A stretch of DNA of 64,000 nt from Tubiluchus corallicola (GCA_030141605.1 JAQGDQ010000110.1:248001-312000), one strand, 5' to 3'; shown: positions 1-64,000, numbered from the stretch's first letter. Translations and numbers: made by a program. Notes: a model not told the origin generated them from the sequence alone.

Positions 1-222
1 ATCGATGTTCAACGATTGTGATAAATTTAATTTATTCTTTGTTTAATGTAGAATATTTTTTATAAACAGCATGTTCAATTGTTAGATAGTTTGAAACAAA
101 TAAACTTTAAAACAAAACCTAACTAATTTTACACTTTACATAAAGATTACCAGATGTAATCTTGCAGAAATAATTTACTTTTTCGAAAAATCACAGTATT
201 ACTTTACACAAGCAAGCAATAA

Positions 223-3200
223 TCAAGCTCCGGAAGATGTCTGGTTATTTTCCACAGTAAGCAAACTAGCAGGAATTGATGACTGTACAGTAGCATCATC
301 ATCTAACTTGTCGTCCGATGCATGGGATGCTTTTACTAAGAGATCGCTGAGGTTGTAGACGCCAGGGGCGCTGACGCACACCTTCATGTTGACATATGAG
401 ATCTCATGCGGAAACAAGGATAGTTTATAGAAACATGGACCGCACCATAATAAATAATCTGAAGGTGCATTTATCGATGATCCCATGTTTGTACTGTTGT
501 CAGGAGTGCTGCAAGACAAATGAAAAACATGTAGACAACAACTTGGGGGGTACCATTGATAGCGTGCTCGCTTCCCACCCGAGAAGTCGAAGGTTCAACT
601 CCTTACGGAGTCATACCAAAGGCTTAAAAATAGTACTGCTGATTATTATTATTATTAAATGTATTATTAACTTTTTACCACTATTTGCTATGTAGGTGCA
701 AGGCCTTCGACAAAGTGACTAATAAATAAACCAGTGATGCGACACATGCAAACAAACTTACCGTGAATTGGTAGAAACACTCGCATACAGCTCCATATCA
801 CTGCAGTTACGAAGCATCAGTTTTACTGCAACTGTGCACAATCTATACAAATTGATAATAAATACATGTGAAAGGAGACAGATACCACAATTTTTCCATT
901 ACATGTTAGTTATAATAAAATTACTACAAGTGTGTTCCAAAACAGTGAAGTGGATATATGACAAAAAGCACCTGGACTTCGGTATGATGGCATAATGAAA
1001 AAAAATATTGCTCATTATTTTTTATGTTTGTTATATGAGTATTCCAATTTTCCTACCATATAGCTATTATATATATATATATATATATATTATTATTATA
1101 TATATTAGTATGACTACACTTATTAGACTTTGCACGGTGTAATATTGCAGTTGATAGCATTAGTTAGTAGGCTATTTCTTTTGGACTACCCTGCATGAAG
1201 AATGCAAAGATGCAGTTTTACAGCATTAGTTAGTAGGCTGTTTCTTTTGGACTCCCTGCATCATCAATGCAACGATGCAGTTTTAGGAGTTGGCGACAGA
1301 GCTCCCCGTGTTCTTGGTTTCTGAGATACATCTGCAAGTTTTGGGGTTTCATCATTTCAGAACGGATCATGATGAAATTCTGTAGGATGACAATATGACG
1401 TAAGAATTCAAAGATGGCAGCACAGACGTACGTTCAAAAATGACAGTTTGTACATTACCGAAATCTATAACGTACTCTTACATGTATGTAAAGCATACAA
1501 TGCTACACCTTATAAGATATTAAGAAAAAAACACAATTATACACTTACTGGCTCTTTTTGAAATTATGACGGACAACCGATGGGTGGATAACGTTGTATT
1601 GAACCAACTGTCGCAAAGCAAGTGATGGAATGTCTGTATCTTTTGCTTGCTTCATAATGGAAAATTGTTCTGTGGAAGACTAAAACATACAAATATACTC
1701 AGTTATAAACCTTCCAATACTTATGTACATTAATCATTGTCAACAAATTTTAGCTCTTAGTAGATAGGTATGTAAATTTAGTGCCATGAGCTAAAAGCCT
1801 CCTATAAAATTTCATGCATAAGTACGGGCAATTTGCCTACAGCATAGCTTAACAACACAGCAGTCAACGCATGCTCACCGATGATACTTTAGCAGGTATT
1901 GTTACAGGTAAGTTTAACATGTTGACCGGTACAAAAAGCTGACCAATTGCAGTACGACTTGTTCCCGCATCATCCACAATAAATGCCTGAAAAATTAGTA
2001 TCTTGTTAATTCATAATAGCATACTAATGTTTTGATATAAAATGGCAAGGAGATCTACAATAAAAGATAAAAGAAGCTTCAAGCAAAGGTAAAGATTGTT
2101 ATTGTAAGATTCCAACCCATTGTGAAATTGTTTTTTTAAGAAAATAGGACAAGATGTATTCTTGGCTATGATAGCCTTGCAATGCTAAAATTATATCAGG
2201 ATAGACACACAGCTCACAATCAAGAATGATCCACAAAAATGAAGACATTAAACTGGCTGAGGAGTTTAGAACTTATTCATCAATGTTTTTGTCCTTTTGA
2301 TGAGTCAGATGGAGGGAACGGAAAAACCATCCAGAAACACTCCACAGTGATCACCCCTCTAAATCCTAGCCAAATGCAGCTATATTTAACTTTGCAGTCA
2401 AAAGAGGCCGCGTTTATAATCAAATCTTTCTATACTGCCCACTTTGAAGCTCTAGAAAAAGTTTGTATTAAGCGAGCTTGGCATTATACAGACTTGTCTG
2501 TGCAAATACAGACATTAAAATATTTTTTTGCCAAAAATTTGGGCGTTAAATCAGTTTGACATTATAAAAGGGAGTTTATCTGGTGATATGGCTCAGCAAT
2601 CATGAAATTGGTCAATGTCTGTATCAGCAACACCTTAGTTTCTAACTGCCGGGAGTGGTTAATGTTTCAACCAAGACGCATGAAGAAAAACGATAAAAAA
2701 GCCAGGCTATCACAAAGTATTTGGAAAACAACCAAAAACTTTCACAATTTTTTTAAATAGCAATCTCTCTTTTTACGTATCTACAATCTGCAGTAAACTG
2801 CCAATATTGAAGTAAAAACGCTAGTATTTTGCATTTCACTTCCTTGACGGCAATCTAATGTTAAATTATTTAACACTTTATGAACATTAAAAAAGCTTTA
2901 AGAAACTCGTAACCATGGTGTTGTAGTGTCTTTCTCATCCTAAATGTGAACAACGCAAAAACGTACCTCCCAATGGACAATGAGATGAAGCCCTACATGA
3001 ACTGCTGACTGGATGCCGTTGTCGACAGAAGTAGAACTTTTATCCGATCCAGTAGCATTTACAGAATGGTGAAATACAGGAAACTCACCTTGCCTATCCT
3101 GTAAATGATTTACAGGATTACTTTTTCGTTAAAGTCATCCGTCCAAACAACACTGACAAAAACAAAGGAAAACGATTCTACGGCATGTGTAGCTAATCAT

Positions 3201-6200
3201 ATAGCAGACGTCAAAATAACAATTATTTAGAAATATTAATTTTGTGTCAGTCTTTGTAGCTTAATATTTAATGACTATTTAATTATTAATATTTAATGGA
3301 ATGTAGCATTTCAAATATCAGCTTATCACTACAAATATTTCGTTGTCATTACTTCAAGTACAGATAGTCAGTATTTTTAATATTGTAATTCTACATGCCA
3401 AGCTCGTTATTACATTGTAACGTAATTACAATACGTTAATTAACTTTATTATTACGTAATTACGTTATTACATAATAAGAGCAAAGCTTGTTACTAATGT
3501 AGATGGTTGTGGGAAGGATCAGAACCAGGACCCAATTTCATAAACCTGTCACTGACTTAACGATCTTGTTATTAATAATTAAAAAAAGTGAATGTAATAA
3601 CGACGACACTAACTTAGTGACGCCTTTGTGAAGCCAGCCCCATGTTTATAATCAAAGCCAGTCCACTAAAATTAACCAGTAAAGAAGGCGTCGGAAGCAA
3701 ATCAAAATGATTTTCGTAGGAGTCACACATCCACTTACGGACCAGGCTGAGCAATGCTTAATTTCAATAGTAAAGCCAATGCAACGTTCACTTAGATATT
3801 TTCTTCACCTGAGAAACTGCCAGATTTTAATTAAAGTTCGATAAATACTTCTCAAATAAATAATAAGTATATTTAAATTTAACGGTAAACAAAATTATTC
3901 CGCAAAAAACGTACCCTTCCTTCAGATTTAATAAGATTAGAAATACGAGGTCCGTTATTGTCACCTAAACAAAATTAACATTCATTTATAAATTTCAAAT
4001 GTTTTCTAACAATTTCTCTACCTTAATGTTTATCACTATTTGATGTTAAGAAATTTTATGCCACATTTTAACTTTCTAATTAAGTAAACTTGCCAGAATT
4101 TTGTAAGCTTTCTCATTATAAAAGTCTACTTAACGATAAAATGAATCAACTAGGCCTAATTTATAGTTATTACTTGAAGGCATCATAAGCCCTAATTATC
4201 GAGATAAAAATTTGGCAACATTAAAAAATAGTACCTGTTTCGCTGACCTCACTTCTGACCACTTTACAGCACAGGTTAATCTTTTCACCGGGATTCAGCT
4301 TCATTTCCATGGCTGGTAGCGGACCAATTGAGTGCAATGACCACTCTCTGCTCGTACATGAAACTTGTTTTAATCTAACCTCAGCTATGGATGCATCTTG
4401 TACCTGCAAAAACAAGTGGCATTGAAAATATACCCAAGATTTATAGTTACCCAATATAATTCTATTCTTTGTAGAAAGGATGGGCTCAGCAAAGTGCAGT
4501 CAAAGTGCCGAAGCAAACATGATTCAGTTTTAGGAATTTTCAGGAATTTCAGTAACAAATGCTCAAGGCATCCTATAATGGCTAGGCAACATCAAAATCA
4601 AGATAAAAAACATGTAAACCACGTAGACTTTTTATATGGAAAATTCCAGATCCAATCATTATAGAGCTATTTAGTCAATAATAAAAGCAAATACTGGTGC
4701 TACACAACTTTTTCCATCTCAGTAGATTGTAAATAATCAAGGACCTGTTGACAACACGTATTAAAATTCTAAATCTGTGTCTGACACAGCTAAAACAATT
4801 GCCAAACAAATGGTTATATATTACACGAAGTGTTGACCATGCTTCAAACACAAAACTTATACAATACAGTGCTTCCAGTTCTCAATGTGTGAATAAATGT
4901 TGACAGTAAGTTTGGCATTTTTACCCGATTGATATTATTTATTTGCAGCGAGAGTGCTAACGAGTCACTTTTGTCGCTTGATTGTCTAAATGCAGCACAG
5001 TCAATAGCTACCGACGGACTAACGGTTATCTCTGCTGTATGTCGTAAAACTCGGTGTCTGAAACAAAAGATAAGATTTGAAAAAATTCTGCAATATAAGT
5101 TAGTTTTAGCAAAAATTTGATTGGTGCACTAATGCTTTTGTTGAAAGCATAAAACAACCTGACTTAATTAAGCAGAAGCACATCAAAAGTATTCTTACCA
5201 TAGATTAACAGTTAATTTGAAATTCACTGTAACTGCAAAAGTCACACTAACTGTAGTCATAGTAACTGTAATAGTCACACACTATTGACTATTATTTTTA
5301 GACGTCGAAGACATACAAATGCCTATTGTAAAACTTTTAAAATTTTGTTATACATACTTTTTGATTTATTTATAGGTGATAATAAATTACGTTATGTTAC
5401 GTTAACTCACTAGAGAACTAAGGCAAATTATACTGCTTATTTAATTTTTGACATTTTGGTGAAGGAAATAGTTAAACCGCATAAAAATATACCATCAGGT
5501 CATTAACTTAATCTTTGTTTATTCTTAATAAAAGTTTTAGTTCCACCATAACTATCTACGCTGACTAAGCTCTCCTAAACAGTATTGGATTCCACCTTCA
5601 AAGTACTACACTATGCAAACAGACATTGTCATGCCTTTTCAACATAGCACTCACCTGAGTTTACTCATATGCTGTTGCTCCTGGGGTAGATAATAAAACA
5701 ACAGGTGTATCCGATGTGTCCCACTTGACCCAGGGCCATATAGCCACATGGGCAATCGAAGTCGTCCATCTGGTAAAAAGCCTTCCTTGGGCAGAGGTAC
5801 TTTAGCCACAAGAATATTACTGCAAGATCTGACATCAGTGTTGGCTGACACAGTCTCTTCCATGCCATTTTTGTCAAATTCGTCTGTTCCAAATGTGAAA
5901 AACAGGGGATGTGATGAGGCGACGTAGACGTCTTGTGCGGCGTGTTTACCAATATTGTGAAATTCAATGTCAATCTTCTTTACTTCACCGCAAAGCATAG
6001 CATGAGGGAAGCCATGGAAATATACCTGGTTGAAACACAAAATGAATTAAAGCAAGAAATCAAACTCCAAATTTAAATTATATTATCAAGAAGTTTCAGT
6101 TTCTGAAATGCGAACATATCGTGCTTGTCCTAAAGATGCACATGAAATAAAGCTCGTTTAAATTAAATATATAATATTAATGTCAAGATTATAATTAAAG

Positions 6201-9200
6201 ATAAGACAAACCCACAATTAATTAAATTCTGATACCAAACTTGAAAGTGGAGAATGTGGTGGCATAATGGTCTAAGGTGTCTGCAATGTAAACAGAAAGT
6301 CCGTGGATCAAATCCAGGCTGCATTCTAACTTGTACCAAAATTAAATTAACTGTGGCATGAACACCATAAGTATTTAAAACGACCGACAAATATGTCACA
6401 ATTCATCTACAAGACGAGCTAATTATTACTGAACTAGCCAAACAAAAGCATCACATTCTGCACTATACAATGTGCATAAAAATAAGAGGTATACATACCT
6501 GTAGACAAGGCATAGGATTGACAACGAGGGGATCTAAACGTCGGTCTTGTGCATAAGATTTGCTGGCCTTCTCAGCCTTTGTGTTATTTAATCGGGGTCC
6601 TTGTACCTACGCAATACAATATAACTTAGAAGAAATAAATAACATTTGAACAATGTCTATATTATGTTGTCTTCTTGTATTATTGTCATTCAATCAACAC
6701 ATTGTACAGTATGCAATATTCTAGGAGAAGCCAAAAACTTTGTGGACAACTTTCGTAAACAACCTGACTATTATTATAAGCAAAATTACAAGTTAATTAT
6801 TTCCAATTTTTCAAAAAATCAGGTTCAAATTTTTGCCGAGCAAATAAGTCACATGTCACATTTTTGAAAGTTTTTAATCAGATGTACACAGATTAAGCTG
6901 CATCGCTTAATTCTAAGGCAATGCTTTGCTATTAAAATCACGTGCTAACATGGATGTTATTTTTGTTTCGTTTTAATTACTGGCATTGAATGATTATATT
7001 ATTTTTGCCATAATTTATAATTACTTCTAAGCTTTGCTTCCCACGTATGCTCACGGCACGACCTACTCCAAGTTTGGCTGCGACAGGTGCAGTAATTCCT
7101 GGACCAGGAGTTTCTTCACTATTTGACTGTGTCCCGAGATTATAAGCCACTCCTACAATGTGCAGCTTTCCCTTTTTATGAGGTACCAACTTGAGTATAA
7201 TCTGAGTAAATACAAACGAGTCACTCACAAATTTGCTTTAATAACTTTTACAACCCAAGCCAATCAATCAATTCAAATTATGAAGTTTTATGAAAAAATG
7301 AAAAGGAAAGAAAATGACAAAAAGACATACAGGTATTTGTTAATTTGTTAATTAACTGTTACATATTGTGAAGATTATTATTTATTATTACTGGCGTTAC
7401 CCCAACTTTTTAACATTTCTGAATTGTGAATTTATAACATCATTGATTGCTTATGTTAAAAAAACGAAATTCCATCTGAAAGACATTATTTTCCAATACT
7501 GGGTTAATTATTGCATCAAAATATTGTCAAACATTCAACAACGAAATATCAGCAGCAACAACAACAAAGACAACCATTATTTTGGAAGGCAACAATAAGA
7601 TGTCAGCTACTAAGATTTAACACCATATTAGTAATTCACAGTGACAAAGGTCACAAAAAGCTGAAACTTCCAAGGCCAGTAACAGAAGTCAATGCCAACA
7701 CCGATATGACAATTTTCACAAACAATAAAAGAGAAATAAAAAATACCAAAAGTAAACAGCAGAAAATGAAGCCAGCCAATAAACAAGTGAGAGCTCATAT
7801 ATTTGCTTTCGTACTTACTGGTCGGGTCTCTAAGGTGTCCAACACAATTTGGCTTATTACCTCAGTACTAATGCTGGCTTCCGATTCCTACAGTTCGAGC
7901 AAATAAACCACAAAATAATATTGATGCATAAATTCCGTTTTAAATCAAACGCACACAACACGCTTATAACCTAACAAGTAACAGTGTAATGTAGAATCAT
8001 ACTAAATATCTTTAATTGTTTTTCAAAGTGACCTTTCCTATCTTTAGCATTATTCGTCAACCTGATTATACAAGTCAATGCAAGGAGTCGGGCTACTAGT
8101 TTATGCAACAATAAAAAACCAAAAATAGCTAAAGTTATTGATAACATGAATTTTTTTAGACTACAATGCATAGTTCTCTGCAATGCAGTGATAGACTAAT
8201 ATTAATACCCCAAGAAATCAAAATTAATCAATCATAAGCTATAATATTTTAACATGAAGCTGCTTCTAACTCACCTCAGTGGGTCTGTTCTCATTGCTAA
8301 TGGGATTGGAATTACCTGGTGCACAAGTCCATAAAAGGCAAATATCACTTAAGACAAGCGGTATTTGTAGAGGATTCTGTAGTTGTAGTTCCACATAAAT
8401 TGTTTCTGAAGTGGCAAAATAAGTTTATAAACAATAAACCATGAAACACAGAATAGTAATATAATGTAAAACTTATTTATATAGCGCACTACATCATTTT
8501 AAATCTCAGCACGCTGAACGATAAGATACATTTGATATTCATCAGAAACATAAAATTTAAAAGACATCAAAGATTAAAAATAATTCATCATAAAAAGTGC
8601 AATTTAAACGAATGTGTTTTAAGATGTCGTTTAAGTCAGGTACAGCAACAGGTAAGTTATCCTAGAGAATGGAGCACAGAGAGAAAAAGCTTTTTCGCCA
8701 TAGAATACTGTATTAGGAAATGGGTGATGTAAATTAATTTGTTCATTAGCATTAATACAAAGTGTTCAGTATATGTTATGGCATAGCAGTAGTAGAAGTA
8801 GCAGTAGAATATCGACTAATACTTTGTTATGTTAACAGATCGAGTCACATATCATTATTTTGGTAATTCTATAGATTAGTCATGAATAACAAAGCAAGTT
8901 TGCAGTAAATGGATAATGATGAACAGGACACGGCACACAACATACACTAATGTATTATATATACACACGCACGCACACACACACACACATATACACATAT
9001 ATAACTTTGTATTATATTATACATACAATTAGTAGAAAAATTTGTATTAAAAAAACAACGAAAAATACCATCAATAACTGCGAGAGGGAAGTGTGTGTTT
9101 AACGTCTTGTTAGAAAAACACTGTCTGTTAGGATGAAAGTGTGGTAAGCTGCCTAACCCAGCATACAATCTAGCAAACACTGCATATTCTAGTTTGTCCC

Positions 9201-12200
9201 AGATCTCCATGTCCACATCATGTGTGTCGAACGTGGTACCAGTTATGCAAGTCTTTCCTGGTTCTGAGAATATTACAGAAGAAAAATTTAATCAAAAAAG
9301 TCGAAAAAGCACTCCAATCTTTGCATGATTCACCAACAGATGGCAGTAATACATGAAATGATGTAAAAAAAAGCTATAATGATGTGAAGAAATTTGAAAT
9401 CTGGTCTACCAAAACTTAATTTTACTAGATTATCTATTGCTAAAGAAGCTGAGGTATATCGCATCCAGACAACCAAGACAGTAGGTTAAATTTCACTCTC
9501 TTTCCAAAATAGTGGCAGAACAACCTATGAGCTACATAAGCAGATGTAGGCAGGGAAACAAGACCAATTAGATGAACAGAAACCACATCTATTAGAATCC
9601 ACTTCCACTGAAGATTTGGTTTATAGGTAATGCTAAAATTATTTCCTTAAAAAATCTTCAAAAAGTGCATTTCGGTCATAGTAAAAAATAAGTACAAAAG
9701 AATAATTATAAGCATTAGCTGGTGCAACAGGAAGTTTCCTAAGGATGCCAACAGGCCGAGTTCACATCCAGATGTCAGTTCAGATAAGGATAGCTACAAA
9801 AAAAATTGTTTTTGTTTTACCGCATGAGCTCAAAAGATGTCAGTAGCGAGGGAGGAAACACTTTTTAAAGCTTTGTGAATGTTTAAAACTGAATAATAGA
9901 ATATTTAAAATCAGTCGAAATCAAAGTTTGTTTATTTCCCACTGGCTAGCAGTAATGTTTTGATTTTTTTCAATGCACATTTTTTCATGCTTTGTTTTTT
10001 AGTTTAGCATTACTAAATTATCCTATAGTTATCGATTACTGTATAGTCTCTTTTTCGTATTATGAACATGAACGTTCTGATAAATATGATATGAGCGGCA
10101 ACACTACTCGGCCGTCAATACACCGATTTGACAGAAAATTCCATAATTTTAAGTCTACAATACAATGAGCATCATACAATACCGCAACCCTGGCTGAGAG
10201 TTAGCCGTGGAAAAACATGGCCGCGTCCTGCGTTCCCGGAAAAGAATGATGTTATAATAATATTTGACTGTTTAGGTTTTAAATTAAAAAATACTCTTTT
10301 ATATGAGTGCATCAAGTTAAGTATATGAACATACAAAACAAAAATTATAAAATTTCCCGCCGGGTGCACGATAAACAAATATTGTGTGGGCGATTAGATG
10401 AAAACAGAAGAATTTTTATTGTCAGCCTAACCAATACCTGTAGAATGTATCGGCAGGTTTCCCAACAACACCTTGATCGTAGAACTGATGATGGCAGGTA
10501 GTGCAAGCTGATCTAGTGTGCATGAACGTTCTGGTTCAGACTGGGCCAGCAACTGCTGAAAGTGAAATACAACTTTTGCTAGAACGATTATAGATGTAGT
10601 GAATCGTTCAAGTCACAGAACTTTCATTTCATTTAGGACTCACAAAGAGAAAATGGGGTCATAAATTCAATTTCACATTCAATCAGCATAAGCTGTAGAT
10701 AGGTAATTAACTACACTTAATTAATTATTATACATGCACAAACATTATACTTTATTATAACAATTATACAAGAAAAAAATCAACATTAGGTGTGGGATGG
10801 GGACCGTGGGGAGAGTTGATTGTTGAAGGGGTGCTACAGATACTTTTTCTAGAGCACCAAACTAACTACAGCTGGCCTGTACAACTACGGAAATAGCAGC
10901 CATTGCAGTAGTGTAACTATACCTTTGTGACCCCTCCCCCAAAAGATCCAGTGGGTCCTTATTATTTAAAGATAAAATTCCTGCAGCTATATTTGCGATT
11001 ATGTATACATTAGTGCTCCCAGTGGTTTTTCTTCACATCCAACAACCTTGTTACCCACAGCCCCCTGCAAGAGCAGGATCTATAGGTGCATAGTTACATC
11101 AACAGACCATTGTTCCATGCACATAATTAACACTATTACCTTATAAACAAAGAGGTATTCCCGCAGAAACGCTTGTTGCTGATTTGGAGGCTGGAGACTG
11201 TCATACGTCAGTAGATGTTTGAATGAATTAGCTGCATTCTCCAGCATTTTTAGATTGAATGACTGACGACCAATAGTAAAATTGATGTGATCTTCTGCTA
11301 GAGACCACTTACGACCTTTGTACACTTGCAGGGCATGACTGTACGCTCGTAATGCATGTTTTCTCTGAAACAAAACGAGGTTTACGACCTTTGTACACTT
11401 GCAGAGCGACTGTACGCTCATAATGCAGGTTTCTCTTTCTCTGAAACAAAACCAGGCATGTGAGCAAGGGTGAGAATCAAAGCTTTAATTGGAAGAAATG
11501 TTCGGGAAGTTTAATTGAAAACACGTGATAGAGAAAGTGCAACTAATTTCACATTACCAAATGATTTAATTCTAACACATTACAGGACATTTTTATGCAA
11601 TTCAGCATACTGCAAGCCAGGCATACTGCAAACCAAGCATACTGCAAGCCAGGCATACTGCAAGCCAGCATACTGCAAGCCAGGCATACTGCAAGCCAGG
11701 CATACTGCAAGCCAGGCACACTGCAAGCCAGCATACTGCAAGCCAGGCACGCTGCAAGCCAGCATACTGCAAGCCAGGCATACTGCACGGCAGCATACTG
11801 TAAGCCAGGCATACTGCAAGCCAGCATACTGCAAGCCAGCATACTGCAAGCCAAGCATACTGAAAGCCAGGCATACTACAAGCCAGGCATACTGCAAGCC
11901 AGGCATCCAACATTCAACGACAGATCTACTCAAACAGATGTTTTGGTAAAACCAAAGTCTGACTCATTATCAAGGATAACTTTCTACGATAATGATAATT
12001 CATTTTTAAAGCACACAGGTCAACAATTATTGTCATCAGATGTGCTATAAAACAGGTGTACAATAAGAATGACTGCAATAAAATATAAGTTTATGCGTGT
12101 TTGCATAGCAAAATCGTCCATAAGTCAGCAATTAAGCTTTTCTAGTTATTCACATATCCTCAATCACCATTTTATGAGGATCATTTTGATACCAAGTTCA

Positions 12201-15200
12201 TTGCTGTAAGTTATTTCTAAGCTGAGATAATCCACATTGAAGTTGAGATGCAGGCTGCATACTGAAAAACATAATCTTGAGAAAATCGCTGTTACAGTTT
12301 GCCATTGTTTTTTGCCGGGCTTCTACAAAAACACTTAGCAACTGTACAAACAGGTGGTTGCTATGGACTTTGCAAGAGCAGGGTGAAGTTATACTTAAAT
12401 CCAGTAAATGGCTCTTACTGACAAATATCTGGTCTTGTCAACAGAAAAAACCCAAAGCAAAAAGTATTCTTCCAAGAGATCAATCAGAATTTGAAAATAC
12501 AAGTTTTTTGCAATTGCAGTACTAGTTTCTAGCCAGAAAAATAGGTGAGGTTATAAAATAAAACTTTTAGTATTTTTTGAACATTTTCTTGATAATTAGA
12601 TGTTAGAATATAAAAATCCAATATATTTAGCATTTGTTTTTATAAAAAACAAAAAAATTGACATTTGACCAAATTTCTGGTGCATTCTACATTGAAGCAT
12701 CATAACATAGTTTTAACGATGCAGACTTATTGACGATTTTGGTTTGCAAGTACAAATAATAAAAATTCACAAGGCAACTAAGAAAATGATATACCAAAAA
12801 TAGGCTTTTAGTCTTACACCAATTAAATGTTACAGTAAAAAGAAAAGTTTTCAAGATTCATTCATGACTTTAGTTCATGATGAGCCAATGAACAGCCAGA
12901 AGTGAGTCAGGTATGTTCAGATTTTTTATACATCTTCTCCAGGCAGGATCAACAGACTGCCTTGAGCAAACAAAACCGAGTGGTCACAGGTAATTTACAC
13001 GAAACCTGCGCATGTAACCACCCAAATAAGAATCTTGCAAAATTATGGAAAATTAAAAGGCTAAAAACTTTTCAAAGAGTCAAAACTTCAAGAAATTTTA
13101 CAAAATTTGTTACTAGAGTTAATCAAAGAAATCAACCTGATCAATCAACTAATCACAAACCTGGCCAGCCTTGCTAAATCGATGTCCTGCTAAAATCATG
13201 TGGAATGCATACTTGCGCACCATTGGGCGAGGCATACGAATGAAACAGTGCGCTGCTTGTTCTAGTAACAATGCGCTCCTTAGATCAGATTCCTAAAAAC
13301 AGGAAAGCAAAAGTTATTGGTTTGAAAGAAGATAAGCAATTTCAAATTCATCAATGACATTTCAATATCGCAAAACAAACGGGAAAATGAGAAAAATCTA
13401 TAAGTTTATCTAAAATTTTTTGGCAAAAGTGATTATAAAGCATGACTCCCAAAAATGTTTACATGAATTTGACTAACAGGAAGATTTTAGTGACAAAAAC
13501 TGAACTATTAAATGATACTGTAATTAGCCTTTTGTTTCTGACTTTCAGTTCGTCAGTCTCTCTAACAAGTGGCCATTTTTATTTATTTATTTACATCAAT
13601 TAACACGGTTCATAAATAACTTACCTCATTAGTCATCCTAATGAACTGCATAGCTGCATCTCCGTGCATACCATAATATTTCAGTATTTCTGTAGACACT
13701 AACGTAGATCTTGCAGCAAAGTTTAACATCCTAAGAAAACAAAAACCTACAAAATTGTGCAGTGTACAACAGACTATTCTGTACTACATCTTATCTTTAT
13801 TTTAAATTACACGTTTCAATAGTTTAAATGTTACTTCCTATTTCAGACAAGCAATTGTAAAAAATAGATACTACTCACCCTTCACATGCCACCAAATAAA
13901 TGCCTGATACTCCAGCATATCATGCAGCGATTATAGCTAATAAAGAATTGACTTGAAAGGAGTTAATTTGACCTTAATTTTGAAAATTGTGGGTTTAGTA
14001 TTTGATGAAAACAGAAGAACATTTAATCAGTGATGCTATGGGAATGTTTTGACGACAATTGCTTAATGGGTGTGCTCTCAACTTACGCACACCACGTACC
14101 ATGGCACAGTACCACAGCACGCAACAAAAAAGTGACTTACTGTAGGTGTTTACTTATCCAACAAACACATTCACCAGTTTAAATAGCAGCATTTTTAAAA
14201 ATAAACAAAGAGAATGTACACACACATTGCATCTGGACTGTGTAACAGTGGGACATGCAACAATCCAATCACAGATTGCCTGAAACATCCAAAACCCTGT
14301 GCAGATCTTTCTTAAGCAAAAACCAATACTGACAGTTTGCATGGTATTGCATGAAGTGTTCGTTCCTTAAATGCTTTCATATGTTGAAAGGTACCAGAAA
14401 CAGGATTAGCATGTTCCATTGCCAAAAACTAAGCATTGCTTGCACGTACGCTATTTGTTCCAGCTTTTCTACATTTTTATAATTGCGACAAGTAGCACAT
14501 TGTACACAAGTTGTTTCTTCTCTATTTTTAAGCTGAAGTGACAAAACTGTTCATGAAAAAGAAAACATTTCTTAGGAAGAATGAAATTTTCACACTTACT
14601 TGCACATGTTTGAGTAAGTATTTATTGCACTGTCAACGTAATGATGAGGATATTGTCGCTGACTGCTCAAGCCTAGCATAAAAACGGAAAGTGCTGCCAT
14701 CTCCTGCAGCAATAAAACAACAAGTTAACTTGGGCCGCTTTCTCATGAATCAGCATAAAACTTCAACAAACTTTCTATCTACTTGCTGAAAATTATGAGT
14801 AAAAAAGTTACACTAATACTTACACTTCATTTGCACATCGTCTTAGTATTGTATTGAACAAAGTTCAATAAACGATTTAACATTGGGGTGTTGGATATCA
14901 GCCTTTGTAATGAGATATTTATATTGGCGTAAAATTTTTTTAACAAAATCTTTAACATATGACTGACAACAATCCAAGCGGCAGCTGAATGCAACCTGTT
15001 TGAATACAATTACTAAAAAAGCCAGGTGATATTAAAATAATACAGGTAAATGGCTTATGCAAGTTAACTAATTATATAAAAAACAACTATAACTCATATT
15101 TACTTAGAACTATTTTTTTAAACAATTAACTTTAAATTACTATTTGTTTTTATCGCAGGCACTGCCATACTTAATGCGCGGACACACTCAACGTCTTGCG

Positions 15201-18200
15201 TATAGGGGCAACTGCTTTAAGATACATGGCTGACTTGCGTCTACTTAGTCTTACAACCAATCCGTCGGCACCAATTTGTGGTCGTACTACCTTGTAGATT
15301 AATAAGTTATACCTCATGCAAAAAACTAAAGATGACAGGTACAGTTTGCTAGTTACTGATCAAAATAACCAAAGCAGTGAACTCTAATATTCTGTAGTCA
15401 TCTTTGCTTTTTGAACTAATATAGTACCACATTGTCTGACTCACCAAAGCACCAGCAAAATGTGGCCACGCATGATCATTATTAAAATCTCTCTTGGCCG
15501 TATGATATGACTGATATGCCAACTCGTAGATTTGAAACATAAAGCAAAGATCGGCTAGTCGACGTACTTGCAGCTCCGGCGCTTCCTGGCTATACCTGAA
15601 AAATTAAAAACGATCAAGCTTAGATGCCAATTAATATTAATTAGTTAGTTGTGAGCCACAAGCGAGCAGTCAGAAATATCATCAGGTCTTCATGACTATA
15701 ACTAGTCTAAAGTTCATCAGGCCATAACGACAATAAGACGTCAAAGTTCATCAGGCCTTAATGGCTACAAATAGTCCGAAATTCATCAGTCCACCTATAC
15801 AGCATGCAAAGACAAGCTGCTACGGTCATCAACATAAAGTAATTTACCCATTATGCTTATTGTTTGAATAGCTTACCCCAAGCCTGCAGTGTGAGTGCTG
15901 TGTCCGAATGTTGCCGGTTTATTTCCACCAAACCACTTCTTCGTTGCACTGAAAAATGACCGATGAATGCTCTTCCTCGAAACGAGCTATAAAAACAAAA
16001 AACAGTTGTAAGTTACACCTAAAAAAAGTTGGGTGAGATATATGTTGTTTATATGCTCTGATGCATTACCCTTCTGCCACGCAGTATCGACTAGTGACCT
16101 TCACAAACTGAACCCAGTTTCTAAGGAAGTCTTTTAAGGTGACATTGTAAAATACCCTTAATTTTCCCTAGGATTGTTTCACTAAAGCTGTCTTATTTCT
16201 ACAAGAATGATAGCAGTCGCAAAGCTGAACTCCTTTCCCATATACACTAAGCATACAGCTGCATGCATCAGTTATTTTGTAGAGTTTGACATTTTGCAAG
16301 TTGTTGAAGTCGAGCTCTCAGTGGCAGTGTTCAGAATATATGTGAATAATAAAATGCATTTAGTGCTAAAAAATACAAATAGGAATATGACACGGAATTT
16401 TCTCACCTGTTCGTGAAGTGTTCGTATCTGCCGCTCCACATACGGTATTAGTCCCCTCACACAGAAGTCATGAACAAACACACGAAGTCTATCGTGGTCA
16501 CTCAAACTTAAGCACATGCCGTGTGGCTGTTGCTTCCGCTGCTCGACACTGCTCTGAGGTTTTCCTGTAGTCATATCGAGCAATGACAGTTTCATAACGT
16601 ACATGTTATTGGGAGAAATCCCGTAAAACATCAGAACAATTATGAGAAACAAAGTTATTGGGAAACAGGATACCCAAAGATCAGTACTGACACTCAGCTA
16701 AACACAAAATGGCCTTCCTTCCATAAAAGATTTAGATAAAAAGGCAAGAAAAAGACACACTGTAAGTTTTGGAGTAACCATTAATAAATAATCTATGCAC
16801 AAAAAGAGGTCAATGGGTTAATGCTTTAGAGTCAATTGTGCGGAGTTTATTTGAGTCAAATGCCGACAGTTTTTATATACTTTTACATAGGAGCAGCCTG
16901 TAATAGAGGTTTTTGAGACAATTAGACGATTGATTCTACATTGCCGTGAGCCTAATTACTTTAGTATCAGAAAATACAGACGATCGGCAAATTTGGACTG
17001 ACGTCTCCACGGTTTTGCCTGGCAAGCCGAGATATGAGTGCACTAAGTAGAAAACAATGACAGTGGTACCATTATTAAAAATTACCAAAAAACAGCAATA
17101 GCAGCAATGGAGATGATAATAATAACAAACATGAAACAATGCATGATGAGAACATGATCATACCTGCAGTGTCCCCAGAATTAGAAGACAGTGGATCCAT
17201 ATTGGCTTTGTCCCGCACAGAATCCGTCGAAGCCGATTTCTCTTTCAAGTCACTGGGTGGTTCTTCATTATCAGGCGACAAAGGATGGTCAATTGTTTCT
17301 TCGACCGGTGTACTAGGTGGCGGTGCAACCTGATCTGAAAAGAAAACACAGTTAACAATGAATGGGACAATTAAGGAACATTACATTTGATGAGTAATTG
17401 AAAAGACTCCAAATACTTGCAGTGGAAATTTGAAAACATTCGAAATATTTGCAGTGCATATATTGCAATAAACATCAAAAATGCTTTTTAAATAACGAAC
17501 TACGGTTATAAATTTTTTTTAAACTAAAGCAACTAGATAAACTGCCTTAGCAATAAAAGTGCATGTTTCTGATGCTGATGTAATGGTTAACATACTGCCA
17601 AGAAACCCAGTGGTGCAGTGGTGGTGCAAAATTTTTCACACTTTCTAATAAGCCTTTTCACAGTTCCAGTGATTGATGATGACTGTGAAAAAGTCAAAGG
17701 TTAAGTGTACCAGACAATGCATTTGTGCACACTCAGCAACACCTCTTGGCTATTGTAATAGTAACAATTTTAACAGCTAACTAGAACCTTACTCAGTTCA
17801 TTTTTTAATTTTTTCTTTAGTTGCAAGATCCTGCTACTAGATCATTCTTTGCACAGACTAATGCATAACTAAGTAAAGTCCACATAAAGCAACTGAAGTT
17901 AATGAACTGACTTGGCAGACGACTTTGTTTTACACACGTCACATGACGGGTTGTAGTTGAGATGCCTTGTTATGGTTCACTTAACCTTTGACTTACAGCA
18001 AGTGCGCGTGTGTACAAAGAAAGATAAAGCATGATGTTTCATTCACGTTGTCTGCAAATTAGAAGTTTTTTACACATACATGAAATTTTTGAGCTACAGA
18101 ATCTTTTCATTGCCTTGATTTTAAGTGTCTATCAAACATGTAAATTCAATCAACATTAAATGCACCCAGATGAAGGGCAAGAGCAGTTAAGTTACTTACT

Positions 18201-21200
18201 GCTCCATAATAATCAATTAAATATTTTATTATCAAAATAAGCAGTAACCTTCATAAGCTTCAGCTGCATTTTCGACCACTCCCACAGAAATATGTACAAG
18301 TCCACTTCCCTTTTCTGGAGAAACACTTGCTTCTGTCAACTGACTGGGAAGGTCTTCCAAATCTAGCACAACGTCAGCAGGTGAAACGTCAGCTTGTGTG
18401 GCGCTAGTAGCCTGGTCAGTTTCTTCTGCCACATCCTGAAAAATAAACGCAACTCAGGAAACTTGAACAAAGTGAAATAATAAAGATTCGTACGATTATC
18501 AAAATATGACACTTGGAATTCTTTAGTAAACATCAGAAACTCAGTGGAGTTGAAGTATGCTGATCAAATCACAAGAAAATGCAGATGAGTGTTAATTGTT
18601 AAGTTAAATAGTGAAAGATTATACTTCAATAGCTGCTGGAATTATGCTGTTAACTTGCAGACACAAGGGATAGCGATGCTATGAAAAGTGATGTATGTAC
18701 TGCACATGTTTTGGTAAAAGCCATTTTGGTAAAAGACTTTTTTGTGAGCTGAAGTTGTATGACATGAATACTGCTACATTGCTGTAATGATTCTGCTAGC
18801 TAGCTAACACATGTTGACTGTAAGACCACGAAAAGATTTAACTCCGACAAAGTTAAATAATTCCGAGAAACCACTTCAAAGAAAATTTAAAATGTGCCAC
18901 AAATAAAGCCGCACATTGCTTACGTTTACTGTTATTTTCCTTGAGATGTACTGGCACCATGGATCTGGCATTTTATCATGCGCACTAAGCTGTGAAGTCT
19001 TTGGGTTGCAAGAATTGATCTGTAGCAGATGACAAGCGTGAGCACCATACGTTGACTTCATGCTCTGATATACAGCTTCTGCCCTAAAGTAGCGAAAATT
19101 ATGTTACATCAAACTAACATTAATAAGACGCTAAAAATCAAATTACAGCACATTAGTGCTCTGTATTAGAAATATGCAGAACATGTTGCAATATTAGCTG
19201 TTGTTCATAACACTATTCAAAAGATTTAAATTATTTATATCCACATTTACAGAATGCAATGATCATTATACATCCTAAGTGAACTATAAGACAAGAACTA
19301 GTAAGCATGCAAAATACATGCAATAGTACGTATGCATCATTTTCAATTGGCACTACTATTTAAAAGTAATGGTATTCCTTGAGTAGGTTTGCTGATAGTT
19401 CAGTTCCTTTAAAATGAATTTTCCCGACTGCAAAATGTCAGCAGCATATAAATCAAAAGTAAAAAAATAATGAAAAAAAAGATGCATAAGCAAAAACTAA
19501 AATTTATTTTGGTCTACAATATTGACATCTCTTGCTGTGTATATTAAACTGCATATGAAATATATGAAGATTAATAATACCAGCATCAAATTGTGATTTC
19601 TGCTAGCAAGCCTTCTTTTTTTACTAAATTTTTTCACTATAGTATAAATAGCTGTATAATAAAATGTGGAATATCACTTCATTGATTTGTACTAGTTACA
19701 TTTTATTGTGACTGGTTTAAAAAAGAGACTGGGCACAGTGGAAGTTAAATATTAATAAACTCTGAGTTTCACCATTGAAAACAACACCCAGCAGTGGAAA
19801 ACAGCCAAATGTTCTTAAAAAAACTTTCCTTATAAAAGTGCCAAAAGGATGCAAAGTTCCCACAAAACAAAAAAACCAAATTCTGAAACCATGACATGGC
19901 ACGTTTTAACTATGTGATTCTGCATAGTTTCTTTATACATTTACAGTAATCAGGATGCCCTTTCCTCATCAAGGTACTTTGAATTTGCTGGAGACTTTTT
20001 GTCATTCCACTACTCTACTAATGCACATGGTAACAATGATGCTACATAGTTTGACTAACACATGCCAGTAATTTCTATAGTATTAACATTCAGCCTGTCA
20101 GAGAATATAAAGCAAAAAAAGCTTTCTGATAGATAGAAGTTACAAAACCACGTATGCCAATGACAGCAAAAAGTAAAACGATTCAGCTTTCCAACTATGA
20201 AGTGTAGAAAAAGGCAGCACAACATGAGCAAAAGACTGAGAAATGTAACATAGCAAGTAATCAAGCTTTAGGTCAAGCGGATAAAATCCTCTTTTAGCAA
20301 AGTAACAAGTTAGCAGTGCTAAGATTAGTAATAATTAGTATTTGCCATTATTTCATTGTCGCAGTCAGAATAGCCTGTCATCTCATATGACGTTTAAAGG
20401 AAAAGGCAAATGTTTTTACGCTGATCTGAAAACTGATCTATTCACACAAAATTAGATCACTTTATGCAAACATTGGTATATTTAAGCGTTCTTACAGTAA
20501 TGCAAGAAATGTAAAAAATAACAAAGAAATAAATACAAGGTTGTATAAATCTACATTGGTCACCTTTGTATATTTTTGCATCAACTAGCTAAGTGGACAA
20601 GGGGGTGAATCTTGTCTATAGTGCTATACATACTAAAAAATACTATAAAGGTTATGTGTGAAAGAATACAAATATATATTCTTCACTATTACACAAAAGT
20701 AGTTGGCACAAAATTATTATAAATTTGATTGACGATTTTTACTTTGTAAAACCTATAAAGATTCTGGTAAAACAATAAAAATATACATGAAACTATATCG
20801 AGGCCACAAATTTATTTGCCTTTCCTTTAAACACTCAGAGATGCACAATTAAGCACTAGTTTCAAACTTAATAGAGTATTAATCCTACACCGTGTTTGTT
20901 AAGACGTTACCAAGAGATCTCATTTTCATACTTAGACTCCTCCCCATCAGTCACATCATGCAACAGTACGTAATATTTGAACACGTTTGGACAAAACCAG
21001 CTGTTTGTCTTCTTCTGATGCTGTTGCTGATGCTGGTGCAGGCTGAGCTTGTGAAATGCATCCAGAGGATCCACGTGGTTTGTGGAGACGACAAATATAC
21101 CTTCGAAATACTTTGTCAAGGACACATAAATGTGAAAAAAACATAAATTTTCACAAAAAATGTGAAGACGCATAGTACATATGTCATGTCTACATAAATT

Positions 21201-24200
21201 ACGTAAAATTTCTGAATGCCAAATCCTCATCTAACAAAATAAAAAATTCACCAAAATGCAATGCTAAGGGTAAATGCCATTAAGGGTAAATGTTCATGTA
21301 ATGGTAACACCATTAAATGAAACCATATTAGATTATATTAGATTAGATTCTATTTGTCTCATTTAAAGTTACACATTTAAAGTTATAGTAATATACAATG
21401 TTTGTTTAAGATGATGAACACTACATTGAGACAGTACAGTAATATCATGTGCATCAATATCATAAATCAATAATGTTTGGCTCATCTGCTTTGTTGCTTA
21501 CATTTCTACAATATTTCAAGTTACTTAATTTCTTGCATGCATATTTTAAATTCTATTATAAATTGTCACTTAAGGCATATATGCTATATTCTTCTGACAG
21601 CATTAGTTGCTAGAAAAAAATGACACTGTAAATACACCAGATTTACCTAAATAGTAGAATTTTACAACAAACACATGAAGTTTACAAAAAACTTGAAATT
21701 TTCAACAGCTATTGAAAAGGATACAAGCTAGGTAAGCTCGTATAAACTCATGATCAGACTGTGGTAACGACTGTAGGAAAACATCTCTATAGAGTTCAAA
21801 CCACGGAGTAGATGCTAAAACAAGAACCAGAAATTACTGTTAGTAAGTGAAATAATTTATATGTATTTAGTATATGCTGAACATTGTGCTAGCACAAAAA
21901 TTTGAAAAAAAAACTAGAAAGTTTTTTCCAGGACCTTGCTACACATTAAGAAACAAACAAGTTCATAATTGCTTACACTAATTATTTTTTTAAATAACTC
22001 ATGCACTGAACTGTAACTTACAATAGTTCGGCACCTTTGTTGTGTTACATACAGGTATAAATCTAGATACTAATGAAATGAAGACTGCTTGTTGTTGATG
22101 TTAAATTACCAAACTGCAGCAAATATTTTCATAAATTTTACCAGTGTAAAGCCAGATTCTGATGCACTGCCACCAAAAAAATTAATTACTGCATGGCATT
22201 GCTATAGATAACTACCCATACCTTAGATGAGCCAATGCCAATACATTTGACCATTTTCGTTTTGTCAATTTGCTGATGGCGATACTTATGTAAATGGTTT
22301 AAGAGTGCATATGTAATGCATCTGCAATTCAGTTTTATAAATGTATAGAAGAAAACTTTGAAGATATTCATATATTTGTACATACATTTATCCATTCTTA
22401 CCATTAATCTGTATATTATATTCACCAGTCATAATAACATTGTTGTCGTTCGCTACTGGCTGTGAATTGGCCACAATCTCAGTAAGTATCTTCCGTGAAA
22501 GAGATGGATTTGGAATGCTCGAGTTGAAATCCGTCATCATAACTTGCAGATTGTGTACAGCATGAGCTAGATTGCTGGGGTCCTTGATGTGGACTGAAAT
22601 ATTGAAGCATTCGTGTAAACTTAAAAAGCTATTTTTTTCAAATGCTATCATTCAAGAAAAATGTTTTGATAATTTTTAATGAAAAAATTTGTTTATATTT
22701 TCTTTATTACAGGTCAAAATCATGCCCACCAGATAATGCCTATCAATTTGTCATCAAATTAAATATTAATTCAACCCTAACAGCAAAGTAAACAATCCAA
22801 TATTAATTATCAAATGATGGTTAAATCACACTAGAGTGATGCATTGCCTAGTTTCTATTCTTTAGTTTCAATTTCAAACTACGAGTTTAGGTCTACACAG
22901 GCACTATGAGGTCTACTAGTGATTAGAATGCTATAGACTTGAATCCAACAGCATCTCATTCAAATCAAAGCTCAGCTGCCATTTCTTTACGCATCCTTCT
23001 TTAAGTTTGATTTCAAAAATGCAATAATTGCTGATTTATTACATCCAACCTCAGCCCAAGGCTTCCCAGAAGCCCAGAAAGAAAATCTTCCAGGGCACTA
23101 AAATTCAATGAGATAACAAAAATTTAAAAAATACTTAAAAATTACACAAACTGCCTCAATATCTCTTAGCACCAAATATTACATTCTACAAATAATAGTG
23201 CTGCACATGCAATGTAAATGTACATTGTTCTAGTATAGACCTGTTCCTTACTTATGATCACAGTTTTTCAATTTCAATCACTAAAACTTGATTATTTCAT
23301 ACAGATACATTCTTTACATGAAAATTGTTCATTGACTCACACTTAGCTGATTTTGTCCACAGATATGTTCAGTTTTCCTTTAAGAGCAAAAACTAAAGAG
23401 AATGCGCTCTATAGAAATTGGCAATACTGTAACAGATTTATTAAATCTGACTCGCAATTTAAAGTTTGAGCCTGCTCATACCAAATTCCTAATGACTAGA
23501 CGAATTCAAAGTTAGACTTGAAAAGGTATCCTAAATGTGCACATTATTACAACAAACAATATCACAGTTTGGAATTTTAATTTTATTCCAAAAACAGCTA
23601 CGACAGAGGATTAATATGCAACTAAATAATCAGTAAAGCGATGGTGTGGAGAAAGACCAATGTGAGATTACCGACAGAAAACATCAAACTGCACATATTT
23701 AAGCAAAATAAACTATTTTATTAAAAACAGTAAAGAAGTTTAATAGCATAGACTCATCTGCTAAAGAGGGTAATGTTACAGCTGGCTTACAACCAGGAAG
23801 CCCAGATTGGGCAGAGGCTAACAGTTAAGTAGTAATGCCTATGTCACAAGTAAGATGGAACCAAAGTGACACAAATATGTTGCATTAAATGATCGTTTTA
23901 ATGCTTTTTAAGAATGTTTTAGTGACATGGAAAGTTCATGTCATGCAAGTTATACATGTTATATGTATACATATGTTACATTATATCTTATACATGCACG
24001 AATCATGTATAGTGTTGTTTAAATGTTGTCTATATTGTCTTTCCATTGGTCTGTACAGTTTATTTCACGTTTATATAATTTTAGTTAGGCCTATTTTAAA
24101 GTCGAATTACCATTTAGTGATTTTTGCTTTTTAGGGGTGAATGATTTTATAGGCGTAGTTTTTACCTAAAATTTCTTACGTATTCTTTATCTGTTGGTTT

Positions 24201-24627
24201 GTAAAACCTTCATACGTCATATAAGTTATAGTTATAGCTTAAATCGTATATCATAGCTTGTTTATTGTTTGTAGGATCCACCGAGTGTGCACACTGCAGT
24301 CGTTTGCTTTAACTAATAATATTTTTACTACTGTAGATTGACGTGTGGGAAATATTCAAAGCAATATTAATATGCAAAATAGCGTCTCAGACCTTGACAC
24401 TTTCTGTACTGTAGACACACCTAGCCAAGTTATGACAGGTAATCATAAATCAATAGCGATACAAATTTACCTTCAGACGTCAGCTTACTAAATGGCTGAA
24501 CAAGTTCGATAAATGTTAAATTATTCTTCTGGCAAATAGTATCCGAATCCTCGGAGCAAAACACAGCTACCATGGGGCTAAAAGTGCTCTGTATGAATTC
24601 ATGAACGCTTTGCTTACAATCTGCCAT
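223..24627 (-). CDS. TRAPPC8: Trafficking protein particle complex subunit 8 (TRAPPIII subunit, Trs85 ortholog); 29 coding exons, ~1456 aa
   Basis: Hand-spliced exons in transcript order: 24471-24627, 22402-22593, 21725-21814, 20932-21100, 18924-19083, 18249-18435, 17164-17334, 16407-16564, 15877-15986, 15445-15595, 14600-14703, 13625-13730, 13161-13292, 11140-11364, 10438-10555, 9069-9263, 8275-8405, 7819-7887, 7025-7201, 6499-6606, 5655-6025, 4925-5057, 4235-4403, 3915-3964, 2967-3098, 1879-1986, 1549-1679, 762-842, 223-508. All GT-AG, phases consistent, total 4371 nt. Recognisable peptides: MADCKQSVHEFIQSTFSPMVAV, STPWFELYRDVFL..SDHEFI..YLAC, APELQVRRLADLCF, SDLRSALLLEQAAHCF..RKYAFHMILAGHRFSKAGQ, WSLAEDHINFTIGRQ, QGPRLNNTK. 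Confidence 0.95.
1156..1285. repeat. Two-copy ~66-bp tandem duplication in a TRAPPC8 intron
   Basis: AGCATTAGTTAGTAGGCT(A/G)TTTCTTTTGGACT..CCTGCAT...AATGCAA.GATGCAGTTTTA starts at 1156 and again at 1222. Confidence 0.85.
3528..3641. mobile_element. Possible degenerate PIF/Harbinger-type MITE
   Basis: Left end GGACCCAATTTCATAAACCTGTCACT imperfectly matches the reverse complement of the right end AGTGACGCCTTTGTGAAGCCAGCCCC; many mismatches. Confidence 0.3.
3717..3770 (-). pseudogene. Degenerate 5S rRNA internal-control-region fragment
   Basis: Minus strand reads GAAATTAAGCATTGCTCAGCCTGGTCCGTAAGTGGATGTGTGACTCC, colinear with GAAGTTAAACAACATAGAGCCTGGTTAGTACTTGGATGGGTGACCGCC of the 5S copy at 61826-61945. 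Confidence 0.6.
6252..6326 (+). mobile_element. Degenerate tRNA-like sequence (probable tRNA-derived SINE head or tRNA pseudogene)
   Basis: A-box-like TGGCATAATGG (~6260-6270), B-box-like GGATCAAATCC (~6306-6316), acceptor-stem-like GAATGTG/TGCATTC ends, anticodon-arm-like TCTG..TGTAAA.CAGA. Stems imperfect. Confidence 0.55.
11309..11456 (-). repeat. Tandem duplication of the TRAPPC8 exon-14 splice acceptor plus the first ~56 nt of the exon
   Basis: 11309-11380 TTACGACCTTTGTACACTTGCAGGGCATGACTGTACGCTCGTAATGCATGTTTTCTCTGAAACAAAACGAGG versus 11382-11456 TTACGACCTTTGTACACTTGCAGAGCGACTGTACGCTCATAATGCAGGTTTCTCTTTCTCTGAAACAAAACCAGG. Confidence 0.9.
11604..11906. repeat. Minisatellite of interleaved 15-bp and 17-bp units (AGCATACTGCAAGCC / AGGCATACTGCAAGCC-type variants)
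   Basis: Roughly 19 copies of the core GCATACTGCAAGCCA(G). Explains the stack of overlapping low-complexity ORFs at 11515-12050. Confidence 0.95.
15675..15790. repeat. Degenerate ~35-bp tandem repeat, about 3 copies
   Basis: Recurring AAAGTTCATCAGGCC-like heads at ~15675, 15709, 15743 and 15779 with related intervening sequence. Confidence 0.7.
21101..21724 (-). other. U12-type (minor spliceosome) GT-AG intron of TRAPPC8 (between coding exons 3 and 4)
   Basis: 5' splice site GTATCCTTTT begins at 21724 (minus). Branch site TCCTTGAC at 21122-21115, 14 nt before the 3' junction, with no polypyrimidine tract. Splicing restores YLA-C-IFVVS. Confidence 0.9.
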
Positions 24628-24759
24628 GGCAAAGTTTTAATAAAATAACGGTATTCCCAACAGCAGCTTTATTGGATTTCACAAAAATTAAAACAACAAT
24701 ATTTTCGATAATTCATTTAAACGGAGACTTCAACAGCATGAGTTGTTAAGCAAACAACG

Positions 24760-24860
24760 TAATGCAGCCATATTCGAACTTTTTTCTCTGCTTGATCTCA
24801 ATGAGATCGCGATGTTGCAGCGATTTCGGTGCCTTCACAGCGTCGGGTTCAGCTGCACAG
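24760..24860. promoter_or_regulatory. Probable TRAPPC8 proximal promoter/5' UTR region (CpG-rich patch with YY1-like motif)
   Basis: Local CpG enrichment (GAGATCGCGATG, GCGATTTCGG, GCGTCGGG) against a CpG-poor background. AATATGGCTGC on the minus strand at ~24764-24774, about 140 nt upstream of the ATG. Confidence 0.4.
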
Positions 24861-26469
24861 TATCTTCACAAGTCCTCAAAAAAGAAGTGAAGAATTACAT
24901 GTTAAAGAGGGAGAAATAAAGAATGTTGATCATCAAAAGTATTTAGATGATTACATTGCAGTACAAGAAACCTATGATGTGAGTACAAAAAAGAAGTAAG
25001 AAAACAAGGTACATTAAAAGGGAAATCATGAACTAGAGTAATAAAAACGAATCAGCATAATTACGCAAATCAGATTATTAGTTTATGAAACAATGAATAT
25101 TCCCACGTTACTAACAAAATATGGGCGTATGGGGTACACAATACATAGAATGTTAAAACCAAGTACATGTACGTTACTAGGGTATGTTGATGATTTGTGG
25201 AACGTGGCCAATAAAACAATGAGTGCACTATAAACAGTTGATGTGACTAATAACTTTACATGTGTCATCAGACGGTAGAGATGAAAAGAAAGTGTTAACG
25301 AGTGTGCAAAAAAGCAAAGTACCAGGTATTTGGATAATAATTAGACAAGAGTTAGGGTGTTATTATAATTATTATGTTTGTTGTGAGCACGTGAAGGATG
25401 TATAGAGCGGTATTAGTAAGCGAAGCATGGGCGAGCATTAGTGAAATAAATATGAAAAAAAGGCTATTAAGGTTACACAATATCTCATATTTCATCAGTT
25501 CATAAATTCCACAATAACACATTTATCCTTCTATATAAACAAATAATAAGCATCGGGGTAGAAGTTTCGTATTTCTTCAAGTTTAGTCACATTCTTGCGA
25601 GTGTATCTGTTTTGTCTTCAATTGTCACTTAATGGATTGAGTTTCTGCACACGCTGCATCTTATGTCGTCTATAAAAGATCTTTTTATCTTTCTGGAGCA
25701 GCAAGTGGCTACATTTCTTTGCGGTTATTATTGATGAGAACTGCCTTGGGACAATATGATTCTTCACAACAAAGCTACACGTCCGTACTTTTCACACTCT
25801 TCTGCCCGACTCTGCCACACTCACCAAATTTGCTCATTTCGGGCTATTCTATGTACTCTGATGTAGTATTGCGTGAGCATCACCTATAGCTACTTGGTTG
25901 CTACAAAAATGATTAATTTTCAGTGATAATTTTTTTGTAAGATAGAGCAGGAGTTTTATAACTTAGGTTGTGAATCATGTATACCTCAATTTTGATACCT
26001 CAGCAAAAGGTCTTTTAAATGATCAAAAATAGTTCATCTCTTCAGGTTAATGTCTTGTTTGTGACTGCTTTTTCTGCTAATATCTTTGCTGACTTAATTA
26101 GTCCATATACGTGTAATCACTAATCAGTACTAATAATGTATATTGCCAAAATATTGCCAAATTCAGCCTACGGTGCTGACGGAACGTAGGAATATAGTTA
26201 TCTATGGCATGTGCCGAGCTCCGAAAAGATTTCCTGTACTTAAACCAAAGTTTTAGAACGAATTCAACGAAAATGTTGATTCGAATTTCAAGAGCAGACG
26301 ATATGAATGGTAACCGAGAAGTAAAGTATGAAAATGCCTCAGTTGTAACAAAGTACAAAATATAAAAGTGTAATTGTAATATAGTGTTGACGCACCATGG
26401 TCTTTTAATCTAATATTACTATTTGTTATGAGTAATGTTAGATGTTGTGAGTAGATAAGATAGCCATAC

Positions 26470-26840
26470 ATAATTAAATTTGAAGATTTATACACCAGAA
26501 CGAAAAAACTTCTTGGAGTTCAAAAGTCAAGATCCGAAGATTAAGATGGCCAGGACATCTAAGACTACCAAATGAAGCACCAGTAAGAATCGCCTTACAA
26601 TACTCTCGCACTAATATCACTATGATATTCATACCTCATTTCTTCTCGTGTTGTGGGCACTCTTGGAATTCACTTGGACTTCGCAAGGGAGCCTTCAAAC
26701 CTTGCAAAAAACCACCTGGCAAACTAAAAACAACTTTGATAGCTAAGATAAATAAAGATGTTTAACAAGTTCAACCAAATCTATCTTTAGGAGTAGAACT
26801 TACGCTGTTAGCTGCAGATAGAAGTGGGTGGAATACTCTA
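26470..26840 (+). mobile_element. Decayed 3' end of an RTE-like non-LTR retrotransposon
   Basis: Frameshifted translation gives EDLYTRTK..SWSSKVKIRRLRWPGHLRLPNEAPVRIAL, then KKPPGKLKTTLIAKINKD and LAADRSGW. This matches the RRLRW.GH / RP.GRP..TW / A.DR..W pattern at the C-terminus of RTE-clade ORFs. Confidence 0.7.
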
Positions 26841-27849
26841 ATAAAAAATAATCTAATAAATGTTGATGCCTCAGTGCTTACAATAGATGGAATGAGACTT
26901 TGAAGAAGAAGAAGAAAGATGTCAGAATTTTCAAATACCATGGTGTGGGTTTGATTATTTTTAGTATTTCATTCTGAGTAATCCAATCCACTACTAGGCC
27001 TACACTAGTCCTTAGACTCAGTGTCACCAGAAAATGTAACAGCCGCTATGCTGGTGTCACTCATTTATCGAACGTTTCTATGATTTACTGATTTAAATAA
27101 GGTCAGTTGATTTTTTTCAAGATCAATAGAATTAATACAAATTTATAAAGGGGAAGAAAGGGAAATTTTAAAGTATATCCCAAAGAACATTCCATACGAA
27201 GTTATGTTAGCACTATGCTTACCTATTTGAAATGCGTATGTAATTACGAAAGAAAATTCTAATAATTTAACATGTTCGCCCCCACCTTGCAAAATGTCCT
27301 TTGTATACCCCGTATCAAAATCAAATTGTGACAAATGTTCAACAGGGTGACCATCGTGTTGCACCATCTGTCGCAATCCTTTGGTTTGGAAAGTTTGCAT
27401 TCAAGAACTGAAGGATAACTAATTTAAACCCCACTGTAGTAGTCCACCATCTTGTTGGTAAATGACACATGGCTGAAACTGTTCTGACACCTCCATGCAA
27501 CATAATGCTGTAACATGTTTAGGCAAACATTTACTAAAATTGTTGTCTTGACAAAGATTTACTAAAATAGTGGTCTTGAAAAAGAAGAAAAGTTCGAGAA
27601 CTTTGTTATGCTGGTACTGATGATTACAGCCTTTTTATACCAATGATTACAGCGTTACTTGTAGAGGAAATGTCTACAATATTCGGAAGAAAATCTATGA
27701 ACACGTCTTCACAATGCAGTAATATTTGCATTTCTATCTAGAACATTTTTGGTCTTCTAGATATGATTTTCCATAATCAGGAAAAGACTTTGTGTTATAT
27801 ACTATTTTTTATATTGTCCCAAACATAAATTCTCGTATGTCTTATAGAG

Positions 27850-30800
27850 ATGGAATTTGAAGATAGTGAAGAACATCTATGCTTTACGGTGTGTGGCATT
27901 CCAGCAAGTTACTATTGTAATTTAGAACTTGAGAACTACACCAAGAATTGGTTGCTCTCATTCGTAAGTCCAAGCACAGCTTCCACAAATTTCAGCTGGG
28001 ACAGAACTTGTGAAAAATTCTGTGATCTTGCGGTAAACTGTTCTGTGAGTCCCAAACACGAGGCCTTAGCTTTAATTGGCAAGCTAAAAAGTGAGTGTGC
28101 CTCTTTCTGTTTTGAGAGCCACAATTTTTGGTTTTCATTTGATGAAGTCAAAGGAAGGTTTCGCAGTCAGTCTTCACATCATGTTAAAATTAGTGAGATG
28201 GGTTTAGGAGTATTTGTGGATCATCATCATTTTAAAGAGCATTCAACACTCGCAGACAATAGTTGGGTGTCCATTATTTTTGAGCATAGTAATCAGACGG
28301 TAGTGTTCCGATCCACAATGGGACATTCTTGTTCTAAAATGGAGCTGGCATATCCATCCATGGATCGTACTGTCATTGTATATCAAAACACACTTGGCGG
28401 CAGAGTCAGTTTGTTCCTCTTATATCGTCTAGCACCGAAATTATGGTATAGAAACATGAACTGGTCACATTCCACTTGGAGCAGAACTCTGCACGTTAGT
28501 CCATTTTGCAGTGAAATCATTGGAAAATGTGCTGCTATCAGGCTTACATTTACCGATCATGGCAAAGTCAAAGCCATCCTATCGCGGCTGCAAGATTATC
28601 AGTTCCACATTTATTGGACAAATGTTACCATTTCCATGTCATCAAAAAGGTCTTCAAACGACTTTGACATTGATGCTTTGAGAACACTTGATGTGGATAG
28701 ATGTGTGGATAAACAACGAACACTGTATGCTATCGAGTGTTTGTTGTCTAGAGGATACAGAGTCTGGGATCAAGTTTCTGAAGAATTTGTATCCTTAGTA
28801 CAAGGTTTGTACAAATTCTTAAATTAAATTAGTTTCTTCCTAAATTGATATTAATTTGTGAAGCTCTGTATTATGTATAGGCATCAAAAGCATAAAGGTA
28901 CGACTCCGTGTGCACATAATGTGTGATGCGTGTACACAGTTTATATTTAAACACGTGGAAGTGTTTCCATGTGTACGTAATGTGAGATGCATATTCATTC
29001 GAATGTGATGTCTATCGTCTGAATACGCTTCACGTTTTACAGGTTAAAACTTATTTACTTCAATATCTGCAATTAACGTGGAGTGTTGCATTTCTGTTGT
29101 CAACCTCTAGTAATTTGTTTTTCTCCTTTTTTGCCTGGGGCTGATACGGCTGATATGATAAGTCTGTGTGGCTTGCCATTTGAATAGACAGGTCTGCTTC
29201 AGTGTTTCCTTCATTTTACCTTATCATTTGCCTTCTCCCTCCCTCCTTTTCTACTCCTTTGTCATTGCAGACAATTTACATCTTAATGGCTTTGCTGAAG
29301 CCTTGGAAAATGTCATCGTGAACTCAGTCGACGTGAGCCAGTTTAACAACATCAGAGAAGCGCTAAGTTCCGAAATTGAAAAACTTCGTGTAGCAGAACT
29401 AACTGAGGAGGAAATGCCCCAGAACTTTAGACTGGTATGTACTAAAACATAGACCATTCTATATAATGCTTAAGTCCATACTAAAATGGATTATAAATTT
29501 GACTAAGTTTTCGTCCTAATGTTTCTCATATTTTTCAGGTGGGCAAAATTTTGTTAACACCGAGCAGACTAATTTTCTTGACACCAGAAGCCATTCCCAG
29601 CAATCGCATACTCCGCACAAAAGGACATCGCTCGGAAAACTTTTTACGTGTTGCATTAAGAGACGAGGATGGCAATATCATTGCGTCTAGCCCTGCTAGT
29701 CGACACATTGTTAAAAGGATAAAACTGGTACTGGAAAAAGGTATTATGAGACCTCTTTCAAACGTGGAAGCTGTTCTGATATTCATTAGATTATCTTCCT
29801 GTTTGGTATGTTTACGATTATTCAGCTTCGGCGGAGGTCTATGCTCTTCTTAGAGCTTAGAGCTATTCTAATTTAAAAAGGCAGTAGACCTACTGGTGGG
29901 AGTATGGAGATTTCTCATTTATAAACATTTAATTTCTTAGTATTGTAAATGTTACAAATATTAAATACAGGTGTTAAAGTTGGAGAACTGCAGTACAAGT
30001 TTCTGGGTTGTTCGAACAGTCAGCTAAGGGCTCACTGTTGTTGGCTGTATGCGAGTGACGGGATACACACGGCAGATACAATTCGAAACAGTATGGGAGA
30101 TCTTTCAAATGAACGTTGTGTTGCTACATACATTTCACGACTTGGTAAGTTGTATATATGTGTTTGTCAGGACTTTGGCCTCGAAATTTTCGCATCGATG
30201 TCGAGCCAAAGCTGAAACTGAAGCCAAACATTTTGAATAAAGCAGAGTGAAGCCAGCTCAAGATGAATCAATTGGTGTTGTCGCATAAACTTCACAATTA
30301 AATGCATAAAACATGTTTGGAAATTGCTTTATTTTGGTTCAAACTTAGCAACACTGTTGTAGCAGTTTAATACAAAATTCAAGGACGAAAAGTTTGAATA
30401 GCTAATTAAGTGTACAAAGGCCACATTTAAAAAATATGTTTGTCTTATGTTGTACAACCAGTCATGAGAGGTTAAAGGTCAAGTAAAAGAAGCCAAAGAA
30501 CAACCACTTAATCTAAACACTTGAACACAAGAAAATTTTTATGCCAGTGTGTAGAGCATGGTTAGTAGTGCATAGATTTATCCTTGAGACAAAAAATACT
30601 AGTCATATGTGGATACAAGGCAAACTTGACCGTTGGTCATAGTGGTCATTATTCCACCTAAAACAGAGTTTTTGTGGGAAGTTGTTGTACTTACCTAACA
30701 CATGCTGAATTTGTACTTCATACCATAAATAACTTTAACCCTTTCACTACATTGTTGCTTTTTAACTGGGCAAAATTGATTTTTGCACATTTGACAATAA

Positions 30801-32573
30801 CTTCTTGTGGTGTGTTACTAAAACAAAATGTTGTAAATAAACAAATGTTGTTTGTTATTGCGTACTAATATTAAATATTAGTTGTATTTCTACACATGCA
30901 CACACGTGCGAGCACACATACTTGCACTCACACATATACATGCACACAATCATAAATGAGCATTTATATTTAGGAACCAGTTTTCACAAAAGACACAATG
31001 CTAATCCATAATATCCAATTATTTTATAAGAATGCAGAACAATCAGCTAAACATACGTTTCATCAATGAATGTACAAGTGATTTTGCGTGGAAACATACC
31101 ATACAGTACAGTATAGTGGAATGCTTCTGGTTTCAGATGTTGATTGACTGGTTAACGTTACTTGTTGCACAGTAGCCCTAATCCCACAGCTGTTAAATTT
31201 TCTATAATGTTTTTGCATGGCTATAGCAGTGAAATAAACAAACCTGGGTGACTGCGTTTAGTGCTGAGCTTGGGCGGCAGTCTACCACTTTCTGTCCTTT
31301 GCAAGAAAAACATTGGCGGCAAAAGCTTCTGTAGTGAAAGGGTTAAGACAAGATTCAATATAAGGGATTATGTTATAATTTGCTTCCTAATTATGATTTT
31401 ACTGGCAAGAGTGCATGTATAGAAACAGAGGAAGACTTCAGATTTTAAAAACTTTATAAAATCTTATTAGTGACAAACTCTATATAATTCAGGTCAATTG
31501 AAATTGAATACATTTAGTATACAAAAGCACGGCTATTATGTTTTAAGTTAACAGCAGACTTTATTATACATGTTTGTTAATATGGCCTAATGAGGTTATA
31601 GTTTTTGCGATACAAAGTGCATACATATATTTTATACTTTCTAATTTATATGAATCATATACATTTAAATAAATTAATGTTGCAATCCACTTAACATCGC
31701 TTATAATCGTAACACTTTTCATCAGTTTCGTATTATGAAGAAAAAAGAGAAAAATTGATTATCAACGTCATTACTTTCATGCATGTTTCAAGCAGAATCT
31801 TCGAAAGGTACAAGACTTTCTGACCTTCTCTCACCTTCATAGCATGCTAGTTTAATCCCTGCATCATGGAAAACGGGAATATGAGCATTGGTCCATGTTT
31901 GAGAAATGGCCAAAATTTGATAGACTGTTTAATTCTCATTGTCAAGGCTGTAATATTGAAGCATTGGCATCGAAGGATTGAAGAAAATGAATTGCTTCTC
32001 TGAGTTGTTTTTAGTTCTTCTATGAGTGTACGCTGGGTGCTTAACAGTAAGACAGAACAAAGTAAACAAATATCCAAAAGACTTGTGTCACTGGCAATAG
32101 TCACGTGTTGCAGATGTCATAGCATGTCAATACTGTTCTGACTTTGCTATACCGATATCGGCTAGAGTTTGGCCCAGTCAGCTTCAAACGATTTAGCAAC
32201 TTTTCATTTTCATCATTGTTTCACCGGGGTTGCACTTTTGCAACTGCGTCTAATATTCTTTGAGCTTGCAGAGAACAGAACAACAAGTTTATACAGAAAG
32301 AAGTAACAGTCTTGAATCCAAGACCCACGGCCTTGGTATGGATGCTGCCCCTTAAAAACCTCTTAAGGCCACAAAGCTATTTTTATAGCTGCGTAGTTTT
32401 ATAAAATTGATAATTCTTTATGCGAAATCGAAGGCAAGTTCACTTGAAAATGATAAAATGATGTGTTGCATGTTTTGAAATAAAAGTTCGTTCTTTGTAA
32501 GGCCAGGCCAATAAGTACTTTGGTTTTGATATCTGCATGAAAAATAGTATTATGTTTTTATTGAACTGAGAAC

Positions 32574-32614
<41 letters not shown>

Positions 32615-35600
32615 TCTTTTTCCTTTCATTTGTTTTTTTAAATATAAAATATAAAAAACATAGTTTACAAATTACAAAAGCTAAGACATCTAAAATAGCA
32701 ATAAACACATACAAGCACTAACTGACTATTGGTGAATGCAATGTGCATGTTGGCGTTAATGCAAAATGTTAGTCGTAGATTGCGCTGTGAAGTTGACTCA
32801 TTGTTTTGTAAATATTTGTTTACATGTTTGTTTAGAAAAGATAGGTTATCTTAGCATACAGTTGTTTATTTTTGTGGGCGAATAATATATCTTAAAAATG
32901 GAGCAGTCGTGTGCTTTTATATATAATGTGCCCATACTTGCTGTGTAGGTCAAGCTTTCTCTACCACTATGGATGCTGTTGACCTTGGCTTAGAGGGCAT
33001 TAAGAAGGAAACAATACCAGACGTTGTACGTGGTGTTTACTGCTTTACCGATGGGATTGGCAAGATCTCGAAGCCACTTGCAGATAAGGTATGATCACAA
33101 GAGTGATTCTGCAAGATGGATCTTATGGGTTGTTCTTTGCGACTATACTGCTAGAAGAAGAGCTAACATTCCTCCAGTATCGCTTTTAGAATCATAGAAC
33201 CATGCAAGTCTTTGCCAGCCCTTCATTATTAAAAGGAACGATCATCATAGGGACATGCTATAAATTAGGCCTACTAAATAAGTAAAAAAGTCAATTTCAC
33301 ATTTACAAAATTTTCAAAAATGCATTAGAGTTTCTCTAACTTAAGGTTGTGAGTATTCAGGCCTATCTATGGGTAATGCAGGGTAAAACTAGTGTCACTA
33401 ATAGATCTATCCTTTCTTTTACAGGTGGCAACAAGCTTACCCACGCTTACTTACACGCCATCAGCATTTCAGATTAGATATGGTGGAGCTAAAGGCGTGC
33501 TAACTGTAGATTTAAGTTTAGGTAAGTTTTTTTATCTTCGTCAGCACTTTTTATCATTTATAGGTTATTGCCATTGCTAAACAGACTGTTGTGCAATGAC
33601 AGGCATTCTAAATCCACAAGTGTTTAATTTTTCACAAACATCATAAGGAAAAATGCTTAGACATGACCAAAATATTCACAAAAGTCTAGTAATTTTTTCT
33701 GTAAGACTTGACTACGGTTTCGGAAACGTCAAGTTATGATTTTCAAAACTATCATAAAATAGCCACATTGGCCAAGTATCCTGTTCAAAACATGAAGCTG
33801 TATTGTTTGTCATTGTTGCATCCAGTGCAATCGTGTGGTCATTTGGTACATTGTTTCTTCAAGGTACAGACCACTAATCAGTTTCCATTTATTTCAATGA
33901 GTATAATGTCAAAGATTTCCTTCAGTTACGGTTGCAAGTTGTTTCCTGCAGTTAAGAGTTTTTTGGATATTGTAAAAAGCATCTGCCATTGGTCTTATGA
34001 TTCTATGACTTTGCTTTTATAATTTACTTAAGATCAGTTCCGTTTGATAAGCTGCATTTGCTATGATTTAAACTTTATATGTAAACAGTGTTATATACAG
34101 CGTGTTGACATTTTTTCTCTGGTGATCTAGTTGAGTTTCGTCAGCCTGATTTCATAAATTTTAATTGCTTTCTTGCTTTTTGTTTTTTTTTTCTTTTACA
34201 TTTATTAAACATGAGTATTTTTTGGAGTTTTCAATTCTAATTGATTGCTATCTTGTTTCAGGGGACAAGGAAGTAATCCAGGTACGTCCAAGTATGGAAA
34301 AATTCCATTCACCATATCAGAAACTAGAAATATGTGTTGTTGCTCGACCAGGTCAGTATCCAGTTATTTTTAATATTCCTTTAGTCACTCAAAATTTCAT
34401 TATTTTTTTATATATTTTATATTCTTTATTGCTAAAATGTATTTGTACAAAATCAGTTTTCAGCTGCATTGAAAAACAGATTTAGTGCCAGGCAGTTTTT
34501 ATTTAAGTTAAATGCGCCCATTGTAATTTGTTATTTCAAAATGATTTGAGGTCTAGACCAGGACTCTTAATTCTGTTACATTTAACTCTGCTGTGTTACA
34601 TTCTGACATAGTAGTCTGAAGAGACATGCTTAGTTACCCAGTTTAGCATACTTAATGCCATGTCTGTTCAGACTTTTATAAACAAAACTGCAGGCCGAGT
34701 GACTTCTATTTTATGTTGCTTTGATTGATTTGATGTGGCACGTTGCTTATGCTGTTCTGCCAATCTCAGCTGAAGTTTGTTGATAATTTTTTGCACAACT
34801 CAACAGGAATAAATTTCCGACTCATTTTTATTTTTATAAAGATAGCTGATAAAAGTTTGATATTTGTGAAAAAATTGATTTGCAGAGCAGTTAAAAGCAC
34901 TTCCTTCCAGCATCGAAGCGAACTAGATGAGTCTGAATTACAGTCTGATATGCAATTACGTAACCCTGGATTTCTAACAACATTTAATTTAATTAGCGTT
35001 TATAGCACCACCAACAATCTTCTGCATGGCTTAATACAATACAATCTTATTATATTGCAGCTCCTCTTTATCTCAATAGGCAAGTAATCACTTTGATGTC
35101 GGGCCTTGGCATTCCCGATGAAGTCTTTGTAGATCTTCAGGACAAAATGTTACGTCATCTGTCTAAGATGCTCATTTTCGATTCGGAAGCAGTTCACGGC
35201 TTGGCAGAGGTGAGCAGAGTTTCTTTATACATGTAAAAGTGAAATCTTTTATAATATAATGTTTTGCTTATTCGTTACTTATTGCTACACAAACAACTGC
35301 TTGTGTCACGGTGAACATTGACGTGGATGGAAAATATGATTCGATCCCAGTACTCGGTAAAATCGCAGTTGTTTTTCGAATATCATTAAATTTTGTTTGT
35401 TATCGGAATATTTTAGCTAATTAATTACATAATTTTACCTATTGTACTAATGTTATAAACTTTTAATGTGGCTGTATGTAGTGCGGAACAAAATATTATA
35501 TCTTGAACTAGGATAATTAACTGATCAGTAATCTCATATTTACCTCCAAACAATCATTTATCACTCACCTGTGCTCAATTTAATGGCCTAGATATGAAAA

Positions 35601-38600
35601 ATAAGAGACTGGAAAAGCAGTGACTGTTAATTTGGAAGTTCTTTGTGATGTAGAGCCTATTGAATTTGTGCTAATGTCGTATGATCAACTGGGGTCTGGT
35701 CATGATTAGTTACAGTTCTGCTAGTATTAAAGGAAGACAGGATGATTTTTGATATACTACCTCATTTTCAAGTACTGTAAAAACTATACGTTTTAATATC
35801 AATAATACTGTAAAAGCATTTCTGATAAAATTTAGCTTCTGATGACATCACAAGCTAACATAATTTTCAACAACAGAAACATCCAACTAGCGTGTTTGCG
35901 AAAGCAAAAATTGAAGTACTGTACTACTGTAAGAGATTTAGTGTGTTGTAATAAAACTCAGCATGTTTTTAAATGAAAATTCAAATTTTAAATTACCACT
36001 TGCTTACGCATTACACTTGTGCAATGCATTCCAAAATGCAACTACTAGTGCCCATCTAACTAGCGAATGGCGAAATGCATGTAGCAGAGAAAAACTAGTG
36101 GTGCAAATGAGAAATTGAGTTTGCCTGGTAATAATTCTTTCATGTAAGTCATTTTTAAAAAAATAGTATGTTTCCTTTCAATATTTTAAAGAATAGGTTG
36201 TTTTAACCTATATTTTAACATTGGGTCCAGTTTTTTCTGATTTTGCTTTAAGCTGATTTAAAACTACTGTATGCTCAGTGTTAGTATGTTGTGCATATTT
36301 TCGAAGTACGTATAAGTAAAATTTAGTATTTGAAATGATAAATATTAATGTTGTGTGCATACGTTTTTATCTATGGTGTTATCACGAAGTTCATGGGTTA
36401 ATGACTGTAGTTATATTCTGCAGACTGCTCACATTAATGTTATTATTGTTAAGCATATTGCATAATATAAAATCAAAAAGATATGTTTGGCAGATGGGCG
36501 GTATGTGCTCAGCCTGCAATTATACTTACAGGCGCATTTAGGTTTCAAAACGAAGACATTAACTAAACATGGATTTCCGATTGTGACTGAGCCGTTTTTG
36601 CGCTCTGTTTTGTTGATAGTCTTCAAACAACGATTGCGAGATCTCACGTTGAGATCACGCATAGAGTTACCGCACAGTGATGGACGAATGATGATGGGCA
36701 CTGTAGACGAGTATGGTGTACTTGAGGAAGATGAAGTTTTCGTGCAGTATTCTAAGGAAGTCACTTCACCCAAAGACGAGCTGGTAGGTCTTTGAGACAC
36801 ACTTTTAGTTCTTCTTTTAGAAAAAAATCTAATAAATAAATGGGGTAAAGTGAGTCGTGCTGGTTCTGTTTTTTAGAAAAACTTCAAATAAAAAATGAGG
36901 TGAACCGTAAAATGTTTTATCTGTGTTTGCTTTAATGCATTGTAATAATTATGTATTTGGTAATTTTACGTCAAATCGTCACCAATAAGCAGAGCACTGG
37001 ATAGTTATTATTTGGCAAAAGAATTTCGAAAAAAATTTGCTTGTTGCTGTTTTTGTATGGAAATCTTCTGCAGTAGGAAGCTACATAAGCACATTGTTTC
37101 TGTGCTGCAAAATTACTCATTGTCAGTCATTCATACTAGAATGTCATTGCCACAAAACAATCATAGTTAGCAATGTTATTTCTGTAAGCTGTCTCGTTGG
37201 TAACTTTCAAAAATTTCTAGAATTTTTATCATTTCAATCTTGTCTGCATAGATATATATTATCAAATGCCAAACACATTATAGTACCCATTTTACATTGT
37301 TGTAAGTCCAGATTCTTTCTGTACTGATTTATGACCGAATCCTATTTGCCGTTAACTGTCTTATGTATCTGTTTGACTCCAAAAGGACTGAAGTCATGCA
37401 TATCTTTGCATTTCAGCTGTAGGGCCCAATGCCCAGTGGCAGCTCGTAGCTGAAATTGCTGGGAGTGCTGTTTCAGAAAATTTTTAGCCATTGTTTTAAT
37501 TCTACGTAGAACAAAACAAACATATATAATTTTATGTTGTAATTTTAAACAAATAAACATACGCAAAAATTTATACGTAAACTTGATAAAATCGTAAAAA
37601 AAGATATTGTTTGCTTACGAATAGCCTAAATTGTTGCAGTTCAAGAATATGCTGGTACACCACTTTTAAGCCCATGACAACAGACAACACACACTGCGTG
37701 AGTGACAGTACTCTTTCTACCTCAAGTGCAGCCTCTTATCTCAGACATGTGCACATGGCCTCATGCGCACAACAGTCAAACACCATGTTGCTTGAGCAGT
37801 GACCGCACTGTGCTGGGCTGTGAAACAAACAGTACTACTCTCACGTGCACTTGGCCATACAAGTATAAAGAAAGAACTAAAGAAAAACTTATAATATTGA
37901 ATATTATCGATAATATTGAGTGAAAACAGGAGTGCTGCAGTTCCACGGTACTTGTACACAAGCCCCCACTGCTAGACAAGTCTGGTTCAGACATTTCTGC
38001 CTTGATTCTGAACTAGCTTTGCCAACATCAGTATAATTTCAAAAGTTAATGCCTTTTTCAAGATTCGAACCAGACAGCACAGTTTTTGTGTACAATTTAA
38101 CCTTCAAAGTTGCTTCTGAGGCATTTCATAAACTTTCTAGCAATACAGTTTGTGTGATTAGACAGCAATGTGAACGTTTTGTGCCTTTTTCTAATCTCCT
38201 TAACTTCTGCTGATTATTTGCTAGATTGTGCTCACTGGAGATGTTCTTGTTACGAAGAACCCTTGTTTTCATCCAGGAGATATTAGGATTTACAAAGCTG
38301 TTGATGTACCAGAACTCAGTCATTTATCTGACTGCATTGTCTTTTCTAGCAAAGGTTCTATAATTCATATCTCAATAATTTACTCCGTTACTGACAAATG
38401 GTTTTAAATTAAAAGTATATTTTCTGCGGATTAGTTTTGCATCTGCAACTATACGTATTTGCAATAAATTTCAGTATTCATTAATAATTTATTCTTATTT
38501 TTAGTACAGCTATATAGATCGGTTATCATTGTTATCAAACTACATCAGTTAGTACGGCATGTTATGTACATTAATCCTGCAAGATGATAGAACAAAAACA

Positions 38601-41600
38601 AACCTATAACAGGTTTTCACGAGCATTATAAGCCTTTTATTAAAGACTAACAACTTACCGACAGTTAATGTTAAACGAAAGAACTGTAGTGTACATTGTG
38701 TTTTAGCTGCTAATACTTTTAATTCATACTAATAATAATTGCTCACCTTATTCAACTTGCTGGTAAGCAGAGCAGTACTAAGAACTGTAGTGTATAATAT
38801 GTTTTAGCTCCTAATACTTTTAATTCATGCTAATAATGATTTCTTACCTTATTCAACTTGCTGCTAAGCAGAGTAGTACTAAGAACTGTAGTAGTACTAA
38901 GTTGTTCATACCTTGGTGTAGCATGTAACTATGCACTTCTGTTTATACAGGACATCGGCCCGCTCCAAATATGATATCTGGTTCGGATTTGGACGGAGAT
39001 ATGTACTTTGTCACCTGGAACAAAAAGCTGTTGCCACCTCTCTGCAACCAGGAACCAATGCCATTTCCAAAAGCTGAGAAAAAGTACCTAGATCATGAGC
39101 TGTGCACATCAGATATGATCGATTTCATTGTAGATTACATACTCAATGATCAATTAGGTATGATTGCTAATGCTCATCTTGTGCATGCTGACATGCAGAA
39201 ATACACTATATTTAGTGAACCCTGCTTGGAACTTGCAGAACTGCATTCCTATGCTGTGGATTTTCCAAAAACCGGAAGCTGCCCACCAATGCAGCCGTAT
39301 CTTACCGTCAGACAGTTTCCAAACTTCATGAAGAAGTGGGATAAGCCAAGATACACATCAAAAAAGATCATTGGTAAGTGATGCCTTGTTTTTTTTATTA
39401 GAAACTTTTATCATGGTTAGTTTTATCATGTACTGCCACACATTGCATTTTTGTTGAAACTTGCCAAATGCTAGACTAGTTGCTTTAGTAGTGCACTAAG
39501 CTGAACTGTTTGCAAGTTTACTAGTTTAAGGCAGTAATATTGACTAAACTTCTTTAACTTCACCTGTTTGAAAGAGATTTCATACTTGTCTATTCTTTGC
39601 ATTAAGTTTTAAATGGAGGCTCTTCCTGACATGCTTTACAGCACTAAAAGATGCACATGTATTTTCAGTTTTTTATATAGCTTTGTATAATAAATTTGTC
39701 ATTTTGTTAAAAATGTACTATCATGAGCCGCAGAACTAAAGTTTTTTGTCGCTAACAGCATTACAACCATAAGTGATGTCACTACATGCATACACTGTCG
39801 TGTAGTACTTGCATATGTAATACAACTGTTGTTATTAGTCCATTAATATTTTTAGGAAAACTCTTTGTTACGTGTGAGATGCTTTCCAAGCAACAACTCT
39901 CGTTAAGTGATCAGTTGATGTCTTCAACTGATGTAAAACCGGATCCTCGCTTTTTGATCTCTGGCTTCGAGAGTCACCTCCTCGCTGCACAAGTCGCGTA
40001 CGGCTTGTATTGCAATAAAGTCAACACCGTCATGAAAACTTATGGGATCAGTCATGAAGTCGAGCTGGCGTCTGGCTTTGTAATGAGAGTTGGCAATCAT
40101 CGAGGCATACTTACCAAAGAAACTGGTGACGTGAGAGAACTGTTGAAGGCCAAAATGAACATGATTCGACAGCAGTTTAAGTGTACGCTTTTTGTTAAAT
40201 TCGGAGAAGAAGAAAAAGTGATGGAAAACCCTCCAAAAGAGCTGCTGCAGCTCGTTTCTGCATTTTATTATGTAGCGTATTCTTCACATTCTTCCGAAGT
40301 TTCTCGGTGCTTAAGTTTTCCCTGGATATTTCACAGTTTGCTGGCTGTCATCAACAGGATCAATACCAACTGTGACTTAAGCTTCAACATTCCAGCAAAT
40401 ACTTTGGGACCTCTCTACATATCAAAAAGCATTGAACAATACGTAGAAATTGAATCCGAGCAATACAAAGCAATAGATGTAGCTGTGGGGCGCATTCAGT
40501 CCATGATCAGTGGTGCTTTGAATGTTTCCGTTGTCAGAACTAACCTCACAGAATTGGGATTACATCTAAGTAATCATGTGGACTTAGCTGTGAACACTGC
40601 AGCTGTGGGAAATTATGCTAGTGTGATTACTACGTCATTGCCTAGTTGTCTGCATGTTAGCAAGCAAACAGATGATGTTGTTGTATTGACAGATGCATCA
40701 TTTGAGATTGTGCTTCATAAAGCGGACAGTGAAGTACATGAAAGAACTATTGGTTTGTCAAATGTACTTTCCAACTCACCGTCTTTCCGTAAGTTACTTA
40801 TTGTTCTAGTCAATTGGGCTTCCTCAGTGTCCTTGATTGGATATACAAGACATGACACAATAAGTCCTTTGTGTTTTGCGAACATTTTAAGCAATTATTT
40901 ATTTCAACTGCATGATGCTGATATACAGAACAATCTAGGCATGCATTTTTTGAGTTTGTTGCATTATATAAGCAGTGGACGAGTCATCACTGACCACCAG
41001 GAGGTATTTAACACAATGCCCGAGCCGTTCTGTGATAAGATGACAAAATTCGGTTTGCACGCCTATCATAAAGTTTGCCAGATGCTAAGTGTTTTAGCAT
41101 TATTCGATGACAAGGTAAACTGCGATAGCAATAGAACTAATAATATGCTTGTTGAAAAACTGTCCACTGAAGCATTTAGTTCAATAGTTTATGCTGAGGA
41201 ATATCACTCAAGACGCATGTCTGACAAAACTGGTGCTATTGTAACTATCAAACAGACGGTAATTGGTAACAGCAATGCTTTAGTGCTAGAAGCTTGGGGT
41301 TCAAACAGTGCATTGTGGAACGTGACACAGGAAATCTTAAAGCTGGAACGAAACCGCTTTGTGTCGGTAACCCATCATAGAAAGCGAACATTGGTCCACG
41401 GATCACATGTGTTAATGTTGGAGAAATCTGCGGAGGAGGCGCAGGTGGTATTTGAACCATACCTGGGAGAGACGAATGATAACCATAAAAACCGCAGTTG
41501 TGTCATACCGAAACTTCTGCAGTTGACAGACAATGGAATTGAGTTTGAACATTTCAAGCAAAGTGTGTATCAGCAACGTCAGCTGTTGTTAGACAAATAT

Positions 41601-42443
41601 GATGATAGGTACCATGGGCAGTTGAGGATCATTTCTCGCTTTGGTCGAGTGTACCTCATGCACACACCAGATTCAGAAATGTCCGTTCGTCAGCTACTGG
41701 AGTGCACTAATGGCCAACTGAACATATTTCACAAACCATTTGATATTAGACATTCGTTTATTCCACAAGACTCGCGAAATGTCGAAGAAGTAAAAGGTTT
41801 CTTAAGAAACTCCAACTTTGAAGAAACTGACAAGACAAAAAAATTCCAAGCACAATTACTTGGAGCAAACAGAGTATCAACTACACTTGTTTTAGATGAG
41901 AATTTTAACTATATAGAATGTCGCTTGTCGGATTACAAGTGGATGGTCGCAGACTTGGTCAGTGTGAATGGATTGCTGGATGCTCGAATACAAGTCCAGT
42001 CTCGTCGTTGCATTACAGGAAGTGATATCGACAACTACGAGGGGATGAAGGACTTAGCAAATCCTGAAATGCCTGTAATTGTGCCAGATGCCAATATCAC
42101 TTTTGGAGACGCTCCTGGAATTCGAGTTTGTAATGCATTTTGGGATGTTTGTGAATTTGTGCGTTATAAAGAGGTAAGCCGGTATACATATTTAATTCCA
42201 ACTCTGGTACGTGACTCTAGAATTCCAGGAGTTAGTTTTCTCCAACGTCTGTGGATTGACGTGAATTACGTGTGTCAGTACTCACGACCACACCGTGGAC
42301 AATTTCGAGATGTAGTTCCACGTCAGGAGGTAACTTTGCAGGCCTCTTTGCCTAGCCTTCGAGAAACGGCACAGCTAAACAGCTTCTTGCTAGATTTTTG
42401 GGAGTTTACGATTCGTCTTCGAAATATCATATCCAACGGTTGA
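27850..42443 (+). CDS. Cellular RNA-dependent RNA polymerase (RNA-silencing type, DLDGD/RDR-alpha-like) with long C-terminal extension; 12 coding exons, ~1787 aa
   Basis: Exons 27850-28804, 29271-29434, 29539-29740, 29971-30144, 32949-33088, 33425-33521, 34262-34351, 35061-35209, 36532-36783, 38225-38354, 38951-39373, 39856-42443. GT-AG, phases consistent, 5364 nt. Motifs: SNRILR..FLRV, YKFLGCSNSQLR, RLGQAFS, YCFTDGIGKIS, PSAFQIRYGGAKGVL, RPSMEKF, YLNRQVI, GTVDEYGVLEEDEVFVQ, VTKNPCFHPGDIR, SGSDLDGDMYFVTW, LGMIANAH..AD, LHSYAVDFPKTG, SAFYYVAY..SFPW. An additional upstream exon is possible (acceptor TTATAG ends at 27847). Confidence 0.95.
30739..31342. mobile_element. piggyBac-type MITE (604 bp) in RdRP intron 4
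   Basis: TTAA|CCCTTTCACTACA ... TGTAGTGAAAGGG|TTAA: perfect 13-bp terminal inverted repeats starting CCC, flanked by TTAA on both sides; no transposase ORF. Confidence 0.85.
32577..32611. repeat. (TA)n microsatellite
   Basis: Uninterrupted TA run. Other simple repeats: TA-rich ~1065-1105, CA-rich ~8960-9000, AAT ~55951-56010. Confidence 0.9.
38679..38893. repeat. ~101-bp tandem duplication (2 copies plus the start of a third) in the intron before the DLDGD exon
   Basis: AAGAACTGTAGT..TTTTAGCT.CTAATACTTTTAATTCAT.CTAATAAT..CCTTATTCAACTTGCTG.TAAGCAGAG.AGTACT starts at 38679 and 38780; the head recurs at 38881. Confidence 0.9.
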
Positions 42444-45143
42444 AGAACACCTAGTTGTCTGTTTAGAAATCATTTACAGTAAGGAACGTTATAATGCTAA
42501 GACATTTTTGTTTACAAAACAGTATAATGTCTTAGAATATGTTTTATATTAACTTTTGTGTATGCAGCTAATGTGGAATAATTTATATTGCTAATTTAAT
42601 TTGTGATATTTATTTGTGATTTTTTTCCACTTCCACGCAAAATTGTTCAAATAGCTTCTTCAGGTTTGTGAGTTTATAAAGTGCTGTTACAAGTGTTCGT
42701 CTTTCTTTATTGCCGTACATGATAATTTTTGGTGTAACACACTTCCTCATGTGTACATAAACGTTTTAACTACTGTTTAAAATGTTGTTGTACTAGTCTA
42801 TATCTATATAGTTTACTAAATGCCAGTAAACTATCTGGCAGAAATAGTCAAACCAAAATTTTACATGTGCATTCAGTTGTTGCTGTTTTGTATAGTGTGA
42901 CATACATGTATACATAAACTTATATTTGTACATCTTGTTTTTTTACATTTTTATCTTTACATTTTTATACTTTATTTTTATTCTTTATATTTGTACTTTT
43001 GTTCATGCACAGTACATTACCTGAACAGCTGTTTTATAGTTTATTGTTTGCACATTATGTTTCACTCTGTTGCTAATAGTCGCTGTTGCTGCTGCTGCTA
43101 TTGCTACTGTTTGTTACCAATGTTAATGCTAGTGCAGCTAACAAAGTAGCTAACACATGTGTAGCAAAAAAATATTAACAATTTGCTTACAGTGTGAAAG
43201 TAGTTATTTAAACTTTTTAGTTTTGCACTTCACTTGTTTTTAGAACTGTGTGTGTATTTTTTAAGCTATAAGCCTTGCATGTTATCAAATCAAGATTGAA
43301 AAGAGGGACTCACTGCTTGCCACAGAACTTGCATGTATTCCAGTATTGTAAAATTACTAAATTTGTGTGCTGTACACTAACAAAACAGTGTATTCTTACC
43401 ATTGTATACACAGTTTGAAGCTCATTGCATAACATTAAATTATAGTAACATGACAGATTTAAAATGTCTCTGCTTTTATGTAATGAATCAGAAGTGCATT
43501 AAGTATCCCATGTATAGTCCTCTAGCTAAAGGTTACAAACTGTATCATTTACGTTATTGTACCATGTACGTTGCTATTGTCTTAATTTTATTTTTAATAA
43601 ATAAAGTACTGATACATCTGTTAGCTATGGGCTTGACTGTTTGATGCACTTTAAATAAACTATGGTTTTTCCTAAGATGTTTGTGCTTTGTGACATTCAC
43701 GAACTCTGAGAAACTTCATTTTCATGGACATTGTTAACAGTTCACTGAACTCTGAAAAAAAACTGATATGTATTTAAGAGCATTGTGAAATCTTTCTTGA
43801 GCTTTGGGAAACTGTTCATGAATTGTATTCATACTTCTTGGCCACTTTATAGGGTTCACGTGCATATATGTATAGCATAAAAGATCAGGCAGTGGTCCCA
43901 ATGAACCTACCAGTTATGCACCCGAGTCAGTGTAATTAAATGCCATGCTTGGTCGATTTCAGTAGCGCCCCCATAAGGAATGTAATTTCAATGTCCATCA
44001 TGGAAGCATTACCATGGAAATTTATGTCAGTAAGCAACTTAAGTATTTAACTCAAGAACATTTTGAAACTTCTTCAAGATATTTCACCTGGACTCGTGCT
44101 TGCTAATGTGATCAAGCAAAAAAGTCAAGCAGCTCATGCTAAGAATATGACATTTAGCTTTTTATCAAAGAATATAAAATTTGCTGTTAAATTTAAAACG
44201 TATTATGTTGTGCCGTTTTAAAATAATATGTTACATGTGAGATGTATGTTATTTTATGTCTACACTTCTTTTTAATCACACTGCACTTTACTTACTTTTT
44301 TATTTGTGACTGCTCTCCTTTTTCAAATGTGATTTTTTTTGCTTGTGCTAATATAAAAACCACAAAAAATTAGTCATTAATTTTATGTGATTTTTACTAT
44401 TTTTTAATTTTTCATCTAATGATAAACCACAGTGTCGGTTTGTATTCGCTTAATTGTTGGATTCTTCATTAATTGCTGGTGCTTATCTTTGTAGGTAAGT
44501 ACATACCATAATCACCCACCTATTCTCTCCTAGTAAAACTATACTTATAGCTAAACATATTAATAAAATACTACATTAGTAGTTAATTAATAAGTGCTTA
44601 GCTCAGACCTATCAAAATATTTAGTTGAATAAAAATGCGCAAGAAACATGAAAGACATGAAAGCTGAAGTCATTCCATTACAAAGCTATTAAAGCAGATT
44701 TAATGAAGATCAAAGAAGTTAATGAGCAATTGCCATAGATTGCTTATTAAATATCTTGATTTTGTAAAATACAGAACAATCGATCAGTTGTGTATTAAAA
44801 TGTGAATTAAATATTGTTATGTACAATATCCAAATTGCTTCATATAAACAAACAGCTCAAGAATAGAATTTCATAAAAAGCTCAACCAATCTGGCTGCCT
44901 TAAATGTTCATGTATGTTTTGTGTTCGTACTACATTACGAATTTAAGAGTTCTGACAAACTACTTGTACTAATAATGCACTCGAGATTCACTTGATCACA
45001 TTCAGTGAAAAATGCTAATACAAAAATTTTTCCACACTGTAAAATGTTGAGCTGCTGGTACAAAAAACTATAAAATGTTTTATGTAGGTGAAAGATTACA
45101 AAAAGTATTCTACTATTAACTGTTATCTATAAAAAACAAACTA

Positions 45144-45519
45144 CAGTGGCCGCCGCTTATTGTGGACACCTCGGGCCAGCAGTGTATGTCCATATTAAGC
45201 GGCTGTCCATATTAAGCGAAGTGACCCATGAAGACCCTCCCCCTTCATTAAAAAAGGCAAAAAACTGTCTGTATCAACTCGTCTCCTGTTTTATTGAAAA
45301 AAAAGAAGTCAGACGAGTTTGTTTGGCAGGAAACTTTTCTCTCAACCTTGAACGGAAGGAAGTTATCACAGTTTCGAAGCTCTCAAGGCCACGGCAAACG
45401 GCGAACTGACTGATGCAATGACTCACACAGGCAGCAGAGCGGGAAGCTCTTTTCAATCACGCGCGCAGGCCGTGGTTGGCACAGCTGGTTCACGTGTCCA
45501 TAATAAGCGGCGGCCACTG
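45144..45519. mobile_element. pogo/Tigger-type (Tc1/mariner superfamily) MITE, 376 bp
   Basis: TA|CAGTGGCCGCCGCTTATTGTGGACAC ... GTGTCCATAATAAGCGGCGGCCACTG|TA: 26-bp TIR with one mismatch and TA target duplication. Subterminal repeats GTCCATATTAAGCG twice. Interior carries transposase-C-terminus-like peptide remnants. Confidence 0.9.
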
Positions 45520-45538
45520 TATATAAAAATTCTAATAG

Positions 45539-48106
45539 TTATACAAAATAAGCAGCCAATTGTGCCATTTTGTCTTTTGGCTTGCCGCGTCTGCGTCCTC
45601 TGCCCCGTCCTCTTCCACGTGTAACTGTTGATGCAGCTGGTCGACGCTGTATTTTCGTGCGAGCATGATGCAGTTCAGTCAGTGGTGCAAGAATTGCATC
45701 ACAGTAAACACATCCTGTATGTTCTGTCATCCCTATTTCTAGAGGAGACTTTGCTTTGTTGAAGTTCACTGTGACTAAGGCAGAGTTGCACTTTTCGCAG
45801 TCGTCTTCTGTGACACTAACCCTGTGTGCATCTTCAAAGCAGCCCATAACCACACTGCATTTGTTACAAGCTAGCTTCCATTTAGGAGCAGAAGTTGGAT
45901 CTAGAACAAGCACGCCATTTTCACATTCTACACAAGATGAGACGCCATTGGCACTCACGCTGTGTACACAGCTCGGATGCGTGCACTCGTTGCATCCCAT
46001 TCCCTTGCGCATGTCCCTAAATGGAGGATAGTTAAAACAATATGGACAAACAGAATAACATTTACCTTTTGTTCCAGTTGTCCATAAGACCAGTTCAAAA
46101 TCATCCAAAGGGCACCTGAGTTCTTTGTAGAGCTTGATGCTTCCATTCTGCGGTAACTTGTAAGTCTCATCGCAATGTGTGCAATGCAGTCTGCATGGCT
46201 TCGCTTGCACAAACTTCATGAAGCGGCGACATTTTCCGCATCTTGACAAAGGCTTCCCACTATCTGCCAATGTTGAGAATGTCACCTCAAACAACTCATC
46301 CATTCCAGTAATCTGTGTGACGAAATACTGAAACTTCAGCTTGAATATTTCCAAGGCATGCTGAAGAACAGAGTGAAAGCTAACTTTACCTTGAGCAATC
46401 AAGTTTAGTTGCTCCTCTACAGCAGACCTCATATGAGGCTGGACAAGCTCTGGGTCAATCTTTTGATAGCCGTGAACCAGAACAATGCCTAGTGGTGTTG
46501 GTATTAATCTACGGCCAGTACCAACAGTGACATAGTTTCTTACACCAATATTGTTGATGTGAACTGGAATGCTAGCATCCGTACCGATGCCATGCTTTTC
46601 CATTAATGTTATAACCTCACTTTCAGTTAAATAATCAGGAGGATTGGTAGTGCGTTCTATCAGTTTCACATCTGTCAAAGGGCATGAATTTTCAGTATTA
46701 AACTGGGGAAGATTCTCTTCTGCAGGAATAGCCTGCCAGGTCATCAATGCTGTATACCCAGGATCAATCACCTCCTTACCAACCAACGTAAACTTTTCTG
46801 TTCCAATAGAAAATGTAACGGTTGTTTGCAGGAATCGACAGTCCAGAGATAAAGTAGCAATGAAATGCTGTGTGATGTATTCATATAATTTCCATGCTTC
46901 TGTGCCGACTTCAGCTTCACTAGAAGGTTTTAGTGGAGTAATGGGCGGATGGTCACCTGCATCGTGGCCTTTCCGAGGCTTTTGAATTCCAGATTCTAAA
47001 AGAGCACAAACAAACTGTCCCCAATCCCTGGAAACCCTCTGTTGCCGAAGTGTCCCAAGAAGGTCAAAATTCGCTGGATAGCATGTTGTCTCTGTTCGTG
47101 GATAACTAATGTATCCTTGTGTGTACAGCTTCTCAGCAATTGTCATAGCATGATGTGGTGCCATCCCTAGTGCAGAACTGGCAACTCTCATCAACTCTAC
47201 AGTATTTAAAGCAAGAAGGCGCTGCTTTACCTTTTCCTTTTTACTAACACTTGTTACTGTAGCAGTGCTGTGGGCTCTCACCATATTAAGAAACATTTGA
47301 GCCACCTCTTTGTCAAAAATCCGTATACGCTCCCAGTCAATGTTAATTATGTTACCATTTGGTCCTTCAATCTGTGGCTGAAGAACCCAATATGGTTCTG
47401 GTTTAAATGACTGAATTTGATCATGCCTGTTTACACAAAACCCGAGTGTGGGCGTCTGACAGGGGCCATATGAGATTACTGTACTATCCAAGTTTCCATA
47501 TTTGCCTTGAAAAAATTTTGTTTGAAATCGCGTAAACGCACAACCAATTCTTAAATCTAATTCCTGCCGTGCATCTACTGACATGGCTTCATTTTTATTA
47601 GGAGAACCCAGATTCGCCATAGCATTCTTGATATCTTGGTCTGTAATTGCACTAAAGTGAGCTCGAAATATTGTTTGTTCATCATTTCCCGAAGAATTCA
47701 TAACACCTCGTACTGCATCAATCACTTCAAAACAAATATTCTCACCTTCTTTGTCACAGTCTAACCAAAGTACCAAATAATTAGCTCCCCTTGCTTCTTG
47801 AGCTAAGAAATAGGGCATTCTTAACTTTGGTGTGGCTTCTTTCTTTTCAATTTGAGCCCAAAACAAATCAGCGGGATCTACACGATCCCAGTTGTTAAAT
47901 TTTGCCTGGAAATCGACACCCATAACATGTCCACATACAGAGGTCATTTTAAATTGTACATTTTGACCCCTGAATCTTCCAGTGTATTCATGAATAGAAC
48001 ATGCGCCATTTGAACCTCTCCGCGTATTAGCGCTGCCATTAGATAAAATTTTTGCTAGTGATAGCGCCAGTGACGGTTTTTCTGCAACCATAAAAACAGT
48101 CTTCAT
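45539..48106 (-). CDS. TOP3B: DNA topoisomerase III beta (type IA DNA/RNA topoisomerase), 855 aa, intronless CDS
   Basis: MKTVFMVAEKPS TOPRIM start, WLDCDKEGENIC, catalytic GYISYPRTET, HGIGTDAS, multiple CxxC zinc ribbons, RG-rich tail and the terminal PKDKMAQLAAYFV typical of the beta paralog. ATG at 48106 preferred over the TTG at 48130. Confidence 0.97.
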   Translation of the reverse strand: MKTVFMVAEKPSLALSLAKILSNGSANTRRGSNGACSIHEYTGRFRGQNVQFKMTSVCGHVMGVDFQAKFNNWDRVDPADLFWAQIEKKEATPKLRMPYFLAQEARGANYLVLWLDCDKEGENICFEVIDAVRGVMNSSGNDEQTIFRAHFSAITDQDIKNAMANLGSPNKNEAMSVDARQELDLRIGCAFTRFQTKFFQGKYGNLDSTVISYGPCQTPTLGFCVNRHDQIQSFKPEPYWVLQPQIEGPNGNIINIDWERIRIFDKEVAQMFLNMVRAHSTATVTSVSKKEKVKQRLLALNTVELMRVASSALGMAPHHAMTIAEKLYTQGYISYPRTETTCYPANFDLLGTLRQQRVSRDWGQFVCALLESGIQKPRKGHDAGDHPPITPLKPSSEAEVGTEAWKLYEYITQHFIATLSLDCRFLQTTVTFSIGTEKFTLVGKEVIDPGYTALMTWQAIPAEENLPQFNTENSCPLTDVKLIERTTNPPDYLTESEVITLMEKHGIGTDASIPVHINNIGVRNYVTVGTGRRLIPTPLGIVLVHGYQKIDPELVQPHMRSAVEEQLNLIAQGKVSFHSVLQHALEIFKLKFQYFVTQITGMDELFEVTFSTLADSGKPLSRCGKCRRFMKFVQAKPCRLHCTHCDETYKLPQNGSIKLYKELRCPLDDFELVLWTTGTKGKCYSVCPYCFNYPPFRDMRKGMGCNECTHPSCVHSVSANGVSSCVECENGVLVLDPTSAPKWKLACNKCSVVMGCFEDAHRVSVTEDDCEKCNSALVTVNFNKAKSPLEIGMTEHTGCVYCDAILAPLTELHHARTKIQRRPAASTVTRGRGRGRGRRRGKPKDKMAQLAAYFV

Positions 48107-48899
48107 AGCGGTACAACTAACTGGCTTCAAACGAAACAGGAATAGTGAGAAACATCCGCAAATTTATTGCCTCATTCATACAATCACTGTCTTGCTAGTT
48201 ACTGCAGATTCAGAATTTACACAAATAACTGCATGGCAAAGAAACTTCAATAGGAGAACGCTTCTCACGGGCATCGACGTTCAGTCATTGACGATTTACC
48301 GTAATTCACTCGTCACGCCTTCAGTTGACCAACTAATTAAAAATATCTGTAAATCTTTTGTAAAAATTCCTATTTGATTTCTATTAGTATAGAAACGACA
48401 CAATAAAAATGGTAGCATTTACGTTGCACAGAATATACTACTTAGCTCCTTGGACCATTTGCAGCACCTGTCTACAGTCTAGGCTGCTACTTTATGTAAG
48501 CTGCACTCAGGACAGGATTCAGAGTAAAGATATAAAATGTTTGTGTGCATGCTATGCATACGACCTGCCTGTCATTTAATTTGAATAAATTTGTTAAATC
48601 AACCTGTTCAAGTTTAGATAAAGTTGGCCCACCAAGAAGCTGAAAATGGGTTAGTCCAAAATTTATTGGATATAATATAAGTTTATAATTTAGTATAGAT
48701 TATCTTGTTTGTTTTTGCATTAGTTTGCTTTCCACAATGTTGATTTTGTACTTTTTATACTCTATATTTTTATTAAGTGGATTGTTGAGTGACCATGACG
48801 ACGTTATGGGCGAAACATTGCAGCAGAGCAGCTGTTTGTGTTTGAATGAAAGCCATGTTTTTCCTTAAGTAGGTGGAGGCTATTATTTTCATTAAAGCA

Positions 48900-49600
48900 C
48901 AAGAAAATCCTCCACTTACATAAAGCTTAAAAAATTCGTCTCAAAATTTTATACCACTTACATACTACCTTTTCATATGCATGGCTTGCATCGGCCTTAA
49001 CATTGTATAAAACGTGTAAATTTAAACTCCTGCGATGACCGTTAGGCGCAGCCATTTTAATGGTAGGTCGTTTGAAACAAGTTTTGGTAACATTAAGTAA
49101 AGTTTGAAAAAATAATCAGAGCATCCGTAGCATACATGTTGCTAATTAAGTAAAATTTTAAATTACTGTATCTTGTCAATAAGGTTACAAATACGTTTTG
49201 GCTAGTGAGTGGCACACCCTGGAAGGTGAGTCAGTGATATTTTACCAACTGGCACAAACATTTTAAATGAATAGTCTAGTTACATAAGTGTTTCCAGCAG
49301 GTAAGCGAAATGCCAAATATATAGATTTGCACGGAAAGTTTTTTTGGGTCATGATTTAACATTGCCTTTTCTTCCCCTGATTTACGTATTTTAGTCACGT
49401 CATGTAATGGCGCCGTCGAAACAGTATTTGGGGAGGTTTAAAATGAAAACAAATGAAAATTCCTTTCAACGCGAATACGATATGGGCATTAAATTGCTGT
49501 AAAGTAGTATAATTTTTTAAGGCGATTTTTCTGAAACCTATTTCATGTGCCCCCTTTCTTGTCCTTTAAATTTCTAAGACCTTTTCGCCCGTCGCCGAAA
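48900..49600. promoter_or_regulatory. Probable bidirectional promoter between TOP3B and GFER/MOCS3
   Basis: CpG-enriched patch. YY1-like AAAATGGCTGCG on the minus strand (~49047-49058) and TAATGGCGCCG on the plus strand (~49405-49415). CRE/ATF-like TCACGTCA (~49395-49402). Strong donor-like sites nearby on both strands (plus AAG|GTGAGT ~49226, CAG|GTAAGC ~49301; minus GTAAGT at ~48919 and ~48961). Confidence 0.45.
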
Positions 49601-52600
49601 CCAGTTAGGAAACATTACAAGACCATAAAGATAGAATATAAAGGAGGACAAATTAAGATCATTGACAGAACAAAATCTGACAAACACGAGTATATTAGTA
49701 AATGTGGACTTAAGCTACATGAATAATCATGGAAATCAGGATAAATAAGACTAAATTGAAATGTAATTTCAAAGAAAATAAGTGAGAAGATTTGCTTTCT
49801 CTTAACTGCAGAAACAAAAATTACTACAGAACATATGTTATGTTGGCAGAGTTTTGAAGGAATAATTTAATAAGTGAGGTGTTGGGTTGGAAACTATTAC
49901 AGCAACCTCTGAAAGAGGTGCTCTTTAACGATTAGCAAAAGCGTTTAAATAGAACATGGAATCCAGAGAAAATGGATAGCAGTTAGAAGAACATGTATGC
50001 GGAAATGGAAAAGACAGTTAAAACGAGTTTTGAGAAAAAGAGTTTTGCTCTTGCACACTTACGTATGCGTCGTTGGGTTATCCTATTAAAGGTAAAAGGG
50101 AGCCGCAAAGCTTTGAGACGAAGGTTTCGTTCATTGAAGAAGTCATCAAGACACTGAAGACAGCAAGCTGCGAAAGATTAAGAACAGTGCAGTATAACAA
50201 CATAACTTTTAGGGTTAAGATATGTATTAGTAACTGAGAAGCAGAAGTCAAAAGTAGTTGTGAATGTGAGTAAATGAGTACCGGCTTGAATTTCGACATC
50301 TGATATGCGTCATAAATTATACTAACAGTATTTTTGGGTTTATAAAAGAAAAAAGTAAATGTATTTTTCTGACTCTACAAATGCTCATAAACAAATTTCA
50401 TTTGAAACAGTGTTTTTTAATACTTTTTAAGAACAAGTTTACTTAACTGTTACTAATTAATGATATTGTATACAATACAATAGTATTAGTAACTTACAAA
50501 TAAAATGGTGCATACATTGCCTGATGACAGCTGCCATTTAGTGATTTATAGTATTGAATGTGAACCTGTGCATGTGATAACAATGTACACATTAGGTACA
50601 AGGTGCATAAGTGAGTTATACTTAAAGCACTTTAGAATAGTTTATAAATTTAAATTCCACATGTTTGATTATTAAAGATTTTGAGTTAAGCATTGCTCAC
50701 AAATTTGTATTATTTCACCGGCCTATGAGAACTTTACTAACTTTTTTGGGTCCTCTTAATCTACAGTGCTAACATTATTGTGACAGACAGTGAAGTAGTG
50801 AATACAAGTGTGCTTTGAGATCTTTATGAATCCTAAAATATCAGGTTGTGCAAAAAGACTGTCCTGAAGTTTTGATTGCGATACTTTAAGAAGAAAGTGG
50901 CGTAATTGCTTGAAAATTACCACACTGACATTGGCTTATATAAACATAAAAAGTTTTTGGTCATCATCTTAGATTTTTCCAAATATACCCAACCTTTAAA
51001 TCAACAAGTCAAGAAATTAAATTGTAGAAAGAATTGTATGTCACTTATTAAAATTTTCAGCCATTATTGTATCCCTCATTTTCACTGCAAACTAGATGAA
51101 GGCTAGTTTAAACAGCGATAATGGCATATTAGTTGCCAAACAAATGTTTCTACCTGATATATTATAACAACCGGAAATGTCAGGAACAGCAAATTTGGCT
51201 GTAGTCATACAGAGAGCGACCTACGTTAGAAACAATCGCATCACAGTAATTCTCTTTCCCGATAGCATCTGTAACCAGAAAAATAGAAAAAAACTTGTCC
51301 CAGGATCAATGTTAACTTCCAACAGCTGTTACTTTCTTACATCTTTAAGAAGGCACTTATTCCCAGCAATTTTTGGCTTTAGATGATCTGCATCAAACTG
51401 TTCTGTGCAGTAGTTGTGCACTTTCTGTTTAAGGGAATTCCATATACAATAGTTTCAGAAGATTAAGTCACTTTTTTCTGACAACATGTCTTTATCAATG
51501 CTTTATCCTTTGTAGTCATGACTTTGATATAAATTGGTTGATTTCTTTATTATTTTACTTGCCATGTATTGAGTGCTTTACTTCAACTTGACTTTTCTTC
51601 AATTACCATTAACTAACATTGCACCAGTGTTTAAATTTTTAATATGCAAGAGTTTTTTGGTCATAACATGAAAAACCAACAAAGCTGTAAACTTGTAATT
51701 TTCATATCCATAAGTTAATGTTTTGTAGTATCACACTGTGAAATTTCAAGTTTGTTGGACAGCTCACTTCTAAACAATTGTAGTCTAAACTTTGGCTTTT
51801 TTTCTGCTCTACCAACTGAGCAATAATTTACTATAACAGTCTTTATTTGCTGTATAATCTGTGATGAAGATATAATTATGTAGCTTTTAAATTTTTACAA
51901 ATGCAGGGTTATCTGTTTTTGTTATTATACTTGTCATATAGTTTGATGTATATATTTATCAGTTCTTGTAAACTTGTGAAAATCCATGAGCTGTTTCTGA
52001 TTCAGCACCGGAAACACATCAAGCAATGTTTGGGGGGAAAAGCTTTTATAATGTGTGAAGCATTGTATTACTGACAGTCTGCTATGCTGAATAATATGGA
52101 TGATATTTGCATCTCATTTATGTGTATGCAAGTAAAACTCATACAAGTATAAAACGCAAAGTATGCAAGTGCAAGATGTTTGTGTTAATTGCGAAAACTC
52201 ATTTGCTGATTGGAAACTAAACGTAAATATGACGCAGCAGGAGCAAGTCTCTAATTCTATAGAAAATTTAATTTGTGTATTACAGCGAGAACAGTACAGA
52301 AGATATTAGGCAAACGTGTTTGTAGCGGACTGATTTTAATGCTACACAACTGTAGAGGGTCGTTAAGCATGTTGATGTACGCGTAATCTTCTGTTTTGTA
52401 CACATAGTGGTTTCATTTCGATTGAGAATCTCAGATTATTTGTAACTAAAATAAAACTACAAAATGTGCCTGCTAGGTGTGCCAAGCAAAATTTTCAGTT
52501 GTGCCATTCTCTTTTGCAAAAATATTGTTTATACATCTAGCACTAAAGTGTTGAAAACCTTTGTTATAGATTTTTATGTTTGTTTATTGATTTTCATTGC

Positions 52601-53083
52601 TTTAAACATATTCCTAAGTTTGTTTAAACATGTTATATACATTGTACTCTAAGAATTTAAGTACTTGTTTAAGAATTCATGCAAACTGTTTGACAGAAAT
52701 TGTACCTTACTGCCATAGGTCCACAATAAATGTTCATCTGCTGTGCTTTAGTTAAGAGTTTGTGTTAAAGTCTTTTTTGGTTTTTTTCAGTGCCATAAAT
52801 TCTGAAATAGTGTGTGTTTTGTTTTAAACTATTAGAACGAAATAAATTGGTATTTGGTGTTTTCATATTTTCTTTGTTTTTACTTAAATGTAGTTCACAG
52901 CAGTGCACTGAAGCTTCTTCTTTTTTCGTTTTTTGTTGTGGAATTTTTGATTAATTGTTCTTTGACATTAGAATTTCCACATCAGCATTTTCTCTGAAAG
53001 AAAATGACACTGATGGCGGTGCTTCTAATTGCTTCTTTGTTAATTTCAACAGGTGGAAATCCTGTTAGACTTTACAAGCTGCA

Positions 53084-53662
53084 ATGTCGAATTCCTTTGA
53101 TGAACATGATGCACATGAGGATGATCTCAGTTTGGGAGCTAGAAGTCGGAGACCTTGTCGGGCTTGTACCGATTTTCGCACCTGGGCAAAATTGAAAAGT
53201 CTAAACAAAAAAATTGAGGGCCAATCGGCTGCTACTAGCAGAATGGATGATAATGATAAAAGTAAAGAATTTGATACAGGAACAAAGAATATGGAAGTGA
53301 GTGAAAAACATGTTGCTGGGCAAGACTGCCCTTTGGACATTGAAGAACTTGGGAACAATACGTGGTCTTTTCTTCACACAATGGCTGCATACTTTCCAGA
53401 CCAACCTACACAAACTCAGCAAAATGAGATGAAGCAATTTATTGCGACTTTTTCAAAGTTTTATCCGTGCGATCACTGTGCAAGTGATTTTCGCGAACGA
53501 TTGCGAATTCATCCACCAGAGGTTGCCACTAGGAGCCTTTTATCACAATGGCTATGCGAGGAACATAATGTAGTTAATCGAAAATTGAATAAAAAGGAAT
53601 TTAATTGTAAACTCGTTGATGAACGCTGGAGAGACGGGTGGTCTGATGGTTCGTGTGACTGA
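53084..53662 (+). CDS. GFER: FAD-linked sulfhydryl oxidase ALR/Erv1, 192 aa, intronless CDS
   Basis: RPCRACTDF shuttle motif, DCPLDIEELGNNTWSFLHTMAAY, YPCDHCA redox CxxC, WLCEEHNVVNRKLNK, C-terminal VDERWRDGWSDGSCD. Confidence 0.96.
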   Translation: MSNSFDEHDAHEDDLSLGARSRRPCRACTDFRTWAKLKSLNKKIEGQSAATSRMDDNDKSKEFDTGTKNMEVSEKHVAGQDCPLDIEELGNNTWSFLHTMAAYFPDQPTQTQQNEMKQFIATFSKFYPCDHCASDFRERLRIHPPEVATRSLLSQWLCEEHNVVNRKLNKKEFNCKLVDERWRDGWSDGSCD

Positions 53663-53938
53663 AATATTTTAATCAATTACTCTTAGTTAGTCAGTACCAT
53701 ATGATAGTCATACGATTAGTCAGTACCGTATGATGGCAGACTGTTGCTTGTTGGTGATGATTTATATTTGATGTGTAAATTATTGTGCTTGTACAGCAGA
53801 GGAGATTTTTATCTGGTGCATTTATCTTGGCATCATTCTGTGATGACATTTTGGTAGTAAAAGAGCAAAGAATTATTTTTTTTCCTTGTCAAAAATCAGA
53901 ATCTGTAAGCAAGTATCAGGCAAATTGATAGGTTGGAA

Positions 53939-55296
53939 TTTGCTGTTTCACATACTTATGTGCCGCTGTCCTTTGAAATGCGGTTTAGTGGATTTTTTCA
54001 CTTTAACTTTTAAGTAATGCTCGTAATCCTAACACAGTGTGATGTATCTAATTTGCTCTGTAAGACAAGTGATGTGAAGTGTATACTTGAAAATGTGCCT
54101 TATTTTTAATTAATTTGGTTAATCTTGCTAAAGGACAACTTCTTAAATAATTAAATTTTATACAGATTAAAGAATGGCCATTACATGCTTTAGTGCTTAT
54201 TAGAAATCATGAATAAAATGTCTTCTGTGAACCTTAAAAGTGTGTGTGTTTACTTAACTTTCAATTTGCTGGTTTAAATGTGAAACATTAGTTTTGAGGA
54301 TTTTTGTATTTTTTTACTTGGCTTTTTTTGCCTTTTTGCAGACAATGTCTGTTTTGCGGCACTGTACGTTTAATGATTAGTAATTTTTTACATCATTTTT
54401 AGACAATTTACTACTAAATGTGATCAATGTCTATTTGTTTTCCATGTATTAAATAAGCAGTGATCCAACATTAAAAATTTCTGTTTTACTAGTGCTACCA
54501 AAACTGCATGGAGGTTTGTTCCTTATCTTCTTTTGAAATTCTAAAAAACTGTTTTTGTTTTAAACAAGAAGTACTTGCACATACATTGGTCAAGTTGGTG
54601 CCAGTGACAGAACAAGGTAAATTGCAAATTTGCAAAAGTTGACCCAAAATAAGCTGCCTTCGAACTCCCAAAATTACAAAACTGTTGTTCTCTAATAGTA
54701 TTTATAATAATTGCTGTTTAATGATTAGTAATTTTTTACATCATTTTTAGACTTTACTACAAAATGTGATCAATGTCTATTTGTTTTCCATGTATTAAAT
54801 AAGCAGTGATCCAACATTAAAAATTTCTGTTTTACTAGTGCTACCAAAACTGCATGGAGGTTTGTTCCTTATCTTCTTTTGAAATTCTAAAAAACTGTTT
54901 TTGTTTTAAACAAGAAGTACTTGCATATACATTGGCCAAGTTGGTGCCAGTGACAGAACAAGTTAAATTGCAAATTTGCAAAAGTTGACCCAAAATAAGC
55001 TGCCTTCGAACTCCCAAAATTACAAAACTGTTGTTCTCTAATAGTATTTATAATAATTGCTGTTTCACATACTTATGTGCCGCTGCCCTTTGAAATGCGG
55101 TTTAGGATTTTTTCACTTTAACTTTTAAGTAATGCTCGTTATCCTAATGCAGTGTGATGTATCTAATTTGCTCTGTAAGACAAGTGATGTGAAGTGTACA
55201 CTTGAAAATGTGCTTTATTTTTAATTAATTTTTTATGGTTGATTTTGCTAAAGGACAACTTCTTAAATAATTAAATTTTATACAGGTTAAAGAATG
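53939..55296. repeat. Complex near-identical local duplication A-x-B-B'-A'
   Basis: A ~53939-54176 matches A' ~55057-55296 (TTGCTGTTTCACATACTTATGTGCCGCTG...TTAAAGAATGG). B ~54368-54715 matches B' ~54716-55062 (GTTTAATGATTAGTAATTTTT...ATAATAATTGCT). Only scattered substitutions and small indels. Confidence 0.92.
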
Positions 55297-56327
55297 GTCT
55301 AATTCCGTCAACAAGCTGAAGTATAATTTAGGAGTTAATTTCACTTTATTTTCTGTGTTTTCTTTGGTTGACTATTTGTTGGTCTCTAATATGTTCAAAA
55401 CTTGAGTACGCATGCCAAGTTTGGTTGCCTCTTTATCAGTGAGATATTGATTTTTGGAAAATGCCCAATGTTGTGCCACCCACTTGTCTCTGGATTATTC
55501 TAATTTAATTATAATGAGCAACTTTCTGTGTTGTCTCTTTGTCTTCCGCACATTAGACTTCAACGAGCTGACTTAATTTTTCTTACTAGTTGGCCTCGTT
55601 GATTATGACTACAGGTGTCTTTTTATATTGCTTGTCGTGTTATAAATGTGTGGAATTTTTTGCCACTTGTAGTTGCCCATTTGAATTTAACTACGTTCAA
55701 AGCTCACATTCATTGTCATATCTGACAAAAATTACAATGCTTCATAATCTGTAGCAGTTGTTATTGCTATAAATAGGCCCTGGTAAAGCCCTAAAGTACC
55801 TACTTTATTGTACTGTGTGATATGCTGCAACATGTTGTCCCCTCAGTATGGCGCAGTTTTGGCTAATTAAAATTACTGTACATTGTTTCTAACCCTTGCT
55901 TACCAGTAAAGCTGCAGTTCTATTTTGTTTATGCTACTCTTATCCATAGGTAATAATAATAATAATAATAATAATAACGATGATAATACTAATAATAGTA
56001 ATAATAATAATGTATATTTATCTGAGGTATTTGAACGTATAAGTTCTCAGTCAGTTTTGTGTCTAATGCTAGAAAATTATGTTTGATAAGGTGCTAGATT
56101 CCAGTCCTTCTACAACATTTCACAATAAGTGTGCTGCACTGTTGATTGCTGTATTTCGTGAGATTGATTTTGCTCAAAGACAATCTGTCCAGTAATCAAG
56201 TCATGTGGAGGTTAAAGAACCATCGTTACAAAGCAATACTTGTACTCGCACTAGTGCTAGCAAGATTTTTTAACTTGTTTTGTTTTGTCAGCGGCTTGTG
56301 TGACAATTTCGCTTACAACACATTCCA

Positions 56328-59300
56328 ATGAATTCTACAAAGAATGAAGTAAGAAGTCTTGATAGGCATCAAATCCGTCGGTACAGCCGTCAACTCATCC
56401 TGCCTGAAATGGGTGTGAAAGGTGAGTGAGCTTGTGCCAGTCAACCATTCCCAATTGTAATTTGTTGATATTTGTTCAGTTCTCTTTACTGTGTTTGTAA
56501 ATTTTATAATGTAATAACTATTTAATAAGATATGCTATTTTACCTAAGCAGTATTTAGTGCCTTCAAGCACATTATTTGTGCTTGGGTTGGTGTAAGTGG
56601 AAGTAATTTAAAGCATTATAGCTTACAATTCTAGTATTGCCATTATATTTAATTTTGGAATATGCATTAGTCAGATTAATTCTTGTTCAAGTTTCACATT
56701 ATTCGGCACAAAAAGTGGCAAAATTTCACTATAGTCATGACCCCTAAATCTGAATGTTCAGATGGCTAGTACTCAATAGATATATAACTCCTATTGTGTA
56801 ACAATGAATAATTGAGCGTCCGCCATTTTAAGAATTGTGTTTATACATGCATTTAACAAATTTGATTGGATATCGGAGCACACTTACTTTCACTGAACTT
56901 ATTCGAGTATTTATGAAATTAATTAAAATGTATACTTATTTTAAACAGGTCAGCTTCTACTAGCCAACACATCAGTCTTAATAGTTGGAGCCGGAGGACT
57001 GGGATGTCCAGCAGCTACTTACCTAGCTGCTGCAGGAGTTGGTGTCCTGGGTATTGTGGATTATGATGAAGTAGAAATCAGTAACCTACACAGACAGTTT
57101 CTACATACGGAAGACCGGCTTGGTGTTCCAAAATCACAGTCTCTTGCTACGGCTGTAAAAAGGTACACTGTCTAATTTGCAGGCTCCATACTTTTTGGGC
57201 TGAATTCATTGATTGATATTTATACTGTGGTTACTCATTGTCTTTACTGCATGTTTACCATCTGTATATACTTTTTAAAAATATGTAGTTTGTTTGCCTT
57301 GCATTACTCATTGGTTCAGTGGCTCATTGTAGAGGCATAGCTTGGATAATGAGTTATGTTCCTGTCTCACCAAGACCATCTAATTTGAGAAGGACCTGTT
57401 GCTGAATGCTGGATTCCGGCTCGAAGGATTCCAAATTGTAAACAAGGAACTTTGTTAATGTGACCCCAAAAAGTCCAGTGCTTTATGACTGTTTATTATT
57501 TTATTATATTTTTTTGTATATTTTTAGACTAAATACGGTGGCTTTTAAAGTCAATTTATTTGCTGATTGGCTTGAGCTTTAGCTTCTCTACTTATTTTGT
57601 ACACATTTGTTTCTGGTGATCGTCAGAAGTACCACTGTTTCAGTATGAATTCCGAGGTTCAATGTCGAGAGCATCATTTACTCTTGAACAGTAACAATGC
57701 CATGGAAATCATCAGTCAGTATGATATAGTTCTTGACTGTACAGACAATGTGGCAACTCGCTATTTGCTGAATGACTGCTGTGTGCTTTGTGATAAGCCT
57801 CTGATTTCCGGAAGTGCACTTAGGTTCGAAGGGCAGGTAAGTATAAGTCTAAGTCTTAAAGTATAATTTCAGATCATACTTACTTACTTCTGATTATAAA
57901 TTTGTCTGTAGTAATTACACATTTCTGCAAAGTCAAATGCTATGCATGTCTCCAAATTGTCTTAAATGTTATAAAATTTATTACTCAATTAATTCCAAGT
58001 TTTCCAACATCATCGTGCAGTACTTAGAAACATGGTTTGCTAAACCAATGACACGAATAATTTTTTGTGCATGTATACATTATATTAATGGAAAGCAGCA
58101 TGATTTTTCACGTTCCACTCTATTTTGAAGTACGGTAAAAAAGTATACATTTTAACACGTGTAATAATGCCAAAGTGTGTCTGATGATTAAATAATAGCT
58201 TAATTAATGGCCAGTGGATGCAGCTAGTAAGTGTGTAAAAGCTGTTATACTCAGATTTTCAGACTGTTGGCAAAGATTTTTTATTTGTTAGTACATACAA
58301 TTTTTGGGACGAGGCAAATACCTGAATTGTCACACGTTGTGTACTTAGGGAACAAACTTATTAACAGTTAACCTGGTTAGTGAATGGATGAGGGATTGTC
58401 AGCTAAACTGCTTCTGAGGGATTTTATCTGCCATACTGTCCTACCAAAAAAATTCTTTCTCTTCTGAGTGAAATAAGGTATATTTGAGCATGACTAATTA
58501 AGGCATCACTGTGAGTTCACTGTTTCATCTTAGAGAATTGTGCTTGATAAGGATAGGGTTCCAGTTCTACTACAAGAACGTATATTATGTATTTTTGTTT
58601 GCGTAATGTATAATAGTTTAGAACTACATTAAAAAGAGACAGTTTAGTACAATTTATATTTAAACATTTGTACAGTTAACAGTTTATAACTACAATGAAG
58701 GGCCATGTTATCGATGTCTCTATCCAACACCTCCTCCTCCAGAAACAGTAACAAATTGTTCCGATGGTGGCGTGCTTGGGGTTGGTAAGTTTTAGTATTT
58801 ATGTACTTCATTTCGTTCTAACTTTTTAACAAAGCTGGGCATTTATTATTGTTCACAGATGATATCTAATCATCAGTGCTTAATTAAAAGTGCAAAAACT
58901 ACTGCTAGAGTAATGTGCTATTCAACTATTGGCATCTGACTGCAGCGTGATATGGTTCAGTTAAATTAATTCAATTTTGCTAACCTATACATTATTTATA
59001 TCACACTATTGTCATAAAGATTGTTTCTTAAATAGAAAAGTACTAAGTTTTTGCTTTTACTGTTTATTATGTTTGTTATTTTATTTAACTCTTCTGGTTG
59101 AAATGAAAAAAAATAAGGCAAAAGTCTCAATTGTGAGTTGATTTTTCTTGGTTTGGATAATTTTAGTGCTAAGTAGTCTTAGAGCACAAAATTTCAAGTA
59201 ACGTTTTCCGGAACTTTTCTGCTGTGTTTTAACTGTAGTTAAGGTCACTGGGAACCATCTTCATAAAACTTAAAATTAACAAAACAACAAGAAGACCTTG

Positions 59301-62300
59301 ATAAATTTAGCATTGCTGTAACAAGTGCAAAAAGCATCTAACTAGTCAGCTAATTTACTTATTAATTAATTATTAAACTAATTAGCATCTTGTAACTTCT
59401 AATATTTTTGCTTTATATTGAATTAACTGTCATAATTGTGTGATTTTATTTCAGTTTAGTAGTCTTGCATCATTTTCCATCTGTTCTGTGACTATATTTG
59501 CACTGCCAATTCTGAACACATTAATGATCCAGTCATTTAAATTTGAATTGGAATATGAATACCTTAACTTCGTTATCAAAATGTCAGATGAAATCATAAA
59601 TACAGGAACACAATAGTAGTTCATGTTGTAGCACATATTGCATACATCTGCACTAAATAGTATCAGCTTTACAATCCACTTAGCAATAAATGGAAATTCA
59701 CTGTCACAACTGAGTAGACTAAAACTAAAACGCATGTTCGAGCAAAAAAGTTTGCATATAAATACACTTATAATAAAAAATACGAGAACATCCTACATAG
59801 TCCTCACTTATAATGCAAAGCCTTATAATTCAGCGGCTCTTACTGAATTAAAGTTATAAAGTTATAGACAGAGTCTAATGCAATAAGGTCAGAACAATGC
59901 AAAACGTCAGCAGTTTTCCAAGATAGAATTGCCAAAAAGGAAACCTCCAATCAACTCGTCACCACTCCTTTTGGTGGAGCAGACTACAAAAGAGACACAC
60001 ATCCTCATGTAACCCAGTTCCTCCTCTTACTAAAGAGCTATGTATCTCCTTCCAAGAGTCCCGCCAGGCGCCGCTAGATTGTTTTTTCAACATGTTGTTT
60101 GACCAAAATTTCGATAAAATTGGGTGTTGGGTCTGCGAAAATGCCCAGTGTGGGAATCCGTGGCCCTCCCGTGAATTCTAAATATGCCTGTTACACCCAA
60201 CGTTGATCGGTCTATGCCATCATTACCAGCACCACCCCTGCCCATTTTCATTCTCCAGAAATAAAAGGTATGATTTTGCAAAAAACGGCTGAAAAATGGC
60301 CATTTTTAGAGGTTTTTCGTGCCTCCCCCCATATGTGCTAATTCATCATGGGATGCCTTCCAAATATGCGTGTTTGGTGCTGCACCACCTGTCAACCACA
60401 TTCAGCGTTGAATCACTAGTTACCCCGTTGGCTGTTACTGTCGATCATTACATTAATATCGTGCATCCCGTCAAATATTCGATGATCGCGAAAGCAAAGG
60501 AAAGTCAAGGTTGTCATTAGTGCATCTTGGGCATAGTCAGTTGGACTAAGCAGCTTAATGTTTTTCAATGAACGTTGGCATTCATCATGTCTGTGCCAAT
60601 ACGAACATGTGGTTGATAAGAGTTTGATCATCGTGGCATTAAACCAGTTCATCATCAGGGACACTGCACTTCTGTGGCTTAATATAATAACAACGTTAAC
60701 AGTAAAAAAGCACATGCAACGAATTCATCCCACCAAAGGTCCAGATCGTTGTGCAGTTGTCAAGATAGCAATTATTGGTCTGATTGTCGGCACGTTCTTC
60801 GTATGTTGGCTTCCTCACATGGTCATGAGAATGGTCTTACTTAAAGTTCCCATCAGAACCAAACTCTACCATCTCCACAAGGTTGCCTAGTTTCTGATGA
60901 CGAGCAATTCCTTTATGGACCAGATAATTTAATGTCGGAAAAAAGATTTTCGTAAATCTGTTGTGAAACTTTCTTGCTGTTGTTTAAGCGGTGACGAAAC
61001 CATTGCAAATCATATTAACATTTAATATGTGCCAGACATTTGTATTTTTCTCTGAAGTGGACACTTTAAATAGTTTTACTTTACTGCATTTGCTTCATTA
61101 AGTTTTCCATATGATTATATGCATCTATCTGCATGTATTAATTCTTATTGATGCCTGTAAAAATGTGTTATGCAGTAACATTGGTTATGTAGATTTGATT
61201 GCTAAAATTAAATGTTTGTGGCCTCGCTAACTCAACGAGCGGTGTTATGAGCCCTGCTTTCTGTAAAGTGTTTTGTAATCTACACAGTATGTGCTGTAAT
61301 TGTTTCATAATTTAATATGGAAGGGATGAATCTCCTCAGAGAGTTCTGATAAATCTTTTACTTGTTTGTGTTATACATTTTTGCAAAACATGTTAACACT
61401 TTTCATGGTAATATATATATATATATTGATTGGCATCCTTCTGTCTTGGAAGACAATGGAGTGTGCGCCAAGAGAGTCAGATGGAGCTGCAGCGTCGACT
61501 GTGGCTGAGCAGTGCGATTCTTGAACGTCTCCAGAGCACACGCCTGGGCAAAGTGTATGGAGATCCTAAGTTGCCCAGACAACAGGAACCCCCTCTCTTC
61601 CTCCCTGGTGTAGTCCAAAGGAAAGCGGAGCAATCCAGGTTGGCTGCAGAGCTCCGGAATCAGTGAGCATGCTGCACTGGCCCGTCTTTGGGGCTCCACT
61701 CCTGATTTGGAAGGTTTACTCCTCTACACATGGCCATTGGGTCACTTGACCTCCTCCACCCTCTAGCCGTTGGCTGCTTGTGCAGCTTCTCCGCCTAGTG
61801 TCGAGATACAGTGTGGACATCCCGCAAGCTTACAGCACCTGGTATTCCTAGGCGGTCACCCATCCAAGTACTAACCAGGCTCTATGTTGTTTAACTTCGG
61901 TGATCAAACGAGAACCGGTGTTTTCAACATGATTTGGCTGTAGTTGTAGTAGATATATATAGATTTATTTATATATATTATAACCAAGTACACATGGTTA
62001 AATACTGAACACACCCAGTCAGGTTAGATACATGGTTTAATAGTATACATTAATAGTATAATGGTTTAATGGTACTTGTGTGTTACTACCGTGCTTGTTA
62101 TGATTCTAATTTTTTCTATGCATGTGTTATAAGACTGTTTGTATTGTGTTTTTTCATTATATTTTGGAGTTGTCAGGATCCTGTGCATGTATATAAATAT
62201 AGCAAGTGGTCTGTATATATTATAAAGCTACAGATTTTACTTGCAGATTGTTTGAAATAATGTAATGTTTTTGTAATAAGTCAGTAGTTCAAATGTTGTC

Positions 62301-63971
62301 AGTTTTGTTTTGCTTTAAAAATCAGTTCTGTTATTGTGATGATGACGGGTTTTAATGATGTGTTTGCTTTTACAATAGTCCCAGGGATCATAGGCAGTTT
62401 TCAAGCTCTGGAAGCTCTTAAAATAGCTAGTAAAATGCCAGGTAACTAAACAGTTTTTCTTCTAATATACGTGATAAGAAAAGCAGAGAGAGGCAGTAAA
62501 AAACAAAGTTTCTAGCTAAGAGTTGAAGGCACTGCTTTCTTTTAATTGTCCCAGAGAAATCCAGCTTAGACTGTGATGCATCTCAATTGTGTGATTTCAA
62601 AAACCGACTGAAAATTTTCATACACTGGCAAAGTACCATGCATCAAAATTCTTAACTTTTTTGCATACTGCCTGTCTAAGCAAATTTAGTTATCTATATT
62701 TAGTTAACTATGTAATTAGTGTTGAAAGTAACAACACTATTAAGATTCCTAGGATGTTTCAAGTGACTTATCGATTTTTGTGAACTTATTGATTTTTCTT
62801 TATACTTGAGTTGACAAGATGACAAGATGATGTTAAGTTGTAAAGATGATGTTTCCTAACTTTTGCTTACTAAACGGTAACAATTGTGTTTAAATTCATT
62901 TGGGAAAGTACAGAAAATAGACACTGGAATGACTCGTACCTAGACTTTTGCTCTCTTTTAAGCAAATGTTGTTGTTGTTTGACTTGTTTTTCTATTTGCT
63001 ACTTCCTTTGTTCACACAAGGAAATTCGTTTTTTCACATTTAGGTGATTTCAGTGGATGTTTCTTGTTAGTTTCACTTCTAAAACCTTAATCTGCATTAG
63101 AATTTAGTACTTAAATGTATTTCTAATGAGATGGTGAGCTACGCTATTAACCACCTATTAACTGTTATCTTGACCGTGTTATTGAAATCGAGCAGTCTAA
63201 CAAAATTTTTGATAAACTCAGTATTTTTGTGCTTGTAGTGAGTTTTTCTGAGAAACTGCTGCTATTCGATGCACTGGACGGTTCTATGAGGACCATAAAA
63301 TTAAGACCAAAGCAGCAAAACTGTGCAGTTTGTGGCATGGAGCCATCCATAACAAAGCTAATAGACTATGTGCAGTTCTGTGGAGCTGGTGCGACAGACA
63401 AATCACAGGATAAACATCTGTTGTCTGAATGTGACAGGATCTCTGCTCAGGTATTTCTGACTTGTTTATGTTTTTGTTTACCGACATTCTTCCATACTAA
63501 CAAAAAACTCTAGCTATTTCTGTTGAAATCACTTAAGTCTTTCCTTGTATTACGAAAGATATTTTCCCTAAAGAGAAACAATAAATTTTTAATGTCAGGT
63601 GACAGCTACAACTGCCTTTTAATGAAAATTTTTGAATTAGCACAGACTGATTTCTTAAATAAAACAGGAGTTACTACTTCGTGGTGCTGCATGTTTTGTC
63701 TTTCGCTGTCGTGAATTCATTGATCCAGTAAAACTGCCATAGCTAGTATACAGAGCATTCAGTCATGTTATCTAGCACTTTTACTTACTGCATTCATGTT
63801 GGTGTGTGTAACGAGTATCTTGTTTTGCTACTGAATATTCATGAAATAAAATCACTACAGCTTCATCATTTCAGGATTACAAGGATGTAGTTGACAAGGG
63901 TGTTAAGCACCTGCTGATCGATGTCAGACCATCAGTTGAGTTGGATATTTGCAGGCTTCCCAACTGCTACA
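56328..63971 (+). CDS. MOCS3: Adenylyltransferase and sulfurtransferase MOCS3/Uba4; partial, 3' end beyond the window
   Basis: Exons 56328-56421, 56949-57162, 57644-57836, 58676-58784, 62379-62441, 63239-63450, 63875-63971; phases consistent. Motifs [79 protein letters not shown], and rhodanese start [16 protein letters not shown]. Confidence 0.96.
60340..60990 (+). pseudogene. Decayed class A (rhodopsin-like) GPCR fragment, TM3-TM7, inside MOCS3 intron 4
   Basis: TM3-like [20 protein letters not shown] (DRY-like), TM6 [12 protein letters not shown] (CWxP), TM7/helix 8-like [23 protein letters not shown]. Interrupted by stops and frameshifts; no TM1-2 seen. Confidence 0.75.
61410..61825 (-). 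mobile_element. GC-rich retroelement-like body abutting the 3' end of the 5S copy and ending in a (TA)n tail
   Basis: Abrupt GC-rich block in an AT-rich intron; begins immediately after the 5S terminal GCTT and ends ...GGATGCCAATCAATATATATATATAT. From memory it resembles non-autonomous Ingi/Vingi-type elements (unverified). Confidence 0.55.
61826..61945 (-). rRNA. Full-length 5S rRNA-like copy (probably a pseudogene or SINE3 head)
   Basis: Minus strand AACTACAGCCAAATCATGTTGAAAACACCGGTTCTCGTTTGATCACCGAAGTTAAACAACATAGAGCCTGGTTAGTACTTGGATGGGTGACCGCCTAGGAATACCAGGTGCTGTAAGCTT, 120 nt, with box A/IE/box C present. Solitary, and no oligo-T terminator follows. Confidence 0.88.
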
Positions 63972-63980
63972 GTATCCTTC
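63972..63980 (+). other. U12-type 5' splice site in MOCS3
   Basis: GTATCCTTC directly after ...LPNCY(A). Read-through hits a stop within ~20 nt, so splicing is required here. Confidence 0.75.
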
Positions 63981-64000
63981 TGAGTATTTATTAATCCATA

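Follow-up and report, generated by a model that had tools for sequence, protein, structure and literature searches.

A Tubiluchus corallicola gene for an RNA-dependent RNA polymerase with a fused, predicted inactive nucleotidyltransferase, a putative KH-like domain and a candidate 5'-triphosphate-binding barrel

The 64,000-nucleotide stretch of the Tubiluchus corallicola genome analyzed here (GCA_030141605.1 JAQGDQ010000110.1:248001-312000; hereafter the window) encodes an RdRP (RNA-dependent RNA polymerase) that continues for 695 codons past its head domain into a Cid1/GLD-2/TUT-type nucleotidyltransferase (NTase) module, predicted to be inactive, then a putative KH-like domain and a predicted triphosphate-tunnel barrel. 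The fusion of RdRP and NTase in one chain is confirmed: the head (SAFYYVAY..SFPW) and the entire extension lie within a single last exon, exon 12, and the fusion therefore requires no splicing assumption except the use of this exon. The extension is stop-free, the other five frames hold 24–60 stops, and the chance of such a run is ~1e-20 at the local base make-up. An initial annotation of this DNA had described a reading frame running about 700 aa past the head, covalently joined to a probably dead Cid1/TUTase-type module acting as a built-in reader of RNA 3' ends. Its length estimate, the peptides it quoted (found at their places in frame 39777-42443), the fusion, the fold and the probable catalytic loss all stood; the 3'-end role was not supported, and the KH-like domain and the barrel, which resembles RESC2, had been missed. 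Conservation suggests that the barrel, not the NTase, is the part constrained at the residue level, which is new here, as are, judging from sequence comparison, an animal-type version lacking a helicase, the probably dead NTase and the KH-like spacer.

The RdRP gene lies in a region with many introns and 34% GC (Table 1). Twelve exons with AG/GT ends (27850-42443) give a stop-free protein of 1787 aa, predicted from DNA, and an AG directly 5' of the ATG of the model makes further 5' exons possible. Family PF05183 matches exon 9 (E 1e-14) and exon 11 (E 6e-45), the RdRP domain with its DxDGD motif is present, and identity to bivalve and other full-length RdRPs is 37–40% over ~950–1000 aa. Core, head and DxDGD are shared with the eukaryotic RdRPs Arabidopsis and maize RDR2, Neurospora QDE-1 and Caenorhabditis elegans RRF-1, EGO-1 and RRF-3, all members of PF05183. 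Unlike RDR2, for which the accessible text of PMC13650160 describes a solved structure that stops at the head, the window protein carries ~695 extra aa in three added modules. Contigs of run X1 (genomic DNA, with gaps over exon 12) were identical to the window at 39729-40267, 41101-41650 and 41918-42128, and a fourth match to exon 12 had one base changed; the matches of run X2 to the window were repeats only. Several high-copy repeats lie inside the RdRP introns.

Table 1 Features of the window, with positions counted from its first nucleotide.
Feature	Position	Strand	Basis or remark
TRAPPC8 exons	about 1-24000	-	
RdRP gene, predicted exons 1-11, aa 1-925	27850..39373	+	AG/GT ends, one stop-free frame
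Predicted RdRP exons 1-4	27850-28804, 29271-29434, 29539-29740, 29971-30144	+	
Predicted RdRP exons 5-8	32949-33088, 33425-33521, 34262-34351, 35061-35209	+	
Predicted RdRP exons 9-11	36532-36783, 38225-38354, 38951-39373	+	
RdRP catalytic motif DLDGD, intact	38986..39000	+	Sequence
RdRP last exon (exon 12), 861 codons + stop	39856..42443	+	Neck/head, pseudo-NTase, KH-like domain and barrel of triphosphate-tunnel type
RdRP neck/head domain, aa 951-1098	39930..40373	+	Maize RDR2 Z 13.6, rmsd 2.2 A over 135
Cid1/GLD-2/TUT-type NTase fold, aa 1106-1346, predicted inactive	40395..41117	+	Structure match, family profile
Degenerate GS..DxD motif	40536..40583	+	R1153/T1154/N1155 at GS, H1166 for Asp1, D1168 kept
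V1211 at third catalytic Asp position	40710..40712	+	Profile mapping
KH-like domain, aa 1354-1426, without GxxG loop (VYAEE)	41139..41357	+	Profile matches, model topology
Triphosphate-tunnel (TTM/Cet1-type) barrel, RESC2-like, aa 1437-1787	41388..42440	+	Structure matches, conservation
Two AATAAA hexamers 3' of RdRP stop, candidate poly(A) signals	43596..43659	+	Sequence scan
TOP3B, intronless amid intron-rich region, tail to tail with RdRP gene	45539-48163	-	
Erv1/Alr gene	53069-53662	+	
ThiF-family exons	57576-63513	+	
7tm_1 receptor fragment, between ThiF-family exons	60537-60890	+	

The initial annotation had proposed looking for the same fusion in other RdRPs, and a family was found. Searched with phmmer against 1.84 billion representatives, the extension had 48 matches at E<=0.001, or 47 after P0048, a repeat-rich surface protein, was dropped as a relative; three word-index homologue searches found no relatives. 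PF05183 is present on 16/48 matches, and the MTPAP-like palm PF22600 follows directly after the head in 8/48 (4 above the curated cut-off). DxDGD and the tunnel signature occur on one chain in 11 of the 47, the remainder being mostly fragments. Scallops, oysters, an ark clam and one amphioxus fragment are among the 29 matches for which taxa were looked up; the last (P0006) is a 403-aa barrel-bearing fragment, which may or may not belong to an RdRP. By these sequence criteria the fusion recurs as a family, bivalves included, and some members appear catalytically intact. P0028 (in a cluster with Magallana gigas) and P0030 (Saccostrea) are RdRP paralogues without DxDGD in which the NTase is strongly decayed. 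A separate scallop locus (P0007, Mizuhopecten), on a scaffold as long as the one carrying the P0008/P0053 model, is annotated as the extension alone, without an RdRP core, and split or stand-alone copies of the extension are possible.

Evidence for the NTase fold came from an AlphaFold2 model based on a 50-row alignment, with a mean pLDDT of 84.8 and values of 65–94 per ten residues across the NTase; the alignment contains intact NTases, so the model leans on it, and a pTM of 0.60 leaves domain packing uncertain. A single-sequence fold model of the extension was unusable (pLDDT 30.7). In the AlphaFold2 model, aa 1106-1346 match GLD-2 with Z 19.2 (rmsd 2.9 A over 233), TUT7 with 19.1, CutA with 18.9 and Cid1 with 18.2, and TUT4 lies within ~1 unit of GLD-2, which answers the structure and profile check proposed with the initial annotation (40416..41105, or aa 1113-1342). 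A profile built from the window sequence together with 21 relatives also matches GLD-2 (E 1.2e-10), TUT4, CutA and Cid1, and a 10-row family profile matches GLD-2 at E 2.5e-13. On a relatives-only profile the NTase region of the window scored 26.9 bits, chiefly from the helical lobe, against 4.4 for the best of 500 shuffles and -1.2 for the reversed sequence; the palm alone scored 7.1 bits, below its best shuffle (10.0). A Pfam search of exon 12 and its parts gave no family at E<=10, and the NTase stretch, searched by itself against PDB sequences, had a single, irrelevant match (E 0.14). Hence, the NTase call was confirmed via relatives and structure. For the oyster relative P0004, the Atlas score for a TENT-type NTase was 0.94, and its helical lobe and KH region gave only leads of <=0.85. 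No internal repeat was found between the NTase and the C-terminal part of the extension. The model predicts for aa 1106-1346 a Cid1/GLD-2/TUT-type fold with a Pol-beta palm and a helical central/PAP-associated lobe.

This palm and helical fold is shared with Cid1, GLD-2, TUT4-7 and CutA (Z 17–19 over ~230 residues), but here it is fused to an RdRP, its C-terminal lobe is shortened, and GS, Asp1, Asp3, the triphosphate lysines and the SY pair are replaced. The GS position reads R1153-T1154-N1155 in all registers tried. In the model the degenerate DxD motif forms a strand-helix-strand at aa 1151-1171, and its strand reads H1166-V-D1168, with Asp1 lost and D1168 as Asp2, as the initial annotation had it. 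Taking G1145 for the motif Gly would give another register, which was ruled out, as the model and two alignments set D1168 on the conserved Asp column. The third acidic residue had been assigned to E1209 (in ASFEIVL); this was also ruled out, as the catalytic column falls on V1211. One of three catalytic aspartates is therefore kept (H1166, D1168, V1211). V1244 and S1248 take the place of the lysines around W1246, and P1263-L1264 that of the SY pair; in Cid1 these positions serve to bind the triphosphate. The PAP-associated-lobe stretch is shortened to 37 aa (26–55 in 19 relatives) and the family profile lacks 12 GLD-2 residues there, presumably the nucleotide-recognition loop, in a place where local alignment is uncertain. 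The aspartate triad is essential in the terminal nucleotidyltransferase family, according to the accessible text of PMC7988573. From its sequence, the NTase module is a probable pseudo-enzyme that has lost catalysis. In one of the X1 contigs (depth 2, 151 bases), 15 bases are missing in frame at 40586-40600, just past D1168 and between two 7-base direct repeats, which may be either a pseudo-NTase allele with a shorter loop or an error.

Downstream of the NTase, aa 1354-1426 are likely to form a KH-like domain or spacer: they have the beta-alpha-alpha-beta-beta-alpha order of a KH domain in the model and weak profile matches (E 0.0016–0.09) to IGF2BP2 (E 0.0016), IGF2BP1, KSRP, hnRNP K and Nova. 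GxxG, the RNA-binding loop of type I KH domains, is absent; the window has VYAEE, and each loop position holds Gly in 0–5 of 32 relatives. Pfam DUF7636 matches the KH-like part of P0005, P0010, P0012, P0013, P0015 and P0043, and in P0045 the NTase helical lobe matches DUF7752, with no match reaching the cut-off. Both DUFs are known from nematode RdRPs and would accordingly be vestiges of this tail.

The best Foldseek matches of the barrel were RESC1-RESC2 (E 8e-11), then Pct1/Cet1. The model aligned with 8cdp_B, taken as RESC2 because of its residue range and of how chain 8fn6_2 is labeled, at Z 23.4 (rmsd 3.0 over 273), with RESC1 at Z 21.4 and with Cet1 at Z 16.9 (rmsd 3.6 over 223). Conserved residues are K1620, D1634, R1636, R1695, K1697, R1748 and E1750. 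Among those of the 47 matches that cover each site, R1636 is kept in 42/42, R1695 in 40/42, K1697 in 39/42, K1620 in 39/43 and E1750 in 39/39; all five are present in the window protein, and the four basic ones sit on barrel strands in the model. These tunnel residues were assigned via strand pattern and alignment, without residue-level superposition on RESC2. Mapped by strand order, with a placement of the Cet1 motifs on the barrel strands that is our assumption, the metal-glutamate sites here are R1516 and I1518 on the first strand and T1752/Q1754 on the last, and acids occupy these four sites in 4/42, 0/42, 0/38 and 2/38 relatives. The accessible text of PMC10201420 gives the Cet1 metal glutamates as E305, E307 and E496, any single loss of which inactivates the enzyme. 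By the same source, RESC2 lacks two of the three and is inactive, binds 5'-ppp RNA through tunnel Lys/Arg, contacts the gamma-phosphate with four of them (K311/R359/R402/R424), and holds the guide-RNA 5'-triphosphate and protects guide RNA ends; RESC1 shares both the fold and the basic residues, yet does not bind triphosphate. The window barrel thus resembles Trypanosoma RESC2/RESC1 and yeast Cet1 in its tunnel and basic lining, and RESC2 in its loss of metal glutamates. It differs from RESC2/RESC1 in sequence (11% identity), in belonging to an RdRP chain rather than a mitochondrial heterodimer, and in that binding is here predicted. From the model, the barrel is likely to bind 5'-triphosphate RNA ends.

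We tentatively favor a reading that we place a little short of an even balance, in which the barrel grips uncapped RNA by its 5'-triphosphate and so selects it for copying. The RNA gripped could be viral RNA, Pol III transcripts or earlier RdRP products, which the RdRP would then copy into double-stranded RNA. The barrel would leave the triphosphate unhydrolyzed, because the metal glutamates are absent. Against this reading, the RESC1-type non-binder scores nearly as high as RESC2. Alternatively, the barrel might hold the 5'-ppp of the RdRP's own unprimed product for protection, length measurement or hand-over to Dicer or Argonaute. The intact DLDGD motif, the protection of guide RNA ends by RESC2 (accessible text of PMC10201420) and the 5'-ppp borne by direct RdRP products (accessible text of PMC6396948) agree with this, but we regard it as unlikely, since P0028 and P0030 keep the tunnel Lys/Arg without DxDGD, which fits a ligand from outside the chain. 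Small-RNA data also point to an outside ligand rather than the own product: the accessible text of PMC6396948 reports no 5'-ppp secondary siRNAs in amphioxus, and that of PMC10062562 describes RdRP1-dependent small RNAs of ticks as 5'-monophosphorylated and mainly from Pol III genes and repeats, although tick RdRP1 may or may not have such a barrel and there were no chelicerates among the named matches.

The role as an RNA 3'-end reader proposed for the NTase is not supported. Here the dead module would hold the 3' end of the template, such as a U or UG tail, and feed it to the polymerase, and the fold and the position beside the head are as such a reader would need. Residue conservation was counted over 19 non-redundant matches covering the palm, with the near-copies P0049 and P0052 removed: G[ST] is kept in 11/19, Asp1 in 4/19, Asp2 in 14/19 and Asp3 in 2/19, and the complete motif set in two (P0040 and P0045). 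D1168 (14/19) and R1222 (R/K in 16/19) indicate that selection still acts on some of the NTase cleft, and R1222-T1223 and W1246 are conserved among relatives. Separate NTases, Cid12 and Rdn1/2, are known partners of RdRPs. Worm RdRPs cooperate with the tailing enzymes RDE-3/MUT-2, as stated in the accessible text of PMC7988573. Set against this, the palm is the least conserved module, with a mean identity between window and relatives of 14%, a figure that alignment error may depress, compared with 18% for the helical lobe, 28% for the head, 29% for the KH region and 25% for the barrel. It is also net acidic (6 K/R, 12 D/E), the basic residue at Trp+2, kept in 15/19 relatives, is Ser in the window, and a 12-residue stretch that GLD-2 has at its nucleotide-recognition loop seems to be missing. 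Most of the palm is absent from the Mizuhopecten model P0008/P0053, where a gene-model error is possible. We consider 3'-end reading improbable.

Under the favored reading, the dead NTase and the KH-like domain would form a rigid arm or a protein-docking surface, for which the inactive first NTase lobe of TUT4/7 is a parallel. The module resembles other inactive NTase folds, the Lin28-interacting module of TUT4 (6iw6, Z 17.4) and NF90/NF45 (Z 16.7), and differs from them in being joined to a polymerase. Extended to all three added modules, which would then be pseudo-domains serving as a protein scaffold or dimer surface without RNA-end binding, this idea can draw on the NF90-NF45 match, the KH domain without GxxG and the failure of RESC1 to bind triphosphate (accessible text of PMC10201420). 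It too seems improbable, and near-invariant, inward-patterned Lys/Arg at 25–27% identity would be hard to explain without an anionic ligand. Residual catalysis with non-standard residues, as tailing by the NTase or PIR-1-like triphosphate removal by the barrel, is very improbable: D1168 and E1209 lie near the NTase site, E1750 is invariant and position 1733 is an acid in 35/39 relatives, but Q1733 occupies it in the window, the equivalents of Cet1 E305/E307/E496 are lost, and so are GS and two of the three aspartates called essential in the accessible text of PMC7988573.

Under the preferred reading, a 5'-triphosphate clamp that selects RNA, the NTase would be left over from an ancestral chain whose tunnel barrel sat at the RNA 5' end and whose NTase, intact in P0040 and P0045, tailed the 3' end. 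Decay in the family is graded, from a full triad through GS with one Asp and one Asp only to an absent palm. P0040 is a helicase-RdRP with Helicase_C, RdRP, an intact NTase and part of the same tail, which makes it likely, by sequence, that the window gene descends by decay from an active four-module ancestor. In an unrooted tree of the RdRP C-half and head (18 rows), the window and 15 relatives stand apart from P0040, a long branch, and P0045 (95/96); a quick tree of KH and barrel (41 rows) left the placement of the window unresolved. A tblastn search with the N-terminal 330 aa of P0040 gave no match in the window, where the 5' end of the gene model comes from DNA alone, and no helicase was found in full-length bivalve RdRP models. 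Helicase-RdRPs exist in Dictyostelium, oomycetes, Hydra and Nematostella (accessible text of PMC4791657); unlike that clade (RrpA-C, oomycete RDR), the window gene has a dead NTase and no DExH helicase was found in it. For mites and ticks, the accessible text of PMC7659050 describes the RdRP domain alone. A full-text literature search, with subscription papers mostly out of reach and supplements excluded, returned no account of an RdRP whose C-terminal part includes an NTase, KH or tunnel domain, and the term 'nucleotidyl' is absent from the accessible text of PMC6396948, PMC4791657 and PMC13650160.

More broadly, these genes may represent a widespread, undescribed class of cellular RdRP with its own 5'-triphosphate sensor, whose ancestor read both RNA ends and in which the NTase died in many animals and the barrel stayed, a proposal that we find possible but on balance doubtful. 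If true, it would provide RIG-I-independent selection of viral or Pol III RNA for copying, and it would account for the lack of 22G-type RNAs from RdRPs outside nematodes. The function of RdRPs in non-nematode animals is open: amphioxus keeps RdRPs without detectable secondary siRNAs (accessible text of PMC6396948), and a tick RdRP copies Pol III transcripts by a selection rule that the accessible text of PMC10062562 leaves open, for which a 5'-ppp clamp would be a concrete candidate. The rule could be tested by four point substitutions, farmed bivalves included. It would also place the RESC-type tunnel, so far from trypanosome mitochondria, in animal RNA silencing, and the graded decay of a fused tailing enzyme offers an example of how pseudo-enzymes evolve.

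A local RNAi gene cluster was ruled out, the neighbors of the RdRP gene being housekeeping genes, among them the MOCS3-like ThiF-family gene. Elsewhere in the window, a short tandem repeat array at 11515-12050 lies in an intron-like region and is open in several frames.
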